Source of the DNA: an uncultured Candidatus Saccharibacteria bacterium | GTDB lineage: Bacteria; Patescibacteriota; Minisyncoccia; Minisyncoccales; Staskawiczbacteraceae | DNA length: 64,000 nt | Assembly: GCA_964397155.1 (NCBI GenBank) | Contig: CAYNHB010000001.1 | Location: forward strand, 2,093 to 66,092 | Reading direction: 5' to 3' | Shown here: positions 1 through 64,000 of the stretch, piece by piece | How positions within the stretch are numbered: position 1 is the first letter of the stretch | Layout of the letters: each line of letters starts with the position of its first letter | Made by a program: the position numbers and the translations under genes | The notes under the pieces: generated by a model | Told to the model about the DNA's origin: nothing | What the model saw: the letters and a program-made list of their open reading frames with translations, nothing else | Databases searched by the model: none

Positions 1-550
1 TCGTGAAGCAAATAGAAAGCTTATAAAAGCAGTAAAAATTGTTTTGCGAAGAAAATTGAACAGTCCAAGAAAGCGAAAAAGAATAGTTTGTGAATTAAAA
101 GGGACGAGAACCACTATTGCAATCAAAAAATACTTTTTTGGAAAAGTAAAAAATATCAAATTTGGAGTTTATGCCATTACTCTTAATAAAAAAAGGGTTT
201 ACGAAAGATTAAGTAAAAATAAGTCGCGAGTTTATAATTATATATCTCGTCAGGTTTTAAATAAAATTCCGTTTGAAAAAAATGGAGGAGATAGAGTAGA
301 ACTAATTATTGATAAATCAATGAGCAAACCCGAGATTGAAGAATTTAATTCTTATATCAGGCGGGAGCTAGAAACCAGATTATCGCCAAACATTCCACTG
401 GATATATACCACAAACTTTCTCATGAAAATTGCGGATTGCAAGCAGCAGATATGTTTTGTTGGGGGATTTTTCAAAAATATGAAAGAAAGAACAATGAAT
501 GGTTAGATGTTTTTAAGGAAAAGGTATTGTTTGATGAGCAGTTTCTATAA
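1..550 (+). CDS. DUF3800-family protein, C-terminal portion (gene runs off the 5' edge of the window)
   Basis: The frame is open from position 2 to TAA at 548-550, so the listed TTG at 44 is probably internal. The C-terminal motif NCGLQAADMFCWGIF resembles the conserved LQxAD core of DUF3800 proteins. Confidence 0.5.
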   Translation, partial: REANRKLIKAVKIVLRRKLNSPRKRKRIVCELKGTRTTIAIKKYFFGKVKNIKFGVYAITLNKKRVYERLSKNKSRVYNYISRQVLNKIPFEKNGGDRVELIIDKSMSKPEIEEFNSYIRRELETRLSPNIPLDIYHKLSHENCGLQAADMFCWGIFQKYERKNNEWLDVFKEKVLFDEQFL

Positions 551-552
551 AA

Positions 553-575
553 AAATCCCCTTACGGGGGAGCTGC
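553..575 (+). terminator. Weak hairpin after the DUF3800 stop (tcccc-ttac-gggga)
   Basis: Short GC stem directly after the TAA. No clean U-run follows, so support is weak. Confidence 0.25.
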
Positions 576-745
576 CCTATAGATTTGTGATGTCTAGACT
601 ATTGCCAACCGATGGATGGGAACATCTAGAACAATCCATAAAGGACTTATGCTCAATTTCAATATAACACAAAAATGGATGTCAATCAAGAGTTATTCAC
701 ATACGCATGTCTAACCATTAGCAAGCAAATAAAAAACAAAAAATT

Positions 746-1063
746 ATGGAGTATTTATATTTTGTTTTAATTTTATTAGTTTTGATGGTTGCTGGTTTGG
801 TTTTGTGGGTTTGGTATTTGTCTAAAAGAAAAGAAGAGGGTGGGCTGGAGAAATACAATGAAGAAGTACAGGCAAAGAAAAAAGAGGCGCAAAGCAAGAT
901 TATGGCTCTTTTTGGCAGTAAAGACAAAATTTGCAACAGCGATGTCCAAAAACTGCTGGGCATTTCTCAATCTTCAGCAACAAGATATTTAGATGACCTG
1001 GAGGCAGAAGGCAAAATTAAGCAGATTGGCAAAATAGGCCAAAGCGTGTTTTACACAAAGTAA
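746..1063 (+). CDS. Small membrane-anchored winged-helix (wHTH) DNA-binding protein
   Basis: N-terminal hydrophobic helix (YFVLILLVLMVAGLVLWVWYL), a charged linker, and a C-terminal wHTH-like segment (SSATRYLDDLEAEGKIKQ). Paralogous to the ORF at 63402..63725. Confidence 0.6.
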   Translation: MEYLYFVLILLVLMVAGLVLWVWYLSKRKEEGGLEKYNEEVQAKKKEAQSKIMALFGSKDKICNSDVQKLLGISQSSATRYLDDLEAEGKIKQIGKIGQSVFYTK

Positions 1064-1105
1064 GTTGAATGGCCCAAGCACTGTCTGGGCCATTCGCAGG
1101 AAGCT

Positions 1106-1132
1106 AAAAACGCCCCGCAGCGGGGCGTTTTT
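1106..1132. terminator. Bidirectional rho-independent terminator
   Basis: aaaaa-CGCCCCG-cag-CGGGGCG-ttttt is a perfect 7-bp GC stem flanked by an A-run and a T-run. It sits between the convergent genes 746..1063 (+) and mtnP (-). A second inverted repeat, atggccca...tgggccat, lies at 1068-1092. Confidence 0.8.
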
Positions 1133-1889
1133 AGCTTATTTTGGGGAGAGTTTCAAGTATCAATTTTTTAACATTACCTACGTTTTTGCCGAATATTTCA
1201 AAAACTTCTTTCCAAGTAACAGCGCTTTCTTCTTCCAGCCAGCTGTCATAGTCAGTTGACATTGCTATTGCAGAATACTCTATTCCTGCTTCGTTTGCCA
1301 GAATACACTCTGGGGCTACAGACATATTAATTACATCAGCCCCCCAAATGCGAAACATTTTTGACTCTGCTTTTGTAGAAAAGCGTGGGCCTTCTATTGT
1401 GATTACCGTGCCATTTGGGTGGAATTTAAGATTCAAATTTTTTGCGCTTTCAATTAAAATTTGTCTTAACTCGTTTGAAAAAGGTTCTGGCATGGCAGTA
1501 TGTTTTGCGTTTTCAGATCCTCCGGCAAACTCCTCATAATAAGTTATTTTTCTGTGCCTTGTAAAATCAATAAACTGGTCGAGTATAACAAGGTCGCCCC
1601 TTTCAATTTCTTTTTTTAAACTGCCGCAAGCAGTGCTGGCAATAATATGTTTTACTCCAAGCTCTTTTAGGGCTAAAATATTTGCCCTGAAATTCACTTG
1701 AGTGGGCGGAATGGTATGGCGCTTGCCGTGCCTTGCCAAAAAAGCAATTTTTTTACCTTTTAATTCTCCAATTTTTAAAGCAGAGCTTGGCTGGCCATAT
1801 CGCGTGTTAACCTCCAAGTCTTTTACATTTTTCAAATCCTCCATATCATAAAGCCCTGAACCGCCAATTATTCCTATATCAGCTTTCAT
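1131..1889 (-). CDS. mtnP: S-methyl-5'-thioadenosine phosphorylase (purine nucleoside phosphorylase family 2)
   Basis: N-terminal IGIIGGSGLY motif and overall MTAP-like sequence over 252 aa. Overlaps the apt gene by 11 nt. Confidence 0.85.
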   Translation of the reverse strand: MKADIGIIGGSGLYDMEDLKNVKDLEVNTRYGQPSSALKIGELKGKKIAFLARHGKRHTIPPTQVNFRANILALKELGVKHIIASTACGSLKKEIERGDLVILDQFIDFTRHRKITYYEEFAGGSENAKHTAMPEPFSNELRQILIESAKNLNLKFHPNGTVITIEGPRFSTKAESKMFRIWGADVINMSVAPECILANEAGIEYSAIAMSTDYDSWLEEESAVTWKEVFEIFGKNVGNVKKLILETLPKIS

Positions 1890-2409
1890 ATTTTATTAAA
1901 GAATTTATATTTTGCTCTTTTAATTGTTCTTTGCCTTTTAAAAAAACTAATTCAATTAAAAATTCAACTCCAATTAATTTGCCTTTTAACTCCTTTACTA
2001 AATCAACAGCTGCTTTCATTGTACCTCCTGTAGCTAAAACATCATCAACCAGCAAAACTTTTTCACCCGGCAAAATTGAATCTTGATGCATTTCAATTGT
2101 GTTTGACCCGTATTCTAAAGCATAATCCCTTGAAACTGTTTTTGAAGGCAGTTTGCCTTTTTTGCGCACAATGGCAATGCCTGTTTTTAATTTGTATGCC
2201 ATGGCAGAAGCCAGCAAAAATCCGCGGGCATCAATGCCGATTATTTTGTCTATATCTTGTGCTTCATAGGGGTGGCACAATTCATCAATCATTATAGAAA
2301 AAATTTCTTTGTCTTCCAGCAAAGGGGTTATGTCTTTAAAATTAACCCCTGGCTTTGGCCAGTCCGGAACTTCCCTTATTTTTGATTTGAAAAGTTGTTG
2401 GATGTTCAT
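1879..2409 (-). CDS. apt: Adenine phosphoribosyltransferase
   Basis: PRTase fold with the PRPP-binding motif VLLVDDVLATGGT and the APRT-typical N-terminus (VPDWPKPGVNFKDITPLL). 176 aa. Confidence 0.9.
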   Translation of the reverse strand: MNIQQLFKSKIREVPDWPKPGVNFKDITPLLEDKEIFSIMIDELCHPYEAQDIDKIIGIDARGFLLASAMAYKLKTGIAIVRKKGKLPSKTVSRDYALEYGSNTIEMHQDSILPGEKVLLVDDVLATGGTMKAAVDLVKELKGKLIGVEFLIELVFLKGKEQLKEQNINSLIKYES

Positions 2410-4949
2410 TCTGAATAGTTTTTAATATATTTTTCCGCGTAATCCTGACCCAAAGAGCTTATAAAGTTTGCTACATGGGTATGGATGCTCGGATCTAATT
2501 TTTCTGCAAGCACAGCTTCGTAATAGGCCTTTTCGTATTCACCTAATTCTTTGCAAACGCCAGCCAAACTAAAATGGTAGGCGCCTTCATTTGGGTATCT
2601 TGCCACTGCTTGCTCATAAAGCGACTTGGTTATTAAATATTCTTGCCTGGCTTTTTCGGTTTCTCCTATTTGGTTATACACAAAAGCTAGGGAAGAATGA
2701 AGAGTCGGGTCATTAGGGCTCAACCCAAGCAGTTGTTTTAAAAATTCTGGCACCTCTTTATTTTCCGGCTGTAACTCAAAAACTTTAATAGCCTCTTTGG
2801 CGGCTTTGCTATATTCTCCTATTTGCCTGTATAAATAAGCTAAAACAGCGCGGTAGCCGGCATTATTGACGTCATTAAAAACAGTTGCCATATAATAGGC
2901 GTCGGCGGCGTCTTTGTAATTTTTTTGGCTTATATAAGCAACCCCGAGCTGTATATAAGGATAAGAGGTATCAGTTTTTTGTTTTGCCTCCTCAACATGT
3001 TTTTTGCCGTTTTCCTGGTCTCCTAAAAACACTTCAGCTACGCCCAAGTACCAATAGCAGTAGCCGTTGCTGTCGTCTATTTTTATGCAGTCATTTGCTG
3101 TTTGCTTCATTGCCTGGTAATCCTCGGCCAATAAATGGCTTTTTTCCATTTCTATTAAAATTTCCTGCCGTTTTGGGCTTGATTCCAGAGCTTTATTAAG
3201 ATAGCCCACTGCCTCGGAAGTAAGCTCTTTCTTGCTTTTGGCATCTTCTTTTTGCGCCGCCAAAACATTTGTGAATGCTCCCAGGGCAATCCATGTTCTG
3301 GTGTATCTGGGCTGGATAACAGATGCTGGCTTTAAGGCATTAACTCCAGACAAAGCATATTCTTCCTGTTTTTCCGGAAATGCTGAAATGCATTTTTTAA
3401 TAGAGTCAAAATATTTTAATCCTGCGTAAGATTTTAAAATTCCTGAATTTGGCCAAGTTTTGCCCATTATATCCAGGGCTTTTTGGCATTTTCTGGCGCT
3501 GATCAGATTGTCGGCATAAACAATATTATTGTTGAGGTATAAGGGCTTTATGTTCCAAAACCAGATAAAAAAGATTAAAAAAATTAAAAGAGGAATATAA
3601 ACAAACTTGTTTTTTCCGGCATTTGTTTTAGGCGGCAAAATGACTATTTTTTCAGCTGGCAAGGAGAGCAGGTAAAAGGAGCAGCCGATAAAAAAGAAGG
3701 AAATAAGATAAGTTGAAAAATCGTCAAAATTAAAGAAAAGCGCCACAAGGTACGCAACAAACATAGTTTGAAGCCCGTGAGCCAGGTAAGTATTCGGGCT
3801 GTCGCCAGTCTGCCTTTTAAATTTCTGGAGTTGCCACAAAAGCAATATCCAAAAAGAAACATAAAACAAAAGGGCTAATATGCCTGAATTGACCCATATT
3901 TCCAAAAACGCATTGTGGGGCCTGTCCCACCACAGATTTTTGACATCTTTAATTGTGGGGTCGTAGTATTTTTCAAAGCCCATATAAAAATTTTCAGGGC
4001 CCCAGCCCAAGATAGGTTTTTCTTTTATTGCCTTGAGAGTGATTTTCCATGCTGAAAAGCGGGTTCCGGCTAAATCGGAAAGCACCCCTTTAACAGACAG
4101 CCTTTGGGCAGTTAATTTTAGTAAAGTATTTTTCTCTGTAATTTGAGGAAAAAAGTTAAAAAGCAAAACAGCCAGAAAAGCCAGCAAGAGTATGGAAGCG
4201 CTGATTGTTTTGAGAGATTTAAATTTTTTAGGATAAAAAAAGAAGAAAAAGAAAAACCCGGCTAAAAGACCAAGGTAAGTGGCGCGGGAGCCGGTGATCA
4301 AAATAGTAAAAATAAAAAGCAGAAAAAGAAGGCCGTAAATTATTTTTTTCTTTTTGATTTTTTCCTTGACAAACAAGGTAAAAGATAAAAAAACCAGAAA
4401 AATTGTATAAATTGCCAGAAAAGTAGCGTTGCCCAAAAAAGAAGGCGTGCCCCCGCTTTCAAAAGAAATAAAAACATTTTTTAAGATATTAAAATACTGG
4501 ACAATAGCCAGCAAAGAACATAAAATTCCTACTAAAAACAGCGAACTAAACAATTTTTGCCAGATGTTTTCATTGGTGAAAAGAGCTAAGGCAACAGTAA
4601 AAACAAAGAAAAACAATAAATTAAGCGCGCCTCCGCCTCTTGAGGGAGAGCCGAAGATGCTGAAATTTATATCCTGTGAAAATATAACAGACAGGATTAT
4701 AACCGCAAAAAAAGCCGACAAGGCCAGAAAGGATAGATATTTAGAAAATTCCCACTTAGGAACAGAAAAAGAAAACTCTTTTTTATAGAAAAATTTATAA
4801 AGCAGAAAACAAGCCAAAACGGTTAAAATTGTCCTGAATAAAATCGTCCGGCTCCATGTAGCTGGCTGGAATGTTGGGGGGAGAAGAACTATCGGCATAA
4901 ACACCAAAAGGCAAAGCCCCCATAATAAAAATTTTGAATTGCTTTCCAT
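2406..4949 (-). CDS. O-antigen ligase-like (Wzy_C) polytopic membrane protein fused to C-terminal TPR repeats
   Basis: The N-terminal two-thirds has more than 10 predicted TM helices, including a GSRATYLGLLAGFF segment typical of the Wzy_C/O-antigen-ligase domain. The C-terminal ~350 aa has repeated TPR-like A/Y-rich helical pairs. Confidence 0.65.
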   Translation of the reverse strand: MESNSKFLLWGLCLLVFMPIVLLPPTFQPATWSRTILFRTILTVLACFLLYKFFYKKEFSFSVPKWEFSKYLSFLALSAFFAVIILSVIFSQDINFSIFGSPSRGGGALNLLFFFVFTVALALFTNENIWQKLFSSLFLVGILCSLLAIVQYFNILKNVFISFESGGTPSFLGNATFLAIYTIFLVFLSFTLFVKEKIKKKKIIYGLLFLLFIFTILITGSRATYLGLLAGFFFFFFFYPKKFKSLKTISASILLLAFLAVLLFNFFPQITEKNTLLKLTAQRLSVKGVLSDLAGTRFSAWKITLKAIKEKPILGWGPENFYMGFEKYYDPTIKDVKNLWWDRPHNAFLEIWVNSGILALLFYVSFWILLLWQLQKFKRQTGDSPNTYLAHGLQTMFVAYLVALFFNFDDFSTYLISFFFIGCSFYLLSLPAEKIVILPPKTNAGKNKFVYIPLLIFLIFFIWFWNIKPLYLNNNIVYADNLISARKCQKALDIMGKTWPNSGILKSYAGLKYFDSIKKCISAFPEKQEEYALSGVNALKPASVIQPRYTRTWIALGAFTNVLAAQKEDAKSKKELTSEAVGYLNKALESSPKRQEILIEMEKSHLLAEDYQAMKQTANDCIKIDDSNGYCYWYLGVAEVFLGDQENGKKHVEEAKQKTDTSYPYIQLGVAYISQKNYKDAADAYYMATVFNDVNNAGYRAVLAYLYRQIGEYSKAAKEAIKVFELQPENKEVPEFLKQLLGLSPNDPTLHSSLAFVYNQIGETEKARQEYLITKSLYEQAVARYPNEGAYHFSLAGVCKELGEYEKAYYEAVLAEKLDPSIHTHVANFISSLGQDYAEKYIKNYSE

Positions 4950-4973
4950 AATATTTTATGATACAAATTAAAT

Positions 4974-5417
4974 ATGCAAAAAGCAAGAAAAAAAATAGTG
5001 ATAACATCCGGTTATTGGAACCCTGTGCACGTAGGCCACATAAATTTATTTAAAGGAGCTAAGGAGATAGGAGATGTCTTAGTTGTAATTATGAACAACG
5101 ACGAGCAGGTGGAATTAAAAGGCGGCGCTATTTTTATGCCAGCAAAAGAAAGAATAGAAATAATAAAAGCCATAAAATATGTTGATGAAGTTTTTTTATC
5201 TGTTGACAGTGACAGTTCTGTTTGCAAGAGCTTAAAAATAATTGCAAAAATGCACCCCGGTTGCGAGCTTTTTTTTGCAAACGGCGGGGATAGGCACCAT
5301 GGCAATATTCCCGAAACAGGGGTTTGCGAAGAATTGAATATAAGGGTGGTAGATGGAGTCGGGGGAGAGAAAGTGCAAAGCTCATCATGGATGCTGAATA
5401 AAATTAAGAATTCTTAA
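4974..5417 (+). CDS. Nucleotidyltransferase of the cytidylyltransferase-like superfamily (HldE domain II / TagD-like)
   Basis: HxGH motif (NPVHVGHINL) near the N-terminus and the small ~150 aa size typical of the CTP_transf_like fold. Confidence 0.65.
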   Translation: MQKARKKIVITSGYWNPVHVGHINLFKGAKEIGDVLVVIMNNDEQVELKGGAIFMPAKERIEIIKAIKYVDEVFLSVDSDSSVCKSLKIIAKMHPGCELFFANGGDRHHGNIPETGVCEELNIRVVDGVGGEKVQSSSWMLNKIKNS

Positions 5418-5421
5418 ATCA

Positions 5422-6360
5422 ATGGATATAATTGTTGTTTGTCATACAGAATTTGGTTTTACCTCCGGCAAAAAAATAGTTTTTGATAAAAAAGGCCGGC
5501 AGGGCGTTAAAAGCGGGGTTAAAAATTTAATTGAATTAGCAGGCAAATACAAGGCCAAGATAACCTTTACTGTTTGCCCAGAAGTTGTTGATTTTTTTCC
5601 AAAAAATACTTACCATGAGATAGGATTGCATGTCCACCCAGGCTGGGAAAAATTCAGCAAGCCCGGGTTTGAATGGTTTGTAGGAGACCAATATCTTAAA
5701 GAACATTGCCGTCAGTCTTCGTTTTCCAGCGCCTTGTCAGACCACCCTTATTCAGAGCAGTTTGAGATGATAAAAATAGGCAAGGAGTATCTTAAAAATA
5801 GATTAGGCGTTGAATCAAAAGTTTTTGTTGCCGGCCGCGGCTCTGTAAACGATGATACTATAAAGGCGCTGGTGGAAAATGGATTTAGCCACGATTGTTC
5901 AGCCTTAGCAAACAAAAAATTAGCTTATTTGGATTGGTCAAGATTGCCCAGGATTTGCATGCCCTATCACCCCGATGCAGGAGATTATCAAAAAAAAGGG
6001 GACTTGCCTATTTTGATTGTTCCTGCTGCCCAAGTGATATACGGAAGATCTATTGCCCCAGAGAGTGTTCCTAATTTTGGTTTTTCTTGGTTTAAGGCTT
6101 GTTTTTTAGAGTATTACAGGCAAAAGGCGCCTTTATTTCATATTTTCACTCATTCGCCGACAATGACCAGCCCTTATTATTTATCTGTGATGGATAGTTT
6201 TTTTTCTTTTATCTCAAAGTATGATAATATAAATTTTAAATTTGCTTCACAAATTAAAGAATACCCGGATGCGAATTATAAGACATATTTATGGTCTTAT
6301 TTATTTTCTCCCAATAAAGAAATCGCAAAAACAATTCTTAAGAAATTCAAGGGATTATGA
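5422..6360 (+). CDS. Conserved hypothetical enzyme, possibly polysaccharide-deacetylase or glycoside-hydrolase-like
   Basis: 312-aa soluble protein with His-rich candidate metal-binding segments (VVCHTEFG, HEIGLHVHPGW). I recognise no definitive family motif, so the functional call is weak. The existence of the ORF is solid and its stop overlaps the next start. Confidence 0.35.
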   Translation: MDIIVVCHTEFGFTSGKKIVFDKKGRQGVKSGVKNLIELAGKYKAKITFTVCPEVVDFFPKNTYHEIGLHVHPGWEKFSKPGFEWFVGDQYLKEHCRQSSFSSALSDHPYSEQFEMIKIGKEYLKNRLGVESKVFVAGRGSVNDDTIKALVENGFSHDCSALANKKLAYLDWSRLPRICMPYHPDAGDYQKKGDLPILIVPAAQVIYGRSIAPESVPNFGFSWFKACFLEYYRQKAPLFHIFTHSPTMTSPYYLSVMDSFFSFISKYDNINFKFASQIKEYPDANYKTYLWSYLFSPNKEIAKTILKKFKGL

Positions 6361-8018
6361 AAAAAGAATACAAATCAATTTTTCTTGTAAAACTTCCTCT
6401 GTGTTCTCATCCTGACTCCGAAGACAGCGATAGTTTTAGAACCAAAAACCCGTTTAGGCCGGACCCTTCTTTGGCTTTACCGGCATTGTGCGCTTTTATA
6501 GAAAGATACAAAACTTATGATTATAAAATAAAAGCCGTAGATTTAAACCTAGAGGCTTATACTAAACCCGGAACCCCGGTAGATCCGTCTGTTTTCCCCG
6601 GATTGTTAGAGAAAACTATTAAAAACAACGATTATGATGTTTTATCTATATCAATAATGTTTGTTTTTAATGTAAAGTGGGTTGATGATATTGTAAAATT
6701 ATCAAGAAAATTTCATCCTGAGGCAAAAATAATTATCGGTGGCGGATATCCTACGCTTTTTCCTGATAGATGTTTAGCAAAACACGATATTGATAACGCG
6801 ATAATAGGGGAAGGAGAAGCTACTTTTTTGCATATTATTAATAAATATAATAATCATCAAGATCCTGAGTTTGATAAAAAATTTCCTCATGGGTCATATG
6901 CGGCAAAAAATGAAAAAGGAGAAATTAATATTATCGAAGGAAAGAACAGCTTTATTGATCTAGCTAATTTGCCAGTTCCGGCTTGGGATTATATAAATAT
7001 AGAAAAATATTTTGAGAAGAGCGGGGAAAGCACACTGCCAATTGAAGGGAGCAGAGGATGCCCGTATCGTTGTTATTATTGTACCAGCTTCCTTTTTTGC
7101 GGGCCAAGGATTCGCTATAAGCCAGTTGATAATTTAATAAAAGAGATATTAGAGATAAAAAAAAGATACAAGGGTGTAAAAACTTTGCGTTTTGTAGATG
7201 ATAATCTTTCTTTTTCTAAAGACTGGATCAAGGATTTATTGAATAGAATAATAGATATGAAATTGCCGTTAAAATTAGAGATTCAAAACTTTTCAGTCAA
7301 GCATTTAGACGAAGAAATAGTAAGCTTATTAGTTAAAGCTAATATGAAGACATTTACTCTAGCTATTGAGTCAGGTTCTCCTGAAATACAAAAACGCATT
7401 AACAAGAACTTAAACCTTGATATGGTAAGAGGAGTAGTAAAAATGATAAAATCTCATGGTGTTCATCTCCATCTTTGCTGGATGGTAGGCTTTCCAAATG
7501 AAACATTGGATCAGATTAATGAAACTTTTGCTTTCGCCCGCGAATTAAAAGCTAACTCAAACCAATTTGTTACAGTTTTACCGTATCCTGGAACGCCGAT
7601 GTTTAATGAGGCAAAGAGAGACAATTTACTAGTTTTTTCCGAAGACAATTTAGATAAGTTTGATAATAGGAGATGTGACTATTTAAAATCAGATCAATGG
7701 AATTATGATCAGCTTCAGAAAATTATATATGATGCCAATATTGAAATGAATTTTCTTAAAAATCCTTCTCTTGAAACTGCTGAAGGGCGAGACCGCCTCT
7801 TAGAGTTTTTTCAGCCCCTTTTATTGGCGATACCAGAACACGTTGTTTTGCATTTAGTTGTTGGATATATTCACAAGAAGAAAGAGAATTATTCTGAATC
7901 TGAAAAGCATTACAATACAGCCAAAGAGCTTTTAAAAGACAAAAAGCTTTCTGAAACTTTTACTAAATATTTATCTTGGGATAACCTAGTTATACGAGAT
8001 TTTAACGCATGGCTATAA
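6357..8018 (+). CDS. B12-binding (class B) radical SAM enzyme
   Basis: The Cx3Cx2C motif GCPYRCYYC follows an N-terminal Rossmann-like cobalamin-binding region. 553 aa. Confidence 0.8.
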   Translation: MKKEYKSIFLVKLPLCSHPDSEDSDSFRTKNPFRPDPSLALPALCAFIERYKTYDYKIKAVDLNLEAYTKPGTPVDPSVFPGLLEKTIKNNDYDVLSISIMFVFNVKWVDDIVKLSRKFHPEAKIIIGGGYPTLFPDRCLAKHDIDNAIIGEGEATFLHIINKYNNHQDPEFDKKFPHGSYAAKNEKGEINIIEGKNSFIDLANLPVPAWDYINIEKYFEKSGESTLPIEGSRGCPYRCYYCTSFLFCGPRIRYKPVDNLIKEILEIKKRYKGVKTLRFVDDNLSFSKDWIKDLLNRIIDMKLPLKLEIQNFSVKHLDEEIVSLLVKANMKTFTLAIESGSPEIQKRINKNLNLDMVRGVVKMIKSHGVHLHLCWMVGFPNETLDQINETFAFARELKANSNQFVTVLPYPGTPMFNEAKRDNLLVFSEDNLDKFDNRRCDYLKSDQWNYDQLQKIIYDANIEMNFLKNPSLETAEGRDRLLEFFQPLLLAIPEHVVLHLVVGYIHKKKENYSESEKHYNTAKELLKDKKLSETFTKYLSWDNLVIRDFNAWL

Positions 8019-9952
8019 ACATATATTTTGCTGATTTAGTATACAAAACCAATAAGACAAACTTTTTTGTACCCTTGAACATAGGATATGTTGCAGCTTT
8101 TCTAAAAGAGAGGTTTAGAGAAGATGTTAACATTAAGCTTTTTAAATATCCGGATGTTCTTGAAAAAGCTCTAGTTGAAAACCCTCCTGATATTTTGGCT
8201 TTGAGCTATTACAACTGGAATGCCAGGTTAAGCCTTCTTTTTCTGGATATGGTTAAACGATTAAACTCGAAGACATTAACAGTTATGGGTGGGCCGAACA
8301 TCAGAACTGATCCAGACAGCCTTAAAAAATTTTTTGCCAGTCACACCAATCTTGATTATTATATAACCAACGACGGCCCGGAGCCTTTTTCCAAACTTAT
8401 TGGTGAAATTTTAGCAGGGCGCCCCAATCCCGATCCTTTGTCTTTGGCTGCTGAACCCTTTGATGCAAAAAGCATGGAAATAAACCACCCCAGCCCTTAT
8501 CTTACAGGATTGTTGGATGAGTTTTTGGCTGACCCTGATATAAACATTCTTTTGGAAACTAACAGGGGGTGTCCTTTTAGGTGCGCTTATTGCGCTTGGG
8601 GAGGGATGCTCCCTAAAATAAGAACAAGGCCCCTTGAGCAGGTTTTAAAAGAAATTGAGTATATAGCTGAAAAATCAGCAAGTCAGCCCACTTGGATATT
8701 CTGCGATAGTAATTTTGGGATTTTACCCAGAGATTTGGAAATTGCAAAAAAGGTGCGGGAAGTAATGGATAAAAAAGGGTACCCTAAAGATGTGATTATT
8801 TGGCAGTCAAAAAACACGCCGGCAAGAAACATAAAAATTGGCGAACTTTTAGGGAAAAATAACAGGGTATTAATTGCCATACAGTCAGCAGACCCCAAGG
8901 TTCTTGATATTATCGGCCGGGGAAACATAAAAATGAGCAGCATAAAAGAAGAAGTAGATTATTACCACAAAAAAAACCTTAAACTGGGAACGGATATTTT
9001 GGTAGGATTGCCCGGCGAGAGCAAAGACAGCCACTGCAATACTTTGGCAGCTGCTTTTGATATGGGATTTGATTATATTGCCCCACTTAATATTATGCTT
9101 TTACAGGGCACAAGGTATGAAAGCGATGAGTATCGCCAAAAATATGGAGTTAAAACCAAATACAGGCCGATTTTCGGCGCTTACGGCACATATGATAATA
9201 AAAAAGTATTTGAAATAGAAGAGTCGGTCAGGGCCACAAAAGATATGCCAGAACAAGAAATGAATAATCTTAAAATTCACCACTGGCTTATTTTCCTTAC
9301 TTGGAATTATGGTGTTTTCAAACCCATTTTGATGCTGGGCAAAAAACAAGGAATTAACCCTGAAACCGTTATAAAAGAGCTCTCTCAAACCCAAAACCCT
9401 GTGTTAAAAGATTTTTTTGACCGTTTTAAAAAACAATCTATGGAAGAATGGTTCAAAACTAAAGAAGAAATGATTTCTTTTTACGAACGGCCTGAAAATT
9501 TTAGCAATTTAGTCAAGGGTTTTGTAAAATTAAACCTTTTTTATGTGGCATGGGCTTTTCAGAACCCTGAAGTTCTCAATGCTTTAAAAAAAGAAATGGA
9601 AGCTATTGTTGTTGAAAAACTTAAAGAAAACAATGTTTTTGATCTGACTATTATAAAAGGAGTGGCTGAGCTTTCAGACCTTTTTGTCTGCAAAAATTTT
9701 TTGGAAGGCGAAAGGCAAATAACTGTAAAATATCCAGGCCAAGTTGTTTCAGTTGCGATTGATGATGCAAAATTCGCCGATAAAGATACTGTTGAATTAG
9801 AAATTTATCGGCCCCAGGAGTTTGTTGAACTTTGCAGGGCGCACCTGTGCCCGGACGGAAAGGAAAATTTATCTTTAGAAAATATCGCCAAGTTTTTAGA
9901 AATAGGAGGCGCCAGTACGCTTAAAAATAAGGTAATTGTAAAAAATCTTTAA
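8009..9952 (+). CDS. B12-binding radical SAM enzyme with ~250-aa C-terminal extension (tandem paralog 1)
   Basis: Cx3Cx2C motif NRGCPFRCAYCAWG. About 75% amino-acid identity to the next ORF. Confidence 0.8.
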   Translation: MAINIYFADLVYKTNKTNFFVPLNIGYVAAFLKERFREDVNIKLFKYPDVLEKALVENPPDILALSYYNWNARLSLLFLDMVKRLNSKTLTVMGGPNIRTDPDSLKKFFASHTNLDYYITNDGPEPFSKLIGEILAGRPNPDPLSLAAEPFDAKSMEINHPSPYLTGLLDEFLADPDINILLETNRGCPFRCAYCAWGGMLPKIRTRPLEQVLKEIEYIAEKSASQPTWIFCDSNFGILPRDLEIAKKVREVMDKKGYPKDVIIWQSKNTPARNIKIGELLGKNNRVLIAIQSADPKVLDIIGRGNIKMSSIKEEVDYYHKKNLKLGTDILVGLPGESKDSHCNTLAAAFDMGFDYIAPLNIMLLQGTRYESDEYRQKYGVKTKYRPIFGAYGTYDNKKVFEIEESVRATKDMPEQEMNNLKIHHWLIFLTWNYGVFKPILMLGKKQGINPETVIKELSQTQNPVLKDFFDRFKKQSMEEWFKTKEEMISFYERPENFSNLVKGFVKLNLFYVAWAFQNPEVLNALKKEMEAIVVEKLKENNVFDLTIIKGVAELSDLFVCKNFLEGERQITVKYPGQVVSVAIDDAKFADKDTVELEIYRPQEFVELCRAHLCPDGKENLSLENIAKFLEIGGASTLKNKVIVKNL

Positions 9953-9953
9953 C

Positions 9954-11921
9954 ATGGCTTTAAATATATATCTTGCTGACCTCGTATATAATACTATTAA
10001 AACAAATTATGTAGTGCCCTTAAATATAGGGTATGTTGCAGCTTTTCTAAAAGAAAAGTTTGGAGAAGATGTTAACATTAAGCTTTTTAAATACCCGGAT
10101 GTTCTTGAAAAAGCTCTAGTTGAAAACCCTCCTGATATTTTGGCTTTGAGCCATTACAGTTGGAATGAAAGGCTTGATTTCCTTTTTTTGGATATGGCCA
10201 AGCGCCTGAACCCCAAAATCTTAACAGCAATGGGCGGGCCGAACATCAGGACCGGCCCAGAAGACCTTAAAAAGTTTTTTACTAATCACCCAAACCTTGA
10301 TTACTGCGTAGTAAACGAAGGAGAGGAGTCTTTTGCCAGAATTGTAGATGAAATTCTGAAAGGATCTGCCAAACCGCATCCTATGGGTTCTGCTACTATT
10401 ATTAATGGAGAGTTTTTTTATACTCCCGAGCCCTTGGATGAAAGGGGTATGGAAATAAACCAGCCCAGCCCATATCTTACAGGATGGCTGGATGAATTTT
10501 TAGCTGACTCTAATATAATTCCCCTTTTAGAAACCAACAGAGGTTGTCCATTCCGTTGTGTTTATTGCGCTTGGGGAGCTATGCTTTCAAGAATGAGAAT
10601 AAGGCCTCTTGGCCAGGTTTTTAAAGAAATTGAATATATAGCTGAAAAATCAGCAGGTCAGCCTACTTGGATATTCTGCGACAGCAATTTCGGGATTTTT
10701 CCAAGAGATGTGGAAATTGCCAAAAAGGTGAGGGAAGTAATGGATAAAAAGGGATTTCCCATGAATGTAACTGTCTGGCAGTCAAAGAATACGCCAGAAA
10801 GAAACATAGAAATATCTGAACTTTTAGGAAAGAACAACAGAGGGTTAATTGCCATACAATCAGCAGACCCCAAGGTTCTTGAGAATATTGGCCGAGGAGC
10901 TATAAAAATGAGCAGTATAAAGCAACAAATTGATTATTATCATAAAAAGAACCTTGAAACAGTAACAGAAATGATGATAGGATTGCCTGGCGAGAGCGCC
11001 AAGAGCCAATATAATACTCTTATATCTGCTTTTGATATGGGATTTGATTTTATTGAACCATTTAACATCAGGCTTTTACAAGGCACAAGGTATGAAAGCG
11101 ATGAGTACCGCCAAAAATATGAAGTTAAAACTAAATACAGGCCTATTTTTGGAGCTTATGGCGTTTATGATAATAAAAAAGTATTTGAGATAGAAGAATC
11201 GGTCAGAGCCACAAAAGATATGTCAGAGAAAGAGTTAAACGACCTTAAAATTCACCACTGGCTTATTTTTTTCACTTGGAATACCGGTATATCCAAGCCC
11301 ATTTTAATGTTGGGCAAAAAACAAGGGATTAATCCTGAAATTGTTATAGACGAGCTTTCTCGAACTCAAAACCCTACGCTAAAAAATCTTTTTGACCGCA
11401 TAAAAGAAGAATCTATGAAAGAATGGTTTGAAACCAAAGAAGAAATGATTTCTTTTTATGAAAAGCCCGAGAATTTTGACAAGCTGGTTAATAATTTTAT
11501 GAAATTGAACTTTTTTTACATCGCGCTAGTGTATCAGAATCCAGAGATTCTTAAAGCTTTGCAAAAAGAGATGGAAATTATTGTAGCTGAAAAGCTTAAG
11601 CTGAAAAATATTTTTAGCCAAGTTGCTATGAATAGCGTAGTTGAGCTTTCAAACCTTTTAATCTGCAAAAATCTTTTAGAAGATGAGAAGCGGATAACCA
11701 TGAAATATCCAGGCGAGATTGCTTCAATTGTAACTAATGACTTAAAACTTGCCGGCAAAGACGTTGTTGAATTAGAGATTTACCGCCCTAAGGAATTTGT
11801 TTCTTTTTGCCAATTTCATTTAAACCCTGGTGGCAAGGAAAATTTATCTTTGAGAAACATTACCAAATTTTTAGAAGTAGGAGGCCTAAACATGCTTAAA
11901 AACAGGATAAGAGTGTTATGA
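9954..11921 (+). CDS. B12-binding radical SAM enzyme with C-terminal extension (tandem paralog 2)
   Basis: Cx3Cx2C motif NRGCPFRCVYCAWG. Begins 2 nt after the stop of paralog 1. Confidence 0.8.
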   Translation: MALNIYLADLVYNTIKTNYVVPLNIGYVAAFLKEKFGEDVNIKLFKYPDVLEKALVENPPDILALSHYSWNERLDFLFLDMAKRLNPKILTAMGGPNIRTGPEDLKKFFTNHPNLDYCVVNEGEESFARIVDEILKGSAKPHPMGSATIINGEFFYTPEPLDERGMEINQPSPYLTGWLDEFLADSNIIPLLETNRGCPFRCVYCAWGAMLSRMRIRPLGQVFKEIEYIAEKSAGQPTWIFCDSNFGIFPRDVEIAKKVREVMDKKGFPMNVTVWQSKNTPERNIEISELLGKNNRGLIAIQSADPKVLENIGRGAIKMSSIKQQIDYYHKKNLETVTEMMIGLPGESAKSQYNTLISAFDMGFDFIEPFNIRLLQGTRYESDEYRQKYEVKTKYRPIFGAYGVYDNKKVFEIEESVRATKDMSEKELNDLKIHHWLIFFTWNTGISKPILMLGKKQGINPEIVIDELSRTQNPTLKNLFDRIKEESMKEWFETKEEMISFYEKPENFDKLVNNFMKLNFFYIALVYQNPEILKALQKEMEIIVAEKLKLKNIFSQVAMNSVVELSNLLICKNLLEDEKRITMKYPGEIASIVTNDLKLAGKDVVELEIYRPKEFVSFCQFHLNPGGKENLSLRNITKFLEVGGLNMLKNRIRVL

Positions 11922-11933
11922 GGCCAAAAGCTA

Positions 11934-11970
11934 TTGACAGCTTTTTAAAAAAAAGATAAAGTGCATAAAT
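11934..11970 (+). promoter_or_regulatory. Candidate promoter for the riboswitch-led operon
   Basis: Perfect TTGACA at 11934-11939 and an extended -10-like TGcATAAAT at 11962-11970. The spacing to the TTGACA is not ideal, so one of the two elements may act alone. Confidence 0.3.
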
Positions 11971-11971
11971 A

Positions 11972-12136
11972 AATGGGAAACACCGGTGATTCCGCTTTGG
12001 CGGAAAATTCCGGGGCTGTGCCGCAACTGTAAAGCCAGAACACCATTATCATTAAAATCCCTTCGAGCAAAGGGCAATATGAACCGCGTTTTTGCGAATC
12101 TATTGTCTCCCACTTGAAGGTGGGATTTGTGTTTTT
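11972..12136 (+). promoter_or_regulatory. Cobalamin (B12) riboswitch with terminator / SD-sequestering expression platform
   Basis: GGGAAAcaccGGTGatTCC...GCTGTGCCGCAACTGTAAAGCC matches the conserved cobalamin-riboswitch core (GGGAA, GGTGnnTCC, GCnGnnCCGCAnCTGTAA). At the 3' end the hairpin tcccac-ttgaag-gtggga (12108-12125) encloses the AGGTGG Shine-Dalgarno and is followed by tttgtgttttt. Confidence 0.7.
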
Positions 12137-13925
12137 AAATAAGAAAATTATTTTGTCTGTCCTGCTTTTGGCAGGAATAATAGGCACCATAAAGGTAATA
12201 GGCGCTGAAAATCAGAAAGCAGTAGATTATATATCAGCAAAGCCACAAAACGCCTGGATAACCATGGCTTTGGCTTCAGCCGGACAAGGCAATATACCTT
12301 CAGAGCATCTCAAAAATATTACCGGCAACAACACTAATGATTACAGCTCTGCTATTTTAGCCATTACTGCCATGAATGAAGACCCAAGAACTTTTGGAGG
12401 AAGCGATTATGTGGCAAAGTTGGAAAGCTTTTGGGATGGCTCGCAGTTAGGCGACTCAAGCTTATTAAATGATGATATCTTCGGGCTTCTGGCTCTAATT
12501 TCAGCTGGAGAACCTTCTTTAAATCCTATTGTTGAGGGAGCAAAAAATTATATTATTTCTGAACAGAACCCAGATGGGGGCTGGGGGTGGTCTCCGTCGG
12601 CTGAATCTGACTCTAATATGACATCAGCCTCAATTATGGCTCTAATTTCAGCTGGCGTTTCTGCTTTTGACCCTGTAATTGAAAAAGCTTCTGATTTTTT
12701 GAAAACAATGCAAAATGATGACGGCGGTTTTAAATATGATTCTTCAGAATGGAGCTTAGTTTCAGATTCTGCTTCTGACTCTTGGGCGATTTCAGCTATT
12801 TATGCAATGGGGCAGAATCCATCTGAGTGGGTTAAAGAAGCTTCAAATCCTTTGAATCATTTGGAATCTTTGCAAGATGAAGCCGGATTTTTTCATCATC
12901 AGTTAGGAGATCAAGAAACTTCTTTTACCCCCACAGAAACAGCTTATGCAATAATTGCTTTAGAAGGGAAATTTTTCCCCTTGAACATTGTTCAGCCAAC
13001 AGAGGTTTTTTCATTTCGCATTGAAGGAAGCAGCGAAGTTATCTGCCAAGGGAGTGTGGCTGGCCCTACTGCCATGGATGTTGTGAAAAATGCAGCAGTT
13101 ATTTGCGATTTTGATTATGATATTGAAGAAACTCAATTCGGGCCATATCTTACTGCTATAGGGAGCGATGCGGCTTCAGGCAGCGCAGGATGGCTTTATT
13201 TGGTGGATTTTGTGTCTCCTCCTGTTGGGGCTGCAGATTATAACTTAAGTCAGGGAGATGAAGTGCTGTGGTATTTTGGGGAGTTTGGCTTAAAGCCGAT
13301 TAAGCTCGAAATGAATAATGACGGCTCAACAGCATTATTGCACGTCAGTTTTTTTGACAATTCATCTTGGCAGGATTTATCGGGAGCTGCAATTTATGTC
13401 GGGGGTTCTGATTTTATTACAGATTCTTCAGGAGAGGCTTCTGTTAGTATTGCTTCTTTAGTAGATGGCTTGTATCAAATATTTGCAGAAAAGCAAGAGT
13501 ATATAAGAAGCAATAAAATTATCCTTACGGTAGGCGAGGCGCCAAGCGGCCATCAGGTTGGATTAAGCGTTAATATTGCCCGAACCCAGCCTCTGCCAAA
13601 AGACGACCAAAACAGCATAGCTTTTTCAGTTAACCCGTCTGATGTAAACTTTGGCGAGATGAAAGCCGGCAGTTCAAAAAGCAAAGTTTTGAGCTTGTCA
13701 AATGATGGTTCTCAAAATATCAATGTTAATGCCCAAGTGGCCGGAGCTGATGTTTTTAGATCGAACATTTCAATCAATGGAAATATTTGGAATGATTTTT
13801 CTGCCTTTGTTTTGAAAAACGATTCTTTAGACATACAGCTTGGGCTTTCTGTTCCGGATGATTACTCCGGGGCATTTGGTCAGCAGGAAGGAGGGCTGAC
13901 ATTCTGGGCCACAACACAACAATGA
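12114..13925 (+). CDS. Secreted transcobalamin-like B12-binding protein: signal peptide, alpha/alpha-toroid repeats, DUF4430 beta-domain, two Ig-like domains
   Basis: Signal peptide (LNKKIILSVLLLAGIIGTIKVIGA). Repeated DGGWGW / QNDDGGF motifs of the prenyltransferase/squalene-oxidase alpha/alpha-toroid repeat. The mid-protein segment GWLYLVDFVSPPVGAADYNLSQGDEVLWYFGEF fits the DUF4430 signature. The start codon is ambiguous (TTG 12114 or GTG 12129) because it lies inside the riboswitch expression platform. Confidence 0.6.
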   Translation: MKVGFVFLNKKIILSVLLLAGIIGTIKVIGAENQKAVDYISAKPQNAWITMALASAGQGNIPSEHLKNITGNNTNDYSSAILAITAMNEDPRTFGGSDYVAKLESFWDGSQLGDSSLLNDDIFGLLALISAGEPSLNPIVEGAKNYIISEQNPDGGWGWSPSAESDSNMTSASIMALISAGVSAFDPVIEKASDFLKTMQNDDGGFKYDSSEWSLVSDSASDSWAISAIYAMGQNPSEWVKEASNPLNHLESLQDEAGFFHHQLGDQETSFTPTETAYAIIALEGKFFPLNIVQPTEVFSFRIEGSSEVICQGSVAGPTAMDVVKNAAVICDFDYDIEETQFGPYLTAIGSDAASGSAGWLYLVDFVSPPVGAADYNLSQGDEVLWYFGEFGLKPIKLEMNNDGSTALLHVSFFDNSSWQDLSGAAIYVGGSDFITDSSGEASVSIASLVDGLYQIFAEKQEYIRSNKIILTVGEAPSGHQVGLSVNIARTQPLPKDDQNSIAFSVNPSDVNFGEMKAGSSKSKVLSLSNDGSQNINVNAQVAGADVFRSNISINGNIWNDFSAFVLKNDSLDIQLGLSVPDDYSGAFGQQEGGLTFWATTQQ

Positions 13926-14461
13926 GGTTAAAACATAAAATTATTTTATTATTTTTGGGGCTTTTTTTGGCAGCAACTGTTGACGCCTCTGCTCTAAAAG
14001 TTACGCCTTCTTCTTTGGATTTTGATTTTGCTATTGGAAAAACAGAAGAAAAAATTGTAACAGTGGAAAATCCTTCAAGCAATGTAGCGCTTTTTGAAGC
14101 TTATCCAGATGATTTTCTTGATGAGATAAAGGTTGATCCTGCAAGTTTTACCTTAAATCCGGGAGAAAAAATGGTGGTATCTGTTCTGGCTGATTTTAAG
14201 GAAGAGGGAGTTTATGTTACAGCTCTTTCTGTGGTTTCAAAGCCATTGTCTCAAAGAGAGTTTAGCGCCAACGCAGGAGTAAAAATTCCTATGGAAATTA
14301 AAGTTGCAGAAAAAAAATCTGATTTTTGGTTGGCTTCTTTATCAGAAAGTTTTGGAAAACTATTTGAAAATCAGCGCGATTTAGTTTATATTTTAAGTAT
14401 AATAACCCTTTTAGTTTTATTGTTGCTTTTAATAAGAAGGAATAAAACTGCAAAAATATGA
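13922..14461 (+). CDS. Surface Ig-fold protein with signal peptide and C-terminal TM anchor
   Basis: N-terminal signal peptide (ILLFLGLFLAATVDASA), a beta-rich Ig-like core, and a C-terminal hydrophobic helix followed by RRNK. Its start overlaps the upstream stop. Confidence 0.5.
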   Translation: MRLKHKIILLFLGLFLAATVDASALKVTPSSLDFDFAIGKTEEKIVTVENPSSNVALFEAYPDDFLDEIKVDPASFTLNPGEKMVVSVLADFKEEGVYVTALSVVSKPLSQREFSANAGVKIPMEIKVAEKKSDFWLASLSESFGKLFENQRDLVYILSIITLLVLLLLLIRRNKTAKI

Positions 14462-14886
14462 CAAAAAATACTTATATTATTATAATCGGGCTGATAGTTA
14501 TTGTTATTTTTGGAAGCTGGCTGGCTTTGTCTAATAATAATTCTGATACTGATAATGTTGTTTTAGAAACAGCAGAGAAACAGGCAACATTAGCCATTGA
14601 TTATGGAGACAGGGAGCCGGAAATTTTTCAGATTGATTTCGCCGAAGGCACAACAGTTTTTGACGCCCTGAAAAACAAAGCAGAAGAGCTGGGTCTGAAT
14701 TTAAAAACCAAAACTTACGAAGGCATGGGTGTCTTTATTGAAGCAATTGGAGATAAAGAAAATGGACAGGATGGAAAATATTGGCTATACTATGTTAACG
14801 GGGAAATGCCCATGGAATCTGCCGACAAAATGATTATAGAGCTTGGAGACAAAATTGAATTTAAATTTGAAAAGTCATCTTTTTAA
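14458..14886 (+). CDS. DUF4430 domain protein (homolog of the transcobalamin/intrinsic-factor beta-domain), membrane-anchored
   Basis: N-terminal TM anchor, then TVFDALKNKAEELGL...GKYWLYYVNGEMPMESADKMIIELGDKIEFKF, which matches the DUF4430 consensus (W.Y.VNG...GA....L.DGD.I.F.Y). Confidence 0.7.
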   Translation: MTKNTYIIIIGLIVIVIFGSWLALSNNNSDTDNVVLETAEKQATLAIDYGDREPEIFQIDFAEGTTVFDALKNKAEELGLNLKTKTYEGMGVFIEAIGDKENGQDGKYWLYYVNGEMPMESADKMIIELGDKIEFKFEKSSF

Positions 14887-14910
14887 TATTAAATAATAAA
14901 AAATAAATTT

Positions 14911-15474
14911 ATGGAAATTTCTAAAAAAGGAAAAATTGTAAGCATTATTGTTGTTTTGTTTATTGTTTTAGCCGGAATCAGTTTAAGGCTTATTCCTCAT
15001 GCTCCTAATTTTACGCCAATAGCTGCTATTGCTTTGTTTAGCGGAGTTTATTTTTCTAAAAGAATAGCCCTTATTCTGCCGATTGGAGCTATGGCAATTT
15101 CAGATATATTCATTGGTTTTTATGAGCCAAAGCTAATGATTGCTGTCTACGCAAGTTTTCTTTTATTTACTATTATAGGTTTTTGGCTGAAAAAACATAA
15201 GAGCTGGTATTTGATAGGTGGGAGCGCAATTCTATCTGCTGTTTTATTTTTTCTTATTACTAATTTTGCTGTTTTTGCTTTTTCTCCATGGTATGCCAAA
15301 ACTTTTTCAGGTTTGATTCAATGCTATGTGCTGGCCCTGCCATTTTTCAAAAATACCCTGCTGGGAAATCTGTTCTACACAGGTGTATTTTTTGGAGCAT
15401 ATGAATTATCAAGGGTTTGGATAAAAAGCAAGTTTGGGGTGAAATCAAAAACCCTTGCTTCAGCTAAAATCTAA
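14911..15474 (+). CDS. Small polytopic membrane protein (5-6 TM), candidate ECF-type S-component or B12 permease
   Basis: 187 aa with 5-6 hydrophobic helices, last gene of the riboswitch-led operon. Function is inferred from size, topology and context only. Confidence 0.4.
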   Translation: MEISKKGKIVSIIVVLFIVLAGISLRLIPHAPNFTPIAAIALFSGVYFSKRIALILPIGAMAISDIFIGFYEPKLMIAVYASFLLFTIIGFWLKKHKSWYLIGGSAILSAVLFFLITNFAVFAFSPWYAKTFSGLIQCYVLALPFFKNTLLGNLFYTGVFFGAYELSRVWIKSKFGVKSKTLASAKI

Positions 15475-15504
15475 ATAATCGAACCCCGTCTTAATCTTAA
15501 AAAT

Positions 15505-15536
15505 AAACCGCTCACACGCCCGTGTGAGCGGTTTGG
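15505..15536 (+). terminator. Rho-independent terminator of the B12-capture operon
   Basis: ccgctcacac-gcccg-tgtgagcgg followed by tttgg, 30 nt after the stop of 14911..15474. A second small hairpin, cccctt-cttga-ggggtt, lies at 15585-15602. Confidence 0.75.
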
Positions 15537-15620
15537 CTTTGCAAAGCTTGGCTTTGCAATGTTTTGATACCCCCTGACCCCCCTTGACACCCCTTCTTGA
15601 GGGGTTTAATATGGAAAAAT

Positions 15621-15869
15621 ATGATAAACGAGATTAAACCCAACCAAATTTATACCCCAAAAGAGGCGCGGGATTTTTTGAAGATTTCTGAAAGCACAAT
15701 GAAAAGAATGATAAAAAGCGGGATAATAGAGGCCTATAAGGTTTCGGGCCAGTACAGAATTTGGGGGGCTGAAATATTAAAGCTGCTTTCTCCTGAATTG
15801 GGTTCTGGAATATACAGAGTTTATAAAAATATCAGGGAAAAAACAAAGGAAACTATCAAAAAATGGTAG
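15621..15869 (+). CDS. Excisionase/MerR-type helix-turn-helix DNA-binding protein
   Basis: TPKEARDFLKISESTMKRMIKSGIIEAYKVSGQYRI fits the excisionase-family HTH (HTH_17-like). ATG 15621 is preferred over the listed upstream TTG. Confidence 0.5.
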   Translation: MINEIKPNQIYTPKEARDFLKISESTMKRMIKSGIIEAYKVSGQYRIWGAEILKLLSPELGSGIYRVYKNIREKTKETIKKW

Positions 15870-15916
15870 TTTTTTACGTATTAATATAAGTTAAAATATT
15901 ATTAACATTTCTTAAT

Positions 15917-17236
15917 ATGAAGACAAAAAGCACAGACGAAGTAAAAGAGTTATATAAATATTGGAGCAAAAGAATCTTTTGGAGCGTTTGGATAACTTAT
16001 GCCTGCTTTTATTTAGTAAGAGTGAATATGTCTATTGCCCTTCCTGGAATTATGTAGGAATTTGGGTTGTCAAAAACAGCAATGGGCGGTGTTTTGTCTG
16101 CCATGTTTTTTGCTTATGCTGTTGGGCAGTTTATCAATGGCCAGCTTGGCGACAAATTTGGAGGAAGAAAGCTGATAAGCATTGGTTTGATAGTTTCTGC
16201 AATTATTAACCTTGTGTTTGGTTTTACCCATGGAATTATTTCTGCAATGATGCTTTTGTGGGGTTTGAATGGATATTTCCAGAGCATGGGATGGAGCCCG
16301 AGCGTTAAAACAGTCGCAAACTGGTTTTCGCCAAGCAAAAGATCAAAATTCAGCAGCTTGCTAGGGACCTCATATCAAATAGGAAATGCTATATCATGGG
16401 CCCTTTCCGGGTTTATTGTGGGGCTGTTCGGATGGAGGTTTGCATTTATAATTCCTGGGGCAATATGTCTTTTTGTCGGCCTTCACTGGGCAATTCGCGG
16501 CAGAAACGCGCCCGAAGAAGTTGGACTGCCGACTGTGGAGGAAGAAGAAAAGGGAAAACTTGATGAAAAAGCAACAAGCATTGAAGTTAAAATTGAAGTC
16601 AAAACAGACCATCACATAGGATTTAAAGAAACTTTGAAAATGTGCCTTTTCAACAGAGGCGTTTGGATAGTTGCTCTTGGATTATTTTTTTTAAATGTTG
16701 TAAGATATGGATTTTTGGACTGGGCGCCAACTTATATGTTTGAAGTTCAGGGAGCAGCTATATCACTCGCAGCTTACAAGGCAATGGTTATGCCTATCGC
16801 GGGCTCGTTAGGAGCTTTATTTGCCGGCTGGGCATCTTATAAATATTTTAGAAACAGGAAAGCTCCGGTTTCAGCTGTGATGCTGTTTCTGCTTGGAATT
16901 TCTGCATGGCTTTATATGCAAATACCCGCAGGAGACTGGATGTTAAGCTTAATTTGTTTAATGTTTATCGGGTTCATGACATACGGGCCCCACGTAATGA
17001 TGGTAACATCAATGCCAATGGATTTTGGAACCAGAAAGGCGGCCGCTTCTGCAGCTGGATTTATAGATGGATGGGGTTATGTTGGAGCAGCATTAACTGG
17101 AGTTGCAAGCGGCTGGTTAATTGATGCGTTCAGCTGGGATGCTGCGTTTTATTTCTGGATATTATGCGCGTTTATAGCAGGAATTCTGATGTTGACTCTT
17201 TGGAAATACAAACCTAAAAAAGGAGAATATTGCTAA
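15917..17236 (+). pseudogene. GlpT/UhpC-family MFS organophosphate:phosphate antiporter interrupted by an in-frame TAG at 16055-16057
   Basis: ATG 15917 encodes MKTKSTDEVKELYKYWSKRIFWSVWITYACFYLVRVNMSIALPGIM, a GlpT-like TM1. An in-frame TAG follows. The same frame then continues EFGLSKTAMGGVLSAMFFAYAVGQFINGQLGDKFGGRK (MFS TM2 and the G-x-L-x-D-K-x-G-R-K loop) to TAA at 17236. Either a nonsense mutation, a sequencing error or read-through. Confidence 0.55.
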
Positions 17237-17264
17237 AAAAGAAAATTATTAAAAGATTTTTACT

Positions 17265-17732
17265 ATGAAAATAGTTTATGCGTATGTCGTAGCTGACTTG
17301 CTTCATGTGGGGCATGTTTTAGCATTAGAAAACGCTAAAAAATTAGCCGGGCCGGACAGCAAATTAATTGTTGGCGTTTTGACAGATGAAGCGACAATGC
17401 AAAAAAAATCAAAGCCAATTTTGTCTTTCAGCGAAAGAAGAAAATTAATTGAGTCCCTAAAGTGCGTTGATTGTGTCGTTGCCCAAAAACAATATAGCCC
17501 CAACCATAACATCCAAATTATAAAACCGGACATACTTATGGAAAGCGATAGCCACACAGATGAAGATTTAAAGGAAACCCAAAGGATTGCAGATGCTATA
17601 GGATGTAAGATTCAGATGATGCCTTATTTTTCCGATCAAAGTTCAACCAAAATTAAGAATAGTATTTCTGTAAATTGGGAGGATCCAAATCAGATTAAGA
17701 AAACTGAAAATGACGGACTATGGCATGAGTAA
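17265..17732 (+). CDS. tagD: Glycerol-3-phosphate cytidylyltransferase
   Basis: YVVADLLHVGHVLALENAKKLAG...LIVGVLTDEA matches the TagD/GCT HxGH motif and N-terminal fold. Confidence 0.8.
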   Translation: MKIVYAYVVADLLHVGHVLALENAKKLAGPDSKLIVGVLTDEATMQKKSKPILSFSERRKLIESLKCVDCVVAQKQYSPNHNIQIIKPDILMESDSHTDEDLKETQRIADAIGCKIQMMPYFSDQSSTKIKNSISVNWEDPNQIKKTENDGLWHE

Positions 17733-17775
17733 AGTAAGTTGCTTTTTAAAAAGAGAATGCCGTTAAATTAATAGG

Positions 17776-19026
17776 TTGATGAAGATTTGCAATATCAATT
17801 TAAGTAAAATTATAAAGCGAGCTTGCGGATTGCCTCTTTATTTGATTTATTGTCTTTCCTGTTTGGCGCCGAGGAGTAAAAGGATTTGGGTCTTTGGAAC
17901 AGAAAGGAATTTTACTGATAATTTTAAATATCTGTTTCTATATATTGCTAACAATAAAAAAGATAAAGTAAAAGCAGTATGGATTTCCCAAAGCAAAAAC
18001 CTTGCAAAACAGCTAAAAAAAGAAGATTATAATGCCTATTCGAATACATCCCTTAAAGGAATATATTATACCTTAAGAGCTAAATATTTTTTTGTTAATG
18101 AAAATTCTTCTGATATAAATTTTTGGCTTTCTGGAGGAACGAAAAAAATTGCCCTTTACCATGCCATGCCTTTTAAAAAAGTAGGGTATGACACAAAGAA
18201 AGGAAAACACAGCCATTTTTTACATCTCAAAGGGATTAAAAAAAATATATTTAGATTGCTCGCCCCATGGACGTTTGAAAAAAAAGATTTTATTATCGCC
18301 ACCTCGCCTATCTTTCAGAAAATAATGGCTTCATCTTTTTGCACTGACGAAAACAAAGTTATTATTACCGGCTCTCCGAGAAATGATATTTTTTTCAATG
18401 AAATTAAAAACTCTGAACTGGGTAATGATAAATCTATATTCTGGCAAATAAAGAATTTTAAAACTAAAGGCAAAAAGATTATATTCTATTTACCTACCTG
18501 GCGGGACACGGGAGGAGATCCATTAGAAGAAGCGAACATTAATTTTGATGCACTTAAAAAATTTTTAAATTTGAATAACGCTGTTTTTATAGCTAAGTTC
18601 CATATACGCGCAGATATAAACGAAGAAAACTGGCAAAAACTGAATTCTGAAGAATTTTTAATTTTGCCCAGCAATACTGATATTTACCAAATTCTTCCTA
18701 AGACCGATATTTTGATTACCGACTATTCTTCAGTATTTTTTGATTTTCTTTTGATAAACAGGCCAGTAATATTTTTCCCTTATGACTTTCAGAAATATAT
18801 TAGTAAAGACAGAGAATTATATTTTGATTATGATGAATTTACCCCCGGTCCGAAGGTTTATAACTTTAACGAGCTTTTAAGCCAGCTGGATCGCCTTTTA
18901 AAAGGAGAAGATGGCTATGAACAGCAAAGAGAAAAGATAAGAAGCCAATGTTTCAGCCATATTGACGGTAATTCATCTGAAAGAATTTTTAAGACAATTT
19001 ATAATGAAGCACAAATTAAAAAATAA
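17776..19026 (+). CDS. CDP-glycerol glycerophosphotransferase (TagB/TagF family)
   Basis: C-terminal motifs IFYLPTWRD and DILITDYSSVFFDFLLINRPVIFFPYD are typical of Glyphos_transf enzymes. Confidence 0.75.
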   Translation: MMKICNINLSKIIKRACGLPLYLIYCLSCLAPRSKRIWVFGTERNFTDNFKYLFLYIANNKKDKVKAVWISQSKNLAKQLKKEDYNAYSNTSLKGIYYTLRAKYFFVNENSSDINFWLSGGTKKIALYHAMPFKKVGYDTKKGKHSHFLHLKGIKKNIFRLLAPWTFEKKDFIIATSPIFQKIMASSFCTDENKVIITGSPRNDIFFNEIKNSELGNDKSIFWQIKNFKTKGKKIIFYLPTWRDTGGDPLEEANINFDALKKFLNLNNAVFIAKFHIRADINEENWQKLNSEEFLILPSNTDIYQILPKTDILITDYSSVFFDFLLINRPVIFFPYDFQKYISKDRELYFDYDEFTPGPKVYNFNELLSQLDRLLKGEDGYEQQREKIRSQCFSHIDGNSSERIFKTIYNEAQIKK

Positions 19027-19042
19027 TAATTAAAAGGTATTT

Positions 19043-19567
19043 ATGGATTGGGAATCATTTTATAAAACGGAGCATAATTTTAAAAATAGCACCTTTTCTG
19101 ACTTTGTTTTTGAACAAATCAAGGGTGATTCATTGGTTGAGCTTGGTTGCGGAGACGGGAGAGATTTAAAATTTTTTATTAAAAATGGAATTAATGCTTG
19201 TGGAATTGATAAGGCTTTTGAGGGAAGGAACATTACGAAACAAGACGTCTTAGATTTCATAAAGAACAATAATTCACCAGAATATGTTTATACAAGATTC
19301 TTCTGGCATATAGTCAACAGGGACATTCAGCTGGAGATATTAAAATGGGTTAAGGGAACATTGTTTATAGAAGCGAGAACAGCAGAAGATAGGCCGCTTA
19401 ATTTATTTACTAAGCATAAAAGATATTTAATAAACGTTTCACAATTAGTAAAAGACCTTAAAGACAATGGATTTCAAATAACATATTTGCACGAAGGAAG
19501 GGGACTTTCAGTATTAAAAGGAGAAGACCCGTACTTAGTGCGTATTGTAGCAAAAAAAGTAAATTAA
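19043..19567 (+). CDS. Class I SAM-dependent methyltransferase
   Basis: Motif I LVELGCGDGRD. 174 aa. Confidence 0.55.
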   Translation: MDWESFYKTEHNFKNSTFSDFVFEQIKGDSLVELGCGDGRDLKFFIKNGINACGIDKAFEGRNITKQDVLDFIKNNNSPEYVYTRFFWHIVNRDIQLEILKWVKGTLFIEARTAEDRPLNLFTKHKRYLINVSQLVKDLKDNGFQITYLHEGRGLSVLKGEDPYLVRIVAKKVN

Positions 19568-19574
19568 TTATATA

Positions 19575-20573
19575 ATGATTTTTGATAACAAAAAAATATT
19601 AATAACCGGCGGGGCTGGATCAGTGGGTCAGGCCCTAATAAAAGAGATATTAAAATACAGCGGAAATACCATCCGTGTTTTTGACATATCTGAAAATGAG
19701 ATATCCAAATTAAGGCATAATTTTATGGGAGAAAAAAGACTGCGTTATTTGATTGGCGATGTAAGGGACTTAAAGAGATTAGAATTAGCGATGGAAGGGA
19801 TTGATATTGTTATCCATTTAGCGGCGATGAAGCACGTATATACCTGCGAGTATAATCCTTTTGAAGCAATTAAAACAAATATAGACGGCCTGCAAAATGT
19901 TATAGATTGCGCCAGAAATGAGAATGTTGAGAAGGTGATTTTTACCAGCACTGATAAAGCAGCGCGCCCCTTAAGTGTGATGGGCATGACTAAGCTTATA
20001 GGCGAAAAACTTATTTCTTCTGCAAACTATTATAAGGGAAGTAGTACGACATCATTTGCTTCAGTGCGTTTTGGAAATGTGGCGGGGTCAAACGGATCTG
20101 TTGTGCCGATTTTTAAAAAACAAATTCTCAATAGCGAACCCTTGAGGATTACCGATATGAAAATGACCCGTTTTGTTATTACTATGCAAGAAGCGGTAAG
20201 TTTAATTTGCCAAGCCGTTCAGCTTATGCAGGGAGGAGAGGTATTTGTGTGGAAAATGAGAACATTAAAAATAACTGATTTGGCAGATTCAATGATAGGC
20301 AGATACGCAGGGGGCAGGCAGGTAGAAGTGGTTATCACCGGAAAAGTAGAGGGCGAAAAAATACATGAAGACATAATGTCATCAGAAGAGCTTTCCCGAT
20401 CGGTAGAGTTGGATAATCTTTATATTATTTTTCCAATGATTGATTACTCAAATATTAAAAGCAGATACCAGAACGCAAAGCCGGTTGAAAATCCGATTAT
20501 CGCTTCAAATATGGGGACTCACATGTCTTCAGACGAGATAAATAAATTATTAGGAGAAGAAAAAGATTTATGA
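19575..20573 (+). CDS. pseB: UDP-N-acetylglucosamine 4,6-dehydratase (inverting), PseB/FlaA1/CapD-type
   Basis: ILITGGAGSVG, YLIGDVRD, HLAAMKHV, STDKAARPLSVMGMTKLIGEKL and GNVAGSNGSVVPIFKKQI closely follow PseB throughout its length. Confidence 0.85.
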   Translation: MIFDNKKILITGGAGSVGQALIKEILKYSGNTIRVFDISENEISKLRHNFMGEKRLRYLIGDVRDLKRLELAMEGIDIVIHLAAMKHVYTCEYNPFEAIKTNIDGLQNVIDCARNENVEKVIFTSTDKAARPLSVMGMTKLIGEKLISSANYYKGSSTTSFASVRFGNVAGSNGSVVPIFKKQILNSEPLRITDMKMTRFVITMQEAVSLICQAVQLMQGGEVFVWKMRTLKITDLADSMIGRYAGGRQVEVVITGKVEGEKIHEDIMSSEELSRSVELDNLYIIFPMIDYSNIKSRYQNAKPVENPIIASNMGTHMSSDEINKLLGEEKDL

Positions 20574-21991
20574 TAAAAGTTTTATTAATTGATCCGCCAT
20601 TCCCGGAAAGGCCCTGGGATATAAATTGGCTGACGCAGTTTCCGCCCAAGGGCTTGATGTACATTGCCGCCTACCTGCGCCAGGCCGGAGTTGATGTGGA
20701 TGTTTTAGATATAAAGCAACTGCAGTTTGAAAGGCCCTCGCTTCTTTCGCGTTCAATAAGCGAGATACAGCAATTTGTAAAATATTATGTAAAGGAGCAT
20801 AATCCGGAAATTATTGGAATAACATCAACAACAATATCATATATTCCGGCGACAAAAATAGCCAAAGCAGTAAAGGAAGCGGCTCCAAACGCAAAAGTAG
20901 TTATTGGGGGGGTGCACGTTACATTTACAGCTCACGAAACTTTAACGGAGTGCCCATGGATAGATGTTGTTGTAAGGGGAGAGGGAGAGCGCCCGATACT
21001 TGAACTTGCGCAAGGCAAGACGCTTGCGCAAGTTCAAGGCATTAGTTTTAGAGAAAATGGAGAGATAATCGATAACCCAATGGGCCCATTATTAAATCCT
21101 GAGGAAATTCCTGTGCCAGCATATGATATGCTTGATATGAAAAAATACGCTTATGTTGTTTTAATGTGCACTCGGGGCTGTCCTCATAATTGCACCTTTT
21201 GTGAATTGCCTCAGGTGCATGGGAAAGGGATCCGCTGCCGTTCTTCTGAGAGAGTTTCTGAAGAGTTAGAGCTTGCTCTTTCTTTAAATCCAAATCTTGA
21301 AATTAGGTATGAAGATGAATTTATGGGCTTGTTTCCAGAACGCACAAAACAGATTTTAGATTTAGTGAAGAACAAAAGAGTTGGCCAGTTCCGGGCTGCT
21401 ACCAGACCTGATGGGCTTACAGATGAAATACTCGTTAAATTAAAGGAAGCGGGTTGCACCAATCTTTACATTGGCATGGAATCGGGCTCAGATGAGGTTT
21501 TAAAATTTAATAAGCGAGCTGTTACAGTGTCAAAAATTTTAGAGATTGCTGAAATGTTTAAGAAAAACGAAATGCTTTTTCACTCCGGGTTTATTTTAGG
21601 GCTTCCGGGAGAGAATAAACAAACACTTGAACAAACATTAGATATTGCCCTAAAGTGTTGCGATGCCACATTTGAAACAGTAAAGAAAAATTTTAAAGAG
21701 TTTCTTAGAATAATGCCGTTCAAATTAATTGTGGAAAATTCAAGAGCGGAGTTTAACTTATTGGCTCCAAATCCAGGCACAGAAATATTCCAGAACCCAG
21801 GAAAATTCAGGTATAAAATATTTCATAAGAATTGGGAGCTTTATGACTGCAATACTTCGGTTGGGGAACCCTATGATGTGAGTGCTTTGGAAATTGAAGA
21901 ATTTAAGAAAAAAGCTTTTAAGGCTGTCCAAGATAAAATGAAAGCTTACGATTTGCCAGTAAATTGGTGGGATTATGGATATAAAGGATAA
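20570..21991 (+). CDS. B12-binding (class B) radical SAM enzyme
   Basis: N-terminal B12-binding-like domain followed by the Cx3Cx2C motif RGCPHNCTFC. Confidence 0.8.
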   Translation: MIKVLLIDPPFPERPWDINWLTQFPPKGLMYIAAYLRQAGVDVDVLDIKQLQFERPSLLSRSISEIQQFVKYYVKEHNPEIIGITSTTISYIPATKIAKAVKEAAPNAKVVIGGVHVTFTAHETLTECPWIDVVVRGEGERPILELAQGKTLAQVQGISFRENGEIIDNPMGPLLNPEEIPVPAYDMLDMKKYAYVVLMCTRGCPHNCTFCELPQVHGKGIRCRSSERVSEELELALSLNPNLEIRYEDEFMGLFPERTKQILDLVKNKRVGQFRAATRPDGLTDEILVKLKEAGCTNLYIGMESGSDEVLKFNKRAVTVSKILEIAEMFKKNEMLFHSGFILGLPGENKQTLEQTLDIALKCCDATFETVKKNFKEFLRIMPFKLIVENSRAEFNLLAPNPGTEIFQNPGKFRYKIFHKNWELYDCNTSVGEPYDVSALEIEEFKKKAFKAVQDKMKAYDLPVNWWDYGYKG

Positions 21992-22919
21992 AAAAATTTT
22001 AATAACCGGCGGGGCCGGGTTTATGGGTCGGTGGACTGCAAAAAATTTGGTTGAAAAAGGCCATAAAGTTTGGATTTTAGATAATCTTTCAAATGGTTTT
22101 GAAAAAAATATTGAAGAATTTAGAAGCAAACTGCAGGGCTTTGTAATAGGAGACGTAAAAGATAAGGAAGTTCTTTTAAAATTATTTGAAAATAATTTCG
22201 ATATATGTGTTCATTTTGCCGCAGCAATAGATGTGCAAGAAAGCATTGATGACCCTGAAAAAAATTTCAACGATAATTGCCTTGGCACTTTTAACATTTT
22301 AGAACAATGCAGAAAGCACAACACAAAACTAGTTTTTGCCAGCTCTGCCTTAGTTTATAAAACATCGGAGCCTGGCTGTTTGATAAAAGAGCAAGACCCT
22401 GTTTTTTCCTCTTGCCCGTATGTTGCAAACAAGCTTTACGGAGAAAATCTTGCCATAGCTTATTTAAAAACTTACAATTTGCCTGTTGTTATTTTAAGGC
22501 CTTTCAGCATTTATGGGCCTTTTCAGAGAAGCGATTCTGAAGGAGGAGTGATGAGTATATTTATTAATAAAAAGCTTAAAGGTGATCCGCTTTTGGTTTT
22601 TGGAACAGGAGAACAGGAAAGAGATTTCTTTTATATTGAAGATTGCGCTGAATTTATTGCCAGAGCTTGTTTTGAAGACAAAGCCATAGGAGAAATTTTT
22701 AACGCCGGTTATGGGAAGGGAATAAAGATAAAGGATTTAGCTAAAAAAATAGCCGGCAACGAAGCAGAAATAAAATTTATTGAGCACCACCATCCTCATG
22801 CTGAAATAATGAATATGGCAGCTGACTGGCAAAAAGCAAAAACAATTTTGAATTGGGAACCGACAATAACTTTAGAACAAGGAATAATAAAAACAACTCA
22901 ATGGCTAAAAAACCAATAA
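21975..22919 (+). CDS. NAD-dependent sugar epimerase/dehydratase (extended SDR)
   Basis: ILITGGAGFMGRW Rossmann motif and a YxxxK region (YVANKLYGE). Confidence 0.75.
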   Translation: MDIKDKKILITGGAGFMGRWTAKNLVEKGHKVWILDNLSNGFEKNIEEFRSKLQGFVIGDVKDKEVLLKLFENNFDICVHFAAAIDVQESIDDPEKNFNDNCLGTFNILEQCRKHNTKLVFASSALVYKTSEPGCLIKEQDPVFSSCPYVANKLYGENLAIAYLKTYNLPVVILRPFSIYGPFQRSDSEGGVMSIFINKKLKGDPLLVFGTGEQERDFFYIEDCAEFIARACFEDKAIGEIFNAGYGKGIKIKDLAKKIAGNEAEIKFIEHHHPHAEIMNMAADWQKAKTILNWEPTITLEQGIIKTTQWLKNQ

Positions 22920-24022
22920 TTCCATACGGGCATCAATGGATAGATGAAGCCGACGTTAAAGAAGTTGTTAAAGCTTTGAGCTCTGATTGGCTTACTCAGG
23001 GCCCGAAAGTTGAAGAATTTGAAAAAGCACTTGCAAAATATTGCGGGGCAAAGTATGCCGTGGCAGTTTCTTCGGGCACCACAGCCTTATACGCAGCTTA
23101 TAATGTAGCTGGAATAAAGCTGAGAGATGAAATAATAACAACGCCTTTGACTTTTGCAGCTACTTCTAATATGGCGGCAATCTTGGGAGCAAAGCCGGTT
23201 TTTGTTGATATTGAGAGCGAGACTTTGAATATTGACCCGGAAAAAATAGACCAGAAAATTACAAGCAAAACAAAAGCCATAGTAACAGTAGATTTTGCCG
23301 GGCATCCTGCAGATTACGATAAAATTTTAAAAGTTGCCAAAAAGCATAATTTGCTGGTTATAGAAGATGCCTGCCACGCTTTGGGAGCTGTATATAAGAA
23401 CAAAAGAGTCGGAAGCTTAACTGATATGGCGATTTTAAGTTTCCACCCTGTAAAAAATATTACTACTGGAGAAGGCGGAGCAATTTTAACCAATAATAAA
23501 AATTTTTATGAAAAGCTTAAAATTTTTAGGCATCACGGAACAGTTAAAAAATCAGAAAAAGGTAAATGGTATTATAAAATTGAAAACCCGGGCTTTAACT
23601 GCAGAATTACTGATTTTCAATGCGCTTTGGGCACGAGTCAGCTAAAAAAAATAGGTAAGTTTTTAAAAAGAAGAAAAAAAATTGTTTCAGAATATAATAA
23701 GGCATTTAAAAATATTAAAAAAATTATACTGCCTGTTGAAAAAAATTATGCGAAGTCAGCCTGGCACATATATCCTGTTCAAATAAACGGATTGAACAGA
23801 AGAAAGGTTTTTGAGACATTGCAAAAAAAAGGAATTGGCTGCCAGGTCCATTATATGCCTCTGCACTTGCATCCGTTTTACAAAAAAAAGTTTGGGTATA
23901 AAAAAGGAGATTTTCCAAGAGCTGAGAAGTATTATGAGAGAGCAATCACCTTGCCCTTATATCCTAAAATGACCAACAAAGACGTCCAATATGTAATTAA
24001 GTCAGTTAAAAAAATAATATGA
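22901..24022 (+). CDS. DegT/DnrJ/EryC1/StrS-family PLP-dependent sugar aminotransferase (PseC/ArnB-like)
   Basis: The family N-terminus (IPYGHQWIDEADVKEVVKALSSDWLTQGPKVEEFE), SSGTTAL, and the FHPVKNITTGEGG lysine motif. Start taken at MAKKPIIPYG, overlapping the upstream gene. Confidence 0.85.
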   Translation: MAKKPIIPYGHQWIDEADVKEVVKALSSDWLTQGPKVEEFEKALAKYCGAKYAVAVSSGTTALYAAYNVAGIKLRDEIITTPLTFAATSNMAAILGAKPVFVDIESETLNIDPEKIDQKITSKTKAIVTVDFAGHPADYDKILKVAKKHNLLVIEDACHALGAVYKNKRVGSLTDMAILSFHPVKNITTGEGGAILTNNKNFYEKLKIFRHHGTVKKSEKGKWYYKIENPGFNCRITDFQCALGTSQLKKIGKFLKRRKKIVSEYNKAFKNIKKIILPVEKNYAKSAWHIYPVQINGLNRRKVFETLQKKGIGCQVHYMPLHLHPFYKKKFGYKKGDFPRAEKYYERAITLPLYPKMTNKDVQYVIKSVKKII

Positions 24023-24759
24023 GAACTGAAAAAGAACAAAATCACTCTAAAGAATTAAACCAACACTTAAATAGCCTGATAGCTCAAGAGAATAAACCTG
24101 TAATAGATATTATTAATGATTTTCCCAAATATGCTTCACGACAGACCCTTTCTCGCTTTTTGGCGCAGCATGAGTTATTTAAGATGATTTTAGATGTTAA
24201 GGGCTCTATTGTGGAATGCGGGGTTTTCAGGGGGGCAGGACTAATGACTTGGGCAAAATTATCTGCAATATATGAACCAGTAAATTATCACCGTGAAATC
24301 ATTGGGTTTGATACTTTTGCTGGTTTTCCTGATGTTGATGCTAAAGATGAAGCAGAAAATAAAAATGTTGACGCAAAAAAGGGTGGTATATCTGCAGATT
24401 CATATGATGAATTAAAAAAAGCAATAGATTTGTATGATTCAAACCGGTTTCTTTCCCACATAGAGAAAGTTAAACTAATCAAGGGAGACTTTTCAAAAAC
24501 TGGTCCGGAATTTATTGAGAAAAATCAACACCTTATAATATCTTTATTGTATTTAGACTTTGATATTTATAAACCTACGAAAGAAGCTTTAAAATTATTT
24601 TTACCAAGAATGCCGCGTGGGTCGGTTTTAGTTCTTGACCAAATAAATAATCCCAGATGGCCTGGGGAAACAGCTGCTTTGCTAGAAGAATTGGATCTGA
24701 ATAAGTATGAAATTAAAAATTTTTACTATGAACCAGATATATCTTATGTTGTTATATAA
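24019..24759 (+). CDS. TylF/MycF-family (macrocin-type) sugar O-methyltransferase
   Basis: IVECGVFRGAGLMTWA and the downstream DFD/LDQ segments fit the TylF (Methyltransf_24-like) family. Confidence 0.6.
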   Translation: MRTEKEQNHSKELNQHLNSLIAQENKPVIDIINDFPKYASRQTLSRFLAQHELFKMILDVKGSIVECGVFRGAGLMTWAKLSAIYEPVNYHREIIGFDTFAGFPDVDAKDEAENKNVDAKKGGISADSYDELKKAIDLYDSNRFLSHIEKVKLIKGDFSKTGPEFIEKNQHLIISLLYLDFDIYKPTKEALKLFLPRMPRGSVLVLDQINNPRWPGETAALLEELDLNKYEIKNFYYEPDISYVVI

Positions 24760-24767
24760 AAAATTTT

Positions 24768-25136
24768 ATGTTTAAAGTAGGAATTGATTTGATAGAAGTC
24801 AAAAGGTTTAAAAACATATCCCAAAAAAAGAAATTTTTGGAAAATGTTTTTACAGAAAAAGAATTAAAGCATTGCAAAAAAAAACCGGCAGAATCTTTGG
24901 CTGGCCGGTTCGCTGCCAAAGAAGCGACAAGAAAAACAATTGAAGATAAAATTGCTTTTAATGAAATAGAAATAACAAACGATAAAAATGGCGCGCCAGA
25001 AGTTAAGTTTTTGAACAAAAGAATAGAAAAAAAATATAAATCAATAATTAGCATTTCGCACACTCGATCGATGGCCCAGGCAGTGTGCATTACTTTCAAA
25101 AATGAGCGTCAAAAAATGCATAGTATTAGACCTTGA
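24768..25136 (+). CDS. acpS: Holo-[acyl-carrier-protein] synthase (4'-phosphopantetheinyl transferase)
   Basis: GIDLIEVKRF N-terminus and LAGRFAAKEATRK, with the small AcpS size. Confidence 0.75.
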   Translation: MFKVGIDLIEVKRFKNISQKKKFLENVFTEKELKHCKKKPAESLAGRFAAKEATRKTIEDKIAFNEIEITNDKNGAPEVKFLNKRIEKKYKSIISISHTRSMAQAVCITFKNERQKMHSIRP

Positions 25137-26148
25137 TAACACCCTTTGGGGCGGTATTGTGGGAGAGGACGGCTTTGAGGGAATTGAGTTATCTCTTGAT
25201 AAAGGGGCAGGTTTTATTGCTTTTCAGCAGGCTTTGTTGGATTTATATAACAAAGGAATAATTTTAGCTATTAATAGCCGAAATAATCATGAAGATGCCA
25301 TAAAAGTTATTAAAACTCACCCAAATATGATTTTGAGAGAAAACAATTTTGCCGCTGCGAGGATTAATTGGAATGATAAGGCAGACAATTTGAAAGAATT
25401 GGCAAAAGAAATAAATATCGGGCTTGATTCAATGGTATTTTTGGATGATGACCCGACAAATAGGGCGCTGGTCAAAGCAATTTTGCCAGAGGTTGAAACT
25501 CCAGAAATGCCCTCTGATCCTTCAGATTACGTAAAGTTTTTAATTCAGCTTCCATATTTTGATTTAGCTGCTCTGACAAATGAAGACAAAATGAGGGGGA
25601 ATTTTTATGTCACCGAAAGATTGCGCCGCGAGTCTGAAAAAATTTTTAATAACAGAGAGGATTTTTTAAAAAGCTTAAAAATGGAGATGCAGATATTCGA
25701 GGATGATCCGTCTCAGCTGGCGCGCTTAGCCCAGCTTACCAACAAAACCAATCAGTTCAATTTTAACAAGCGCGAGCTGTTAGAAAAAGATATTGCAGAT
25801 TTTATAAATAGCAAAGACTATAGGGTATTTTACGGCAGGTTAATAGATTGTTTTGGGGATTACGGAATAATTGGTTTTGCTGTTGTAAAAAAGGGTGAAG
25901 AATCCTGGCAAATTGAGCAATTTTTAATGAGTTGCAGGGCTATTGGGCGGGGGGCTGAGGAGGCATTTTTAGCAGCCATAGCAAAAACCGCAAAAAGCAG
26001 CCAAGCCAAAAGCTTATCAATAACATTTGTCCAAACCCTCAAAAACGAACCGGCAAAAGATTTTTTAGAAAAATACTTTAAAGATAATCCGGTGCTAATT
26101 GATAATATTGTTAATTCGCCGTCTTGGATAAAAAATGGAAAAATTTAA
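25102..26148 (+). CDS. FkbH-like HAD-superfamily (subfamily IIIC) enzyme
   Basis: CIVLDLDNTLWGGIVGEDG HAD motif I, a second motif VFLDDDP, and a ~350-aa length matching FkbH-like domains that load a glyceryl unit onto ACP. Confidence 0.6.
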   Translation: MSVKKCIVLDLDNTLWGGIVGEDGFEGIELSLDKGAGFIAFQQALLDLYNKGIILAINSRNNHEDAIKVIKTHPNMILRENNFAAARINWNDKADNLKELAKEINIGLDSMVFLDDDPTNRALVKAILPEVETPEMPSDPSDYVKFLIQLPYFDLAALTNEDKMRGNFYVTERLRRESEKIFNNREDFLKSLKMEMQIFEDDPSQLARLAQLTNKTNQFNFNKRELLEKDIADFINSKDYRVFYGRLIDCFGDYGIIGFAVVKKGEESWQIEQFLMSCRAIGRGAEEAFLAAIAKTAKSSQAKSLSITFVQTLKNEPAKDFLEKYFKDNPVLIDNIVNSPSWIKNGKI

Positions 26149-26365
26149 TAAAATAATTTTTGATATCTTTAAATTAACGCCGGCTAAGATTAAAGATTCC
26201 CTGACGTTAGAAGAAATTCCCGATTGGGATTCTATGAATTATTTACTGCTTATTTCTGAATTAGAAAAGCAATTTAAAGTATCTTTTAACATGGACCAGG
26301 TACTAAAGGCTAAATCTTTGGGCGATGTTAAAAATATGCTTCGTTCAAAAGGCATAGAATTATGA
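26135..26365 (+). CDS. Acyl carrier protein
   Basis: 76 aa with the EIPDWDSMNYLLLISELEKQF helix II and a DS(M) phosphopantetheine-attachment serine. Confidence 0.7.
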   Translation: MEKFNKIIFDIFKLTPAKIKDSLTLEEIPDWDSMNYLLLISELEKQFKVSFNMDQVLKAKSLGDVKNMLRSKGIEL

Positions 26366-27162
26366 AAAAAGAAAAAATTATATTTAAATATAAGGACAAG
26401 GGATTCGTTTTTTCGGACATAGTCAAAGCCATTAAAAAATCTGGGATTAAAAAAGGAGGCGTTTTAATGCTTCATGCTGATTTAGCCCGTTTTGGAAAAT
26501 TAGGAGAAATTTCTGATAAAAAAGAGTTTGCCAATGTTTTTATAGAAGCGTTTAGAGAGGCGTTGGGAGAAGAGGGAACATTGGTTGTGCCGACTTTCAC
26601 ATATTCTTTTTGCAATAATGAGGTCTATGACCCAGATAATACACCATCAAGAGTAGGATTATTTACTGAAGAATTACGCAAGAGAAAAGACGCTTTCAGA
26701 AGTATTCATCCTATATTTTCAGTTGCTGCTATCGGGAAAAAAGCTAAAGAACTAACCCAAAATATCAGCAAAAACAGTTTTGGTGAAGGTTCTGTGTATG
26801 ACAAGCTTTTAAAAATAAAAAATAGCAAATATGTGATATTTGGAGTTGATTATTTTAGTTGTACTCAGGTTCATTATATTGAAGAAAAACTGAGAGCGCC
26901 TTATAGATACGTAAAAAAATTTAAAGGGAAAATAAAAGAAAAAGGCAAAATATATAATGACGAATATGAATATTATGTCAGGCCCTTGGATGAAAGTGTA
27001 GTTCCTGATTTTGATAAAATTGAAAACCATCTTTTAAATGCTGGTTTTCTCAAAAAAACAGCCCTCGGTAATGATTTTATAAGCGTTACTAAGATTAGTG
27101 ATATCTGCAAGGAGGGAACAAAAATGTTTAAAAAAGACCCAAATTTTTTCTTAAAAATATGA
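26362..27162 (+). CDS. AAC(3)-family (Antibiotic_NAT fold) N-acyltransferase
   Basis: GGVLMLHADLARFG and TLVVPTFTYSF match aminoglycoside 3-N-acetyltransferase-family motifs. Here it is embedded in a sugar pathway next to an ACP. Confidence 0.65.
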   Translation: MKKEKIIFKYKDKGFVFSDIVKAIKKSGIKKGGVLMLHADLARFGKLGEISDKKEFANVFIEAFREALGEEGTLVVPTFTYSFCNNEVYDPDNTPSRVGLFTEELRKRKDAFRSIHPIFSVAAIGKKAKELTQNISKNSFGEGSVYDKLLKIKNSKYVIFGVDYFSCTQVHYIEEKLRAPYRYVKKFKGKIKEKGKIYNDEYEYYVRPLDESVVPDFDKIENHLLNAGFLKKTALGNDFISVTKISDICKEGTKMFKKDPNFFLKI

Positions 27163-28409
27163 TGCAATTAATTAAAGACCTCTGGTTTAAAAGAAGGGAT
27201 ATTATTTCTGACGGATTTGATGAATCATTGGAATATATTTCAAAAATAATCCCTCTTAAAATTCATGAAATCCCATCGGGAACAAAATGCTGGACTTGGA
27301 CGGTGCCTGAAAAATGGAGCGTGAAAGAGGCATATATAAATGATTTGGACGGCAACAGAATCCTTGATTTAAAAGATCACCCCTTGCATGTTGTTTCTTA
27401 TTCTTTGCCGATTGATAAAGTTGTAAGCAGAGAAGAGCTATTGGAGCACTTGCATACAAGCAAAGAAAGACCTGAAGCCATTCCCTTTGAATTTAAGTAT
27501 TATGAAAAAGATTGGGGTTTTTGTATTCAAGATAATAAATTAAAAGAATTTACAAAAGATAAATACAAAGTTTTTATTGATTCTAAATTTGAAAAAGGAG
27601 ACTTAAAAGTAGGTGAGCACACAATAAAAGGTAAAACTGATAAAACTATTGCTTTGGTTTCTCATCTTTGCCATCCCGCTCAAGTGAATGATGATTTGAC
27701 TGGCGTTGCAGTATCAGTTGATATTGCTAAAGCAATGGGCAAAAAAGACAACTACTATACATATAAATTTTTGTTTGTTCCAGAAACAATCGGTTCTCTT
27801 GCCTATCTAAGCCAAAATGAAGACGTAATTCCTAAAATAGAATACGGCATTTTTCTTGAAATGTTGGGCAATGACAATATTCATGCCTTGCAGTTATCGC
27901 GACAAGGGGATACGCGATTAGACAGAATTGCAAGATATCTAATGAAAAGAAATCTTAAAAATTTTAAAGAAGGACCTTTTAGAACAATTGTGGGAAATGA
28001 CGAAATGGTATTTAACGGACCCGGTGTTGATGTCCCAATGATTTCAATCAGCAGATATCCTTATCCTGAATATCATACATCAGACGATAATCTTGATATT
28101 GTGTCAGAACAAAGATTGGAAGAATCCAAAAATTTAATTTTGGAAATATTAAACATTATTGATAAAGATTTTACGCCGAAAAGGCAATTTAAAGGGCCGA
28201 TATTTTTGTCAGGATATGATTTATGGGTGGATTGGAGGGAAAATTTAGAATTAAACAGAAATTTTGAAAAAATTATGCTTAATCTTGAAGGCGATAAAAC
28301 CGTATTTGATATAGCAGATGAATTAAATATGAAATTTGAAGATGTCTTGGGCTTCGTGAATAAATTAGAAAAAGCCAAATTGGTCTTAAATATGAAAAAT
28401 AATGAATAA
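27159..28409 (+). CDS. DUF4910/aminopeptidase-like domain protein with C-terminal winged helix
   Basis: 416 aa. The C-terminal FDIADELNMKFEDVLGFVNKLEKAKLVL looks like a wHTH. The architecture resembles DUF2172-DUF4910-HTH proteins often found beside AAC(3)-like genes in glycan loci. The assignment is tentative. Confidence 0.35.
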   Translation: MMQLIKDLWFKRRDIISDGFDESLEYISKIIPLKIHEIPSGTKCWTWTVPEKWSVKEAYINDLDGNRILDLKDHPLHVVSYSLPIDKVVSREELLEHLHTSKERPEAIPFEFKYYEKDWGFCIQDNKLKEFTKDKYKVFIDSKFEKGDLKVGEHTIKGKTDKTIALVSHLCHPAQVNDDLTGVAVSVDIAKAMGKKDNYYTYKFLFVPETIGSLAYLSQNEDVIPKIEYGIFLEMLGNDNIHALQLSRQGDTRLDRIARYLMKRNLKNFKEGPFRTIVGNDEMVFNGPGVDVPMISISRYPYPEYHTSDDNLDIVSEQRLEESKNLILEILNIIDKDFTPKRQFKGPIFLSGYDLWVDWRENLELNRNFEKIMLNLEGDKTVFDIADELNMKFEDVLGFVNKLEKAKLVLNMKNNE

Positions 28410-29469
28410 GGAATATAATTTTAAAATTGGCAACAGGGAAATAGGGCCCGGAAATCCGGTTTTTATTATTGCTGAAATGTCTGCTAATCATAGTCAGGAT
28501 TTTGAAAGAGCCAAGAAAATAATTAAAGCTGCTTGCGAATGCGGAGCAGATGCAGTTAAGTTGCAAACCTATACTCCCGATACTTTGACTATTGATTGCA
28601 AGAAAGAAAGCTTTATCGTAAAAAACTCCAACCCTGATTGGAATGGGAAAACTTTATATGAACTCTATAAAACAGCTTATATGCCCTGGGAATGGTATCC
28701 GGAGCTTAAAAAAATAGCCCAAGAATGCGGTGTTATTCTTTTTTCTACTGCTTATGACGAAACATCAGTTGATTTTTTGGAAGAAATGCAGACGCCAGCT
28801 TATAAAATTGCCTCTTTTGAAATTAATGATGTGGAACTTTTAAAAAAAGTGGCCAAAACAGGAAAGCCAATAATTTTATCAAAAGGTATGGCCAGCATAG
28901 AAGAAGTAGAATTGGCAATTTCAACTTTAAGAGAAAATGGTGCTAAAGATATTATTCTTCTTCACTGCATTAGCTCGTATCCTGCTAAATTGGAGGACAT
29001 GAACTTAGCCACTATTTTAGATATAAAAGAAAAATTTAATGCAGTGCCAGGTTTATCTGACCACAGTTTAGGAATTTCTGTGGCAATAACTTCAATAGCT
29101 TTGGGAGCTTGTGTAATTGAAAAGCATTTTACCCTAAAACGAGCTGATGGCGGGCTTGACAGCTCTTTCTCTGTTGAGCCGGACGAATTAAAACAATTAG
29201 TAAAATGTGTAAGAGAGGCAGAAAAAGCTATCGGTAAAATTCAATACGGACCGACTGAAAGCGAAAAACCGAATATTATTGGCAAAAGATCGTTATTTGT
29301 GGTTGAAAATATAAAAACAGGGGAAGTGTTTACCCACAAGAATGTGCGTTCAATTCGCCCAGGATATGGGCTTGCGCCGAAATTTTTGCCTGAAGTTTTT
29401 GGAAAAAAATCGGTAAAAGACATAGAGCGCGGCACTCCCCTTGATCAAAGTTTAATTGAAAAAAAATAA
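28402..29469 (+). CDS. Nonulosonic acid synthase (NeuB/PseI/LegI family)
   Basis: FIIAEMSANHSQDFERAKKIIKAACECGADAVKLQTY N-terminal NeuB motif and a C-terminal SAF domain. Confidence 0.85.
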   Translation: MNKEYNFKIGNREIGPGNPVFIIAEMSANHSQDFERAKKIIKAACECGADAVKLQTYTPDTLTIDCKKESFIVKNSNPDWNGKTLYELYKTAYMPWEWYPELKKIAQECGVILFSTAYDETSVDFLEEMQTPAYKIASFEINDVELLKKVAKTGKPIILSKGMASIEEVELAISTLRENGAKDIILLHCISSYPAKLEDMNLATILDIKEKFNAVPGLSDHSLGISVAITSIALGACVIEKHFTLKRADGGLDSSFSVEPDELKQLVKCVREAEKAIGKIQYGPTESEKPNIIGKRSLFVVENIKTGEVFTHKNVRSIRPGYGLAPKFLPEVFGKKSVKDIERGTPLDQSLIEKK

Positions 29470-30196
29470 TATGAAATCAGCCATTATCCAAGCAAGGATG
29501 GGCTCTGATCGTTTGCCAGGGAAAGTTTTGAAGAAAATTAACGGAAGACCAATGCTGGAATACGTAATTAATAGGGTGAAGCTCTCTAAAAATTTAGATA
29601 AAGTCATTTTGGCTATTCCCAGCGCTTCTCAAGATGATATTTTGTTTAAATTAGCCAAAAAATTAAATACGATTTGTATAAGAGGGAGCGAGAAGAATGT
29701 TTTGAGCCGCTATCTTAAGGCGGCAAAAGGGACCAATACAGATGTGATTATTAGAATTACCGCCGATGCTCCTTTAATTGATCCTAGAATAATAGATGAG
29801 ATGCTAGACAGCTTTGAAAAAGAAAAATGTGATTATCTTATTAATGATGTAAGACACAAAGGCCATCCCCGAGGATTTGATGTAGATGTATTTTTTACAA
29901 AATGTTTAGAGAAAACATCAAAGCTGGCCAATACAGATTATCACAAAGAGCATATTACAACTTTTATGTTAGATCACCCTGAAATATTTAAAGTCAGATA
30001 TTACAAGGCGCCAAAAAATCTTTGCCGGCCGAATTACCGGCTTTGTGTGGATGAAAAACTTGATCTGATTTTGATAAAAAAAATATTTAAACATTTTAGG
30101 AAAAGAGAATATTTCAGCGCCCAAGAAATAATTGAATATATTGATAAAAATCCTAAATTGGCAGATATAAACAAAAATGTTAAGCAAAAAACATAA
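29456..30196 (+). CDS. Acylneuraminate cytidylyltransferase family (CMP-nonulosonate synthetase, PseF/NeuA-like)
   Basis: AIIQARMGSDRLPGKVL N-terminal CTP_transf_3 motif. The start may be MKSAII at 29471. Confidence 0.8.
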   Translation: MKKNNMKSAIIQARMGSDRLPGKVLKKINGRPMLEYVINRVKLSKNLDKVILAIPSASQDDILFKLAKKLNTICIRGSEKNVLSRYLKAAKGTNTDVIIRITADAPLIDPRIIDEMLDSFEKEKCDYLINDVRHKGHPRGFDVDVFFTKCLEKTSKLANTDYHKEHITTFMLDHPEIFKVRYYKAPKNLCRPNYRLCVDEKLDLILIKKIFKHFRKREYFSAQEIIEYIDKNPKLADINKNVKQKT

Positions 30197-30959
30197 AATA
30201 AAATACGGCTTGAAGCTATGGTCTACTGACCGGGAATTATTTCCGGAAGCAGTTCAATCATTTAAAAAAGGAACTATTGATTTTATAGAATTATATATTG
30301 TTCCCAATTCGTTTATGCCGGGAAAACTCGATTTTTTGAACGATCTGAAGAATATTCCCACAATTATTCATGCTCCTCACACCAAACACAATTTTGATGT
30401 TTTTTCACTCAACGATTCAAAGATTAAAATTTTTAAGGAGCAAGTTGCAAAAACCGCTGATTTTTTAAATAGTAAATTCATAATTGTCCATGCTGGAATT
30501 GGGGATTCCCAAGCAATTTTTAAAGAAAATATTGAAAAAATTAAAGATAAAAGAATTTTAATTGAAAATATGACAAAAATCGGCATAAATGATCAACCTT
30601 GCTTTGGACATTCTTATGAACAGTTGAAGTTTATTAAGGAGCGTGGATTTAATTTTTGTTTGGATTTCAGCCATGCGATAAAAAGCTCTATAAGCCAGAA
30701 AATAGGTTACAAAGAATTTGTTGAAAAATTAATCATTGAATTAACCCCGAATTATTTTCATATCTGCAACGGCAGATTTAATAATGACGAAGATGAACAC
30801 ATGGATTTGTTTGACGGTGACTTTGATATTAAATGGATTAAAGAAATATTGCTTAAATTAGCTGGGAAAAAAGATGTATATTTAGTATTTGAGACGCCCA
30901 AGAGCGGGAATAGAATTTCGAATGATATTAAAAATATAAACTACTTTTTAAGCATATGA
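30177..30959 (+). CDS. Xylose-isomerase-like TIM-barrel protein (sugar-phosphate isomerase/epimerase family)
   Basis: Alternating beta/alpha pattern with His/Asp/Glu metal-ligand candidates (IIHAPH, IIVHAGIG, ENMT, DFSH) typical of the AP_endonuc_2 fold. Confidence 0.5.
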   Translation: MLSKKHKIKYGLKLWSTDRELFPEAVQSFKKGTIDFIELYIVPNSFMPGKLDFLNDLKNIPTIIHAPHTKHNFDVFSLNDSKIKIFKEQVAKTADFLNSKFIIVHAGIGDSQAIFKENIEKIKDKRILIENMTKIGINDQPCFGHSYEQLKFIKERGFNFCLDFSHAIKSSISQKIGYKEFVEKLIIELTPNYFHICNGRFNNDEDEHMDLFDGDFDIKWIKEILLKLAGKKDVYLVFETPKSGNRISNDIKNINYFLSI

Positions 30960-32305
30960 ATAACAAAATAATGTTGATAAATCCGCCGATGACTTATTTT
31001 ACATCGGTAGAACCGATAAGATTGGCCCAGCCAATGGGGCTTTGTTATATTGCCGCAGTTTTAGAAAAAGAAGGGTATGATGTCAAAATATTTGACGCTC
31101 ATGCGGAAGGATACAACAACCGTACAAAAAGAGGAGACAGAACGCAGGTTGGTTTGGATGAAAAAGAGATTGCAAAAAAGATAGCAGAACTTAAGCCCGC
31201 TATCGCGGGGGTTTCGTCAATGTTTACAGACCAATACCATAATGCCAAAATGGTTTGCAAGATTATCAAAGAAGCAAATCCTGAAATTGTAACTTGCATG
31301 GGCGGAGTGCATCCAAGTATGGTAGCGGAAGAGGTTTTGAAAGATCTAAATGTTGATTATGTTATAAGGGGCGAGGCAGAGTACAGCTTTAGGGATCTTT
31401 GTGATTTGTTGGTAAAAAAGAAAGATATTGATCCTAAAAAAATTGACGGCTTGAATTTAAACTCTAAAACGAAATGGATTGAAAATCTTGACGAATTGCC
31501 TTTTCCTGCCCGCCACCTTCTTGACCTTCAAAGATATTTTGCTGCTGGAAGAGCCTATCGAGAACCGTCAAAGCGAGAGCCCGCTTTTCCCATAATTACC
31601 TCAAGATGCTGTCCTGCTTCTTGTAGTTTTTGCGCTACTCACATAATGCAAGGCCACTACCGACAGCGTTCAGTTGAAAATGTTATAACTGAGATTGAAT
31701 ATCTTATTAAAAACCATGGCATGCAAGAAATATATTTTTTGGATGATGCTTTGGCTTTCGGCAATTTTAAGGAGATATTAAAAAAGATGATTGAAAACCA
31801 GTATGATTTAGCGTGGCACGGCGCAAATGGGGTTGCTATTTACAGCTTAAATGATGAGTTGATAGAGTTATTTGCTAAATCCGGATGCTATAAAATTATA
31901 TTATCAATAGAGTCAGGCGTTCAAAAAACATTAGAATATATGAAAAAACCGGTAATATTAAACAAGGCAAATAAAATCATTAAGAAGATAAAAGATTGCG
32001 GCATGAAGGCAGAAAGCATGTTTATGATAGGCCTTCCTTGTGAGACAAAGGAGGACATATTAAATACTGTAAAATTTGCAGAGAGCTTAGATTTAGATTA
32101 TGTTAGTTTTCCTCTTGCCACGCCCTTCAAGGGAACAGCTTTTTATAGGGATTGTGTTGAAAAAGGATGCTTGGTGAAAGATTATAAGTATGAAAATCTT
32201 AAATTTGGAATTGGAAATATTCGAACCAAAGAATGGGGGACGGAATTTGTTGAGAAAGTAAGAAGAGAAGCATGGGAAAGAATTAACAAAATTAATAAAA
32301 AATAA
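30956..32305 (+). CDS. B12-binding (class B) radical SAM enzyme
   Basis: N-terminal B12-binding domain (VKIFDAH, GGVH) followed by the Cx3Cx2C motif SRCCPASCSFC. Confidence 0.8.
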   Translation: MNNKIMLINPPMTYFTSVEPIRLAQPMGLCYIAAVLEKEGYDVKIFDAHAEGYNNRTKRGDRTQVGLDEKEIAKKIAELKPAIAGVSSMFTDQYHNAKMVCKIIKEANPEIVTCMGGVHPSMVAEEVLKDLNVDYVIRGEAEYSFRDLCDLLVKKKDIDPKKIDGLNLNSKTKWIENLDELPFPARHLLDLQRYFAAGRAYREPSKREPAFPIITSRCCPASCSFCATHIMQGHYRQRSVENVITEIEYLIKNHGMQEIYFLDDALAFGNFKEILKKMIENQYDLAWHGANGVAIYSLNDELIELFAKSGCYKIILSIESGVQKTLEYMKKPVILNKANKIIKKIKDCGMKAESMFMIGLPCETKEDILNTVKFAESLDLDYVSFPLATPFKGTAFYRDCVEKGCLVKDYKYENLKFGIGNIRTKEWGTEFVEKVRREAWERINKINKK

Positions 32306-33007
32306 ATGAAAGCAACAATATTGCAGCCAACTTATTTGCCATGGATGGGATATTTTGAAATGATCGATTCTTCTGATGCTTATGTTGTTTTTGATCACGT
32401 TCAGTTTGAAAGAAAATCATGGCAGCAAAGGAATAAGATTAAAACAGCTAATGGAGTTATTTATTTAACAGTACCAGTTGAAAAATCATCGAGAGAAACA
32501 CCTATTTCTAAAATAAGAATATCTTATAATCAAGGAAATCCTTTAAAAAATCACTGGAAAACGATAGAGCTGGCTTATAAAAGAGCGCCATACTTTGGAA
32601 AGTATAAATCTTCTTTTGAAAAGATTTATTCTCAAAAGCATGTTTTATTAAAGGATTTGAATATCAAAATAATAAAATTAGCTTGTGATATTTTAGGTAT
32701 TAAGAAAAAGATAATCTTTTCTTCAGACCTTAACTTAAAAGATAAAAACATGGAAAAAACAGAAAAAGTCATAAACTTATGCAAGAACCAAGGAATAGCC
32801 CATTTATACGACGCTGAGGGAGCAGAAAAGATTTTGGATAAATCCTTGTTTCAAAAGGAGGGCATTTCGGTTGATTTCCAAGAATTTTTGCATCCAGAAT
32901 ATCCTCAGCTTTGGGGCGAATTCGTTCCATATATTTCAATAATCGACTTAATTTTTAATCAAGGAGATAAGTCCCTTTCTATTATTAGAAGCGGGGTTAA
33001 AGAATAA
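32306..33007 (+). CDS. WbqC-family protein
   Basis: MKATILQPTYLPWMGYFEMI N-terminus and ~230-aa size match the WbqC-like family. Paralog of 62669..63385. Confidence 0.6.
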   Translation: MKATILQPTYLPWMGYFEMIDSSDAYVVFDHVQFERKSWQQRNKIKTANGVIYLTVPVEKSSRETPISKIRISYNQGNPLKNHWKTIELAYKRAPYFGKYKSSFEKIYSQKHVLLKDLNIKIIKLACDILGIKKKIIFSSDLNLKDKNMEKTEKVINLCKNQGIAHLYDAEGAEKILDKSLFQKEGISVDFQEFLHPEYPQLWGEFVPYISIIDLIFNQGDKSLSIIRSGVKE

Positions 33008-33012
33008 AAACT

Positions 33013-34314
33013 ATGAAAAAACTTGCTTTATTCGGCGGAGAGCCAATATCAAAAAAACCTTTGTTGCAATATAATTCTATCGGTAAGGAAGAAGAACGGG
33101 CTGTTTTAAAAGCAACAAAAGAAAAGAAGCTTTCTGGATTTGTGGGAAGAGCTGGCGATCGTTTTTTAGGCGGTAAATATGTAAGAGAATTAGAATCAAG
33201 GTTTTGTAAGCATTTTAAGGTAAAATATGCAGTTAGCCTAAACTCTGCTTCTACCGCCCTACAGGCAGCTGTAGGAGCCTTAGGCATTGGTCCGGGAGAT
33301 GAAGTAATTACTTCGCCTTTTACAATGTCAGCTACTGCCTCTGCTATCTTGTTTAACAACGCCTTGCCTGTTTTTGCTGACATAGAAGAGGACAGCTTTT
33401 GCCTTGATTCTAAAAGTATTGAGAAAAATATCACAAAAAGAACTAAGGCAATTTTAGTTGTTAATATACTTGGCAGTTCAGCAAACTATGACCCCATTCT
33501 TAAAATAGCCAAAAAATATAACTTAAAAGTTATTGAAGATAATGCTCAATCACCAGGAGCCACTTATAAGAGTAAATTCACAGGTACGATAGGCGATATA
33601 GGCATTTTTAGTTTTAATGTTCACAAGGTTATTCAATGTGGAGAAGGAGGAATGTTAGTTACTAATAATAAAGATTATGCTTTTAGAGCCCAGCTTATTA
33701 GAAACCATGGAGAAGCAGTAATTAATGATTTGTATAAGAGTAAAAAATATTATCAGCCGGTTTTAGGCAATAATTTTCGTTTAACTGAAATTCAGGCAGC
33801 AATTGCTATAGAACAATTTAAAAAATTAGATAAGTTTAATAAACCAAGAATAATTCTTGCTAACTATTTGACTAAACAACTTTCACAATTTAAATGGCTG
33901 GTTCCCCCCTTGGTTTTTGAAGATAGTGTTCATGTTTATCATGTTTATGGTTTTAGGTTTTTGTCACAAAAAATCGGTATCAAAAGAGCAACTTTTATGA
34001 AAGCAATGAAAGCTGAGGGGTTCCAGCTTGTTGTAGGATGTGAAGACCCAATCCATTTATTAGAAGTTTTTCAAAAACAACAAATGTATCCTAATTCTAA
34101 ATTTCCTTTTGCTTCAAAGGAATATCCTCATAATATCAGCTACAAAAAAGGGATTTGCCCTGTTGCTGAAAGAATGTCGGAGGGAGAGCTTTTAGAAGCG
34201 CTAATTTGCCAGCCCGCTTATACAAAAAACGATGTTGATTTATTTATTAGAGCTGTTAAAAAAATTGAGGAGAATATCGAAGAGTTAAAAAAATATGAAA
34301 AGAAAAAGGTATAA
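33013..34314 (+). CDS. DegT/DnrJ/EryC1/StrS-family PLP-dependent sugar aminotransferase (second copy)
   Basis: Family N-terminus and a candidate PLP-lysine region FSFNVHKVIQCGEGG. 433 aa. Confidence 0.8.
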   Translation: MKKLALFGGEPISKKPLLQYNSIGKEEERAVLKATKEKKLSGFVGRAGDRFLGGKYVRELESRFCKHFKVKYAVSLNSASTALQAAVGALGIGPGDEVITSPFTMSATASAILFNNALPVFADIEEDSFCLDSKSIEKNITKRTKAILVVNILGSSANYDPILKIAKKYNLKVIEDNAQSPGATYKSKFTGTIGDIGIFSFNVHKVIQCGEGGMLVTNNKDYAFRAQLIRNHGEAVINDLYKSKKYYQPVLGNNFRLTEIQAAIAIEQFKKLDKFNKPRIILANYLTKQLSQFKWLVPPLVFEDSVHVYHVYGFRFLSQKIGIKRATFMKAMKAEGFQLVVGCEDPIHLLEVFQKQQMYPNSKFPFASKEYPHNISYKKGICPVAERMSEGELLEALICQPAYTKNDVDLFIRAVKKIEENIEELKKYEKKKV

Positions 34315-36148
34315 AATTATTTTTACCGCTCAAGATCCAGGAGGGTTTAATGCTATTACTCCTGTTATAAAAAAACTTAGAAGAGACAAAAGATTTAATG
34401 TGTCAGTGGTTTTAGCTAAACACGCCTGCCTATTTGCCGAGAAGCAGAAAATAAGATATTTAGATGCTGATAAAACACCGTTTGATATAACCGGAGCAGA
34501 TTTAATTTTAACGGGCACCAGTTTTGGCGATTCCATAGAAAAAAGAATAATAGCTATGGCTAAAGCCAAAAACATACCTACAATCAGTATAATTGATTTT
34601 TGGACTGATTACGCCCCTTCTTTCAGCGATTCAGAAACAGGCAATTTCAAATATCTGCCGGATTATATTTTGGCTGTAGACGAAATAATGAAAAAAGAAA
34701 TGGTTTTAAACGGTTTTCCGCCTGAGAAAATTTTTATTACAGGAAATCCGTCTTTTGATTCATTTTCAAGAATAATTCAACCCAAAACGAACAAAGACCT
34801 AATTGCGTTTTTCCCCCAGCCTTTTTCTGAAATATTAAAAAATAACAGCAAAGATTATAAAGATTATATCAAGTTTGACGAAGTTCAAATTCTTGAAGAT
34901 ATTGTAAAAGTATTGGAGAAGATAGACTTAAACAAAAGAATTGTAATTAATATTCACCCGCGGGCCAAAAAACTTGATAAGTTTGATAAAGTGATCGAAA
35001 ACACAAAATTAAAAATAAAAAAAGAAAAAAAATTATATAACAAAAACTTAATTGAAAAATCAGAAATAGTTATTGGGGTCAATTCCGTAGTGCTGTTCCA
35101 AGCTGCCATGAGGGGCAAAAAAGTATTAAGCTATCAGCCGGGTATTAAAAGCTCAGACCTTTTAATCAGTAACAGATTGGGTTTGTCTGTGCCGGTTTAC
35201 AAAAAAAAGGATCTTTATCGAACATTTAAGAAAATGCTTTCTCAAAAAGTTCGAAAGAATAATTCTAAACCGGTTAAAAAGTATACAGAAAATAAATCTA
35301 CTCAAAAAGTAATAGATTTTATAATTAATACTCTTAAGAATAAGCCCAAAAGAAAATTAAAAGTTATTGCCTGCATTCAAGCAAGAATGGGTTCAAGCCG
35401 CCTTAAAGGAAAAGCATTATTAAAAGTTTCTGGTAAGAGTGTAATTGAAAATATATTTCAAAGATTAAAATCGGCCAAAGAGATCGACGGCATAGTTTTA
35501 GCAACTGCAGATAATAAAGAAAATGATGTTTTAGCAAAACATGCCGAAAGAGTCGGCCTTAAATGTTACAGGGGCTCAGAAAAAGATTTGATTTCAAGGC
35601 ATTATGAAACTGCCCAAAAATTTGGAGCAGATGCTCTGCTTTTAACTACCGGAGATGCTCCATTCACCGACCCTGAAATAGTAGACAGAATGGTAAAAAT
35701 ATATAAAAAAAACTATAAAAAATTTGATTATTTTACTAATGGTTTTCCGCCCACTTTTCCTCATGGATTGGATATAGATATTATACCCTCCTCAACTTTG
35801 AAAAAATTAGACAATGAAGTAAAAAGCCCGTTTTATCGAGAATGTTTTTACGCTTATACTATGGAGAATCCTAAAAAATTTAGAATTCATAATTTAAAAA
35901 ATCCAGTTGACCTTTCTTCAATACGTTTGACGCTTGATTATCCAGAAGATTTGATTATCACAAGAAAAATTTTTAATGCTCTAGGCAGAAGAAATAAGAT
36001 TTTTGTTATGAAAGATATTCTTAAATTTCTTAAAGAAAACCCTGAGGTTCTGGAAATTAATAAAAAAAGAATAGACATGGTTATTGTTAGGAATATTCGG
36101 AGCAAAGAGTATCATTCAACAATAAACAAAAAATATGAACAACAGTAA
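34295..36148 (+). CDS. Fusion of an N-terminal GT-B-like domain (possible PseG-type UDP-sugar hydrolase or glycosyltransferase) with a C-terminal CMP-nonulosonate / SpsF-type cytidylyltransferase
   Basis: The C-terminal ~260 aa carry IACIQARMGSSRLKGKAL, a CTP_transf_3 motif. The N-terminal ~350 aa have a Rossmann-like two-lobe pattern of unknown specificity. Confidence 0.55.
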   Translation: MKRKRYKIIFTAQDPGGFNAITPVIKKLRRDKRFNVSVVLAKHACLFAEKQKIRYLDADKTPFDITGADLILTGTSFGDSIEKRIIAMAKAKNIPTISIIDFWTDYAPSFSDSETGNFKYLPDYILAVDEIMKKEMVLNGFPPEKIFITGNPSFDSFSRIIQPKTNKDLIAFFPQPFSEILKNNSKDYKDYIKFDEVQILEDIVKVLEKIDLNKRIVINIHPRAKKLDKFDKVIENTKLKIKKEKKLYNKNLIEKSEIVIGVNSVVLFQAAMRGKKVLSYQPGIKSSDLLISNRLGLSVPVYKKKDLYRTFKKMLSQKVRKNNSKPVKKYTENKSTQKVIDFIINTLKNKPKRKLKVIACIQARMGSSRLKGKALLKVSGKSVIENIFQRLKSAKEIDGIVLATADNKENDVLAKHAERVGLKCYRGSEKDLISRHYETAQKFGADALLLTTGDAPFTDPEIVDRMVKIYKKNYKKFDYFTNGFPPTFPHGLDIDIIPSSTLKKLDNEVKSPFYRECFYAYTMENPKKFRIHNLKNPVDLSSIRLTLDYPEDLIITRKIFNALGRRNKIFVMKDILKFLKENPEVLEINKKRIDMVIVRNIRSKEYHSTINKKYEQQ

Positions 36149-36737
36149 AAGGAATCGGATAAAAGCAATAATTCTCGATTTTGACCAAACAATAGCGGAC
36201 CTTAAAGTGAATTGGGCCCTTGTTAGAAGCAAAATGACAGATTTCTGCGCTAAAAGCGGCATTGAAGCTGACTTTTCTTACCCTAAGCCAATATATGAAG
36301 TTGCAAGAGCAGTATCAAAAAATAAAAGATTTTATGATAATTTATCGGCAATTGTCAGTGAAGAGGAATTAAAGTCGGCAGAAAGAGCTAAATTAATACC
36401 CGGCGCTAATGCTTTTTTAAAATTTTTACAGGTTAATAATATCCCTTTTGCAATTCTTAGCAATAATAACAGTCAGTGTATTGAGAAAATTTTTAAAAAA
36501 TTTAAACTGCCCAGCCCTAAAATGATAATCGGAAGCAACAATGTTAAGCGTTTAAAACCGCACCCTGAAGGATTTAATAAAATTTTTAACAAAATGAAAA
36601 TTAAAAAAACCCAATGCTTGTTAATAGGAGATTCCAATGCTGAACTATGCCTAGGTAAGCTTACTGGTGTAAAAACATTCATCATTCCCGGAGGCAAAAT
36701 GAAAAATTTCGATCAATTAAAAAACATATTGATATGA
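36135..36737 (+). CDS. HAD-superfamily hydrolase (phosphatase)
   Basis: IILDFDQTIAD motif I and later K / GDSxxE-like motifs. 200 aa. Confidence 0.55.
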   Translation: MNNSKRNRIKAIILDFDQTIADLKVNWALVRSKMTDFCAKSGIEADFSYPKPIYEVARAVSKNKRFYDNLSAIVSEEELKSAERAKLIPGANAFLKFLQVNNIPFAILSNNNSQCIEKIFKKFKLPSPKMIIGSNNVKRLKPHPEGFNKIFNKMKIKKTQCLLIGDSNAELCLGKLTGVKTFIIPGGKMKNFDQLKNILI

Positions 36738-37792
36738 GTAAAAAAACCATACTTATAACCTCCGCATCCGGAGTGGGATTTCCAAGTTCCGGCCGCTATC
36801 TTAAAGGGTTGGGAAAAGAATTTAGAATTATAGGCACTGCCTTTGGAAAAGACGGATCGGGTTTTGCTTTCATTGACAAGGGGTATTTTATTTCCAAGCC
36901 AAAAGACAAGAATTATGTAAGTGATCTTTTAAGAATTTGTAAAAAAGAAAAAGTTAAAATTTTGATTCCATGTGATCCAAACGAGCTTATTTCAATTGCT
37001 AGCAATAGAGACAAATTTGAAAAGATAGGCACCTTGGTTTTGTTATCATCCTTAAAAAGCATACGGATTGCAGAAGATAAAGAAAGGTTCTTTATCTTCT
37101 GCAAAGAAAAGGGAATTCCTGTTCCAGATTTTATAAAGGTCAAAAATTACAAAGATTTTCGCAGGGCTGTTTTCAGATTGGGTTATCCTAAAAAGACAGT
37201 TTGCTTTAAGCCCAAAATTTCTAGCGGGAGCAGGGGATTTAGGATTTTGTCATCAAAAAATAACCGATTGCGCTCTCTTTTGAAGGGCCAGCCGGGAAGC
37301 ATTGTTGATTTTAATGAAGTTTGTTCAATTTTTAAAAAAGCTAAAAATTTTCCGGAAATTTTAGTTATGGAATTTTTATCTGGCAAAGAATATAGTGTTG
37401 ATATTTTAGCCAACAATGGAGATGCTCAAATTATCATTCCAAGAACAAGAGACAAGGTTCTTTTAGGAGCTAGTTTTTGGGGACAAGTTGTGAAGGAAAA
37501 AGAAATTATTGAATGTTCTAAAAACATAGTTGAGGGCCTTAATCTTAGCACAATAGTGGGGATACAATTTATAAAAGATAGAAAAGGCGCCCTGAAAGCA
37601 CTAGAAGTGAATCCGAGGATCCATGGCGCAGCGCTTCTTAGCGTCGCAGCTGGTGCTGATCTCGTGCTTTTAGCAATAAAAAACGCTTTAGGAGAAAACT
37701 GGAAGAAGCCAAAAATAAAATGGGGAACCAAGTTGTTCCGTTATTTTGACGAAATATATCAAGATGAAAAAGGAAAATTCTTTAAAATTTAA
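36734..37792 (+). CDS. ATP-grasp domain ligase
   Basis: Central ATP-grasp pattern (CFKPKISSGSRGFRIL, EFLSGKEYSVDIL, ALEVNPRIHGA). Confidence 0.6.
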   Translation: MSKKTILITSASGVGFPSSGRYLKGLGKEFRIIGTAFGKDGSGFAFIDKGYFISKPKDKNYVSDLLRICKKEKVKILIPCDPNELISIASNRDKFEKIGTLVLLSSLKSIRIAEDKERFFIFCKEKGIPVPDFIKVKNYKDFRRAVFRLGYPKKTVCFKPKISSGSRGFRILSSKNNRLRSLLKGQPGSIVDFNEVCSIFKKAKNFPEILVMEFLSGKEYSVDILANNGDAQIIIPRTRDKVLLGASFWGQVVKEKEIIECSKNIVEGLNLSTIVGIQFIKDRKGALKALEVNPRIHGAALLSVAAGADLVLLAIKNALGENWKKPKIKWGTKLFRYFDEIYQDEKGKFFKI

Positions 37793-38741
37793 TACTATCT
37801 GCCCGATTTGCAATAGCCGAAAAAACAGATTTCAAAGAAGTATTTCTAAATACAAATTATTTAGTTGTTTAGGTTGCAACGGAGAATTTTCTTGGCCAAC
37901 AAAAAGCTTGACTGATTATAATAAGCCAACTCCAAAAAGGGACTTTGAAAAAGTAGTGGAAAAATCTTTAAGAAGAACTTTTACCTACTCCGCCCTAGCA
38001 ACTTTTTTGAGTTTGATAAAAAGGGGAACAATCTTAGATGTTGGAGCCGGTCCTGGAACTTTTATATTTCATGCGAACAGGCTGGGTTTTGATACGCATG
38101 CCATAGATTTATCAGAAAGTGAATTTAGGCAAAATTGTCCATTCGGCAAGTTCCATATTAGCAGTGGAGAGAAGTTTGATGTGCCAAAAGAGTGGCCTAG
38201 TACTTTTAATGTTATTTCGGCTTTAGATGTTTTAGAGCACGCAGAGGAGCCTCTTGTGGCGGGCCAGAATATATATAAACATTTGGCTGACGGAGGGTAT
38301 TTTATAGGAAGCTTGCCTAACAGAAACAGGTATTATTATAAACTTTTGGGAATGGTAGATGATTTTGTTCTTAAAGATTATGGAGGGGATAATCCTCCTT
38401 ATCACATGACTTTCTGGCGCAAGCAAACAGTCAAAGTTTTTTTGGAAAGCTTGGGTTTTAGAGATTATTATATTTTTTCAGGCGGTTTGGCGTGGAGAAA
38501 AAATATCTCTGTTGGCGGCAAGCGTTCAGCCATTCTTTCGGCATTAACCAACAAGTTTTATAAAAACACTTCAAAAATCCCATTGCCCATAATTAATTTT
38601 GTAGAACGATTTGGCCCTCATTTGATGTTCATTGCAAGAAAAGGAACAGTCAAGGGTGGTTTGCAAAAGACCGGAAATGTTGTTGAAAAAAAATTATATA
38701 ATAAGGAAATACCATTTTTTATTGATGGTGATATAGAATAA
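37764..38741 (+). CDS. Class I SAM-dependent methyltransferase with N-terminal zinc ribbon
   Basis: CPICNS...CLGCNG zinc ribbon, then ILDVGAGPGTF motif I. Confidence 0.6.
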   Translation: MKKENSLKFNTICPICNSRKNRFQRSISKYKLFSCLGCNGEFSWPTKSLTDYNKPTPKRDFEKVVEKSLRRTFTYSALATFLSLIKRGTILDVGAGPGTFIFHANRLGFDTHAIDLSESEFRQNCPFGKFHISSGEKFDVPKEWPSTFNVISALDVLEHAEEPLVAGQNIYKHLADGGYFIGSLPNRNRYYYKLLGMVDDFVLKDYGGDNPPYHMTFWRKQTVKVFLESLGFRDYYIFSGGLAWRKNISVGGKRSAILSALTNKFYKNTSKIPLPIINFVERFGPHLMFIARKGTVKGGLQKTGNVVEKKLYNKEIPFFIDGDIE

Positions 38742-38742
38742 T

Positions 38743-39738
38743 ATGAAAAAAAGATATAAAGCAGTAGTAATCGGATGTGGCAAGGCTGGAGCGGAAGAAT
38801 GGAATTATTCTAAAAAAATCCGGCCAGAAACTCATGCTGCATCATACAAAAAACATTCCAAAATTGATTTGGTAGGTTTGGTAGATACTAATCAAAAAAA
38901 GATAGAGAATGCCGGTAAACATTTTCCAAATGTTCCTTTGTTTAATTCTGCTAAAGATATGTTTGAGAAAATAAAGCCGGATATTGTTTCTATTGCCACT
39001 AATTCTAATTCGCATGCTTCCTTAGTCAAAATGGCGGCAAAACAAAAAGTTCCTGCAATACTTTGTGAAAAACCTATTGCTGAATCCGTCAAACAAGCTG
39101 AAGAGATGATAAAAGCCTGTAAGCAGAATAAATCTTTATTATTTATTCACCACCAGCGCAGGTTTGATCCTTTGCTGCAACAGTGGAAAAAAAGGATAAA
39201 ATATGGTTTAATAGGTAAGATTGTCCAGGTAAATTGCTACTATTACAACGGGCTAATTAATAGCGGAACTCATGTTATTGACCTCTTAAGATTCTTCTTG
39301 GGCGATGTGGAGTGGGTAAAAGGTTTTACGAATAATCAAACCTCTTGGAAGAAAAATGATGACAATATAGACGCCTTGATTAAATTTAAAAATGGGACAT
39401 TGGCAACTCTGCAGACGCTCCCTAAAAACTATGGCCTTTCAGATTTTCACTTTTATGGAGAAAAAGGATATTTTGCCATAAAAAACTTAGGTTATGAGAT
39501 TGAATACAGAAAATTAATAGGAAATAAATACGGCAAAGGTTTCTATCAGTTATCTAGCAGTGTAGAAAAAAAAGGCAAGCCAAGAAGTTTGGTTATTTCT
39601 GTTGTAGATCACATGGTGTCTTGTCTTGATAAAAAAGCAAAACCAATTAGCAGCGGAGAGGATGGATTAGCAGCTATAAAAGTTATTTTTGCTTTAAAGG
39701 AAAGCGCTAAAAAGCAAGGTAAAACTATAAGGTTATGA
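38743..39738 (+). CDS. Gfo/Idh/MocA-family NAD(P)-dependent sugar oxidoreductase
   Basis: AVVIGCGKAG Rossmann motif and the EKP segment (ILCEKPIAES) typical of this family. Confidence 0.7.
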   Translation: MKKRYKAVVIGCGKAGAEEWNYSKKIRPETHAASYKKHSKIDLVGLVDTNQKKIENAGKHFPNVPLFNSAKDMFEKIKPDIVSIATNSNSHASLVKMAAKQKVPAILCEKPIAESVKQAEEMIKACKQNKSLLFIHHQRRFDPLLQQWKKRIKYGLIGKIVQVNCYYYNGLINSGTHVIDLLRFFLGDVEWVKGFTNNQTSWKKNDDNIDALIKFKNGTLATLQTLPKNYGLSDFHFYGEKGYFAIKNLGYEIEYRKLIGNKYGKGFYQLSSSVEKKGKPRSLVISVVDHMVSCLDKKAKPISSGEDGLAAIKVIFALKESAKKQGKTIRL

Positions 39739-39771
39739 TGTAATTAGTAGTTATTTTAAATTAATAACAAA

Positions 39772-40557
39772 ATGAGTAATCAAAAGATTAACACAATTAT
39801 TTTATGCGGCGGGATGGGTACACGTTTGAGAGAGGAAACAGAATTTAAGCCAAAGCCCTTGGTGGAAGTGGGGGGCAAGCCGATTTTGTGGCACATTATG
39901 AAGATTTACAGCCACTATGGCTACAAAGATTTTGTTTTAGCCTTAGGTTATAAAGGAAGCCAGATAAAAGATTATTTTTTAAGACAAAAATATTATACTT
40001 GCGATTTTTCGTTTAATCCGAGCCACGGAAAAGTCAGCGGTTTTTTTCAAAACGGCGAAGAGGATAATTTTAATATTATTTTTGCTGAAACAGGATTGGA
40101 AACCCCACACGGAGAAAGAGTTTTAAAAGTTAAAAAACATGTTCCCGAAGAAATTTTTATGGTTACTTATGGCGACGGAGTGAGCGACATAGACATTAAT
40201 AAACTGATAGAATTTCACAAAAGCCATGGAAAAATAGCAACCATTACCGGGATTCACCCTTCTTCAAGGTGGGGGCTGGTTAATTCAGATGAAAATAATA
40301 TAGTCACAGAATTTGCCCAGAAACCCCTGCTTTACGATTATATAAACGGGGGTTTTATGGTTTTTAACAAAGAGTTTTTTGATTATTTAAAAGAAGGAGA
40401 CATGATAGAAGACGCTTTATCAAGATTGATACCTGAAAAGCAATTAGCTCTTTATAAGCATGAGGGCTTTTGGTATGCGATGGATACTTACAGGGATTTT
40501 TTGCTATTAAATGAGTTTTGGGAAAAAAACCCAAAATGGAAAATATGGCAAGATTAA
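39772..40557 (+). CDS. rfbF: Glucose-1-phosphate cytidylyltransferase
   Basis: ILCGGMGTRLREETEFKPKPLVEVGGKPILWHIMKIYSHYGYKDFVLALGYKG is nearly diagnostic of RfbF/DdhA. Confidence 0.85.
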   Translation: MSNQKINTIILCGGMGTRLREETEFKPKPLVEVGGKPILWHIMKIYSHYGYKDFVLALGYKGSQIKDYFLRQKYYTCDFSFNPSHGKVSGFFQNGEEDNFNIIFAETGLETPHGERVLKVKKHVPEEIFMVTYGDGVSDIDINKLIEFHKSHGKIATITGIHPSSRWGLVNSDENNIVTEFAQKPLLYDYINGGFMVFNKEFFDYLKEGDMIEDALSRLIPEKQLALYKHEGFWYAMDTYRDFLLLNEFWEKNPKWKIWQD

Positions 40558-41492
40558 CTTCAAGCAAAATTTTAGTTACTGGCGGGGCAGGTTTTATTGG
40601 CAGCCATTTGGCAAACGAACTTATAAGGCAAGGCAATAAAGTAATTGTTGTTGACGATTTGTCTTCTGGCAAAAAAGAAAATGTAAGCCCCAAAGCTAAA
40701 TTTTATAAAACAGATGTTAGAAGCAATAAAATTGCTGAAATTTTTAAGAAAGAAAAACCAGAAGTTGTTTTTCATTTTGCTGCCAGGCCATTGGTCCAAG
40801 ATGCTTATAAAAACCCCTATGAGGCAATTGAGGTGAATATTATGGGTACTGTTAATGTTTTAGAGGCCTGCAGGCAACAAAAAAACATAAAGTCAATTAT
40901 TGTTGTTTCTTCAGACAAGGCATATGGCAAAGCAAAAGAATTGCCTTATAAAGAGGATCACCCATTAAGGGGTGACCACCCATATGACGCATCCAAATCA
41001 TCGGCTGATTTAATAGCAAGGGCGTATTTTACAACCTATGGTCTGCCAATTAAAATCACCAGATTCAGCAATGTTTTTGGTCCGGGCGACTTAAATTTTT
41101 CGAGAATTATTCCAGGTATAGTGGAATCTGCGATAAAAAACAAAAAACTTTTGATAAGAAGCGACGGGAAAATGATAAGAGAATATACCTATATTAAAGA
41201 TATAGTGAACGGATGCATCAGATTGGCCGGCCATAAAAAAGACCTTGGAGAGGCGTTTAATTTTGGTTCGGAAAATGTTTTAAGCGTTTTAGATATTGTG
41301 AAGAAATCAGAAGTCGCGCTTGGTAAAAAAATTAATTATAAGATATTGAATATTGCCAAAAATGAAATACCAGAGCAATATCTTGACTGGTCGAAGGCAA
41401 AAGAAAAATTGCGCTGGCAGCCAGAAACAACTTTTGAAAAAGGAATTCAAGAAACATACGATTGGTTTAATAAGGAAAAGTTCTTTTCATAA
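40536..41492 (+). CDS. NAD-dependent sugar epimerase/dehydratase (extended SDR)
   Basis: ILVTGGAGFIGSHL motif and a YxxxK region (YDASKSSAD). Confidence 0.7.
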   Translation: MENMARLTSSKILVTGGAGFIGSHLANELIRQGNKVIVVDDLSSGKKENVSPKAKFYKTDVRSNKIAEIFKKEKPEVVFHFAARPLVQDAYKNPYEAIEVNIMGTVNVLEACRQQKNIKSIIVVSSDKAYGKAKELPYKEDHPLRGDHPYDASKSSADLIARAYFTTYGLPIKITRFSNVFGPGDLNFSRIIPGIVESAIKNKKLLIRSDGKMIREYTYIKDIVNGCIRLAGHKKDLGEAFNFGSENVLSVLDIVKKSEVALGKKINYKILNIAKNEIPEQYLDWSKAKEKLRWQPETTFEKGIQETYDWFNKEKFFS

Positions 41493-41541
41493 AAAAAGCA
41501 CGTTCATTGGTACATACCTTGGTACGTACCAATGAACGTGC
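41491..41541 (-). terminator. Strong hairpin terminator serving the minus-strand GC-rich gene
   Basis: Perfect 16-bp inverted repeat gcacgttcattggtac / gtaccaatgaacgtgc with a 12-nt loop. An A7 run on the + strand becomes a U-run on the minus transcript. Confidence 0.6.
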
Positions 41542-41582
41542 ATACGTGATCGGTTAAGACCGCGCGGTCCCAACAGAATCTA

Positions 41583-42197
41583 TCAGGAATTTTGTAAGAG
41601 CAGTTCGGTGGCGTGGTCGGACCTGAAGATTCCGACCGCCGCTGGTATGATTATCTCCTTGTGGTGCAAGACTGTGTTGCTTGGCAGGTGGTCTATTGGC
41701 CACCAAGAACCCCTTCCTCCTTCGGATTTTTCAAATTCACAGAGGTATATCATTGATTGAAAATGCCCTCGTTTTTCTGTGGTATGGTTGAAGTTGCGGA
41801 CGAACTCGTACCGTTTCAGTCGCGCGTCAAACTCCTCCCTTTTGGCGAGTCGCAGAAAAACATCCTCAATTTCCTCACCAGCTCGCTGAATTGAGCCCGG
41901 GCAATGCCACTGGCCAGGGTAGGCCGTGTCGTGTGTTGAGCGTCGAGTGAGATAGACATTAATAGAAGGGTGCGGGGAGGTGTCGATCTGATGGATAGAT
42001 TTCGCTATGCAGAGCCACACCGCTTCCACAGCGGGCTGGACGACAATCAGAGATATGGCGTTGAAAAGGTTTGTCCCGAGAGGCTTTCTTCCGTCCACCT
42101 TTTCAAGGAGCTCCAGGAGTTGGTCCATCTCTTCATCGGATAACGGTTGTTGGTCGTTTCTGGTCATCAGACACAGTCCTTTTTTCAAATTGGTCAA
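41583..42197 (-). CDS. Nudix-like hydrolase with a divergent Nudix box, in a GC-rich (~52%) segment
   Basis: PGQWHCPGSIQRAGEEIEDVFLRLAKREEF aligns loosely to the Nudix box (GxWxxPGG...E...RE.xEE). The gene is compositionally distinct from its surroundings. Confidence 0.4.
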   Translation of the reverse strand: MTNLKKGLCLMTRNDQQPLSDEEMDQLLELLEKVDGRKPLGTNLFNAISLIVVQPAVEAVWLCIAKSIHQIDTSPHPSINVYLTRRSTHDTAYPGQWHCPGSIQRAGEEIEDVFLRLAKREEFDARLKRYEFVRNFNHTTEKRGHFQSMIYLCEFEKSEGGRGSWWPIDHLPSNTVLHHKEIIIPAAVGIFRSDHATELLLQNS

Positions 42198-42245
42198 ATA
42201 TTGACAAAAAACAAGTCAAAGAAATAATAACAAATAATTGTATAT

Positions 42246-43025
42246 ATGTCAATAGAAAACAAACAGTCAGTAGAGTTGTGGGATAATTATTACAGAGAAG
42301 AAAAAACAAACCCTAAGGTCGGGTTTTTCAGTTCTTATGATATATTTTTACATGACGCTATTTTGGCAAAATATCTGCCGTTTAATAAGAAAAGCAAAGA
42401 AGAGGTTAAGATTTGTGAAATTGGGTCTGGCGACGGAAAGTTATTAAAGAAAATTGCAGATAACTTTAATTATGAACCGTTTGGAATAGAAAATGCCCAA
42501 GAACCGATTAGGCAAGCTAGAGACAGGGGAATAAATATGATTGAAGGAGATGTATTTGATGAAGCTATTTTAGAAAAATATAATGGATATTTTGATGTGG
42601 TTTATTCTTACGGTTTTATAGAACATATTATGCCACCAGAAAAAGCTGTAGAGATTCATTTAAGGCTTTTAAAAAAGGGAGGATATTTCTTTATACAAAT
42701 ACCCCGTTTAAAAGGGTTTAATTATTTACGGTTTAAGATATTCAGGCCCGATCTTTTGCCTCTTCATAATTTAACAATAATGGAAGAAGAGCAGTTAAGG
42801 CGATTTTGCAAAAAAGAAAGTGTTCAAGAGTTGTTTTGTAAAAATTATGGAACATTTAAACTGAGAGTTCCCATGCCCAAGAAAAATATTTTCTGGTTTA
42901 TTCTTAGGGTAGTATATAGTTTAGAATTTATTTTAAATCCTATTTGCAGGATTGTTTTTAAGGATAACGGCTTTGAAACAAGGCTGTTCAGTCCCTGCGT
43001 TATGTTTATAGGAAAAAAAAATTAG
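42246..43025 (+). CDS. Class I SAM-dependent methyltransferase
   Basis: ICEIGSGDGKLL motif I and a downstream acidic motif. Confidence 0.6.
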   Translation: MSIENKQSVELWDNYYREEKTNPKVGFFSSYDIFLHDAILAKYLPFNKKSKEEVKICEIGSGDGKLLKKIADNFNYEPFGIENAQEPIRQARDRGINMIEGDVFDEAILEKYNGYFDVVYSYGFIEHIMPPEKAVEIHLRLLKKGGYFFIQIPRLKGFNYLRFKIFRPDLLPLHNLTIMEEEQLRRFCKKESVQELFCKNYGTFKLRVPMPKKNIFWFILRVVYSLEFILNPICRIVFKDNGFETRLFSPCVMFIGKKN

Positions 43026-43028
43026 TTT

Positions 43029-44153
43029 ATGAATAATAAAATTTTACTAAGCTTTGCTATTCCAACTTATAACAGGGCCAATTCTTTAGAAAAGCTTTTA
43101 AATAATGTTTTACCTCAAGCAAAAGAATTGAAGGATGATGTTGAAATATGCATTTCCGATAATGGTTCAACAGACAATACGCGGGAGGTAGTGGCTGGTT
43201 TTAAGAATAAGTATCCGGACTTGACAATAAAATATAGCAAGAATAAAGAAAATTTAGGAGTTGATGCAAACATAATTAAAGTAGCGGACATGTGTGATGG
43301 AGATTTTGTTTGGACATTTGGAGATGATGATCTTATTGTAAGCAGTGGTTTAAATGCGGTTGTTAGCTTTCTGAAAAAAAATAAAGAAAATTATATAAAA
43401 GATATTGGATTGATTGTTCTTAGAGTAAAATCATATTTTATTGACAAGCAAACTGGGAAAAAAACAATTTATGTGGATACTTTTGACAAGAATAAGCCAG
43501 AGACCATTAAAATAGACAGAAAAGAGGTTATCGGGCTAAGTTTTCCGCAAATCGCCTTTTTATCAATATTAATTTATAACAATAGCCTGCTTAAAGGATT
43601 ATTGGCAGAAGATAGAGCTTTTGCTGAGAAAGGAATCGGGACAAGCCATAACCACATAGTACTGCTTTCTTTAATGTTTATGAAGTATCCTCATGCTAAT
43701 GGAGTTGTCTTTAATAAAGAAATGGTTAGTCAAGAATTATCTCAATACAAATATTTTATTGAGGATAAATTTATGTTGCATTATCAAATGCAAAAGAAAA
43801 TAAACAACTTGTTGCTGTCTTATAAGCATACAAGCGATGATTATGCGCCTTTGTTTACTCAAAGATATAAAGGATTGTTAAGATGGGGTGTTGTAATAGA
43901 CATGATGGTGATGAGAGCCTTTAAGAGTTTTAATTATTTTTCATATTTTGGCTGTTTAAAGTTGTTTTTTAAACACGCAACATTCATAGATGCGCTGTTG
44001 TTTTCCTTCACATTTTCAGTTCTTTTTTTGATCCCCCCTGTAATTTTAACTTCTTTGTATAAGGGTCTGCTAATAATCAGGCATGGCAAAAAATGGAAAG
44101 AGAAATGGGATTTTATAGACAATGCGACTTCCAAGCCGAGAGGCGGAGATTAA
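43029..44153 (+). CDS. Family 2 glycosyltransferase with C-terminal TM segments
   Basis: FAIPTYNRANSL, ICISDNGSTDNT and a DDD motif fit the GT-A fold. Confidence 0.8.
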   Translation: MNNKILLSFAIPTYNRANSLEKLLNNVLPQAKELKDDVEICISDNGSTDNTREVVAGFKNKYPDLTIKYSKNKENLGVDANIIKVADMCDGDFVWTFGDDDLIVSSGLNAVVSFLKKNKENYIKDIGLIVLRVKSYFIDKQTGKKTIYVDTFDKNKPETIKIDRKEVIGLSFPQIAFLSILIYNNSLLKGLLAEDRAFAEKGIGTSHNHIVLLSLMFMKYPHANGVVFNKEMVSQELSQYKYFIEDKFMLHYQMQKKINNLLLSYKHTSDDYAPLFTQRYKGLLRWGVVIDMMVMRAFKSFNYFSYFGCLKLFFKHATFIDALLFSFTFSVLFLIPPVILTSLYKGLLIIRHGKKWKEKWDFIDNATSKPRGGD

Positions 44154-44199
44154 AGGCACAAGAAGAAGAAACGAGCAACCACATTAATTTTTTTTAAAA

Positions 44200-45663
44200 A
44201 TGTATTCATATTTTAAATTTGCAAAGCACACTTTCCTTATAGGCGCGCTCCAGGCGTCAGGGATTATACAAATTCTGATTTTTTTGCCTATTATTACAAA
44301 AATTCTTGGCGCAGAAGATTATGGAATTTGGACTCAGTTAAAAGTTACGATAAGTTTGTTGACTCCGCTTGCTTTTTTTGGTTTAGGTGATGCTATATTA
44401 AGATTCGTATCTGGAGAAAAAGATAAAGAAAAAATTCAAGAGGGAGTTTATTCTTCTTTAGTTTTTATTTCAGGCGTCGCCTTAATAATGGCTTTGCTTA
44501 TAATAGTATTTTCAGAACCAATTGCTGCATTTTTTGGATTCGCTTCAATATTTGTTAAGCTCCTTGCCTTAATGATTATCTTCGAATCTTTTATCGCGGC
44601 TTTTTTGACTATAATTTATGCCAGAAGAGAAATAGAAAAATATTTTTGGTTTTCAATTTTAAAAACATTTGGGGAAACTGGATTAATGATTGGGGCAATT
44701 GTGCTTGGCTACGGATTATACGTCGCAGTTCTTTGGCTTTTGTTCTTTAGAATATTAGTCGCTTTAATTTTATTTATTTATATTATTAAGAAGATCGGCA
44801 TAAAAATTCCTAATTTTTCGTTAATAGGGGAATATATGCATTTTGGCGTGCCCACAATGGCCAACAATCTTTCTTATTGGTTAGTTGCTTCTGTCGACAG
44901 GTATATTATTGGATTATTTCTTGGAGTGCTTTTTGTTGGTTATTATGCTCCGGCTTACTCTATTGGAATGCTTTTAGTGGTTTTTATAATTCCTATTACT
45001 TCTATATTAACAGTGGTTTTGCCTAAGTTTTTTGACGATAATAATCTTGACGAAGTGAGAAAATATTTAAGGTATTCTCTGAAATATTTTTTATTAATAA
45101 TGATTCCTGCGGTTTTTGGATTATCCATCTTATCTCGCCAACTGCTTAACATTCTTTCTACTGAAGAAATCGCAAATAACTCTTATCTTGTTGTTCCTTT
45201 TATAGCAACAAGCATGCTTGTATATGGAATTGCTTCCTTTTTCAACCAAATTTTATTTCTTGTTAAAAAAACAAAACTTATTGCAGTAATCTGGGCAATA
45301 GCTGCTTTTTTAAATCTTGGATTAAACATAGTCTTTATTCCCAAATTTGGAATTATTGCTGCTGCTGGTACCACTCTTTTATCTTATTTTTGCGCCTTTA
45401 TTTTAATATGGTATTTTGCTTTTAAAGAAATCCAATTTGAAATTGAATGGAATTTTATGATTAAAAGCATTGTAGCATCAAGCTTGATGGTTTTGTTTAT
45501 AAAATGGTTTAGTTCGGGGGGTTTTTTGAACCTCGTTTTATCAGTTATTTTAAGTGTTTTTGTCTACGGCATTTTGATATTTTTGTTGAGAGGTGTTGGC
45601 AAAAAAGAGATTAGGTTTTTAAAGGAACTAATTAATCCCCCTACCCAAAACATAAAAACATGA
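44200..45663 (+). CDS. Wzx-type oligosaccharide flippase (MOP superfamily)
   Basis: 487 aa with ~12-14 TM helices and the Polysacc_synt-like N-terminus. Confidence 0.65.
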   Translation: MYSYFKFAKHTFLIGALQASGIIQILIFLPIITKILGAEDYGIWTQLKVTISLLTPLAFFGLGDAILRFVSGEKDKEKIQEGVYSSLVFISGVALIMALLIIVFSEPIAAFFGFASIFVKLLALMIIFESFIAAFLTIIYARREIEKYFWFSILKTFGETGLMIGAIVLGYGLYVAVLWLLFFRILVALILFIYIIKKIGIKIPNFSLIGEYMHFGVPTMANNLSYWLVASVDRYIIGLFLGVLFVGYYAPAYSIGMLLVVFIIPITSILTVVLPKFFDDNNLDEVRKYLRYSLKYFLLIMIPAVFGLSILSRQLLNILSTEEIANNSYLVVPFIATSMLVYGIASFFNQILFLVKKTKLIAVIWAIAAFLNLGLNIVFIPKFGIIAAAGTTLLSYFCAFILIWYFAFKEIQFEIEWNFMIKSIVASSLMVLFIKWFSSGGFLNLVLSVILSVFVYGILIFLLRGVGKKEIRFLKELINPPTQNIKT

Positions 45664-47087
45664 AATGGCTTTTTCTAACAAATAACGCTTTATTTCTATC
45701 GGAGTTTTTTGGAAAACTCGCTAATGAAGCAATGGAACAGGGAGATGATTGCCTTGTGGTTTGGAATAGTAAGGTTGCTGAATATGGCAAAAAGAAATTT
45801 TTTCCTAAAGAAGCAAAGTTTATTTCAAAAATTGATTGGTGTATTGAAAACTATAAACCAGAGCAAAAAGAGTTTGGTAATTTATCGTGGAAAGAATTAT
45901 TTTCTGTTTTTGACAGGTCTAAGTCAACAAAAAACTTTAGCTATGATAATTCGCTAAAAATGGTCTCGCACCTTTACCAGTTTTTTAAATTTGTTTTTCA
46001 AAAAGAAAAACCAGATGTAGTAATTGGTGAATCACCAACTGATTTATTTCACGAAGTAGCTTTTTATTTTTGTAAGATAAATAATATACCTTATGTCGGT
46101 TTGGGTGGATCTAGATTCAACGATAGAATAGAGCTTTTTGATCTGAAATTTACTTACTCAAAAAATGAAGAAAGTTTTAAAGAAATCAAGGACGAAGATA
46201 TATCAGAAAAAGAAAAAGAATTTGCTAAAAACTTTATAGAACAATTTATATCCCACAAATACATACCGTCTTATGTCGGTTTGGGTAAGTTCCGCCTTAG
46301 CCAATTTGGGATTATAAAACATTATCTTGAAAAAATAAAAACAGACAGCTCTTGGTCTTGGCAATATTTAAAGAAAAGAAAATATTTTAAAGATATTGAT
46401 TACGAAAGCGAGGCTAGAATGAGAAGATCGTTTTCTGCTCCTTTAAGAATGGAAAAACGACAATTTAGAATTTTATTTCAAAAAAAGATTTTTTCTAAAA
46501 TTAATAATAACGATATTTTTTTTCTTTATCCCTTGCAATATCAGCCAGAAGCATCTACCTCTGTTGGAGCAACTTATTATTCTGACCAATTAAGCACAAT
46601 TAGCAATATAGCATTTTCATTGCCTCTTCCTTATAAGCTATATGTAAAAGAGCATTTAGCGTCTATTGGATTAAGAAAAAACAATTTTTACAAAAAATTA
46701 CAGCAAATTCCAAATATAGTTTTAATTCCTTATTCTGAAAACGTAGAAAAACTTGTTAGAAAGTCATCTGGTGTTATCACTTTAAACAGCACCATTGGAA
46801 TGGAAGCGGTTCTTTCTGGAAAGGCAACATATGCTCTAGGAAAATCGTCTTATTCTTATCATCCTTTATGCAGAAAAGTTAAAAATTTTGAAGAATTGAA
46901 AAAAAAGATAGAAGACGATTTAGTTGACAAACCGAGGATAGATGATTTGGAAAATATTAATTATCGTTTTATTGTTTCTTGGTTCAGAAATACGATTAAG
47001 GGCAGTATTGTTTCCGCAAGCCAGGGAAAAGATATTAATGATTATAGGTTAATTTATGAAAACCTGAAGAAAGTATTATTAAGATAA
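45660..47087 (+). CDS. KpsS/KpsC/LpsZ-like capsule polysaccharide biosynthesis protein (PF05159-like)
   Basis: YPLQYQPEASTS, LYVKEHLASIG and VITLNSTIGMEAVLSGKATYALG resemble the conserved C-terminal half of KpsS/KpsC-type retaining beta-Kdo transferases. Confidence 0.45.
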   Translation: MKWLFLTNNALFLSEFFGKLANEAMEQGDDCLVVWNSKVAEYGKKKFFPKEAKFISKIDWCIENYKPEQKEFGNLSWKELFSVFDRSKSTKNFSYDNSLKMVSHLYQFFKFVFQKEKPDVVIGESPTDLFHEVAFYFCKINNIPYVGLGGSRFNDRIELFDLKFTYSKNEESFKEIKDEDISEKEKEFAKNFIEQFISHKYIPSYVGLGKFRLSQFGIIKHYLEKIKTDSSWSWQYLKKRKYFKDIDYESEARMRRSFSAPLRMEKRQFRILFQKKIFSKINNNDIFFLYPLQYQPEASTSVGATYYSDQLSTISNIAFSLPLPYKLYVKEHLASIGLRKNNFYKKLQQIPNIVLIPYSENVEKLVRKSSGVITLNSTIGMEAVLSGKATYALGKSSYSYHPLCRKVKNFEELKKKIEDDLVDKPRIDDLENINYRFIVSWFRNTIKGSIVSASQGKDINDYRLIYENLKKVLLR

Positions 47088-47105
47088 AAAAATAAGATTA
47101 AAATT

Positions 47106-48047
47106 ATGCCATTTGAAGATTACCCTAAAATTTGTCCGATTTGTAAACAAGGAAAAGAATTTAAATTTATCAAAGATTTTGAAAAAAAACAGGATAAATT
47201 TTCTTTATATCAATGCTCTGAATGCCAGATTCAATTTTATACACCGCTTAAAGACAAGAATTATGAGCAAAGAGATACTTATAAGATATATGAAATTGTT
47301 ACGCCCCAAATTTTTAGGGGTTACCATAAAAAGTTTCTTGAGAGAAACAAAAATTTTCATGATAAACATAAAATATTAGATTTAGGATGCGGCACGGGTG
47401 AATTTCTGAATGAGCTAAAAAAAAGAGGATGCGAAGTTTGGGGCGTAGACCTTGATCACAATGCTATTTTATTGGCTAAAAAATATTTTAATTTAGAAAA
47501 TGTTTACGCAGGGTCTTTTGAAGATTTTTTCAAGAATAACAGTTTGCTCCAATTTGATATCATTACCATATTTGAAACTATACATCTTTTAGAAGATCCT
47601 TTAGAATTTATCAAAAATATTCAAAAAATATTAAAACCTGATGGAAAGATTGTTTTGAGCGTACCGTCTCGGCAAAGAATGATGGCCGGATTAAGTGCAT
47701 GGGATTTGCCGCCATATTGCATAACAAGGTGGGATAGCAGGTCAATTTCAAATTTATTTTCAAAAATTAATCTTAAAATATCTTATATTTCCTACATTGA
47801 ACAGTTTAAAATTCTTGTTCAGGCAATTAATAGTAAGATAAGATTGGGACTGATTAATAAAACTATAAACATTTCGGAAGGCAAAGAGGGTAAACCGTCG
47901 TCTTTTCCTAAAATTATTTATTTTTTAGGCCGCTGCAAAGAGTTTGTGATTGCTTTTTTACCGGCATCCCTTTTTTGGCTTTGGGGAAAAATAACTAAAA
48001 GAAAGAATGGTATTATTTTTGTGGAATTAGAACATATTCATGGTTAA
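47106..48047 (+). CDS. Class I SAM-dependent methyltransferase with N-terminal zinc ribbon
   Basis: CPICKQG...CSECQ zinc ribbon, then ILDLGCGTGEF motif I. Confidence 0.6.
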   Translation: MPFEDYPKICPICKQGKEFKFIKDFEKKQDKFSLYQCSECQIQFYTPLKDKNYEQRDTYKIYEIVTPQIFRGYHKKFLERNKNFHDKHKILDLGCGTGEFLNELKKRGCEVWGVDLDHNAILLAKKYFNLENVYAGSFEDFFKNNSLLQFDIITIFETIHLLEDPLEFIKNIQKILKPDGKIVLSVPSRQRMMAGLSAWDLPPYCITRWDSRSISNLFSKINLKISYISYIEQFKILVQAINSKIRLGLINKTINISEGKEGKPSSFPKIIYFLGRCKEFVIAFLPASLFWLWGKITKRKNGIIFVELEHIHG

Positions 48048-49209
48048 GAAAAAGATTATTTTTTTAATTCCCACCTTGAGTATGGGTGGTGGCGAGAGGG
48101 TAGTCTCTGAGCTGTCTTTAGGTTTGCCAGATTCGATTGAAAAAATTATTATTTTATTTAAAGATGAAGTTTTTTATAAATATAAAGGAAAATTAATTTC
48201 TCTGAATCTTCCACTTTCCAATGGTTTTTTTCTTAAAATATATTATTTTTTAAAAGGACTTCTCCGCCTTAGAAAAATAGTTAAGGAAAAAAAACCTGAT
48301 TATATAATTGCTCTTGGATTTTCAGCGGATTTAATGGCTATTTTTGCCAGCAATAATGTACTAGTAGGGGCACACAGTTTTTGGACAAAAGCTCATGGGG
48401 GGATAATAGAAAAAAATTTAATTAGAATGTTTTTTAATAAGTCAAAAAAATTTATTTGCGTTTCTAAAGAAGTGGGTGAAGATTTAATAAATAATTTTGG
48501 GATTAAAAGAGAAAAAATTAAAGTTATTCCTAACCCAATAAATATAAATGAAATCCAAAAATTGGCGAATTTTCCCATTAAGGCGGAACATGAGGAAATT
48601 TTTGAAAATCCGGTAATAATTACCATGGGAAGACTTTCTGAAGAAAAAAATCATTATTCTTTAATAAGAGCATTTAAGGAAGTAAAAAATAAGATTAAAA
48701 CAGCAAAACTAGTGATTTTGGGAGACGGGGAAAAGAGAGCATTTTTAGAAGCAACGGTCAAAGAATTTGATCTCAAAAATAATGTGTATTTTTTAGGTCG
48801 CCAAGACAATCCATTTAAATTTTTAATCAAAGCAAAAGTATTTGTTTTATCTTCTCAGCGAGAAGGACTGCCCTGTTCTATTTTAGAGGCAATGGCATGT
48901 GGCCTTCCAATTATATCAGCAGATTGTAAATTGGGGCCAAGAGAAATTTTAGCTCCACAAACTGATGCAAAAAATCAGACTAAAGATATTGAATATGCAG
49001 AGTTTGGAATTTTAACTCCTATTTTTGACAAAAAAGCTGACAAGCCAGCCGATCCCCTGACAAAAAGCGAAAAAAAATTAGCAGAAGCTATGATTAAAAT
49101 ATTAACCGATAAAGAATTGTCAGATACTTTAATTGAAAGATCTAAACAAAGAGTAGTAGATTTTGATACCCCAAAGATTATTAAAAAATGGGATTTTTTA
49201 TTTTATTGA
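48040..49209 (+). CDS. Family 4 (GT-B, group 1) glycosyltransferase
   Basis: ITMGRLSEEKNH ... EGLPCSILEAMACGLPIIS C-terminal GT4 signature. Confidence 0.8.
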   Translation: MVKKKIIFLIPTLSMGGGERVVSELSLGLPDSIEKIIILFKDEVFYKYKGKLISLNLPLSNGFFLKIYYFLKGLLRLRKIVKEKKPDYIIALGFSADLMAIFASNNVLVGAHSFWTKAHGGIIEKNLIRMFFNKSKKFICVSKEVGEDLINNFGIKREKIKVIPNPININEIQKLANFPIKAEHEEIFENPVIITMGRLSEEKNHYSLIRAFKEVKNKIKTAKLVILGDGEKRAFLEATVKEFDLKNNVYFLGRQDNPFKFLIKAKVFVLSSQREGLPCSILEAMACGLPIISADCKLGPREILAPQTDAKNQTKDIEYAEFGILTPIFDKKADKPADPLTKSEKKLAEAMIKILTDKELSDTLIERSKQRVVDFDTPKIIKKWDFLFY

Positions 49210-49210
49210 A

Positions 49211-50254
49211 ATGAAAAAACAATTTAAAATTTTAATAATTCATCCTGGCGGGATTGGGGACTTAATAATGTTTACGCCAGCCCTGCGGGTTTTAAGAGAT
49301 AGTTTTCTTGATTCTAAGATAGATATTTTCGCCGGTTATACGCTAGCTGCAGCCGAAGTTTTACCGAACTGGAAAGGTGTTGAAGTTTATGATTTTGACT
49401 TTCCAAAAAGCAATTTTTTTGGTAGACTTAGATTTATCTATAGATTAAGGAAAGAAAGGTATGATTTAGCCATTGTTGCCAGCGGAGTTGATGCGTTAAA
49501 GGGAAGTTTATTTGCTTTTTTGATTGGAGCGAAAAAAAGGGTCGGGGATTATAGAAAATATAAATGGTTTTATACCCATTCGGTCAAATTAAATGGAAAC
49601 CAGCACAAGACATTAGCTAATTTGGATTTGTTAAAATCTTTGGGTCTAAATGTAAATTTTAAGGACGCGTTATTCTTTGAGATAAGAAATGAAGACAGGC
49701 AGTTTGCTGAAAAATTTATTTTTAAAAATGATTTAAAGAAAAAAGTATTAGTGGGTTTTGCTCCCTGCGTTGGCTTAAAACAGCAATTTAAGCGATGGCC
49801 CAAAGACAATTTTGTTGAATTAGGCAGAAAGATTTTAGATAGCTACACTGATTCCTTTATACTTATTTTTGGTTCTTTTAGCGAGAAAGAGTTTTGTTCA
49901 AAAATAAAGAGTGATTTAGGAAAAAACACCATGGAAATAACTGACTTCTCGTTAAAGCAGGTAGCTGCCCTAATAGACAAATGCAAGGTTTTTGTTGCTT
50001 CTGACTGCGGATTAGGCCATATTGCCACAACCACTAACACGAATTTAATTTCTATATTTGGGCCTACTATTTCAGAAAGAACCGGACCATATATCCATGT
50101 GGCTAAAGTGCAAATAATCAGTGAAAAATGCAATTATCAATACCACGATATTTATAGGGCTAAAAATTATGATGCAACCAGGCAACACCAGTGTTTAATA
50201 AAGATAACTCCAGACAAAGTTTTTAGCAAGGTTAAAGAAATTTTAGTAAAATGA
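49211..50254 (+). CDS. Family 9 glycosyltransferase (heptosyltransferase-like)
   Basis: ILIIHPGGIGDLIMFTPALRVL N-terminal GT9 motif. Start taken at MKKQFK. Confidence 0.7.
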   Translation: MKKQFKILIIHPGGIGDLIMFTPALRVLRDSFLDSKIDIFAGYTLAAAEVLPNWKGVEVYDFDFPKSNFFGRLRFIYRLRKERYDLAIVASGVDALKGSLFAFLIGAKKRVGDYRKYKWFYTHSVKLNGNQHKTLANLDLLKSLGLNVNFKDALFFEIRNEDRQFAEKFIFKNDLKKKVLVGFAPCVGLKQQFKRWPKDNFVELGRKILDSYTDSFILIFGSFSEKEFCSKIKSDLGKNTMEITDFSLKQVAALIDKCKVFVASDCGLGHIATTTNTNLISIFGPTISERTGPYIHVAKVQIISEKCNYQYHDIYRAKNYDATRQHQCLIKITPDKVFSKVKEILVK

Positions 50255-50263
50255 ATAAAAGAT

Positions 50264-50638
50264 ATGATGGATAAAAAAACACCAAAACCATATAAGCCAG
50301 AAAGGCATTTTAAGGGATGGGGGTTTGAAGACTGGACAGCCAACAATAAAGAATATTGCGGTAAATTATTATTTTTTCAAAAAGGAAAAAAATGCAGTTT
50401 TCACTATCACGAGAAAAAACATGAAACATTTTATCTTTTTTCAGGAAAGATGGAAATCAGAATATCTTGGCAGGACGATCTTTCTTCTGCTGTATCTTTT
50501 ATTTTTTTGCCTGGTGATTGCCTTGAAATACCAAGGGGGTTGAGGCACCAAATGACTGCGCTGGAAGATTCAAATCTTTTTGAATTTTCAACTACTCATT
50601 TCGAAGAGGATTCAAAAAGAATTATAAGAGGAGATTAA
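50264..50638 (+). CDS. Small cupin-fold protein
   Basis: 124 aa with the two cupin His/Glu motifs (FHYHEKKHETFYLFSG, LRHQM). Confidence 0.5.
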   Translation: MMDKKTPKPYKPERHFKGWGFEDWTANNKEYCGKLLFFQKGKKCSFHYHEKKHETFYLFSGKMEIRISWQDDLSSAVSFIFLPGDCLEIPRGLRHQMTALEDSNLFEFSTTHFEEDSKRIIRGD

Positions 50639-50641
50639 AAT

Positions 50642-51586
50642 ATGAAAAAACTAGTAGAATTAGTAAACAATTTTAAAGGGAAAAAAATAGGAGTGATTGG
50701 CGATTTAATGCTGGACCATTTTATATGGGGAGATGTTGAGCGCATTTCGCCCGAAGCTCCAATTCCGGTTGTTTTGGCGCACAAGGAAAGTTTTATACCC
50801 GGCGGTGCTGGGAACACTGCCAGCAATATTGCTGCCTTGGGCGGAAAAGTTTTTTTAGTGGGGCTGGCAGGCAAAGATGAAGCTGGCAAAAAACTGATTT
50901 CTGAATTTCAAAAAATAGACGTCGATACCAGCGGAGTTTTAATTTCAAGCCAGAAGCCGACCATCCAAAAAATAAGAATTGTAGCTCGGGGTCAGCAGGT
51001 TGTCAGGGTGGATAAAGAGAATACTGAATACATAAGCAAAGACATTGAAAAAAAATTAATTTCATTTATTTTGCCAAACATAAAAGAGTGGGACGGCATT
51101 GTGGTTTCAGATTATGCCAAGGGAGTGATTACTAAGAATTTTGCCCAAACTTTGGTTAAATTAGCTGTAAAGCATAAAAAGCCGATAATTTGTGACGTAA
51201 AGCCAAAACATGCGCCATATTTTAAAAATGCCACTCTTTTGAGCCCCAACCATAAAGAATGTTTAGAAATTGCTGGAGTAGAAGACGAAAGGCAAGCAGG
51301 CAAGATAATCCAAAAACAATTTAACTGCAGTGTTTTGCTCACCCAGGGAGCGCGAGGAGTTACTTTGTTTGGAAATAAAGAAATAAAACATTTTCCCGCT
51401 ATGGCAAAAGAGGTTTTTGATGTTAGCGGAGCCGGAGACACAACGGTGGCTGTTGCCACTTTGGCTTTAGCTTCAGGGGCTAACCTTGAGCAGGCCTCAA
51501 TTATAGCTAACCACGCGGCTGGCATTGTCGTGGGTAAGCTAGGAACTGCAGTAGTTTTTCCACAAGAATTAAAACAAAACTTATAA
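50642..51586 (+). CDS. hldE: D-glycero-beta-D-manno-heptose-7-phosphate kinase (HldE domain I, PfkB fold)
   Basis: GVIGDLMLDHFIWGDVERISPEAPIPVV, PGGAGN, and C-terminal DVSGAGDTTVAVA and AGIVVGKLGTAVV match HldE domain I end to end. Confidence 0.85.
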   Translation: MKKLVELVNNFKGKKIGVIGDLMLDHFIWGDVERISPEAPIPVVLAHKESFIPGGAGNTASNIAALGGKVFLVGLAGKDEAGKKLISEFQKIDVDTSGVLISSQKPTIQKIRIVARGQQVVRVDKENTEYISKDIEKKLISFILPNIKEWDGIVVSDYAKGVITKNFAQTLVKLAVKHKKPIICDVKPKHAPYFKNATLLSPNHKECLEIAGVEDERQAGKIIQKQFNCSVLLTQGARGVTLFGNKEIKHFPAMAKEVFDVSGAGDTTVAVATLALASGANLEQASIIANHAAGIVVGKLGTAVVFPQELKQNL

Positions 51587-51590
51587 AATT

Positions 51591-51622
51591 AAAAAAACCC
51601 ATCAGCTTTCGCGATGGGTTTG
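51591..51622. terminator. Bidirectional rho-independent terminator
   Basis: aaaaaaa-cccatc-agctttcgc-gatggg-ttt between the convergent hldE kinase (+) and the GC-rich Nudix gene (-). Confidence 0.7.
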
Positions 51623-51645
51623 GCAAATCATGCACACTTGGACTT

Positions 51646-52383
51646 TTAGGCCAAACTGGCCCATCCGCCACACAGCTCCAGTCCGAGTTGGCAGAGCGAA
51701 GCGAGCGCAAGCCACTCTAAAAGGATGCCTTTTTTGCCTTGTTCTATCAGGAAGTTTTCCGCTTCCAGTAGAGGCACAAGGGCGCATTTTTCCGGAATTA
51801 CGCCCTCTTTTCTAGGTGGTGCCGGTTTTTTTGTTACAAGAGTTGTACAGGTGGAGTAAAACTCCACATTGCCTCCTGCATCATTGGCTGCATAGACGCT
51901 AGTCAGCAAAGGCGCCGTCATCGCAATATCTGTGGCACTGCAACCATATTCTTCTGTAGCTTCTCGAAGACCATTGGCAATGGCCTGTTCATCAACCGCA
52001 TCAGCCACGCCTCCGGGAATCTCTAGTTGGTAATTTTCAGTTAATCCTTCAAGCTCCGGCGATTTCGGATACGTGCAGGGCTTGTCTGATGCCAAGAAAA
52101 ATACCCAGAGATTCTGCAGTCCGATTCTACGGAGATTCTGCAGGAAGCTAGGGAGGTCGCTACTATTTTTTGCCTGCGATTCATCCCATAACTCTTCTTC
52201 AACATACAGAACCATACACTTGGCCGACCTAAAGTGACCATTCTTTCGGGCTACAACTTCTCGATAACCGCTTGGGGTGCGAAACCCATGAAGGTGCAAC
52301 CACTTGCCTTTGCCGATCAGGTTCTTATGGTCGAAAACTATGGTTTTTCTCATGGTTTCTCTCCAAGATTTAGTCAAATTCAA
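51646..52383 (-). CDS. Nudix hydrolase (ADP-sugar pyrophosphatase-like) in a GC-rich (~50%) segment
   Basis: LEIPGGVADAVDEQAIANGLREATEEYG fits the Nudix box (GG...E...REUxEExG with one extra residue). The minus-strand gene is compositionally distinct. Confidence 0.6.
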   Translation of the reverse strand: MNLTKSWRETMRKTIVFDHKNLIGKGKWLHLHGFRTPSGYREVVARKNGHFRSAKCMVLYVEEELWDESQAKNSSDLPSFLQNLRRIGLQNLWVFFLASDKPCTYPKSPELEGLTENYQLEIPGGVADAVDEQAIANGLREATEEYGCSATDIAMTAPLLTSVYAANDAGGNVEFYSTCTTLVTKKPAPPRKEGVIPEKCALVPLLEAENFLIEQGKKGILLEWLALASLCQLGLELCGGWASLA

Positions 52384-52448
52384 AGGACAGTATCTTTAAT
52401 ATTAAACTATTATTATAACTTTGTCAATATTTAAAAGTCAAAAGATTT

Positions 52449-53480
52449 ATGTTATATTCTGTAATACGCAACAAAAAAGTGAACTCCAAGATTAAACGCC
52501 GAGAACAAATTGTTGGACTTGCAAAAAACCTTAAAAAACAAGGGAAAAAAGTCGTTACCTATAACGGCAGTTTTGATATCTTGCATTTGGGGCACATTAA
52601 ATCTTTAGAAGAGGCAAAACAACAAGGAGATATTTTAATCGTTCTTTTGAACAGCGATAATTCTGTTCGTAATTATAAAGGACCAAATCATCCAATTAAT
52701 TCAGAAGGGCATAGGGCAGAGGTTTTATCTGCTATAGGCCACGTTGATTATGTCGTTAATTTTGATGAAATTAATCCTAAGGAAATTTTGAAAAAAATTA
52801 AGCCAGACATTCACTGTAACGGTTCAGATTGGGGAAAAAATTGCGTTGAAAGAGGCGTTGTTGAAGAAAACGGAGGTAGAATCCATCTTTTAAAATGGCA
52901 ACAAGGTTTTTCAACCAGCGGATTAATACAAAAAACCATAAATACCAATTCCAAGCCAGAAATAAAAGCAGTATTTTTAGACCGCGATGGAACCATAAAT
53001 GTAAACAATCCCGAATATGTCCACAAAATTAATGATTTTAAATTTGTTCCCGGCGCGATTTCAGCTTTGAAAAAATTATCAAAAACTAATTACAAGATTA
53101 TTATTGCAACTAATCAGTCGGGAATTAGCAGAGGATACTTTAGAGAAGATAACTTGAGGCAGCTACATAAATGGATGATTTCAGAATTGAATAAAAGGGG
53201 CGTGAGAATAGATAAAATTTATTATTGTCCTCATGGGCCTAATGATAATTGTTCATGCCGAAAGCCAAAACCAGGCATGTTTTTTCAGGCAGCAAAAGAT
53301 TTTAGTATTAATTTGAGTAAGAGTTGGCTTATCGGCGATGAGCAGAGAGATGTGATCGTTGGCAGAGAGGCAAACATAAAAACCATAAAAATTGGCACTA
53401 GTATGCCTAAAAAGCTAAAGATTGAACCTAACTATTACGCCAAAAATATTTTAGAGGCGGTTGACGTTATTCTTGCATAA
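52449..53480 (+). CDS. Fusion of D-glycero-beta-D-manno-heptose-1-phosphate adenylyltransferase (HldE domain II) with D,D-heptose-1,7-bisphosphate phosphatase (GmhB)
   Basis: The N-terminal 160 aa carry VVTYNGSFDILHLGHIKSLEEAK (HxGH). The C-terminal 180 aa carry AVFLDRDGTIN, NQSGISRGYF, YYCPHGPNDNCSCRKPKPGM and GDEQRD, the GmhB HAD motifs including the Zn-binding Cys loop. Confidence 0.85.
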   Translation: MLYSVIRNKKVNSKIKRREQIVGLAKNLKKQGKKVVTYNGSFDILHLGHIKSLEEAKQQGDILIVLLNSDNSVRNYKGPNHPINSEGHRAEVLSAIGHVDYVVNFDEINPKEILKKIKPDIHCNGSDWGKNCVERGVVEENGGRIHLLKWQQGFSTSGLIQKTINTNSKPEIKAVFLDRDGTINVNNPEYVHKINDFKFVPGAISALKKLSKTNYKIIIATNQSGISRGYFREDNLRQLHKWMISELNKRGVRIDKIYYCPHGPNDNCSCRKPKPGMFFQAAKDFSINLSKSWLIGDEQRDVIVGREANIKTIKIGTSMPKKLKIEPNYYAKNILEAVDVILA

Positions 53481-53648
53481 TTTTAGGAGAACCACATTAA
53501 AGATTTTTTAAAAGAATTAAAAAATAAAATAGATAAAGTTTCTCATGATGAAATAATCAAAGTGGTTAAGTGTCTTCAATCAGTTTATGAAAACAAAGAT
53601 AGGATTTATAATTGTTTTGTATTTTGAAAAAAATTTAAAATAAGAAAA

Positions 53649-54548
53649 ATGAATAGCAAAAAAATATTAATTACAGGCGGAGCTGGATTTATCGGTTCTA
53701 ATTTAGCTTTGGCGCTTCAGGAAAAATATCCAGAAAACGAATACTTTGTCATCGATAATTTTTCTTCCGGCAATCCCGAAAATCTTATTGGTTTTAAAGG
53801 TAAAATTATTTCTGCCAACATTGCGCAAATAGATTTGAAAAGACATTTTGACAAACTGGATATTATTTTTCATCAGGCAGCCATTACAGACACCACGGTT
53901 TTTGACGAGAAAAAAATGATGTCTAGCAACGTTGATGGTTTTAAAAATGTATTGAATTTCGCCATCGATTGTAAAGCCAAGCTGATTTATGCCTCTTCTG
54001 CAGCAGTCTACGGCCATTCAGAGCCCCCAATGATAGTTGGCAAAAACGAGGTTCCAGCTAATGTATACGGTCTTTCTAAGTTGGTAGCCGACAATATTGC
54101 CCGCGAGAATTTTAATAATCTTCATTTGGTTGGGCTGCGCTATTTTAATGTTTATGGACCGGGAGAAAAGTATAAAGGCAAAATGGCAAGCATGGTTTGG
54201 CAGTTGTATTTGCAGATGAAACAGGGCAGGAGGCCCAGGATTTTCAAATACGGAGAGCAGAAAAGAGATCAGGTTTATATTAAAGATATTGTTAAAGCAA
54301 ATTTACTCGCCTTAGATTGCGAAGAGAGTGGAATTTTTAATGTTGGAATTGGAAAAGCAACTACATTTAATGATATAATCAAAAATATTAATGGCGTCCT
54401 TGGTACAAATTTTGAACCAGAATACATTGATAATCCACATGAACATTATCAAGAACATACTGAAGCCGACTTAACAGAAACAAAGAGCGCTTTGGGATAT
54501 TCAGCAGAATATGATATAAAAAAAGGAATTGAAGATTATTTTAAATAA
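53649..54548 (+). CDS. hldD: ADP-L-glycero-D-manno-heptose 6-epimerase
   Basis: ILITGGAGFIGSNL, YASSAAVYG and especially YFNVYGPGEKYKGKMASMVWQ match HldD/RfaD. Confidence 0.8.
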   Translation: MNSKKILITGGAGFIGSNLALALQEKYPENEYFVIDNFSSGNPENLIGFKGKIISANIAQIDLKRHFDKLDIIFHQAAITDTTVFDEKKMMSSNVDGFKNVLNFAIDCKAKLIYASSAAVYGHSEPPMIVGKNEVPANVYGLSKLVADNIARENFNNLHLVGLRYFNVYGPGEKYKGKMASMVWQLYLQMKQGRRPRIFKYGEQKRDQVYIKDIVKANLLALDCEESGIFNVGIGKATTFNDIIKNINGVLGTNFEPEYIDNPHEHYQEHTEADLTETKSALGYSAEYDIKKGIEDYFK

Positions 54549-54567
54549 TAAACAATAATTTACGAAT

Positions 54568-55446
54568 ATGTTTAAAAACTATCGCCCGATTATCAAAAGA
54601 TTTTTTCATATATTGGTTAATAATCCCATTTTTTTCTTTAAAAGAATTCTTCTTGAGTTAAAATATTTTATCTTACCGATGCCAAAATCGGCAGTTGTCA
54701 AAAAAATAAATGGGGTATCGTTTAATTTTGATTTTAATTATAGTCCTAAAGTCAAGCAGATGTATGTTGGCAATTATCAGTCGATAATTTCCGAAAACCT
54801 AAGGAAATATTTAAAAAAGGGGGATACGTTTATTGATGTTGGGGCGAGTATAGGTTATTTTTGCGCAATTGCCGCCGGGTATGTTGGAAAAAACGGGCAG
54901 GTTCATAGTTTTGAGCCAATACCAGAATATTCTAAGAAGATAGATGAGCTTTCTAAAATGAATAGTGAATATAAGATTGTAGAAAATCAGTGCGCTTTAG
55001 GAGAAAAAGAAGGGTTGAGTAAAATTTATGTAGATGGTCCTTCCGATATCGGGAACAATACTTTTTTTCCTGATTTGTTTGGCGCTGACACAAAAAAAGG
55101 TAAAGTCATCGAGGTTCCCGTGCGCCGGCTTGATGTATACATTAAAGAAAATGGGCTAAACAATATAGGGCTAATTAAAATTGATGTAGAAGGGTTCGAA
55201 TTTCCTGTTTTAAAAGGATTAAGCGGTTATTTCACAGAGTGTTCTAACGCTGGATTTTATCCTCCGATTATATGTGAAATTGTTCCTTCAGCTTACGCTT
55301 ATTCCGGGTGCAAGCTGCAAGATCTTTTAGATTATATGGAAAAGTTTTCGTATCATCCTTTTGAAATTTTTAATGCTAAAAAGAAGATTAGCATAAACGA
55401 AATAGAAAAAAAAGCAGTAATAGATGTACTTTTTTTAAACAAATAA
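54568..55446 (+). CDS. FkbM-family methyltransferase
   Basis: FIDVGASIGYF motif I and the ~290-aa Methyltransf_21-like layout. Confidence 0.6.
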   Translation: MFKNYRPIIKRFFHILVNNPIFFFKRILLELKYFILPMPKSAVVKKINGVSFNFDFNYSPKVKQMYVGNYQSIISENLRKYLKKGDTFIDVGASIGYFCAIAAGYVGKNGQVHSFEPIPEYSKKIDELSKMNSEYKIVENQCALGEKEGLSKIYVDGPSDIGNNTFFPDLFGADTKKGKVIEVPVRRLDVYIKENGLNNIGLIKIDVEGFEFPVLKGLSGYFTECSNAGFYPPIICEIVPSAYAYSGCKLQDLLDYMEKFSYHPFEIFNAKKKISINEIEKKAVIDVLFLNK

Positions 55447-55472
55447 AAATTAAAAATAATATAATTTTAAAA

Positions 55473-56990
55473 ATGAAACTTTTAGAATTAATTTCAAAGT
55501 ATAAAAAAATCATAATATATAGTATTCTATTCTTTATAGCCGTATTCTTATTTGACAAAATTTTGGCAGTTGCCCTTATTTTTATTGGAATTTTAACGGC
55601 AACTACTTTTTTAATACTTAAAGAAACAGGTTTTAAAAATAAAACAATATATATACTTTTTTTAATTGCTCTTTTGGTTCATATTGGAATGGTTTTTTTC
55701 ATTTATTACGCCAATTTCCAGCCGTTTAGCGGAGGCGCTGGAGATTATTTAGAATATGATGTTATGGCTCAACAGATATCAGAAAGGATTAAACAAGGAA
55801 ATTTTTCTTTACAGGGGATTGAATATGGGCATTTTTATCCGGTGATAGTTGCATATATTTATACTCTAATATCACCCCAAGCATTTATCGGTCAGATGTT
55901 TAATGCTTGGCTGGTTGCCCTTTTGGTTATTTTTGTTTATTTGATAGTTCTGGAAATTGGTGGTTCGGAAAAACAAGCTTTCTTCGCGGGGTTAATGGTA
56001 AGCATTTATCCGAGTTTGCTTTTTTTCGGAAGTTTGCTGTTGAAAGATGCATTAGTTGTTTTATTGTGTTCAATCGCGTTGTTTTTGATTTTGAAAGTCC
56101 TCAAAGCCTTTTCTTGGCTTAAGTTTTTAATTTTATATATATTTTTAGGCAGTTTGATACACTTTCGTATTTATATCGGTTTTTCTGCCATTATTGCTTT
56201 TGTTGTTAGTTGGTTCCTATTTTCAAATTTAAAAATAAAGAAAAGAGTAATTCATGGGATTTTATTTATTTTTCTTCTTGGCTTTTTAACTGTTTTTTCT
56301 GGCGGGCAATCTGCTGGACAAGGATACTATGGAACAGATGTTTTAAAAGTCCTTCTTAATCCTAAAACAATTACTCAATACAGAGAGCTTTTTTCCATTT
56401 CCAATCCTAAAGTTTCTCCAGTTACTGGATATGCCGTAGAGGAAGAACATATATTTCTACAGGATACTGAAACTCCTGTAGATACTGAAACTCCTGTAGA
56501 TACTAATCCTGTAGATACTGAAACTAAGCCCTCTGGTTTTACCGATAATCCCATCACAAAAAGGGGGAGGGGGTCTAATGTAATGGTGAAGACCGGATTT
56601 GAAAATCCTTTTACATTTTTAAAAAATTCTTTGATTGCTTTTCTCTACGTTTTATTGGGTCCCCTTCCTTGGCAGATGAGATACTTAAGACACATTTTGT
56701 TTTTACCCGAATTAATTCTTTGGTATTCTGCGCTCTTTTTTGCCATAAAAGGAACAATAAAAAGAATAAGAGACCCCATAAGGTCATATAATTTTACCTT
56801 GCTTATTTTTAGCTTGGTAGTGTTTAGTGCGCTTTCTCTTTATATTTGTAATTTTGGCATAACAACTAGAATCAGAATGCCGGCTTTTATAGCTATTTTC
56901 TGTTTAGCGCCTTTTGGAATTAATTGGGCTTCAAATAATAAAATAATTAGGTTTTTTTCGAAAAGCCTAGACGCTCTGACAAATTTATAG
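55473..56990 (+). CDS. GT-C-fold (ArnT/PMT-like) polytopic membrane glycosyltransferase candidate with an internal Thr/Pro/Asp-rich tandem repeat
   Basis: Eleven or more TM helices. An acidic motif (GGAGDYLEYD) sits in the first extracytoplasmic loop, where GT-C enzymes carry their DE/DD motif. There is a central TETPVDTETPVDTNPVDTET repeat. Confidence 0.45.
   Translation: MKLLELISKYKKIIIYSILFFIAVFLFDKILAVALIFIGILTATTFLILKETGFKNKTIYILFLIALLVHIGMVFFIYYANFQPFSGGAGDYLEYDVMAQQISERIKQGNFSLQGIEYGHFYPVIVAYIYTLISPQAFIGQMFNAWLVALLVIFVYLIVLEIGGSEKQAFFAGLMVSIYPSLLFFGSLLLKDALVVLLCSIALFLILKVLKAFSWLKFLILYIFLGSLIHFRIYIGFSAIIAFVVSWFLFSNLKIKKRVIHGILFIFLLGFLTVFSGGQSAGQGYYGTDVLKVLLNPKTITQYRELFSISNPKVSPVTGYAVEEEHIFLQDTETPVDTETPVDTNPVDTETKPSGFTDNPITKRGRGSNVMVKTGFENPFTFLKNSLIAFLYVLLGPLPWQMRYLRHILFLPELILWYSALFFAIKGTIKRIRDPIRSYNFTLLIFSLVVFSALSLYICNFGITTRIRMPAFIAIFCLAPFGINWASNNKIIRFFSKSLDALTNL
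56463..56525 (+). repeat. 18-bp tandem repeat (gatactgaaactcctgta, about 3.5 copies) encoding the PVDTET peptide repeat
   Basis: Two perfect 18-bp units at 56463-56498, then a 15-bp variant (gatactaatcctgta) and a partial unit. Confidence 0.85.
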
Positions 56991-57068
56991 AAATCACTAG
57001 CGTAATTTATATAATTAATCACTCGGTCGAAATAAAAATAAATTTTTATTTCTCCCTCGTTCATAATT

Positions 57069-57995
57069 ATGAAATATTTAGTTACTGGTGGAGCCGGATT
57101 TATCGGTGGCCACTTGGTGGATAGGTTAATAGGGAAAAATCATAAAGTAATAGTTGTTGACAATCTTTCAACTGGCAGAAAAGAAAATTTAAATTCTAAG
57201 GCAGAATTTCATCAGCTGGATATTTGTGATTTCGAGAAAATTAAACCCATCTTTCGGGGCGTTGATTACGTTTTTCATTTAGCTGCCATACCAAGAGTTC
57301 CTCTTTCAATTGAAGATCCTGTTTTAACCTCAAAGGTAAATATTTTAGGAACAGTCAATGTTTTTAAATCAGCAGTCGACCAAGGTTGCAAAAGAGTTGT
57401 TTTTGCCTCCTCTTCCTCTATATATGGAGAACAAAATAAATTGCCCCTTGAAGAAAAAATGGAGCCAAATCCACTGAGCCCATATGGTTTGCAAAAATTG
57501 GTCGGAGAGCAGATGGCTAAAATGTTTCTCAGTCTTTATAATCTTCCCATAGTTTCGCTCAGGTATTTTAATGTTTATGGCCCTAGAATTGATTTTAATT
57601 CAGATTACAGCTTGGTTCTCGGCAAATTTCTGCGCTTGAAATCACAAGGGAAACCTATGACAATTTTCGGCGATGGCGAGCAAACAAGAGCATTTTGTTT
57701 TATTGAAGATGTTGTCGAAGCCAATATTAAAGCTATGGAAAGTAAAAAAGCAAAAGGCGGAGAAGTTATTAATGTCGGCCAAGAAAAGTCCTATTCTATT
57801 AATTATTTAAGCCAGCTAATTGGTGGAGAAGCCCAATATCTGCCTCCGAGGCCCGGCGATCCCCTTCACACCCAAGCTGATATTTCTTTAGCTAAAAATC
57901 TGCTTTTGTGGGAGCCAAAAGTTAATTTTAAAGAAGGAGTTGAAATTACAAAGCAATGGTTTCAAAAAAATTATAAACCAAAAAATGGAAAATAA
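57069..57995 (+). CDS. NAD-dependent sugar epimerase/dehydratase (UDP-glucose 4-epimerase / UDP-glucuronate decarboxylase-like)
   Basis: YLVTGGAGFIGGHL, YGLQKL (YxxxK) and YFNVYGP. Confidence 0.75.
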   Translation: MKYLVTGGAGFIGGHLVDRLIGKNHKVIVVDNLSTGRKENLNSKAEFHQLDICDFEKIKPIFRGVDYVFHLAAIPRVPLSIEDPVLTSKVNILGTVNVFKSAVDQGCKRVVFASSSSIYGEQNKLPLEEKMEPNPLSPYGLQKLVGEQMAKMFLSLYNLPIVSLRYFNVYGPRIDFNSDYSLVLGKFLRLKSQGKPMTIFGDGEQTRAFCFIEDVVEANIKAMESKKAKGGEVINVGQEKSYSINYLSQLIGGEAQYLPPRPGDPLHTQADISLAKNLLLWEPKVNFKEGVEITKQWFQKNYKPKNGK

Positions 57996-58725
57996 TAACC
58001 AGAAAATAGGTATATTGGGCTATGGTGAAATAGGCCAGGCAATAGCCAAATTTTATCAGAATCCTAAAATTAAAGACCTCAAAAGAGACGACGGTCTCGC
58101 GGGTGTAGATATTTTAAATATTTGTATCCCTTATTCGGATAATTTTATTGAAATTGTTGTAAAAGAAATAGAAGAAGCAAAACCAAAATTAACCATTATT
58201 CATTCTACAATCGCCCCCAAAACCACTAAAAACATATCTCAAAAATTTAATGGCATGGTGGTTCATAGCCCAGTTAGGGGAGTGCACCCAAATCTTTATG
58301 AAGGGATTAAGGTTTTTGTCAAATATATTGGGGCTGAAAACGAAAAGGCAGGCCAAATGGCCCAAGATCATCTTGTAGCTTTAGGAATTAATTCAAAGGT
58401 TTTCTGTCCCGCAGTTACTACTGAAATAGGTAAGATTCTAGATACTACCTATTATGGTGTTTGTATTGCATGGCATGGGGAGATGAAAAAAGTTTGCGAT
58501 AAATTTGGTATTGATTTTGAAAAATCAGTGGCCGATTTTAATAAAACTTACAACGAGGGTTATGCAAAACTTGGGATGGGGAATGTGGTGAGGCCGGTTC
58601 TTTATCCGGTAAAGGATTTTATCGGCGGACACTGTATCCTTCCCAATGCAGAGATTCTTAAAAAATATTTTGACAGTTTGGCCATTGATTTAATTTTGAA
58701 ATATCGAAGGAAAAATGAAAATTAA
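57985..58725 (+). CDS. NAD(P)-binding Rossmann oxidoreductase of uncertain specificity
   Basis: IGILGYGEIGQAIA dinucleotide-binding motif. Start taken at MENNNQK, overlapping the upstream gene. Confidence 0.35.
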   Translation: MENNNQKIGILGYGEIGQAIAKFYQNPKIKDLKRDDGLAGVDILNICIPYSDNFIEIVVKEIEEAKPKLTIIHSTIAPKTTKNISQKFNGMVVHSPVRGVHPNLYEGIKVFVKYIGAENEKAGQMAQDHLVALGINSKVFCPAVTTEIGKILDTTYYGVCIAWHGEMKKVCDKFGIDFEKSVADFNKTYNEGYAKLGMGNVVRPVLYPVKDFIGGHCILPNAEILKKYFDSLAIDLILKYRRKNEN

Positions 58726-60007
58726 AGAGCTGTCAAATCTTTTTTTTAAAAATTCAGGGATTAGACAAACTCTTTTTAAAAATGCTTTTTGGCTTGCCGT
58801 AGCAGAATTTTTTAGCAGAGGAATTTATCTTCTGGTTTTTATTTGGTTGGCTCGCTACTTAGGTCCAGAAACTTACGGTAAGTGGAGTTTTGCTTTGAAT
58901 TTCGTAAGTTTTTTCGCAGTATTTGTTGATTTTGGTTTTACTACATTAGTTATTAGAGAGCTTGCTAGAGACAAGGAGAAATCTTCTAAATACATCGGCA
59001 ATATTTTGACGATGAAATTGATTTTAAGTTTGATAGTAACGGCACTAACCGCATCAATAATTAGATTTTTAAGCAAAGATCCAGTGGTCATAAATTTAAT
59101 TTATTTTTTAAGTCTTTACATTATAATAAACAATTTTGGAGTACTTCTTCAGGCAATTTTCAGAGCTTATGAAAAAATGGAATATGAGGCTATTTGTAGA
59201 ATAGCCCAAAGTTTAAGCTTGCTAATTTTAGCAACCTTTTTTATTTTAAACAATAGTACAGTTTTGACTATTTCTGTTCTGTATTTAATTGCAAGTCTAA
59301 TAGGGGTTGCTTTTTCGCTGTTTTTTCTTAAAAGGTATTTTTTTAAGACGTCTCTTAAAGCAGATTTAGAGACGTGGAAAGAAATTATTAAAAAAGTTTG
59401 GCCATTTCTGTTTTCTGGTATTTTCTATATGATGTATTTTGTAATGGGTCCAGTAATGTTGGGAATATTTTCTAGTATGGAAGAGGTAGGATATTATAAC
59501 GCTGCCTATAACTTGTTTATTGCAGCTTTCATTATTCCAAGCATTATTACTGTGAGTTTTTTCCCTAAAATCTCATATTTTTATGAGAAAAATAAAGTAG
59601 GGCTTAAAAAGATATTTTCTAATTATAGGTTAGTCATGCTTGTTACTGGTTTATTGTTAAGCATTGGCTTGTTTTTCTTATCGGATTTATTCTTAATTAA
59701 AATTTATTCAGTTGATTATTTACCATCGGTTTTTCTTTTGAAAATATTATCTTTTATCATATTATTCAAATCTTTATCTTATGTTTATAATTGGTTTTTG
59801 TTCAGTTCAGATGAACCAAAAAAAGTTCTGGTGACTAGCGGATTTGCAGCCTTGCTGAATGTTATTCTTAATTATTTTCTTATTATTAAATATAACGCTA
59901 TGGGAGCAGCGATTGCTGTAGTTATTACGGAATTGTTTTTGTTGGCACTTTACTATATATATTTTAAAATAAAATGGCATAAAATTTATGGCACAGATAA
60001 GACATAA
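58715..60007 (+). CDS. Wzx-like polysaccharide flippase (MOP superfamily), second copy
   Basis: 430 aa with ~12 TM helices and a Polysacc_synt-like N-terminus (AFWLAVAEFFSRGIYLLVFIWLARYLGPETYGKWSFA). Confidence 0.65.
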   Translation: MKIKELSNLFFKNSGIRQTLFKNAFWLAVAEFFSRGIYLLVFIWLARYLGPETYGKWSFALNFVSFFAVFVDFGFTTLVIRELARDKEKSSKYIGNILTMKLILSLIVTALTASIIRFLSKDPVVINLIYFLSLYIIINNFGVLLQAIFRAYEKMEYEAICRIAQSLSLLILATFFILNNSTVLTISVLYLIASLIGVAFSLFFLKRYFFKTSLKADLETWKEIIKKVWPFLFSGIFYMMYFVMGPVMLGIFSSMEEVGYYNAAYNLFIAAFIIPSIITVSFFPKISYFYEKNKVGLKKIFSNYRLVMLVTGLLLSIGLFFLSDLFLIKIYSVDYLPSVFLLKILSFIILFKSLSYVYNWFLFSSDEPKKVLVTSGFAALLNVILNYFLIIKYNAMGAAIAVVITELFLLALYYIYFKIKWHKIYGTDKT

Positions 60008-62024
60008 CATCTTGGTTTCAGTCATTATTTCTACTTTTAATGGAGAAAAATATATAAAAAGAGCGATTGAAAGTGTACTAAGCCAGACATATGGGAACAT
60101 AGAATTAATTATAATAGACGATTGTTCAACAGATAATACATCAGAAATAATTTTTGGATATAGTAGAAAAGATTCGCGGATTGTAATTTTAAAAAACGAA
60201 ACCAATATTGGCTCTTACAAAAGTTTGAATAAGGCTATCAGAATATCTAGGGGAAAGTACATCGCTAATTTAGACGATGATGACATTTGGCGCGATTCTC
60301 AAAAAATAGAAAAACAAACAGAATTTCTGGAAAAACACAACGACTACGGCTTAGTTGGAGGAGGTATGATAAAGATAGATATAAAAAATAATGAGATTGG
60401 AAGATATTTATTTCCAGAACATGATAAAGATATTAGAAAATCAATACTTAAAAATAATTTATTTTCTCATAGCGCAGTTCTTTTTAGAAAAGATGCTTGG
60501 GAAGAAGTTGGGGGATACAATGAATTGTTCGGTTATTCAGCAGATATAGATTTATGGTTAAAAATTGGTAAGAAATATAAATTTTATAATTTCCAAGATT
60601 ATTTTATTTATTATTTAGACAAAGAAAACAGCGGTAGTTACTTTTCGCGAAAGAATAGTTATCGGAGAAAGGTATGGCTTAATATAAAGATGATAAAGCA
60701 ATATAAAAATGATTATCCTGGTTGCAAAAAGGCCGTTTTACTTTGCTGGGCCAGCTATTTCTATTCCTTTGTGCCTTATAGGCAAAAGATGCGTCCAATA
60801 TTGAATAAATTAAGAGCTCTAATTTTTGGCCAGCCGTCATATAAAATAGTTAGTAGAACAACCGGAAAAATTAAAGTTTGTTGTGTTGCCAGTGTTGATA
60901 TTACCTTGAAGTTTATGCTTTTGAATCAGCTGAAATTTTTGCAGAGCCATGGATACGATGTTTCAGCTGTTTGTTCTCCGGGCAAATGGGTAAAAGATAT
61001 TGAAAGCACAGGTATTAAAGTAAAAACTATAAGATTCAAAAGAAGATTATTTTCTCCTCGTTCCGACATTTCTGCTTTTTTTCAATTATTTTTTTATTTT
61101 AGAAAAGAAAAATTTCAGATTGTTCATACTCATACTCCAAAGCCGGAAATTTATGGTCAAATAGCTGCTAAATTAGCAGGAGTCCCTATTATTATTGATG
61201 GGTTGCATGGATTTGACCTTTCTCCGGACGTTCCATGGTTTTTTGCAAAATTGTTTATTTTGTTAGAAAGACTTGCAGCTAGGTGTTCGGATGTTATTTT
61301 TTCTGTAAGTAAGGATGTAATAAAAAGAGCGACTGAAGCAAGAATTTGCAAGCCAGATCTTTTAAAATATTTAGGCAGAGATATTGATACAAATAGATTT
61401 AATCCCGAAAGATTTTCTGAAGAGTTTATTTTGAATAAAAAAAAGGAACTTGGGATTGATCCCAACAAGAGAGTCATTGGGATTGTGGCAAGATTGGTTG
61501 AAGAAAAAGGATATATAGAAATTTTTAAAGCATTTAAAAATATCCTTGATAAATTTCCTAATACATTGCTTTTGTCAGTTGGTCCCAGGGAGCCCGAGAA
61601 AAAAGATAGGATAAACATTAAAACTGCTAAAAAATATAATATAGAAAAAAATGTTATATTTTTAGGAGAAAGAATAGACGTTGAGGAAATTTATCCTTTA
61701 ATGGATGTATTTATTTTGCCTACTCATAGGGAAGGGATTGGAGCATCAATTTTAGAGGCCTCATCAATGGAAAAACCAGTAATAGTTAGTAATATTGGAG
61801 GTTGTCCAGAAGCAGTTGAGGATAAAAAAACAGGTATTTTAACTCCAGTTAAAAGCACAAAAGAAATAACAGAAGCTATTATTTATTTATTTGATAATCC
61901 TCAAATAGCAAAAAAAATGGGAGAAGAAGGCCGGAAAAAAATTATCAGAGAATTTGACCAGCAATTAGTTTTTGATAGGCTTAAAACGGAGTATCAACGC
62001 CTTATTAAAGAAAAATTAAAATGA
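59988..62024 (+). CDS. Bifunctional glycosyltransferase: N-terminal GT2 (GT-A) plus C-terminal GT4 (GT-B)
   Basis: The N-terminus carries VSVIISTFNGEKYI...IIIDDCSTDNT. The C-terminus carries EGIGASILEASSMEKPVIVSNIGG with the EX7E-like pattern. Confidence 0.75.
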   Translation: MAQIRHNILVSVIISTFNGEKYIKRAIESVLSQTYGNIELIIIDDCSTDNTSEIIFGYSRKDSRIVILKNETNIGSYKSLNKAIRISRGKYIANLDDDDIWRDSQKIEKQTEFLEKHNDYGLVGGGMIKIDIKNNEIGRYLFPEHDKDIRKSILKNNLFSHSAVLFRKDAWEEVGGYNELFGYSADIDLWLKIGKKYKFYNFQDYFIYYLDKENSGSYFSRKNSYRRKVWLNIKMIKQYKNDYPGCKKAVLLCWASYFYSFVPYRQKMRPILNKLRALIFGQPSYKIVSRTTGKIKVCCVASVDITLKFMLLNQLKFLQSHGYDVSAVCSPGKWVKDIESTGIKVKTIRFKRRLFSPRSDISAFFQLFFYFRKEKFQIVHTHTPKPEIYGQIAAKLAGVPIIIDGLHGFDLSPDVPWFFAKLFILLERLAARCSDVIFSVSKDVIKRATEARICKPDLLKYLGRDIDTNRFNPERFSEEFILNKKKELGIDPNKRVIGIVARLVEEKGYIEIFKAFKNILDKFPNTLLLSVGPREPEKKDRINIKTAKKYNIEKNVIFLGERIDVEEIYPLMDVFILPTHREGIGASILEASSMEKPVIVSNIGGCPEAVEDKKTGILTPVKSTKEITEAIIYLFDNPQIAKKMGEEGRKKIIREFDQQLVFDRLKTEYQRLIKEKLK

Positions 62025-62656
62025 GATTTCAAGGATTAATTAAAAAAATTATTGATTTCACTATATCCTTAACCACATTAATTCTGCTAAGTCCGCTTTT
62101 TATCTTTATAGTTATTTTAATAAAATTAGATTCAAAAGGGTCAGTGTTTTTTAGACAAGAAAGATTGGGCAAGAATGGAAAGATGTTCAAAATTTGGAAA
62201 TTCAGAACAATGATAGAAAACGCAGAGAATATTGGATTGGGACTGGCTTCTGCGGAAAATGATCCTCGGGTGACGAAAGTCGGTAAGTTCTTAAGAGAAT
62301 CGACGTTTGATGAATGGCCACAATTGATTAATATAATAAAAGGAGAGATGAGCTTAGTCGGACCAAGACCATTGCCCAAGTATTCAAATCAAGACGAATT
62401 TTTAAACGAATTATGGCAGAAAAGATTATCAATAAAGCCTGGTTTGATTTGCTTAGTAGACATTAAGGGGAGGGGTTCCGTATCATGGGAAAAAAGACTA
62501 GAATACGATATCTGGTATATTGATAACCAGTCTTTATGGATAGACCTTAAAATATTGTTTTTTGGGTTTTTTGCTGTTCTTTCTCAAAAAGGAGTTTATG
62601 GCAAAGACGGGGTTAATCTTCCTCCGCCAACAAGCAAAAAAGATAAAGAAAAATAA
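62021..62656 (+). CDS. Initiating undecaprenyl-phosphate sugar phosphotransferase (PglC/WbaP C-terminal-domain type)
   Basis: Single N-terminal TM, then KIWKFRTM and DEWPQLINIIKGEMSLVGPRP, the Bac_transf family motifs. Confidence 0.85.
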   Translation: MRFQGLIKKIIDFTISLTTLILLSPLFIFIVILIKLDSKGSVFFRQERLGKNGKMFKIWKFRTMIENAENIGLGLASAENDPRVTKVGKFLRESTFDEWPQLINIIKGEMSLVGPRPLPKYSNQDEFLNELWQKRLSIKPGLICLVDIKGRGSVSWEKRLEYDIWYIDNQSLWIDLKILFFGFFAVLSQKGVYGKDGVNLPPPTSKKDKEK

Positions 62657-62668
62657 GATAAATAAAAA

Positions 62669-63385
62669 ATGATTATTTCCGCGCATCAATCAGAATGTCT
62701 TCCATATCTCGGTTTTTTTTACAAAATGGTTAAGGCTGATAAATTTATCTTAGTTGACCATGTTCAGTATTTCCATGGAAGTTTTCAGAATAGAAATAAG
62801 ATTAGAACTAATTCTACTTCTGAGGGTTGGCTTTGGCTTACAGTGCCAGTTATTACTAAAGGCAAGTTAGGTCAAAAGATAAACGAGGTAAAAATAGATA
62901 ATTCTACTCCTTGGGCAAGACAGCACTGGAAAACTATCTATTTTAATTATAGAAAGACCCCATTTTTTGATACTTACAGTAATTTTTTCAAAGAAATGTA
63001 TTCTAAAAAATGGGAGAAACTGGCTGATTTTAATGAAAGCATTATCTATTATTTAAAAGAAAAATTAGAGATTAAAACACCTATTATTAAAAGTTCTGAC
63101 TATGATTTTAAAGGACATAAAACTGATTTGATAGTTGAATTATGCCAAAAATTCGGGGCAGATACCTATTTGTCGGGCCCTGGTTTGACGGCTGAAGGAA
63201 GGGAGCATTATATAGACGAAGAAAAGCTGAAAAAAAATAATATAAAGCTTATTTATTCAAAATTTAAGCACCCGGTTTATCCTCAAAGGTTCAAGCCGTT
63301 TTTAGAAAAAATGTCTGCAATTGATTTATTGTTTAACTGCGGTCCGGAAAGTTTGGAAATTATTAATTCTAGCGATAAAAAATAA
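62669..63385 (+). CDS. WbqC-family protein (second copy)
   Basis: MIISAHQSECLPYLGFFYKM N-terminus. Collinear similarity to 32306..33007. Confidence 0.6.
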   Translation: MIISAHQSECLPYLGFFYKMVKADKFILVDHVQYFHGSFQNRNKIRTNSTSEGWLWLTVPVITKGKLGQKINEVKIDNSTPWARQHWKTIYFNYRKTPFFDTYSNFFKEMYSKKWEKLADFNESIIYYLKEKLEIKTPIIKSSDYDFKGHKTDLIVELCQKFGADTYLSGPGLTAEGREHYIDEEKLKKNNIKLIYSKFKHPVYPQRFKPFLEKMSAIDLLFNCGPESLEIINSSDKK

Positions 63386-63401
63386 TCCAAATTTTTAATT
63401 T

Positions 63402-63725
63402 ATGGATATAATATATTTTTTAATTATTATTTTTCTTATTGGCTTTGCCTTATTTTTATTTTTAAAAAATAGGGAGCTAGAAAATAAAAATAAGAATAAT
63501 AAGTTTTTAGATTATCGGCTTCAAAGAGAGGAGAAAAAACAACAAAACAAAAGACAAATTATAGAAATACTTGAAAAGAAGGGAAGAATAACAAACCAAG
63601 AAGTTGAAAAAGCGCTTAAGGTTTCCGACGCTACTGCCACCCGCTATTTAGACGAGCTGGAAAAAGAAGGTCGGGTCATCCAAAAAGGTGAGGCAAAAGG
63701 GACCTATTATGTGAAAAAACAATAG
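63402..63725 (+). CDS. Small membrane-anchored wHTH protein (paralog of 746..1063)
   Basis: N-terminal TM helix, a K/E/Q-rich linker, and a C-terminal ATATRYLDELEKEGRVIQKGEAKGTYYV that aligns with SSATRYLDDLEAEGKIKQIGKIGQSVFY of the first-copy ORF. Confidence 0.6.
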   Translation: MDIIYFLIIIFLIGFALFLFLKNRELENKNKNNKFLDYRLQREEKKQQNKRQIIEILEKKGRITNQEVEKALKVSDATATRYLDELEKEGRVIQKGEAKGTYYVKKQ

Positions 63726-63736
63726 AAGAGTAAGAA

Positions 63737-63771
63737 AAAGTACGGCTCATACGGTGTGAGCCGTATTTTTG
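63737..63771 (+). terminator. Rho-independent terminator
   Basis: acggctca-tacggtg-tgagccgt followed by attttt. Confidence 0.75.
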
Positions 63772-63811
63772 GCCCATTGATTTAAGGAAAAAATCTGATA
63801 GTATAAAAATA

Positions 63812-64000
63812 ATGAAAATATTAGTGATAGCTCCGCATCCGGATGACGAAGTATTGGGCTGTGGGGGAACAATAAAAAAATATACGCAAAAAGGAGACGA
63901 GGTTTTTTTGTGTATCGTAACAAAGGCCTATACTCCTGATTGGTCAGAGGATTTTATTAAAGAAAGAAAAAAGGAAATAGATTGTGCCTCAGAATCTTTA
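63812..64000 (+). CDS. PIG-L/LmbE-family N-acetylglucosaminyl deacetylase, N-terminal part (runs off the 3' edge)
   Basis: MKILVIAPHPDDEVLGCGGTIKKY is the signature N-terminus of the LmbE-like zinc deacetylases. The frame is open to the window end. Confidence 0.65.
   Translation, partial: MKILVIAPHPDDEVLGCGGTIKKYTQKGDEVFLCIVTKAYTPDWSEDFIKERKKEIDCASESL

Follow-up and report, generated by a model that had tools for sequence, protein, structure and literature searches.

What do five overlapping genes for carrier loading and acyl transfer do in the middle of a pseudaminic acid (Pse) gene run of a candidate-phyla-radiation (CPR) bacterium? Judging from sequence, we lean towards the reading that they are a self-contained module placing a glycerate-derived acyl group, instead of acetyl, on a pseudaminic acid nitrogen. 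The cassette is a new instance of a gene set already known beside flagellar sugar genes of Campylobacter and Clostridium. The genes concerned, within the 64-kb stretch of DNA that was analysed (the window), are as follows.

19575..20573, + strand: PseB-like UDP-GlcNAc 4,6-dehydratase, context gene (PF02719 315.7 bits; TIGR03589 316.2 bits, under the cutoff of 407.75)
22901..24022, + strand: PseC aminotransferase, context gene, forming the 4-amino sugar (TIGR03588 486.6 bits, cutoff 423.5)
24019..24759, + strand: CalS11/TylF-like O-methyltransferase, accessory (PF05711 51.9 bits; PDB CalS11 4.4e-43)
24768..25136, + strand: AcpS-type 4'-phosphopantetheinyl transferase, 122 aa (PF01648 55.6 bits; TIGR00516 70.2 bits, cutoff 59.8)
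25102..26148, + strand: short-form FkbH-like HAD-IIIC enzyme, 348 aa (TIGR01686 297.3 bits, cutoff 146.65; TIGR01681 75.3 bits)
26135..26365, + strand: stand-alone ACP, 76 aa (PF00550 24.5 bits, cutoff 20.8)
26362..27162, + strand: AAC(3)-fold (Antibiotic_NAT) acyltransferase, 266 aa (PF02522 144.7 bits)
27159..28409, + strand: DUF4910/DUF2172 M28-like single-zinc protein, 416 aa (PF16254 274.5 bits; PF09940 120.6 bits; weak M28 match)
28402..29469, + strand: PseI pseudaminic acid synthase, context gene (TIGR03586 479.2 bits, cutoff 340.25)
29456..30196, + strand: CMP-sugar cytidylyltransferase-family protein, context gene (PF02348 113.1 bits; PseF equivalog 35.8 bits against a cutoff of 205.7)
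33013-34314: second DegT aminotransferase

All five cassette ORFs, from AcpS to DUF4910, are intact and start with ATG, and they overlap by 35, 14, 4 and 4 nt in that order. The start of PseI overlaps the end of the DUF4910 gene by 8 nt, the O-methyltransferase gene shares 4 nt with PseC and stops 8 nt short of AcpS, and PseC through PseI form one translationally coupled run. The five ORFs are exactly as a preliminary description of this DNA had them, and its five family assignments hold, as does the position between PseC and PseI, both of which score above their cutoffs. Its gene list was incomplete in leaving out the O-methyltransferase between PseC and AcpS, which occupies the same position in loci L006 and L007. 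Is the arrangement due to chance? It is not, since the same gene order is repeated in 5 other CPR genomes (L004-L008) at 68-75% identity; embedding between PseC and PseI is also seen in L005-L008.

How would the acyl group be made? AcpS would first phosphopantetheinylate the 76-aa ACP from the apo to the holo form, as proposed from the family assignments; the HAD half of FkbH would then dephosphorylate 1,3-bisphosphoglycerate (1,3-BPG), and glyceryl would pass via Cys278 to the holo-ACP. Taken jointly, activation of the ACP by AcpS and loading of glyceryl by FkbH are very probable on the sequences. AcpS shows the motifs GIDLIEV and FAAKEA. The TIGR01686 match of FkbH spans profile positions 2-317 of 323, and its HAD half matches PDB 3slr (5e-42). 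The doubt raised earlier, that this ORF might lack the catalytic Cys and Asp motifs, was checked by alignment (n = 36): the HAD motifs are all kept (D10, D12, T14, S59, K93, D115 and D116), each of these positions reaching at least 90% conservation, and C278 is invariant in 36/36 homologs. We take C278 to be the catalytic residue, from what is reported for OzmB and from this invariance. The sole known activity of the FkbH family is the loading of glyceryl from 1,3-bisphosphoglycerate via a Cys to holo-ACP, and FkbH of the window is predicted to load its ACP in this way. The ACP carries a D32-S33 motif; in an alignment of 64 ACPs, namely that of the window and 63 of the related loci, Ser33 is kept by 100% and Asp32 by 97%. 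The window ACP matches the ACP of the CPR FkbH-MBOAT cassette with 76.7 bits. Synthesis of glyceryl-ACP out of 1,3-BPG by FkbH and a stand-alone ACP has been described (PMC7489565).

Then where would the glyceryl group go? In a third step, the AAC(3)-fold enzyme would take glyceryl-S-ACP, not acetyl-CoA, and N-acylate an amino group of a Pse-pathway intermediate, which the gene context makes probable. In a fourth, the DUF4910 protein would remove a pre-existing N-acetyl group and so free the amine for the AAC(3)-fold enzyme, by the logic of LpxC then LpxD in lipid A synthesis. The assignment of DUF4910 as a single-zinc sugar de-N-acetylase, not a peptidase, is tentative. The protein matches PDB 3k9t (1.6e-77) and keeps the zinc ligands of that structure, but has A174 and P208 where M28 enzymes have their catalytic residues (Asp, Glu). 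H172 and H306 do not vary; against the assignment, the D178 position, the third zinc ligand, is Asp in only 26 and Asn in 35 of 61 homologs.

Why should an acetyl group be removed at all? C. jejuni 11168 is known to make Pse5(2,3-di-O-methylglyceroyl)7Ac, with the glyceroyl group on N5, the nitrogen bearing the original GlcNAc acetyl. This implies a de-N-acetylation step and not a simple replacement of PseH at the 4-amino group, and the preliminary description had given DUF4910 no role. Cj1295 is genetically required for that sugar (PMC3068675), and di-O-methylglyceroyl Pse sugars are absent from a strain in which cj1302 (FkbH) is a pseudogene (PMC7099621). Cj1295, Cj1296/7 and cj1302 lie within the flagellar glycosylation locus, the first two directly after pseB/pseC. 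Both sequence and place in the gene order make the DUF4910 protein a homolog of Cj1295 and of CA_C2195 of C. acetobutylicum. The DUF4910 and AAC(3)-like proteins of the window are 40% and 38% identical to the products of the genes that come next after pseB-pseC in C. jejuni (L044), and its FkbH is 32% identical to that of another Campylobacter locus (L041).

In a comparative set of 80 related loci/genomes, the core of the cassette is ACP, AAC(3)-like and DUF4910, with DUF4910 in 62/80 loci and ACP in about 61/80. DUF4910 is not obligatory, as cassettes exist without it (L019 and L020, the latter in the order AcpS-FkbH-ACP-AAC3-PseI). This fits another scenario, in which the AAC(3)-fold enzyme simply replaces PseH: UDP-4-amino-4,6-dideoxy-AltNAc would receive the ACP-bound glyceryl on its 4-amino group and lead to 7-N-glyceroyl Pse without deacetylation, with DUF4910 unrelated or accessory. 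The place of the cassette between PseC and PseI speaks for it, and such sugars are real: Pse5Am7Gra is known in T. forsythia and 7-N-glyceroyl Pse in V. vulnificus. What is more, the scanned ORFs of at least 110 aa contain no domain of the GNAT or hexapeptide acetyltransferase type, so that the reported lack of a GNAT-type PseH extends to the whole window; two GNATs from a Thalassotalea Pse locus used as queries had no match in the window, and neither PseG nor PseH is recognisable there. Against it, of 38 full-length loci, 34 have DUF4910 together with the AAC(3)-like gene, among them loci with PseH-like GNATs as well (L003, L032 and L058), and this most conserved partner would be left without a role. 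In C. jejuni, for which alone the product is known, the glyceroyl group is on N5, and PseH lies elsewhere in the same locus. We therefore regard replacement of PseH as unlikely. ACP-dependent N-acylation with a glycerate-derived acyl group, as first described, is still the best reading of the gene context, but the simple substitution at the 4-amino group does not agree with N5 in C. jejuni, and N-glyceroyl-type Pse is not new, given the three organisms above. Under the preferred reading with deacetylation, acylation by the AAC(3)-fold enzyme may also take place on the 4-amino group, the later N7, or on that group alone, no PseH being found in the window; two WbqC-like proteins of the window could supply a missing step.

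Does the AAC(3)-fold enzyme use ACP or CoA as carrier of its donor? It is predicted from sequence to be an acyl-ACP:amino-sugar N-acyltransferase. It keeps the catalytic His and Glu of its family (H171 and E174, both invariant), has 3e4f, FrbF (3sma) and YokD as PDB relatives, and scores 77.8 bits against the NCBIfam AAC_3 equivalog, whose cutoff is 270. The sequence of the enzyme gives no proof of an ACP donor. All characterised AAC(3)-fold enzymes known to us, FrbF included, use acetyl-CoA, in favour of an acetyl-CoA N-acetyltransferase that is a non-GNAT analogue of PseH, with AcpS-FkbH-ACP feeding glyceryl or a derivative of it to some other acceptor, for example in glycan O-acylation. The same trio is indeed paired with an MBOAT in other CPR genomes. 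However, no MBOAT or other candidate acceptor enzyme was found in the window, and in different phyla the ACP and AAC(3)-like genes are direct neighbours, a same-strand ACP ORF ending at most 900 nt upstream of it in 44/75 loci. The AAC(3)-like sequences also co-vary with the loader, which is FkbH in 34 and an AMP-binding enzyme in 26 of the 80 loci, never both together: they group according to it (the nearest neighbour has the same loader type at 0.90), with 39.3% identity within types and 34.6% between, whereas DUF4910 clusters without regard to loader (0.58; 47.5% within and 47.0% between). The pattern is in keeping with a transferase recognising the acyl-ACP and with DUF4910 acting on the constant sugar part. 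Moreover, about 13 loci have a MaoC thioester dehydratase either in one protein with the AAC(3)-like domain or encoded between ACP and AAC(3)-like, an arrangement also found in P0022, P0024 and P0025; the enzyme of the window is unfused. An acetyl-CoA donor is improbable on this evidence.

Is Pse the sugar that is acylated? The window also holds further DegT, WbqC, ATP-grasp and cytidylyltransferase genes, and the module might act on another amino sugar of this large glycan locus, such as the product of the second DegT enzyme. PseB, PseC and PseI are absent within 10 kb from 16/38 full-length related loci, and in L043 a four-gene cassette stands amid unrelated genes with no sugar genes nearby, so a Pse intermediate is not established as the acceptor in every case. 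With the CPR trio beside MBOAT, these cases mean that the conservation away from sugar genes, which the preliminary description named as evidence that would count against its reading, is found in part. For the window, another sugar is quite improbable: the cassette follows PseC and overlaps PseI in one coupled run, the same embedding recurs in L005-L008, and the Campylobacter counterparts of DUF4910 and AAC(3)-like come directly after pseB-pseC, where the product is a Pse derivative. That DUF4910 is itself the acyl-transferring or transamidating enzyme, with AAC(3)-like only supporting, is very improbable, for although transacylation onto an amino sugar was among the options raised for it (Das et al. 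2014), it shows no co-variation with the acyl-loading module and its position relative to ACP is less constant than that of the AAC(3)-like gene, whose product keeps the catalytic His and Glu and carries MaoC fusions.

What would become of the glycerate-acylated Pse? The CalS11-like O-methyltransferase, whose PDB relative CalS11 is a TDP-rhamnose 3'-O-methyltransferase, is a candidate enzyme for adding a methyl group to an oxygen of the glyceroyl moiety or to a hydroxyl of the sugar. It may O-methylate the product, C. jejuni with its di-O-methylglyceroyl Pse being the parallel. AcpS lies inside the cassette in 16/19 CPR/DPANN loci against 1/52 others (p = 5e-12). The CPR host explains why the cassette has an AcpS of its own, and in such a host the sugar is likely to end up in a surface glycan that is not flagellar.

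The cassette can be compared with several known systems. Like Cj1293-Cj1304 of C. jejuni NCTC 11168 (pseB, pseC, Cj1295, Cj1296/7, acpP2, cj1302), whose product is a glycerate-acylated Pse, it has DUF4910, AAC(3)-like, ACP and FkbH all present. Unlike that locus, the window has its own AcpS and contiguous, translationally coupled genes, lacks phase-variable tracts, flagellin, Maf genes and PseH, and represents a cell-surface polysaccharide-type locus of a CPR host. C. acetobutylicum CA_C2195-CA_C2199 (PDB 3K9T) likewise encodes DUF4910+DUF2172, an 'aminosugar N-acetyltransferase', acpA and a HAD-containing FkbH-type protein, and adjoins NeuB-type synthase and cytidylyltransferase genes as in the window; CA_C2195 and the window protein share the zinc site and the loss of the peptidase residues. 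The Clostridium cassette differs in its setting, an island of flagellar glycosylation genes that includes Maf genes, and in having no AcpS, and the related Clostridium locus L011 differs in having its AAC(3)-like domain fused to MaoC dehydratase. The C. acetobutylicum set beside NeuB was already tabulated in 2014 (Das et al. 2014). Hence the route, once called undescribed, is so for its enzymology, none of which was found in the literature searched, but not for its gene set, known in Campylobacter and C. acetobutylicum.

An FkbH-domain enzyme with a dedicated stand-alone ACP is shared with FK520 FkbH/FkbJ, OzmB/OzmE and tetronate Mad7/Mad8, and the N-terminal KCxVxDLDNTLW motif is common to window and polyketide FkbH enzymes. 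Unlike those pathways, the cassette has no FkbK/FkbI-type dehydrogenases, FabH-like enzyme or PKS, and its acyl group is predicted to go to the amine of a sugar instead of a polyketide chain. For lipid A, the zinc de-N-acetylase LpxC frees a UDP-GlcNAc-derived amine, which the acyl-ACP-dependent LpxD then N-acylates. The proposed order of DUF4910 and AAC(3) is alike, but the enzymes are of unrelated fold, M28-like and AAC(3) in the cassette where lipid A synthesis has the LpxC fold and a left-handed beta-helix; glycerate stands in place of a hydroxy fatty acid, and the sugar differs too. For butirosin, Llewellyn, Li and Spencer are said to have reported in 2007 that BtrI/BtrH bring an acyl group built on a dedicated ACP to the amino group of an amino sugar; BtrH is of another family than the AAC(3)-fold enzyme, and its acyl group is reportedly a gamma-glutamylated amino acid, deprotected later. 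With AAC(3) aminoglycoside acetyltransferases and FrbF (3e4f, 3sma), the window enzyme shares the Pfam domain and the conserved His/Glu pair. FrbF acts on a CMP-linked amine, and the AAC(3) fold is thus able to handle nucleotide-linked substrates. Unlike the AAC(3) resistance enzymes, the protein of the window is far under the cutoffs, and its predicted donor is acyl-ACP, not acetyl-CoA.

The five-gene cassette that the preliminary description placed between the PseC and PseI genes is confirmed by its ORFs and by profile matches to all five families. The genes are intact, lie on the + strand and all start with ATG. Successive genes overlap by 35, 14 (FkbH and ACP), 4 and 4 nt, with a further 8-nt overlap between the last of them and PseI. 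The gene list itself was correct for these five but left out a methyltransferase gene, which together with PseC couples the cassette upstream, as PseI does downstream. The cassette and the other features needed below are as follows.

24019-24759, + strand, CalS11/TylF-like O-methyltransferase (match to CalS11 in the PDB at 4e-43)
24768-25136, + strand, AcpS
25102-26148, + strand, FkbH-like enzyme
26135-26365, + strand, ACP of 76 aa
26362-27162, + strand, AAC(3)-fold enzyme
27159-28409, + strand, DUF4910 protein
32306-34314, + strand, pair of a WbqC-like protein (PF08889) and, immediately 3' of it, a DegT aminotransferase gene
34295-36148, + strand, 617-aa fusion of a GT-B domain (34295-35350) and a CMP-sugar cytidylyltransferase domain
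62669-63385, + strand, WbqC-like protein (PF08889), the final ORF scanned, close to the window end

All 64 kb form a single + strand glycan locus, with an O-antigen-ligase/TPR protein, glycosyltransferases, two flippases, a TagF-like enzyme, five B12-radical-SAM genes and a block of a second aminotransferase, a cytidylyltransferase and an ATP-grasp gene. Genes for a GNAT, a hexapeptide acetyltransferase, Maf, flagellin, an MBOAT or MaoC were not found within the 64-kb window. The nearest relatives of the cassette proteins are in Patescibacteria/Parcubacteria MAGs, which assigns the window to a bacterium of the candidate phyla radiation, and three of the five have solved homologs. The Capsule_synth (KpsS/KpsC-like) protein encoded at 45660-47087, in this locus devoid of Maf and flagellin, is a candidate for the transfer of the nonulosonic acid onto polysaccharide rather than flagellin.

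How complete is the pseudaminic acid (Pse) pathway around the cassette? The PseC and PseI equivalogs are reached with 486.6 bits (cutoff 423.5) and 479.2 bits (cutoff 340.25), respectively. PseB is the top model for its ORF at 316.2 bits, which is below the threshold of 407.75. In the window, the best score for PseF was 35.8 bits against a cutoff of 205.7, and there was no match to PseG. With PseF and PseG unrecognisable in the window, the 617-aa fusion is a candidate NDP-sugar hydrolase and activating enzyme; its GT-B half, examined as PseG, shows a weak UDP-GlcNAc 2-epimerase likeness (4neq, 1.8e-5). The same fusion is also present in two related loci from candidate-phyla-radiation (CPR) genomes, L005 and L007. 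The two WbqC-like proteins have neither an NCBIfam match nor a solved relative, and could supply a missing N-modification step, for example in place of PseH.

Between PseB and PseC, at 20570-22919, the locus encodes a B12-binding radical SAM enzyme followed by a second SDR, and the order PseB, B12-binding radical SAM, SDR, PseC is repeated in the CPR loci L005-L008; this suggests an additional carbon-skeleton modification of the Pse precursor. Three B12-radical-SAM genes (553, 647 and 655 aa) stand in tandem at 6357-11921 and two further ones are inside the Pse region, which makes five in one glycan locus. For the one at 30956-32305, the top match is a P-methyltransferase model, at 244.9 bits well below its cutoff of 575. 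The region 12114-15474 encodes a protein with an alpha-alpha toroid (prenyltransferase/SQHop_cyclase-like) plus DUF4430, together with another DUF4430 protein and a membrane protein of the DUF6580 type. We take the toroid and DUF4430 architecture to resemble transcobalamin-like B12-binding proteins; if so, this would be a cobalamin uptake set adjoining the B12-dependent enzymes.

The acyl supply of the cassette begins with FkbH, a family whose function is to turn 1,3-bisphosphoglycerate (1,3-BPG) into glyceryl-ACP (PMC7489565). The FkbH protein scores 297.3 bits against TIGR01686 (cutoff 146.65), covering profile positions 2-317 of 323, and 75.3 bits against TIGR01681 (HAD-IIIC). The HAD-IIIC motifs (DxDxT, S/T, K, DD), on which the preliminary description had made its assignment depend, are kept as D10, D12, T14, S59, K93, D115 and D116, each in at least 90% of 36 homologs. 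C278, within an SCR motif in the C-terminal half, is invariant (36/36 homologs), and by reference to the OzmB work it is the likely catalytic Cys for the glyceryl-S-enzyme intermediate. Papers on bafilomycin, foxicin and tetromadurin do not give this Cys or its motif, only an N-terminal motif (a primer) and the pathway; the N-terminus here fits the KCLVWDLDNTLW motif, a PCR primer site for polyketide FkbH genes. The ACP scores 24.5 bits against PF00550 (cutoff 20.8), and its attachment site is conserved, with S33 in 100% and D32 in 97% of 64 aligned cassette ACPs. From these profiles and motifs, FkbH is predicted to load glyceryl from 1,3-BPG onto the cassette ACP. Methoxymalonyl-ACP as the product was ruled out, as there are no FkbK/FkbI-type dehydrogenases in the window. 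The AcpS matches both TIGR00516 (70.2 bits, cutoff 59.8) and TIGR00556 (75.1 bits, cutoff 45.35).

Short FkbH proteins have more than 7600 homologs, and some are found in another layout. In other CPR genomes (Jorgensenbacteria and others), AcpS, FkbH and a 76-aa ACP precede genes for a MaoC dehydratase, an SDR ketoreductase and an MBOAT (L084 7660-12979 and L086 7559-13077). L085 (6194-11287) is also of the FkbH-MBOAT type; its MBOAT gene lies upstream on the opposite strand, and AcpS was not called nearby. The AAC(3)-like and DUF4910 genes do not follow FkbH-ACP in these three loci, whose FkbH is about 60% identical to that of the window. Such a Dlt-like layout would be expected to convert glyceryl-ACP to lactyl-ACP, followed by O-acylation of a surface polymer.

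To place the cassette among its relatives, a profile from aligned AAC(3)-like homologs was used, which matched 290 genome stretches; the best 80 loci were analysed, their six-frame ORFs being queried with the window proteins and the proteins of a Thalassotalea locus. Among these best 80 of 290, DUF4910 stands alongside the AAC(3)-like gene in 62/80 loci, and in 34 of the 38 with the full 20 kb. About 61/80 have an ACP. A loader, that is, FkbH or an AMP-binding enzyme, was found in 60/80, as FkbH in 34 and the AMP-binding enzyme in 26, with the two never together. These co-occurrence counts indicate that ACP, AAC(3)-like enzyme and DUF4910 form a constant core and that the module supplying the acyl group can be exchanged. 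In the AMP-binding type this module is a fixed set: an HMGL-like enzyme, the AMP-binding enzyme, a protein of 194 aa, a PF04199 cyclase and ACP. In this cassette the ACP, and sometimes a methyltransferase, precede the AAC(3)-like and DUF4910 genes; it is as widespread as the FkbH type (L003 6005-12065; L040, L046, L047, L050, L058, L066, L068, L069, L072, L073, L076, L083), frequently adjoins PseI, flagellin and Maf genes, and occurs in Thalassotalea, Enterovibrio, Oceanospirillum, Legionellaceae and Micrarchaeota.

The tie to sugar genes, as proposed in the preliminary description, holds for part of these loci. Among the 38 full loci within the best 80 of 290, PseB, PseC or PseI lies within 10 kb in 22, but in 16 none is nearby; flagellin or Maf genes are nearby in 7/38. 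On an alphaproteobacterial chromosome (L043, 8060-12533), a solitary FkbH-ACP-AAC(3)-DUF4910 cassette has no sugar-nucleotide genes within 10 kb and stands among response regulator, glutamate dehydrogenase, NAPRTase and NamZ genes. The distribution of AcpS is sharper: among the best 80 of 290 it is inside the cassette in 16/19 CPR and DPANN loci versus 1/52 loci of other lineages (Fisher test, p = 5e-12), and in that sole case it lies 8.6 kb from the AAC(3)-like gene. CPR and DPANN organisms are generally without fatty-acid synthesis, and a private AcpS in their cassettes is therefore an expected adaptation.

What is the acyl donor of the AAC(3)-fold enzyme? The protein matches PF02522 (Antibiotic_NAT) at 144.7 bits and retains the family His and Glu (H171, E174); its solved relatives are B. 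anthracis AAC(3), FrbF and YokD. It falls below the NCBIfam equivalog cutoffs, with 77.8 versus 270 bits for AAC_3 and 67.9 versus 420 for AAC_3_IV. Judged by these scores it is not a resistance enzyme, despite the common fold and Pfam domain. Three observations point to an enzyme that reads acyl-ACP. One is that the ACP gene abuts the AAC(3)-like gene; where the loci among the best 80 of 290 have an ACP, it is typically directly upstream on the same strand. Another is the MaoC acyl-thioester dehydratase, which is either fused N-terminally to the AAC(3)-like domain (about 410 aa; L011 at 9542-10771, L017, L018, L022, L026, L036, L042, and homologous proteins P0022, P0024, P0025) or inserted as a separate ORF between the ACP and AAC(3)-like genes (L014, L019, L029, L031, L035, L038). 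The third is that AAC(3)-like sequences group by loader: 90% have a nearest neighbour with the same loader type, and identity is 39.3% within versus 34.6% between types. Thus the context argues for ACP, not acetyl-CoA, as the putative donor. In another homolog, P0015, glyoxalase/VOC domains are the fusion partner of the AAC(3)-like domain.

The DUF4910 protein, with an inserted DUF2172 domain (274.5 and 120.6 bits), belongs to a family labelled 'polysaccharide biosynthesis protein with aminopeptidase-like domain' (CA_C2195 / Cj1295, PIRSF015244), and its residues 3-339 match C. acetobutylicum CA_C2195 (PDB 3K9T) at 1.6e-77. By alignment, its single-zinc ligands H172, D178 and H306 correspond to H189, D195 and H324 of 3K9T. 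Among 61 homologs H172 and H306 are invariant, and the D178 position is Asp in 26 and Asn in 35. The positions of the M28 catalytic Asp and Glu are A174 and P208 (S191 and P225 in CA_C2195), so the protein does not have the catalytic Asp and Glu and two-zinc site of an M28 peptidase; Pfam M28 itself is matched weakly, at 36.3 bits. A true peptidase is ruled out by these active-site residues. DUF4910 is overall more conserved than the AAC(3)-like enzyme and its sequences are not grouped by loader (same-type nearest neighbour 58%; identity 47.5% within versus 47.0% between types), as would be expected if it works on the acetylated sugar, the part that stays constant. Taken with the single His/Asp/His zinc site and the position of the C. 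jejuni glyceroyl group on N5, a nitrogen already acetylated as it comes from UDP-GlcNAc, this makes a sugar de-N-acetylase our best guess for DUF4910. It is not obligatory in every version of the cassette, since two CPR/DPANN AcpS-FkbH-ACP-AAC(3) cassettes, L020 (7556-10860, then followed by PseI) and L019 (7123-10777), have no DUF4910 within 10 kb.

Together these assignments give a favoured scenario. AcpS would turn ACP into holo-ACP, FkbH would make glyceryl-ACP from 1,3-BPG, and the AAC(3)-fold enzyme would move the glyceryl onto an amine of the Pse pathway, which DUF4910 probably frees by deacetylation. The acylation site could be N5, N7 or both, and the CalS11-like methyltransferase may O-methylate the product. 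The acyl group in the window should stay glycerate, because MaoC and ketoreductase are lacking there; in relatives that have them, glycerate is probably converted to a pyruvoyl or lactyl group. It is also possible that the AAC(3)-fold enzyme simply replaces PseH, as the preliminary description had it; that no PseH equivalog, a GNAT enzyme, occurs anywhere in the 64-kb window, as was claimed there, speaks for this replacement. Beyond the scenario of deacetylation and glyceroyl transfer, a wider and tentative reading, to which we give somewhat less than an even chance, is that ACP, AAC(3)-fold enzyme and DUF4910 constitute a portable 'N-acyl swap' unit with plug-in loaders, a general source of non-acetyl N-acyl diversity of nonulosonic acids in bacteria and archaea. 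The loaders may be FkbH alone, FkbH plus MaoC (in L031 also a ketoreductase), or the HMGL-like/AMP-binding/cyclase set, and the resulting groups may include glyceroyl, probably lactyl or pyruvoyl, and others.

Why would this matter? Nonulosonic acids including Pse bear many N-acyl groups, and these influence flagellar assembly, phage recognition and immune recognition. If the swap reading is true, two activities would be new, acyl-ACP-dependent transfer by an AAC(3)-fold enzyme and de-N-acetylation of a sugar by an M28-like protein, and the reading would answer how N-glyceroyl reaches Pse, a question posed in the T. forsythia papers. Confirmation would provide an acyl-ACP donor for the AAC(3) fold and a function for DUF4910, and the loader type would allow sugar decorations to be predicted for many genomes, CPR and DPANN among them. 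The window holds a compact, intact, single-operon form of the candidate machinery, and the comparative data give each protein a separate testable job. The value lies in assignments for four proteins, a modular view from 80 genomes (the best 80 of 290) and the reach into CPR/DPANN.

The preliminary description, whose interpretation is sensible for the most part, also saw here a hitherto undescribed route for this class of sugars. A new route to a new sugar class it is not: N-glyceroyl Pse is already on record from C. jejuni, and the cassette from C. jejuni and Clostridium. A Pse derivative depends on Cj1295, a DUF4910 family member, for which removal of the N5 acetyl was proposed (Hitchen et al. 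2010, PMC3068675); the derivative is 7-acetamido-5-(2,3-di-O-methylglyceroyl)amino-Pse (Logan et al. 2009). Directly after it, Cj1296/7 is a phase-variable 'N-acetyltransferase' (PMC3068675), and a strain in which the FkbH-domain gene cj1302 is a pseudogene is without glyceroyl sugars (PMC7099621). Cj1295 is still labelled 'putative transferase' in the 2026 literature. Das et al. 2014 solved the structure of CA_C2195 and argued that it modifies sugars rather than acting as a peptidase; its neighbours are an aminosugar N-acetyltransferase, acpA, an 'N-acetyltransferase + HAD phosphatase', a NeuB-type synthase and a cytidylyltransferase. Other bacteria with N-glyceroyl Pse are V. vulnificus and T. 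forsythia (Pse5Am7Gra), where the genetic and biochemical basis of the glyceroyl group 'remains a major challenge' (PMC5378307, PMC6388019). The literature searched gave no cassette enzymology, explicit ACP route or biochemistry of Cj1296-Cj1302, and tied FkbH to pseudaminic acid in a single descriptive mention (PMC7099621). The sfmABCDE cluster for flagellin modification in Shewanella, in whose description Cj1295 is cited, was dismissed as a relative as its gene content differs.

Thus both the class of sugar and the gene surroundings have precedents. The Campylobacter order pseB, pseC, DUF4910, AAC(3)-like is seen in L044, L074 and L080, with ACP and FkbH slightly further on in L041. Identities between window and Campylobacter proteins are 40% for DUF4910 (the C. 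jejuni protein encoded after pseC), 38% for the AAC(3)-like enzyme and 32% for FkbH. If just the ordinary reading holds, the window adds a further copy of a cassette on record since 2010-2014. It is a compact, AcpS-equipped member of the cassette genetically linked to glyceroyl-Pse in C. jejuni and previously noticed in Clostridium, and its own AcpS is the main feature that distinguishes it from the Campylobacter and Clostridium versions.

Follow-up and report, generated by a model that had tools for sequence, protein, structure and literature searches.

A GC-rich Nudix-fold gene with an apparently long residence in surface-glycan loci of Patescibacteria

A short GC-rich stretch carrying a minus-strand gene, set within a long series of AT-rich plus-strand glycan genes, raises the question of whether such an island is a recent foreign insert or a resident gene with a base composition of its own. 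We analyzed a window of 64,000 nt that contains one such island, for which a preliminary description had proposed recent horizontal acquisition or, failing that, a gene under very different constraints. Our data favor the second proposal, and comparison with related loci indicates that the gene is long resident in Patescibacteria sugar-nucleotide operons. The reading that best explains the observations as a whole, a resident glycan-locus gene for an NDP-sugar protein with a degenerate Nudix box and a maintained GC excess, has in our estimate a probability of about 0.55.

The GC content is 0.48–0.55 in 200-nt windows across 41500–42199, as compared to 0.285–0.405 in the flanks (40000–41499 and 42200–44000). 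In 300-nt windows over the full 64 kb, just three segments (16251–16551, 41501–42201, and 51401–52351) lie more than 2.5 standard deviations above the median, and both scans bear out the sharp rise reported earlier. The reported strand switch is equally real, as all credible genes between 4974 and 63725 lie on the plus strand save the island gene and one further minus-strand gene (Table 1). The island holds one long open reading frame, on the minus strand at 41583..42197, as had been described; its true start, however, is most likely the ATG at 42167 rather than the TTG at 42197. An AGGA Shine-Dalgarno sequence lies 9 nt upstream of this ATG, and the resulting product of 194 aa is also that of the gene calls in identical independent contigs. 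The gene has a GC content of 0.51 (GC1/2/3 of 0.57/0.385/0.58) and encodes a protein with homologs at 37–99% identity. The dN/dS ratios of 0.11–0.23 in pairs of family members indicate purifying selection on a real coding gene.

The hairpin noted beside the gene is genuine, with the arms of a perfect 16-bp inverted repeat at 41498–41513 and 41526–41541. It was thought to bracket the gene, but it stands on one side only; since it is followed by seven T residues on the minus strand, it is read as the intrinsic terminator of the island gene. The orthologue in locus L012 has a different hairpin, again followed by T7, in the equivalent position. At the other end, the −35 hexamer of the candidate minus-strand promoter is the reverse complement of the first methyltransferase codons, and matches are found at the same place in relatives (TTGACA-17-TATACT in L012 and TTGACT-17-TATATT in L001); all promoter assignments here are consensus matches only. 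The −10 element of a plus-strand candidate overlaps that of the minus-strand one, which makes a bidirectional promoter possible, although the plus-strand candidate is weak because no counterpart was recovered in L012. With transcription signals of its own, the island would be an accessory gene in a surface-glycan locus of Patescibacteria (Parcubacteria-type), read from its candidate promoter in convergent orientation to the upstream operon.

Table 1. Features of the island, its immediate neighbors, and the second GC-rich Nudix gene in the window
Feature	Position	Strand	Basis
Glucose-1-phosphate cytidylyltransferase-like (RfbF-like) gene, upstream	39772-40557	+	TIGR02623 256.6 bits (cut-off 300); Pfam
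NDP-glucose 4,6-dehydratase-like gene, upstream	40518-41492	+	TIGR01181 and TIGR02622, about 200 bits, below cut-offs; Pfam
Predicted intrinsic terminator of the island gene	41491..41541	-	Terminator scan; 16-bp perfect stem (20 pairs with G-U), then T7
GC-rich 3' untranslated stretch (about 51% GC), stop codon to terminator	41542..41582	-	Counted from sequence
Coding sequence of the 194-aa Nudix-fold protein with degenerate box	41583..42167	-	Open reading frame, composition, homologs, model, purifying selection
Putative 5' untranslated region, with AGGA ribosome-binding site at 42180..42177	42168..42217	-	Sequence; transcription start placed from the promoter match
Candidate promoter of the methyltransferase unit, TTGACA-16-AATAAT	42201..42228	+	Consensus scan
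Candidate sigma-70-type promoter of the island gene, TTGACA-17-TATTAT with TG	42224..42252	-	Consensus scan; 11/12
Class I SAM methyltransferase gene, downstream; then GT2, flippase, and more glycan genes	42246..43025	+	Homologs, Pfam, orthologous loci
Terminator-like hairpin and T-run of the second Nudix gene	51588..51621	-	Hairpin followed by T-run
NudF/NUDT5/NudK-like NDP-sugar pyrophosphatase gene (probable), 235 aa, GC 0.49	51646..52353	-	Box, Foldseek, synteny

The Pfam NUDIX model matches the window copy with E=0.027 and 14.9 bits, under its cut-off of 21.1 bits, and the L012 orthologue with 28.6 bits, above it. The AF2 model of the island protein (pLDDT 83) matched about 290 Nudix chains in Foldseek with a probability of 1.0, among them AraR (5bs6, the top match), CDP-Chase, NUDT18, 2fml, and GDP-mannose mannosyl hydrolase, GDPMH (2gt2). 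A profile of the family matched 2fml with E=3.4e-9 and the NrtR structures 3gz5 and 3gz8 with about 1e-5. Both profile and model place the protein in the Nudix homology clan by fold, and the closest matches on either measure are the ligand-binding Nudix domains of NrtR/AraR type. Beyond the Nudix fold, the model contains two N-terminal helices and then only the C-terminal helices 167–184 and 186–191. The family is large, with 624 cluster representatives at an E-value limit of 1e-10, and includes tandem paralogues and fused double-domain forms.

The divergent Nudix box noted earlier is confirmed in a protein of this fold. The canonical box of Nudix pyrophosphohydrolases, GX5EX7REUXEEXGU with its metal-binding glutamates, is found neither in the window copy (S92-X5-E98-X7-R106-L107-X2-R110-E111) nor in the family, with its consensus of [S/T]X5EX7R[L/I/V]X2[R/K]EXG. 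The RE pair has become R[LIV] in 111 of 112 sequences; within the EE pair, the first glutamate is replaced in 97/112 and the second retained in 95/112, while the initial glycine has given way to S or T in 104/111. As two catalytic glutamates are replaced family-wide, canonical Nudix pyrophosphatase chemistry is unlikely. Other polar residues are invariant, namely E48, R76, D80, Y83, H88, R95, E98, R106, E131, R133, and H169. The earlier suggestion that a Nudix enzyme here acts on an NDP-sugar made by its neighbors is upheld in part: the conserved neighborhood supports the NDP-sugar link, as genes for an SDR dehydratase/epimerase, a DegT aminotransferase, or a sugar-1-phosphate nucleotidyltransferase lie within 6 kb at 19 of 22 family loci, whereas the canonical chemistry is improbable.

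Nudix enzymes encoded within glycan clusters are a known theme (Gmm/WcaH). GDPMH (Gmm/WcaH/NudD; 1RYA, 2GT2, 2I8T), from the colanic-acid/O-antigen clusters of E. coli, is likewise a small Nudix-fold protein of a surface-glycan cluster, a context that the island family shares at the 19 loci above. Its box, GX5EX7RLX2AEXGU, has two glutamates replaced, and the enzyme cleaves its substrate to GDP and sugar (PMC5389931). The same two glutamates are lost in the island family, which has S or T for the GDPMH glycine and R or K for its alanine. In structure, GDPMH does match (2gt2, E=1.4e-5, TM 0.51/0.64); in sequence, however, 1rya, 2gt4, and 2i8t match at E=1.4–1.6 and in the box region alone. As this is not significant similarity, the shared box pattern represents a parallel loss. 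Two elements set the family apart from GDPMH: two additional helices at the N-terminus, where the motif G31/L34/E48-A49 is invariant, and near the C-terminus an invariant histidine with I-P after it (H169, I174, P175). Its neighbors suggest a CDP- or dTDP-hexose rather than the GDP-mannose of GDPMH. Cleavage of GDPMH type takes place at the sugar carbon, yields NDP and free sugar, and uses a histidine as catalytic base; two histidines, H88 and H169, are invariant in the family.

We infer, as regards both ligand and chemistry, that the island protein is an NDP-sugar glycosyl hydrolase or an NDP-sugar binder. Most likely, it would bind an NDP-sugar or NDP-4-keto-6-deoxy-sugar intermediate supplied by the neighboring enzymes. 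A non-canonical cleavage of the bound NDP-sugar may then follow at the sugar carbon, with NDP and free sugar as products, so that the protein would act as a valve or proofreader; alternatively, the protein may do no more than bind it.

The box pattern could equally mark a non-catalytic binder, and we weighed a sensor of NrtR/AraR type, which would bind a sugar or NDP-sugar and regulate a partner through protein–protein contact without hydrolysis. The island protein matches the effector-type Nudix-like domain of these regulators (3GZ5, 3GZ8, 2FML, 5BS6), in which the box is degenerate too and ADP-ribose or a sugar is bound by the fold. In sequence, the best matches are NrtR-like, and in structure the top one is AraR; the family-wide loss of two glutamates agrees with this reading, and the tandem and fused forms suggest dimeric binding modules. 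NrtR and AraR, however, carry a C-terminal winged helix and belong to NAD or arabinose regulons, whereas the island protein belongs to a glycan operon and has no DNA-binding domain, with neither a Pfam match to a helix-turn-helix domain nor a DNA-binding domain in the AF2 model. Many invariant polar residues remain, as they would in an active site, and a box of this pattern does not preclude catalysis, as GDPMH demonstrates (PMC5389931). On balance, we regard a pure sensor as possible but doubtful.

The unusual composition is a property of the whole family. Across species-representative genomes, the GC content of the gene exceeds that of its flanks in 22 of 22, by +0.12 on average; no flank window attains it in 14 of the 22 loci, and in 19 cases out of 27 the gene ranks first in GC among the open reading frames. 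All codon positions contribute (offsets of +0.13 for GC1, +0.06 for GC2, and +0.17 for GC3), and R/(R+K) is about 0.6 in the family gene as compared to 0.3, with a median of 0.62 over 149 cluster representatives. Regression on the flanks gives gene GC = 0.62 × flank GC + 0.28. The averaged profile is box-shaped: the excess sets in at the start codon, persists for some 50 nt beyond the stop codon, and falls to zero there, with no shoulders in the flanks. The excess is present in either orientation relative to the operon, and antiparallel orientation is rejected as its cause, since the co-directional members in L004, L027, and L036 are equally GC-rich. Conservation at the nucleotide level was not found, four-fold sites having diverged as much as the flanks. 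GC-richness is not obligatory for the fold, as AT-rich paralogues exist (L001 7346–7885 at 0.36, L021 at 0.35, and L004 8675–9226 at 0.39). These comparisons indicate that the GC excess is a gene-bounded family trait kept over the long term, which embraces codon positions, amino acids, and a short 3′ untranslated region.

The second minus-strand gene shows the same excess. Its box is intact (GX6EX7REX2EEXG, with invariant E122, R130, E131, E135, and G137), with the GX6E spacing that accompanies an RE..EE box in the ADPRase of M. tuberculosis (PMC5389931). The AF2 model is of no more than moderate confidence (pLDDT 69.5, with low values in the loops); its top Foldseek matches are NUDT5 (6gru, E=2.5e-8 over about 230 columns), ADPRase 1g0s, and YffH 3o52. 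The intact box, together with a predicted full-length fold of ADPRase type, likens the protein to NudF/NUDT5/NudK (YffH). Unlike these, it has no match in a Pfam search, and its gene is GC-rich, antiparallel, and placed among ADP-heptose pathway genes, between a heptose-7-phosphate kinase gene (rfaE_dom_I, 353.7 bits, cut-off 345) and an HldC-like/GmhB gene (GmhB, 199 bits, cut-off 178). It is syntenic in L006–L009 at 66–70% amino acid identity, equal to that of the flanks, and the orthologues there have a GC content of 0.50–0.53 against 0.32–0.36 in the flanks. The two Nudix genes are not paralogues, as BLASTP and hhalign show nothing shared beyond the box. Over both families, the gene-bounded excess amounts to +0.1 to +0.23 above AT-rich hosts.

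Some directional force must hold the GC content, be it selection on composition or expression, or GC-biased fixation with allele exchange. In the mechanism proposed here, such a force would uphold the composition of the island gene, and the unrelated NudF-like gene of the same operon shares its excess. A broader and more tentative idea is that two unrelated Nudix lineages in Patescibacteria sugar-nucleotide operons are under a gene-specific “compositional homeostasis”, at about 50–60% GC in hosts of 32–40% GC, in codons, amino acids, and untranslated region alike, sharply gene-bounded and over synonymous-saturating times, and that the island family is an independent class of NDP-sugar glycosyl hydrolases with a GDPMH-type box. 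The driver could be selection on nucleotide content, or biased conversion at a balanced polymorphism with swapped core alleles.

Allele exchange has indeed left a trace at the island gene. The loci L010 and L012 have about 100% nucleotide identity in the MBL gene, the Nudix N-terminus, and the promoter, and about 55% across the Nudix core; a divergent allele has replaced the core between near-identical backgrounds in this one clear case. The core alleles are shuffled relative to the backgrounds, with the L010 core nearer that of the window and the L012 core nearer that of L001. Between the window and L012, the core outpaces the flanks (49–57% as compared to 72–79% amino acid identity), while the N-terminal 50 codons, which are no less GC-rich (0.52), diverge as the flanks do (78% as compared to 72–79%), in line with a resident gene. 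Horizontal exchange therefore does occur at the Nudix gene, and a strictly vertical reading of its core is weakened accordingly. No swap other than that between L010/L011 and L012/L013/L017 was seen among the compared loci; in the pairs L025/L026 and L028/L029, the gene co-diverges with its flanks. The core swap may point to selection, whether balancing or diversifying, acting on a protein that handles sugar nucleotides.

GC-biased gene conversion at a recombination hotspot, in which divergent balanced core alleles are exchanged and repair favors G/C, would account for the mosaic and for the shuffled allele classes, and a fixation bias predicts the shift seen at every codon position and in the amino acids. 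However, the box-shaped profile without shoulders speaks against it, as do the co-diverging pairs, and the family of the second Nudix gene is equally GC-rich without excess divergence or mosaicism. The effects of such conversion reported in bacteria also seem far smaller than the offset here (GC3 +0.17 to +0.4). We consider it an unlikely source of the excess. About as improbable, in our view, is selection for expression control, by which rare GC-rich codons or a nuclease-resistant GC-rich mRNA would set the amount of a potentially harmful NDP-sugar-degrading enzyme. The strict confinement of the excess to the gene and its independence of orientation are consistent with this, as is its occurrence in two unrelated Nudix lineages that have only enzyme class and operon context in common. 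Codon-level selection, however, would not require the shifts in GC2 and amino acid composition, the mRNA is not unusually structured (z = +1.06), and AT-rich members of the family exist.

The long residence of the gene, which is part of our preferred reading, is seen from its position in relatives. Orthologues lie in the same slot, directly upstream of the methyltransferase gene, in L012/L013/L017 and in L010/L011, and the gene order in L001 (NTP-transferase, dehydratase, MBL, Nudix) matches as well. In all three sets they are antiparallel, with a GC content of 0.49–0.51 against 0.31–0.35 in the flanks and third-position values close to that of the window (GC3 of 0.58 in the window, 0.56 in L012, 0.56 in L010, and 0.53 in L001). 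Synonymous sites among the orthologues are saturated (pS 0.72–0.75), yet GC3 stays at 0.47–0.58, which argues, if only roughly, against the passive decay of a foreign signature. Among 5.8 billion proteins, the nearest homologs with examined contexts (99%, 68%, 54%, and below) all belong to AT-rich Patescibacteria.

Recent acquisition, in which a new foreign cassette still displays the composition of its donor, would explain the abrupt change of composition and strand, the gene's own candidate promoter and terminator, and the exchange of the core between near-identical backgrounds. It would also suit the empty site in L015/L016, where flanks 77–84% identical surround no island and the dehydratase and methyltransferase genes overlap. 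However, the gene is present in both L012 and L001, which are more distant, so the empty site is most simply read as a loss; no target-site duplication was seen there. The presence of GC-rich orthologues with similar third-position GC at the same position contradicts the acquisition originally proposed, as does the saturated synonymous divergence, and 22 positive GC offsets in 22 genomes would be impossible by random exchange within the phylum. Around the island there are no integrase or other mobility genes, no tRNA, and no direct repeats or target duplication, the neighbors all being glycan genes. Compared with a typical genomic island, the locus has the atypical composition, but relatives carry the gene at the same site (L015/L016 apart), mobility hallmarks are absent, and the composition is not one left unameliorated through recent arrival. 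Since in nearly all cases the relatives exceed their AT-rich hosts in GC content, the odd composition does not signal a recent arrival from a foreign source, and we consider a recent acquisition very unlikely.

Phage morons, autonomous promoter–gene–terminator units between adjacent genes that often deviate in composition, offer a further comparison. The island resembles them in its own candidate promoter and terminator, its deviant composition, and its place between genes that overlap in L015. Unlike a moron, it is chromosomal and keeps the same slot across deeply diverged relatives, and because the family is GC-rich in essentially every host, its composition is no marker of recency. A phage or defense origin was rejected, as viral contigs held no relatives of either Nudix family; PADLOC gave no match for the two Nudix proteins of the window and PHROG only weak Nudix matches.

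In a search of the literature on Nudix proteins, Patescibacteria, and GC content, we did not find the family, its GC excess, or the core replacement described. This sizeable uncharacterized family combines a GDPMH-type loss of two glutamates with an NrtR-like ancestry, and in Patescibacteria it goes together with genes for NDP-hexose dehydratases and aminotransferases; the surface glycans of these bacteria probably serve in host attachment. Its GC excess and that of the NudF-like family are a counter-example to the reading of compositional islands as recent transfers, and the Nudix genes provide a tractable case for asking what keeps base composition off its mutational equilibrium. If compositional homeostasis holds true, the detection of horizontal transfer by composition would systematically misread such genes.

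GC-rich islands of AT-rich genomes are often structured RNAs, and many homologs come from very short contigs; even so, an RNA of this kind or an assembly chimera deserves almost no weight here, as the protein family is under purifying selection and has a confident fold, folding of the two strands (z of +1.06 and +0.43) is no better than that of shuffled sequences, an Rfam search found nothing even with E allowed to reach 1, and a chimera is excluded by three independent assemblies (L039, L040, and L041) that are 100% identical over the island junctions.

The GC-rich gene of island 1, on the minus strand, codes for a Nudix-fold protein and is an accessory resident of NDP-sugar operons. It has its own transcription signals and a degenerate Nudix box of the type seen in E. 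coli GDP-mannose mannosyl hydrolase (GDPMH). Its compositional contrast, pointed out in the preliminary description, is real: in 200-nt windows the GC fraction is 0.48–0.55 at 41500–42199 vs 0.285–0.405 on either side, and only three segments of the 64-kb window exceed the median + 2.5 sd in a GC scan. The strand switch was confirmed as well, since the plus strand holds every other credible gene from 4974 to 63725 except that of a second island (island 2). Three independent assemblies (L039, L040, L041) are 100% identical across the region, which rules out the assembly chimera considered there. The ORF originally reported is indeed the only long one in the island, but we placed its start at a downstream ATG, giving 194 aa, because AGGA lies 9 nt upstream, a candidate promoter implies a transcription start near 42217, and identical independent contigs have 194-aa gene calls. 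The perfect 16-bp inverted repeat, first read as bracketing the gene, is present on one side only; a run of seven T comes after it on the minus strand, which makes it the intrinsic terminator of the gene.

Coordinates of features in the window and in related loci
Locus	Position	Strand	Feature
Window	44–550	plus	DUF3800-domain protein gene
Window	564–661	minus	Rfam DUF3800-V RNA
Window	2406–4949	minus	O-antigen-ligase (Wzy_C) protein with TPR repeats, 847 aa
Window	16251–16551		High-GC segment, interior of MFS transporter gene
Window	17776–19026		CDP-glycerol glycerophosphotransferase
Window	20570–21991		B12-binding radical SAM enzyme
Window	41498–41541		Inverted repeat
Window	41501–42201		High-GC segment, island 1
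Window	41583–42197	minus	Long ORF of island 1
Window	41583–42167	minus	Island 1 gene, start ATG 42167
Window	42246–42252		First methyltransferase codons, overlapping candidate promoter −35 of island 1 gene
Window	51401–52351		High-GC segment, island 2
Window	51646–52353	minus	Island 2 gene, 235 aa, GC 0.49, box GX6EX7REX2EEXG intact
L001	7346–8513		Two tandem island 1 family paralogues
L001	7346–7885		AT-rich paralogue, GC 0.36
L001	8641–9405		MBL-fold hydrolase gene
L004	7206–9226		Three tandem island 1 family paralogues
L012	4567–5328		MBL-fold hydrolase gene
L012	6001–6007		First methyltransferase codons, overlapping candidate promoter −35 of Nudix orthologue
L014	2458–3222	antiparallel	Nudix gene, 254 aa

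Relatives of the locus were found through the adjacent methyltransferase gene. In L012, L013 and L017, whose flanks are 72–79% identical in amino acids, the gene next upstream of the methyltransferase is an antiparallel Nudix orthologue, accompanied by an additional MBL-fold hydrolase gene, and the orthologue is likewise placed in L010 and L011. The more distant L001 (flanks 53–64%) has the same gene order of nucleotidyltransferase, dehydratase, MBL and Nudix, while in L015 and L016 (flanks 77–84%) the site is empty and the dehydratase gene runs over the start of the methyltransferase. The most parsimonious account is that the gene was there ancestrally and was lost in L015, since it is found in both of the more distant relatives. 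GC is 0.49–0.51 and GC3 0.53–0.58 in every orthologue, vs 0.30–0.38 in the flanks; the orthologue of L012 retains its own strong promoter match and terminator, and the L001 relative its promoter match. The first methyltransferase codons, ATG TCA ATA, carry the reverse complement of the Nudix promoter −35 TTGACA in both the window and L012. This start is kept in relatives with the Nudix gene, and the methyltransferase N-terminus differs in L015.

Alleles of the Nudix core have been exchanged. L010 and L012 share ~100% nucleotide identity in the MBL gene and 91–100% in the first ~57 Nudix codons and promoter, vs only ~55% in the core, with one breakpoint just past a conserved AVEAV motif and the other within the intergenic sequence on the 3' side. 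The arrangement in L010 is borne out by two independent contigs. The L010 core is nearer to that of the window (65% aa) and the L012 core nearer to that of L001 (61%), therefore at least two deep allele classes of the core have been shuffled among backgrounds. Between the window and L012 the core is 49% identical in amino acids vs 72–79% for the flanks, whereas the first 50 residues are no more diverged than the flanks and are just as GC-rich. Among the loci examined no second case of allele swapping was found, two other close pairs co-diverging with their flanks.

The GC excess is a trait of the family. In all 22 loci from species-representative genomes the family gene exceeds its flanks in GC (+0.02 to +0.23, mean +0.12), in 14 its GC is unmatched by any flank window of equal length, and in 19 of 27 cases it ranks first among the ORFs in GC. 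The shift extends to every codon position (GC1 +0.13, GC2 +0.06, GC3 +0.17) and to the amino-acid make-up, with GARP/FYMINK about doubled and R/(R+K) at ~0.6 vs 0.3; the same Arg-rich make-up is seen in 149 cluster representatives. Gene GC tracks the host with an offset (0.62 x flank GC + 0.28), and the profile of the excess is box-shaped, beginning at the start codon and ending ~50 nt past the stop. Genes in either orientation relative to the operon show the excess. AT-rich paralogues also exist, one in L001 and one in L021 (0.35). Tandem paralogues, found in L001 and L004, range in GC from 0.36 to 0.53.

The window is also GC-rich at 51400–52400, where the antiparallel island 2 gene encodes a NudF/NUDT5-type protein whose model aligns from end to end with NUDT5, ADPRase and YffH; the two island families show no relationship beyond the box. 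On one side of island 2 is the gene for a heptose-7-phosphate kinase (rfaE domain I, scoring above cut-off) and on the other that for an HldC-like/GmhB fusion, so its substrate is likely ADP-heptose or a related ADP-sugar. In L006–L009 its orthologues, 66–70% identical, occupy the identical slot in antiparallel orientation, diverge in amino acids as much as the flanks, and have a GC of 0.50–0.53 vs 0.32–0.36. The excess is kept in further members of the family, and a 42%-identical member also lies beside heptose genes. A distant relative (hhalign probability 70%) lies between two epimerase genes on the Staskawiczbacteria contig L014 (GC 0.51 vs 0.33).

The interest of the locus lies in this GC excess, which persists throughout the family and stops at the gene boundaries, and in the exchange of core alleles. 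For the excess, two explanations are at present evenly placed. GC-biased conversion at a recombination hotspot would fit the allele exchange and the shift at all codon positions, and agrees with the reported association of recombination with GC3 in bacteria (PMC4450053), but it fits poorly with the box-shaped profile and with the non-mosaic island 2 family. Selection for expression control would account for the sharp gene boundaries and for the excess appearing in two Nudix lineages that are not related, although it does not require the observed amino-acid shift. One ancient import that has been decaying passively ever since is unlikely: a rough amelioration estimate, drawn from synonymous distances that are saturated (pS 0.72–0.75, window vs L010, L012 or L006) and so approximate, requires an ancestral GC3 above 1 for the present offset. 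Recent import, one of the two readings offered in the preliminary description, is rejected by GC-rich orthologues in the same slot, which that description had itself named as evidence against it, and by the family-wide excess. A structured RNA was rejected as the cause.

The island 1 gene encodes a protein under purifying selection, as dN/dS is 0.11–0.23 in moderately diverged orthologue pairs. A search of 5.8 billion proteins gave 12 relatives (37–99% identity), and an exhaustive profile search gave 624 cluster representatives with E up to 1e-10. Pfam NUDIX matches the window protein below the cut-off (E=0.027) and the L012 orthologue above it. Compared with known structures, the AF2 model (pLDDT 83) finds Nudix folds at probability 1.0; AraR (5bs6), CDP-Chase, NUDT18 and 2fml head the matches, GDPMH (2gt2) is also among them, and the family profile matches the NrtR-type 2fml (3.4e-9) and 3gz5/3gz8. 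Unlike the regulators NrtR and AraR, the modelled protein has no DNA-binding domain. The box divergence noted initially holds throughout the family: in 149 representatives the box is consistently [S/T]X5EX7R[L/I/V]X2[R/K]EXG, and among 112 box matches a hydrophobic residue stands in for the Glu of "RE" in 111, another residue takes the place of the first Glu of "EE" in 97, and the second is kept in 95. GDPMH lacks the same two glutamates, and enzymes of its type release GDP and sugar in place of NMP and sugar phosphate (PMC5389931). Since direct sequence similarity between the family and GDPMH is not significant (E=1.4), the likeness reads as parallel loss on an NrtR-like scaffold. The chemistry, if any, is probably non-canonical. 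Fused double-domain members of 374–413 aa occur (P0143, P0144, P0146, P0153, P0168). Many homologues come from very short metagenomic contigs, for example P0001, P0002, P0007, P0010 and P0011 on contigs of 822–2365 bp ending near the gene, a pattern expected from strain-level variation breaking assemblies at the locus.

Upstream of the island 1 gene are genes like those for glucose-1-phosphate cytidylyltransferase and NDP-glucose 4,6-dehydratase, and downstream are a SAM methyltransferase, a GT2, a flippase and more glycan genes. NDP-sugar genes lie no more than 6 kb from the family gene in 19 of the 22 loci; within that distance SDR dehydratases/epimerases occur at 14 loci, DegT aminotransferases at 11 and nucleotidyltransferases at 7. 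The suggested role of a valve on the NDP-sugar pathway is plausible. By record title, 17 of the loci are from Patescibacteria lineages and five (L028, L029, L032, L035, L036) from MAGs of Gammaproteobacteria or Udaeobacter; mislabelling or mis-binning of the latter is possible, because contigs of 37–47% GC carry an otherwise Patescibacteria-restricted family. The MBL-fold gene, which directly adjoins the Nudix gene in several relatives (L012, L001, L018) and is absent from the window, resembles RNase Z and a cyclic-nucleotide phosphodiesterase model (Pfam Apyc1-like), in both cases at scores below threshold. Annotated glycan-type genes recur at several places across the window, which has three other envelope genes (see table). 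The DUF3800-V RNA scores 53.3 bits, which exceeds the gathering score; the gene for the DUF3800-domain protein ends shortly before it, on the other strand.

Follow-up and report, generated by a model that had tools for sequence, protein, structure and literature searches.

A 64-kb stretch of DNA (64,000 nt, hereafter the window) carries, within a cluster of genes for ADP-heptose synthesis, a single gene of opposite orientation and higher GC content, here named X2. The preliminary description of this DNA took X2 for a Nudix hydrolase gene planted among the heptose genes, the second case of a recurring insertion after a similar GC-rich gene, here named X1. This raises the questions of whether X2 is a recent arrival and of what its product might do at this site. 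The explanation that best accounts for the results, with a probability of about 0.6, is that X2 encodes a divergent NDP-sugar pyrophosphatase, that it is an old resident of the heptose cluster, and that it is GC-rich because of a persistent pressure.

X2 and the surrounding ADP-heptose genes

The open reading frame originally reported on the minus strand (51646..52383) is present, and corresponds to 245 aa in the ORF list. Judging from the sequence, translation almost certainly begins at the ATG of position 52353, which shifts the 5′ end and gives a product of 235 aa; the public gene call (P0001) has this same length and is 100% identical to the X2 product. The putative promoter, called by consensus match alone, agrees with the consensus at 11 of 12 positions and sits in the AT-rich, 95-bp divergent spacer (Table 1). 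The predicted terminator is common to X2 and the kinase gene, which meet tail to tail; the T-run that it offers on the plus strand is weak. By our arithmetic, the chance of a 235-codon open frame at 50% GC is about 1e-5 per start. Further, indels among X2 homologs comprise whole codons, and the dN/dS of X2 against its orthologs is 0.09-0.17, the same as for the flanking genes. The main reading accordingly takes X2 for a functional, monocistronic gene with predicted promoter, RBS and terminator of its own.

Table 1. Features of the window discussed in the text (coordinates are positions in the window)
Feature	Position	Strand	Details
Predicted X1 terminator	41498..41541	-	X1's own
X1	41583..42167	-	194-aa Nudix-fold protein; GC 0.511, GC3 0.579
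Predicted X1 promoter	42224..42252	-	X1's own
GT9 heptosyltransferase	49163..50254	+	ADP-heptose consumer; PF01075, E 1e-29
Small cupin	50264..50638	+	Cupin_2; adjoins kinase gene
Heptose-7-P kinase (HldE domain I / HldA type)	50642..51586	+	TIGR02198, 353.7 > 345; PfkB; convergent with X2
Predicted X2 intrinsic terminator	51585..51621	-	10-bp stem AAACCCATC...GATGGGTTT, then T-run; terminator scan and sequence
X2 CDS	51646..52353	-	235-aa divergent Nudix-fold protein, predicted NDP-sugar pyrophosphatase class
Nudix box region of X2	51943..52017	-	residues 113-137, PGGVADAVDEQAIANGLREATEEYG; read from translation
X2 RBS	52359..52364	-	GGAGAG, 5 nt 5′ of the ATG at 52353; sequence read
Putative X2 promoter, sigma-70-like	52412..52441	-	TTGACT, 18-nt spacer, TATAAT; consensus scan
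Heptose-1-P adenylyltransferase (HldE domain II)::GmhB fusion	52449..53480	+	NF006506, 199.4 > 178; divergent from X2
ADP-glyceromanno-heptose 6-epimerase (HldD)	53649..54548	+	TIGR02197, 310 > 274.6

NCBIfam models confirmed the flanking genes as pathway enzymes, and the antisense position of X2 within an ADP-heptose cluster thus stands. The product of the kinase gene is D-glycero-beta-D-manno-heptose-7-phosphate kinase. That of the fusion gene has CTP_transf_like and HAD domains, and its GmhB part is heptose-1,7-bisphosphate 7-phosphatase (NF006506); it also matched the NCBIfam model rfaE_dom_II (TIGR02199) at 157.7, under the cut-off of 181.5. No SIS/GmhA homolog was found in the 64-kb window. 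The small cupin is a candidate stand-in for the absent GmhA isomerase, and its gene also adjoins the kinase gene in four other loci (L001, L004, L025 and L007).

Base composition and age of X2

The anomalous composition attributed to X2 was borne out when GC and codon usage were computed, the GC content of the region being far from uniform. X2 has a GC content of 0.489 (GC1/2/3 = 0.57/0.42/0.475), while the neighbouring genes lie at 0.33-0.41, with GC3 of 0.27-0.36. Across the 63 ORFs of the window the mean GC3 is 0.31 (sd 0.06), and the only outliers are X2 and X1, which are also the sole minus-strand genes between positions 4974 and 63725. The fraction of rare codons in X2 is 0.060 (versus 0.017 ± 0.008); its GC-richness is seen at synonymous sites, in rare codons and in an amino-acid make-up rich in GARP.

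A recent island should show atypical composition, absence from the same site in relatives and signatures of mobility; only the first was found. The same slot is occupied by X2 in at least four diverged lineages (W, L001, L004/L022 and L025; loci with this arrangement include L001/L017, L004/L005/L006/L022 and L025). Between lineages, X2 is 64-70% identical, and the kinase, fusion and cupin flanks reach 71-82%. The synteny comparison proposed to date an insertion thus found the slot kept in all these lineages, with synonymous sites near saturation (NG86 dS among X2 orthologs of 1.2-2.6). Short chance repeats were the only direct or inverted repeats flanking X2, no mobility genes were found near it, and the 64-kb window contains no tRNAs. 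Its relatives include none on viral or phage contigs, and neither a PHROG nor a PADLOC affiliation was detected, so that a mobile element, whether phage-related or part of a defence system, can be discarded. The idea of a planted gene or a recurring insertion is not supported, given this conserved slot, a divergence and a dN/dS like those of the flanks, and the missing repeats, mobility genes and phage copies. Instead, and as a component of the main reading, X2 would be an old, vertically co-inherited accessory of the ADP-heptose cluster in a small clade of Patescibacteria.

The GC3 of X2 orthologs lies about 0.17-0.21 above that of their own flanks, and the X2 and X1 families are both some 0.15-0.2 more GC-rich than their flanks, synonymous sites included. 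The X2 family has long had this surplus, and X2 is a clean counter-example to the rule that atypical GC means recent horizontal transfer: here the anomaly is syntenic, old and also present in a second Nudix-fold family.

Two causes can be considered for such a surplus, a persistent gene-specific pressure or the passive decay of a transferred cassette, in which X2 would have passed from mid- or high-GC Patescibacteria into the ancestor of the AT-rich clade and its GC content would be a slowly fading relic with no function; this is a version, shifted back in time, of the foreign composition proposed in the preliminary description. The rare codons and GARP-rich make-up of X2 are what a transferred gene would be expected to show, and in genomes of 47-55% GC the homolog and its background have about the same composition (0.53/0.475 in L018, 0.553/0.516 in L020, 0.586/0.551 in L021 and 0.57/0.537 in L010). 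Simulations starting from an ancestral GC3 of 0.65-0.75, with 0.35-0.55 substitutions per site and branch, reproduced today's GC3 values and identities, and transfer from a donor with 55% GC or more, not long before the clade radiated, fits if the per-branch synonymous divergence was no more than about 0.65. The observed dS values are at or past what this model tolerates. Further, no close donor-like copy of higher GC exists among 5.8 billion clusters, the nearest sequences outside the AT-rich clade being at most 45% identical, and X2 has diverged from the mid-GC lineages about as deeply as the heptose genes have (38-45% versus 32-45% identity between the window and those lineages).

Polarised synonymous changes were used to look for the decay itself. 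With three taxa, 34 GC->AT and 35 AT->GC changes were counted in X2, whereas amelioration models predict 59-64% GC->AT; this balance has a P of about 0.015-0.035 under the amelioration models that fit. Polarisation with four taxa gave a slight excess of 57% GC->AT (27:20, 48:36 and 90:68), between equilibrium and decay and in part favourable to the relic; with five taxa it was balanced. The offset of X2 over its flanks is roughly equal in lineages of differing background, and the slope of gene GC on background GC was 0.34 for X2 against 0.76 for control heptose genes. Passive decay also fits poorly with the X1 family, which is unrelated and yet carries an equal surplus in all eight AT-rich contexts inspected, at 37-50% identity, with not one GC-rich host seen. 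A persistent gene-specific pressure is thus the more likely cause of the GC-richness of X2, and the transferred, decaying cassette a possible but rather doubtful one.

The X2 protein and its probable activity

The catalytic core of X2 (E122-x7-R130-E131-A-T-E134-E135-Y-G137-C) agrees with the pattern Ex7REUxEExGU. The spacing before it is Gx6E (G115-x6-E122), one residue longer than the canonical Gx5E. The Nudix box announced earlier is genuine as regards its core, which is conserved across the family, and non-canonical as regards its spacing. Gx6E is typical of the clade to which the window belongs; the distant members P0007-P0009 keep Gx5E. Of the core residues, E131 and E135 do not vary among 41 family members, R130 and E134 reach at least 90% conservation, and E122 is invariant solely within a close clade of nine sequences.

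X2 itself had no Pfam match, even at E<=10, and thus stays below the PF00293 gathering score of 21.1 bits. Matches to PF00293 were found at E<=1 in five of the nine close family members (best E 2.1e-6), the L020 homolog exceeded the cut-off with 30.7 bits, and a profile of the 41 sequences matched many Nudix structures (E ~1e-6). The AlphaFold model of X2 is of moderate confidence (pLDDT 69.5, pTM 0.70), with loops under pLDDT 50 near residues 116-124 and 153-165. A Foldseek search with this model returned 79 PDB structures with E<=0.001; the best 50 of these 79 were all Nudix proteins, aligned over 217-258 columns and including NUDT5, NudF, YffH, NUDT14 and Mt-ADPRase. The first match was NUDT5 (E 2.5e-8, ~230 aligned columns), followed by the ADP-ribose pyrophosphatases of Klebsiella and E. 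coli, E. coli YffH, NUDT14 and Mt-ADPRase. This family-level and structural evidence outweighs the absence of a Pfam match for the single sequence, an absence that the preliminary description would have held against a Nudix assignment; it holds for X2 alone, while its relatives, the profile and the fold all indicate Nudix. That X2 is a real, very divergent Nudix protein of the NDP-sugar pyrophosphatase structural class, as the model suggests, is part of the main reading.

The best full-length structural matches of X2 are NUDT5, the NudF/ADPRase enzymes of E. coli and Klebsiella and the ADPRase of M. tuberculosis (TM 0.5-0.63, E 2.5e-8 to 1e-5, 220-250 aligned columns, at an identity of only 14-18%). 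Like them, X2 is predicted to consist of an N-terminal beta-sheet domain (strands at residues 12-50) followed by a Nudix domain with an intact Ex7REUxEExG core. It differs from them in an insert of ~45 aa between the two domains (approximately residues 51-95, two helices and a strand), in the Gx6E spacing, in invariant motifs of its own (DRP.TY, AANDAG...E and EGI), in matching no Pfam or NCBIfam equivalog, and in its genomic link to ADP-heptose synthesis. YffH/NudK and NUDT14, which act on GDP-mannose and UDP-glucose, belong to the same structural class and are 11-15% identical to X2; they differ in the nucleotide (GDP, UDP), and their genes are not known to lie inside the biosynthetic cluster of their own substrate. 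ADP-ribose pyrophosphatases typically carry a proline about 15-16 residues after the Nudix box. The sole conserved proline beyond the X2 box is P148, 10 residues after C138, and this hallmark is therefore missing. The proposed comparison with the NudF, NudE and Gmm families yielded no NCBIfam equivalog for X2 (NudF, NudE, NudK and NudD models), the best score being that of a CoA pyrophosphatase (18.4 bits versus 134). The broader assignment made at the outset, to an ADP-sugar pyrophosphatase type, agrees with the best structural matches of the model. The chemistry of X2 is predicted to be like that of the NUDT5/NudF class, in which an NDP-sugar is cleaved to NMP and sugar-1-P (PMC7729866).

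The X2 family is rare, with 52 clusters among 1.84 billion proteins, and its members are recognisable, with the motifs conserved, down to 23% identity. Four of its six independent contexts, spanning genomes of 32-55% GC, are within or beside heptose clusters; even distant homologs (L007/L019, L020 and L021) lie inside such clusters. In the other two contexts (L018 and L010), no heptose genes were found near the homolog. The antisense layout is not universal, since the homologs of L007 and L021 are co-oriented with their neighbours. The presence of the family in these four contexts, together with an NDP-sugar pyrophosphatase fold, makes hydrolysis of ADP-heptose or a related ADP-sugar the best inference for the putative activity of X2.

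In the proposed mechanism, X2 would split the pyrophosphate linkage in ADP-heptose, and probably in other ADP-sugars as well, to yield AMP and sugar-1-phosphate, and would thereby trim or recycle the end product of the pathway, ADP-L-glycero-beta-D-manno-heptose. Because it would oppose the pathway, X2 would be transcribed separately from its own promoter to its own terminator, meeting the kinase gene tail to tail and pointing away from the gene for the adenylyltransferase-GmhB fusion. Such a role may be likened to that of Gmm/WcaH (NudD), a Nudix enzyme whose gene lies within the GDP-mannose/fucose clusters for colanic acid and O-antigen and which degrades the product of its own cluster, presumably tuning the pool. 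In E. coli, the gmm gene is co-oriented with its operon, and the Nudix signature of Gmm is modified, part of REUxEE being missing. The likeness is one of context: X2 keeps the full REUxEE and groups structurally with the pyrophosphatases, whereas Gmm cleaves at C1 of the sugar, releasing GDP and mannose (PMC7729866). A search of the literature returned nothing linking a Nudix enzyme to ADP-heptose or its hydrolysis. X2 defines a Nudix subfamily that is rare and without annotation, counts ~52 clusters, is essentially confined to Patescibacteria and has its conserved home in the ADP-heptose pathway. It supplies a concrete candidate for an enzyme that degrades ADP-heptose, of which no description was found in the literature searched, and it offers a handle on how episymbionts with reduced genomes control or recycle a costly nucleotide sugar.

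X2 might instead be a generic housecleaning ADP-ribose/ADP-sugar pyrophosphatase, similar to NudF or NUDT5, whose location among heptose genes has no meaning for the pathway. Its closest structures are indeed enzymes of this kind, Nudix enzymes are often promiscuous (PMC7729866), and two family contexts have no heptose genes nearby. Housecleaning accounts badly for the association with heptose clusters in the other four contexts, across genomes of very different GC content, for the retention of the exact slot over dS > 1, for the extreme rarity of the family and for the failure of the NudF, NudE and NudK equivalog models to match; it is thus unlikely. Less probable still, with only a slim chance, is a non-catalytic sensor or regulator for which a nucleotide sugar would be a ligand and not a substrate, as for the Nudix domains of NrtR and AraR do. 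The non-canonical box spacing of the X2 clade and the nature of X1, which does resemble such a domain (see below), would suit this idea. It is opposed by the conservation, invariant or nearly so, of R130, E131, E134 and E135 in 41 diverse members, by the lack of a DNA-binding or other effector domain within the 235 aa, and by best structural matches that are active enzymes. Finally, islands of high GC in an AT-rich genome often prove to be structured RNAs and X2 lacks a Pfam match, but a fortuitous ORF over a non-coding RNA or other element can be set aside in view of protein homologs that keep the motifs at identities as low as 23%, a dN/dS of ~0.1, no excess synonymous conservation, an mRNA folding z-score the same as that of the flanking gene, and Rfam searches that gave nothing in either island at the gathering score (whole window) and nothing credible at E<=1 over 51300..52700 (a chance snoRNA match, E 0.4).

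X1 and candidate causes of the GC surplus

X1, the first of the two islands, originally given as 41583..42197, is indeed a GC-rich, minus-strand gene for a Nudix-fold protein in a CDP-sugar-type operon, and it shares with X2 the lone antisense layout and the GC anomaly. It belongs to an unrelated family, and its box is degenerate (RLAKREE, with a sub-threshold PF00293 match); an alignment of the family shows RLAKxE in place of REUxEE, two catalytic glutamates having been lost. When the two island proteins were aligned to each other, BLASTP found nothing and hhalign joined no more than 38 columns, those of the Nudix box, with a probability of 2.9%; they are therefore not supported as paralogs. 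By profile, X1 best matched 2fml and the Shewanella NrtR structures 3gz5/3gz8 (E 6.5e-6 to 2e-4), and its model best matched B. thetaiotaomicron AraR (E 4.7e-7). The family (161-200 aa) has two N-terminal helices and further C-terminal helices. Sequence and model thus suggest that X1, as distinct from X2, most closely resembles the non-catalytic, ligand-binding Nudix domain of the NrtR/AraR regulators; the Nudix fold is alike, while X1 has a degenerate box and no winged-helix DNA-binding domain.

A bolder and distinctly tentative proposal is that the GC surplus is actively maintained in these two unrelated Nudix families and that X2 is the first dedicated ADP-heptose pyrophosphatase. The setting would be that of lone, usually antisense, monocistronic genes in nucleotide-sugar operons of AT-rich Patescibacteria. 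A roughly constant surplus of +0.15-0.2, synonymous sites and rare codons included, that follows the host background and outlasts synonymous saturation would speak for a selective or mutational regime peculiar to the gene, for example a throttling by rare codons of enzymes that antagonise the operon product, or protection of that part of the operon transcript which is antisense to the gene and stays untranslated. Should the surplus prove to be maintained, these genes would form a small, well-defined system for the study of gene-specific compositional pressure in AT-rich genomes.

Several specific causes were discarded. Secondary structure of the mRNA does not account for the surplus: shuffling of synonymous codons gave z-scores of -2.6 to -3.2 for X2 orthologs, -2.9 for the kinase gene and +0.6 for X1. 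A hidden overlapping constraint was likewise dismissed, as four-fold-site identity was 0.41-0.54 in X2 versus 0.35-0.61 in the flanks. A single rare codon with a bldA-like role was not apparent, no codon being exclusive to X1 or X2; the rarest codons are generally enriched, 3.5-6.6-fold. Orientation alone does not explain the surplus either: the co-oriented neighbour of the L011 X1 homolog (5346..5885) has an ordinary GC content of 0.357, and family members lying on the same strand as their neighbours, in L013 and L007, are still GC-enriched.

Setting of X2 in the ADP-heptose cluster

When GC content was computed over 600-nt bins it ranged from about 0.28 to 0.42, reaching about 0.5 only at 41.6–42.2 kb and 51.6–52.4 kb; the non-uniform composition estimated in the preliminary description therefore persisted. 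The second segment corresponds to a minus-strand ORF, 51646..52383. Since GGAGAG lies 5 nt upstream of the ATG at 52353, and a public gene call of 235 aa is identical, this ATG is the probable start of the gene, here named X2. The GC of X2 was 0.489 (0.57, 0.42 and 0.475 at the three codon positions), while the GC3 of its neighbours was 0.27–0.36. Among 63 window ORFs the mean GC3 was 0.31 (sd 0.06), the only outliers being X2 and X1 (GC3 0.58), the gene of the first segment. X1 and X2 are the sole minus-strand genes from 4974 to 63725, and alone interrupt some 59 kb in which genes lie on the plus strand and GC skew is positive throughout. The glycan-cluster part (∼42–50 kb; GC 0.28–0.32) is slightly more AT-rich than the first 25 kb (0.33–0.42).

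Profile matches to the flanking genes (see table) confirmed that this GC-rich gene lies between the heptose kinase and fusion genes. X2 has its own predicted promoter and terminator, as does X1. The cupin gene occupies the place expected for GmhA (SIS-domain sedoheptulose-7-P isomerase), and no SIS homolog was detected anywhere in the window. The cupin-kinase adjacency recurs in loci L001, L004, L025 and L007 (49% identity), with a SIS gene instead in L020 and L021; the cupin may stand in for GmhA as a non-orthologous substitute.

Features of the window and of loci carrying X1 or X2 relatives
Feature	Position	Strand	Remarks
DUF3800-V RNA (RF02964)	564..661	-	53.3 bits (gathering score 37.4), E 6e-9; only Rfam family detected in the window
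X1	41583..42167	-	
GT9 heptosyltransferase			upstream of the kinase gene
Small cupin	50264..50638	+	upstream of the kinase gene; 124 aa
Heptose-7-P kinase	50642..51586	+	TIGR02198 over cut-off
X2 terminator			hairpin and T-run, common to X2 and kinase gene, tail-to-tail
X2	51646..52353	-	
X2 promoter			sigma-70-like, 11/12 consensus matches, in AT-rich 95-bp divergent spacer
Adenylyltransferase::GmhB fusion	52449..53480	+	GmhB model over cut-off; adenylyltransferase domain strong but under cut-off
ADP-heptose 6-epimerase	53649..54548	+	TIGR02197 over cut-off
Fusion gene, L002	1992..2967		called as two overlapping pieces, 197 and 143 aa
Inositol-monophosphatase family, L007	6018..6896		directly upstream of X2 homolog (also L019)
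Inositol-monophosphatase family, L021	8950..9792		directly upstream of X2 homolog
Inositol-monophosphatase family, L010	326..1213		∼2.8 kb upstream of X2 homolog, four genes between
Metallo-beta-lactamase fold, L011	6641..7405		directly downstream of X1 homolog

X2 as a divergent Nudix protein

The X2 protein alone gave no Pfam match even at E ≤ 10, no PDB sequence match and no NCBIfam family, so that a Nudix call made to depend on a significant HMM hit, as had been proposed, would fail for this sequence. Its relatives told more. A word-seeded search returned homologs in nine 90%-identity clusters, and when 1.84 billion proteins were searched exhaustively with a profile, 52 clusters (50% identity) were recovered; the family is thus real, rare and sharply bounded. 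Five of the nine close members matched PF00293, the family member of L020 exceeded the gathering score, and a profile of 41 family sequences matched dozens of Nudix structures at ∼1e-6. Across these 41 sequences E131 and E135 were invariant, and R130, E134, E111, P113 and G114 were at least 90% conserved. The window clade has one additional residue between G115 and E122, where more distant members show the canonical Gx5E. The dN/dS of X2 against three orthologs (0.09–0.17) was similar to that of the flanks. The AlphaFold model (pLDDT 69.5, pTM 0.70), in which an insert of ∼45 residues (∼51–95) is well predicted, aligned end to end with NUDT5, NudF/ADPRase, YffH/NudK, NUDT14 and Mt-ADPRase (best E 2.5e-8, TM-scores 0.5–0.63), all from the superfamily's NDP-sugar pyrophosphatase branch. 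From family conservation and predicted structure we conclude that X2 probably encodes a very divergent, catalytically competent member of this Nudix class, in line with the ADP-sugar-pyrophosphatase type first proposed.

The family profile also matched 13 separate stretches of P0041, a 1083-aa database protein, all near profile positions 156–198 (the AANDAG...E strand region); either repeats of a fragment-like motif or a compositional artefact would seem to account for this.

Genomic slot, age and likely function

Orthologs of X2 (64–70% identity) occupy the identical slot, on the opposite strand between the kinase and adenylyltransferase-GmhB genes, in at least three lineages beyond the window (L001/L002/L017, L004/L005/L006/L022 and L025). 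When these genomes are compared, identity is 71–82% for the kinase, fusion and cupin and 52–67% for the heptosyltransferase, and four-fold sites of X2 have diverged about as much as those of the flanks. More distant members (38–45% identity) lie in or beside heptose clusters of genomes of quite different GC: IMPase-X-epimerase-...-cupin-kinase-GmhB-HldC-HldD in L007/L019 (Saccharibacteria MAG); HldD, X on the opposite strand, then HldC-GmhB-kinase-GmhA-RmlD-transaldolase-transketolase in L020; and GT9-epimerase-IMPase-X...GmhA in L021 (Kaiserbacteria MAG). No heptose genes were found near the homologs of L018 and L010. Between the window and the distant lineages, the similarity of X2 equals that of the heptose enzymes. 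No flanking repeats or tRNA were found at X2, no relatives on phage contigs, and no matches to defence or phage families. The shared slot, the flank-like divergence and these negative results indicate that X2 has long belonged to the heptose cluster as an accessory gene, and the recurring insertion suggested in the preliminary description was not upheld.

The inositol-monophosphatase-family gene of L007/L019, L021 and L010 is absent from the AT-rich clade and the window; the substrate of its enzyme may be either a sugar bisphosphate that supplies the heptose pathway or the compound released by the Nudix enzyme. L001 and L002 encode identical X2 proteins; in L002 the split fusion gene reflects either a frameshift, an assembly error or a fusion broken in that population.

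The analysis supports for X2 a fold class, conserved catalytic residues, a conserved link to the ADP-heptose pathway and a separate transcription unit. Gmm/WcaH enzymes, found in GDP-mannose and colanic-acid clusters, are degrading enzymes encoded within the cluster that makes their substrate, and provide a precedent for X2. X2 would hydrolyse ADP-heptose or other ADP-sugars to AMP and sugar-1-P; the usual products of nucleotide-sugar Nudix enzymes are NMP and a sugar phosphate (PMC7729866, section 4.5). The literature search returned no paper linking a Nudix enzyme with ADP-heptose hydrolysis, and the ADP-heptose context of this rare enzyme was not found described. Speculatively, the convergent/divergent layout might let the cell express this antagonist independently of, or reciprocally to, the pathway; the layout is not universal, the L007 and L021 homologs being co-oriented with their neighbours.

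X1 and the GC surplus of both families

X1 had been described as the first island of this kind. It is indeed GC-rich, on the minus strand and of Nudix fold (model pLDDT 83.4), but the X1 and X2 profiles have only 38 columns in common, at the box, and the two genes belong to separate families. The X1 box reads R-L-A-K-x-E, two catalytic glutamates being missing. By sequence X1 comes closest to 2fml and to the NrtR Nudix domains, and by structure to the Nudix domain of AraR; unlike NrtR and AraR, X1 has no DNA-binding domain (no HTH). It is flanked by a CDP/dTDP-sugar-type dehydratase/epimerase gene and a methyltransferase gene. Relatives lie inside nucleotide-sugar operons in seven other loci (see table), and the gene stands alone on the opposite strand in seven of the eight contexts, window included. 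It often lies beside an NTP_transferase/dehydratase pair, an aminotransferase or a split transketolase.

GC content of X1-family genes and of their flanks or loci
Context	Gene GC	Flank/locus GC
Window	0.511	∼0.33
L011	0.513	0.35
L013	0.533	0.41
L015	0.406	0.364
L029	0.413	0.26-0.30
L030	0.504	0.34-0.39
L031	0.563	0.35-0.40
L032	0.529	0.35-0.37

X1-family genes exceeded their flanks in GC in all eight contexts, by at least 0.12 in seven; the proteins are merely 37–50% identical to the window X1, and no GC-rich host turned up for the family. X2 orthologs showed GC3 values of 0.47–0.58 against 0.21–0.45 in their flanks. Across nine lineages with backgrounds of 0.33–0.55, X2 gene GC rose only from 0.49 to 0.59 (slope 0.34, versus 0.76 for the heptose enzymes), the amino acids being GARP-rich and FYMINK-poor throughout. 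The X2 surplus stops short of the AT-rich promoter spacer.

The rarest genome codons were enriched 3.5 and 6.6 times over average in the two genes, which is compatible with expression throttling and equally with foreign origin. That the X2 surplus stems from a single old transfer with decay ongoing seems rather unlikely. Polarised GC→AT and AT→GC changes in X2 gave mixed ratios (three taxa, 34:35; four taxa, 27:20; five taxa, 14:17); fitted decay models predict a GC→AT share of ∼60–64%. The NG86 dS (1.2–2.6, unreliable at saturation) is at or beyond the limit for passive amelioration from any plausible donor. A single decaying transfer is hard to sustain for X1, and the parallel behaviour of the two families suggests persistent gene-specific pressure. 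That X2 shares this surplus with an unrelated Nudix-fold family is strange, and merits dedicated analysis. Other causes were ruled out: mRNA structure by a folding test, extra synonymous constraint by four-fold sites as diverged as the flanks, and orientation as such by an antisense neighbour of ordinary GC in L011. Also in L011, the metallo-beta-lactamase-fold gene, inside the sugar operon, matches the anti-Pycsar Apyc1 family (PF23023).
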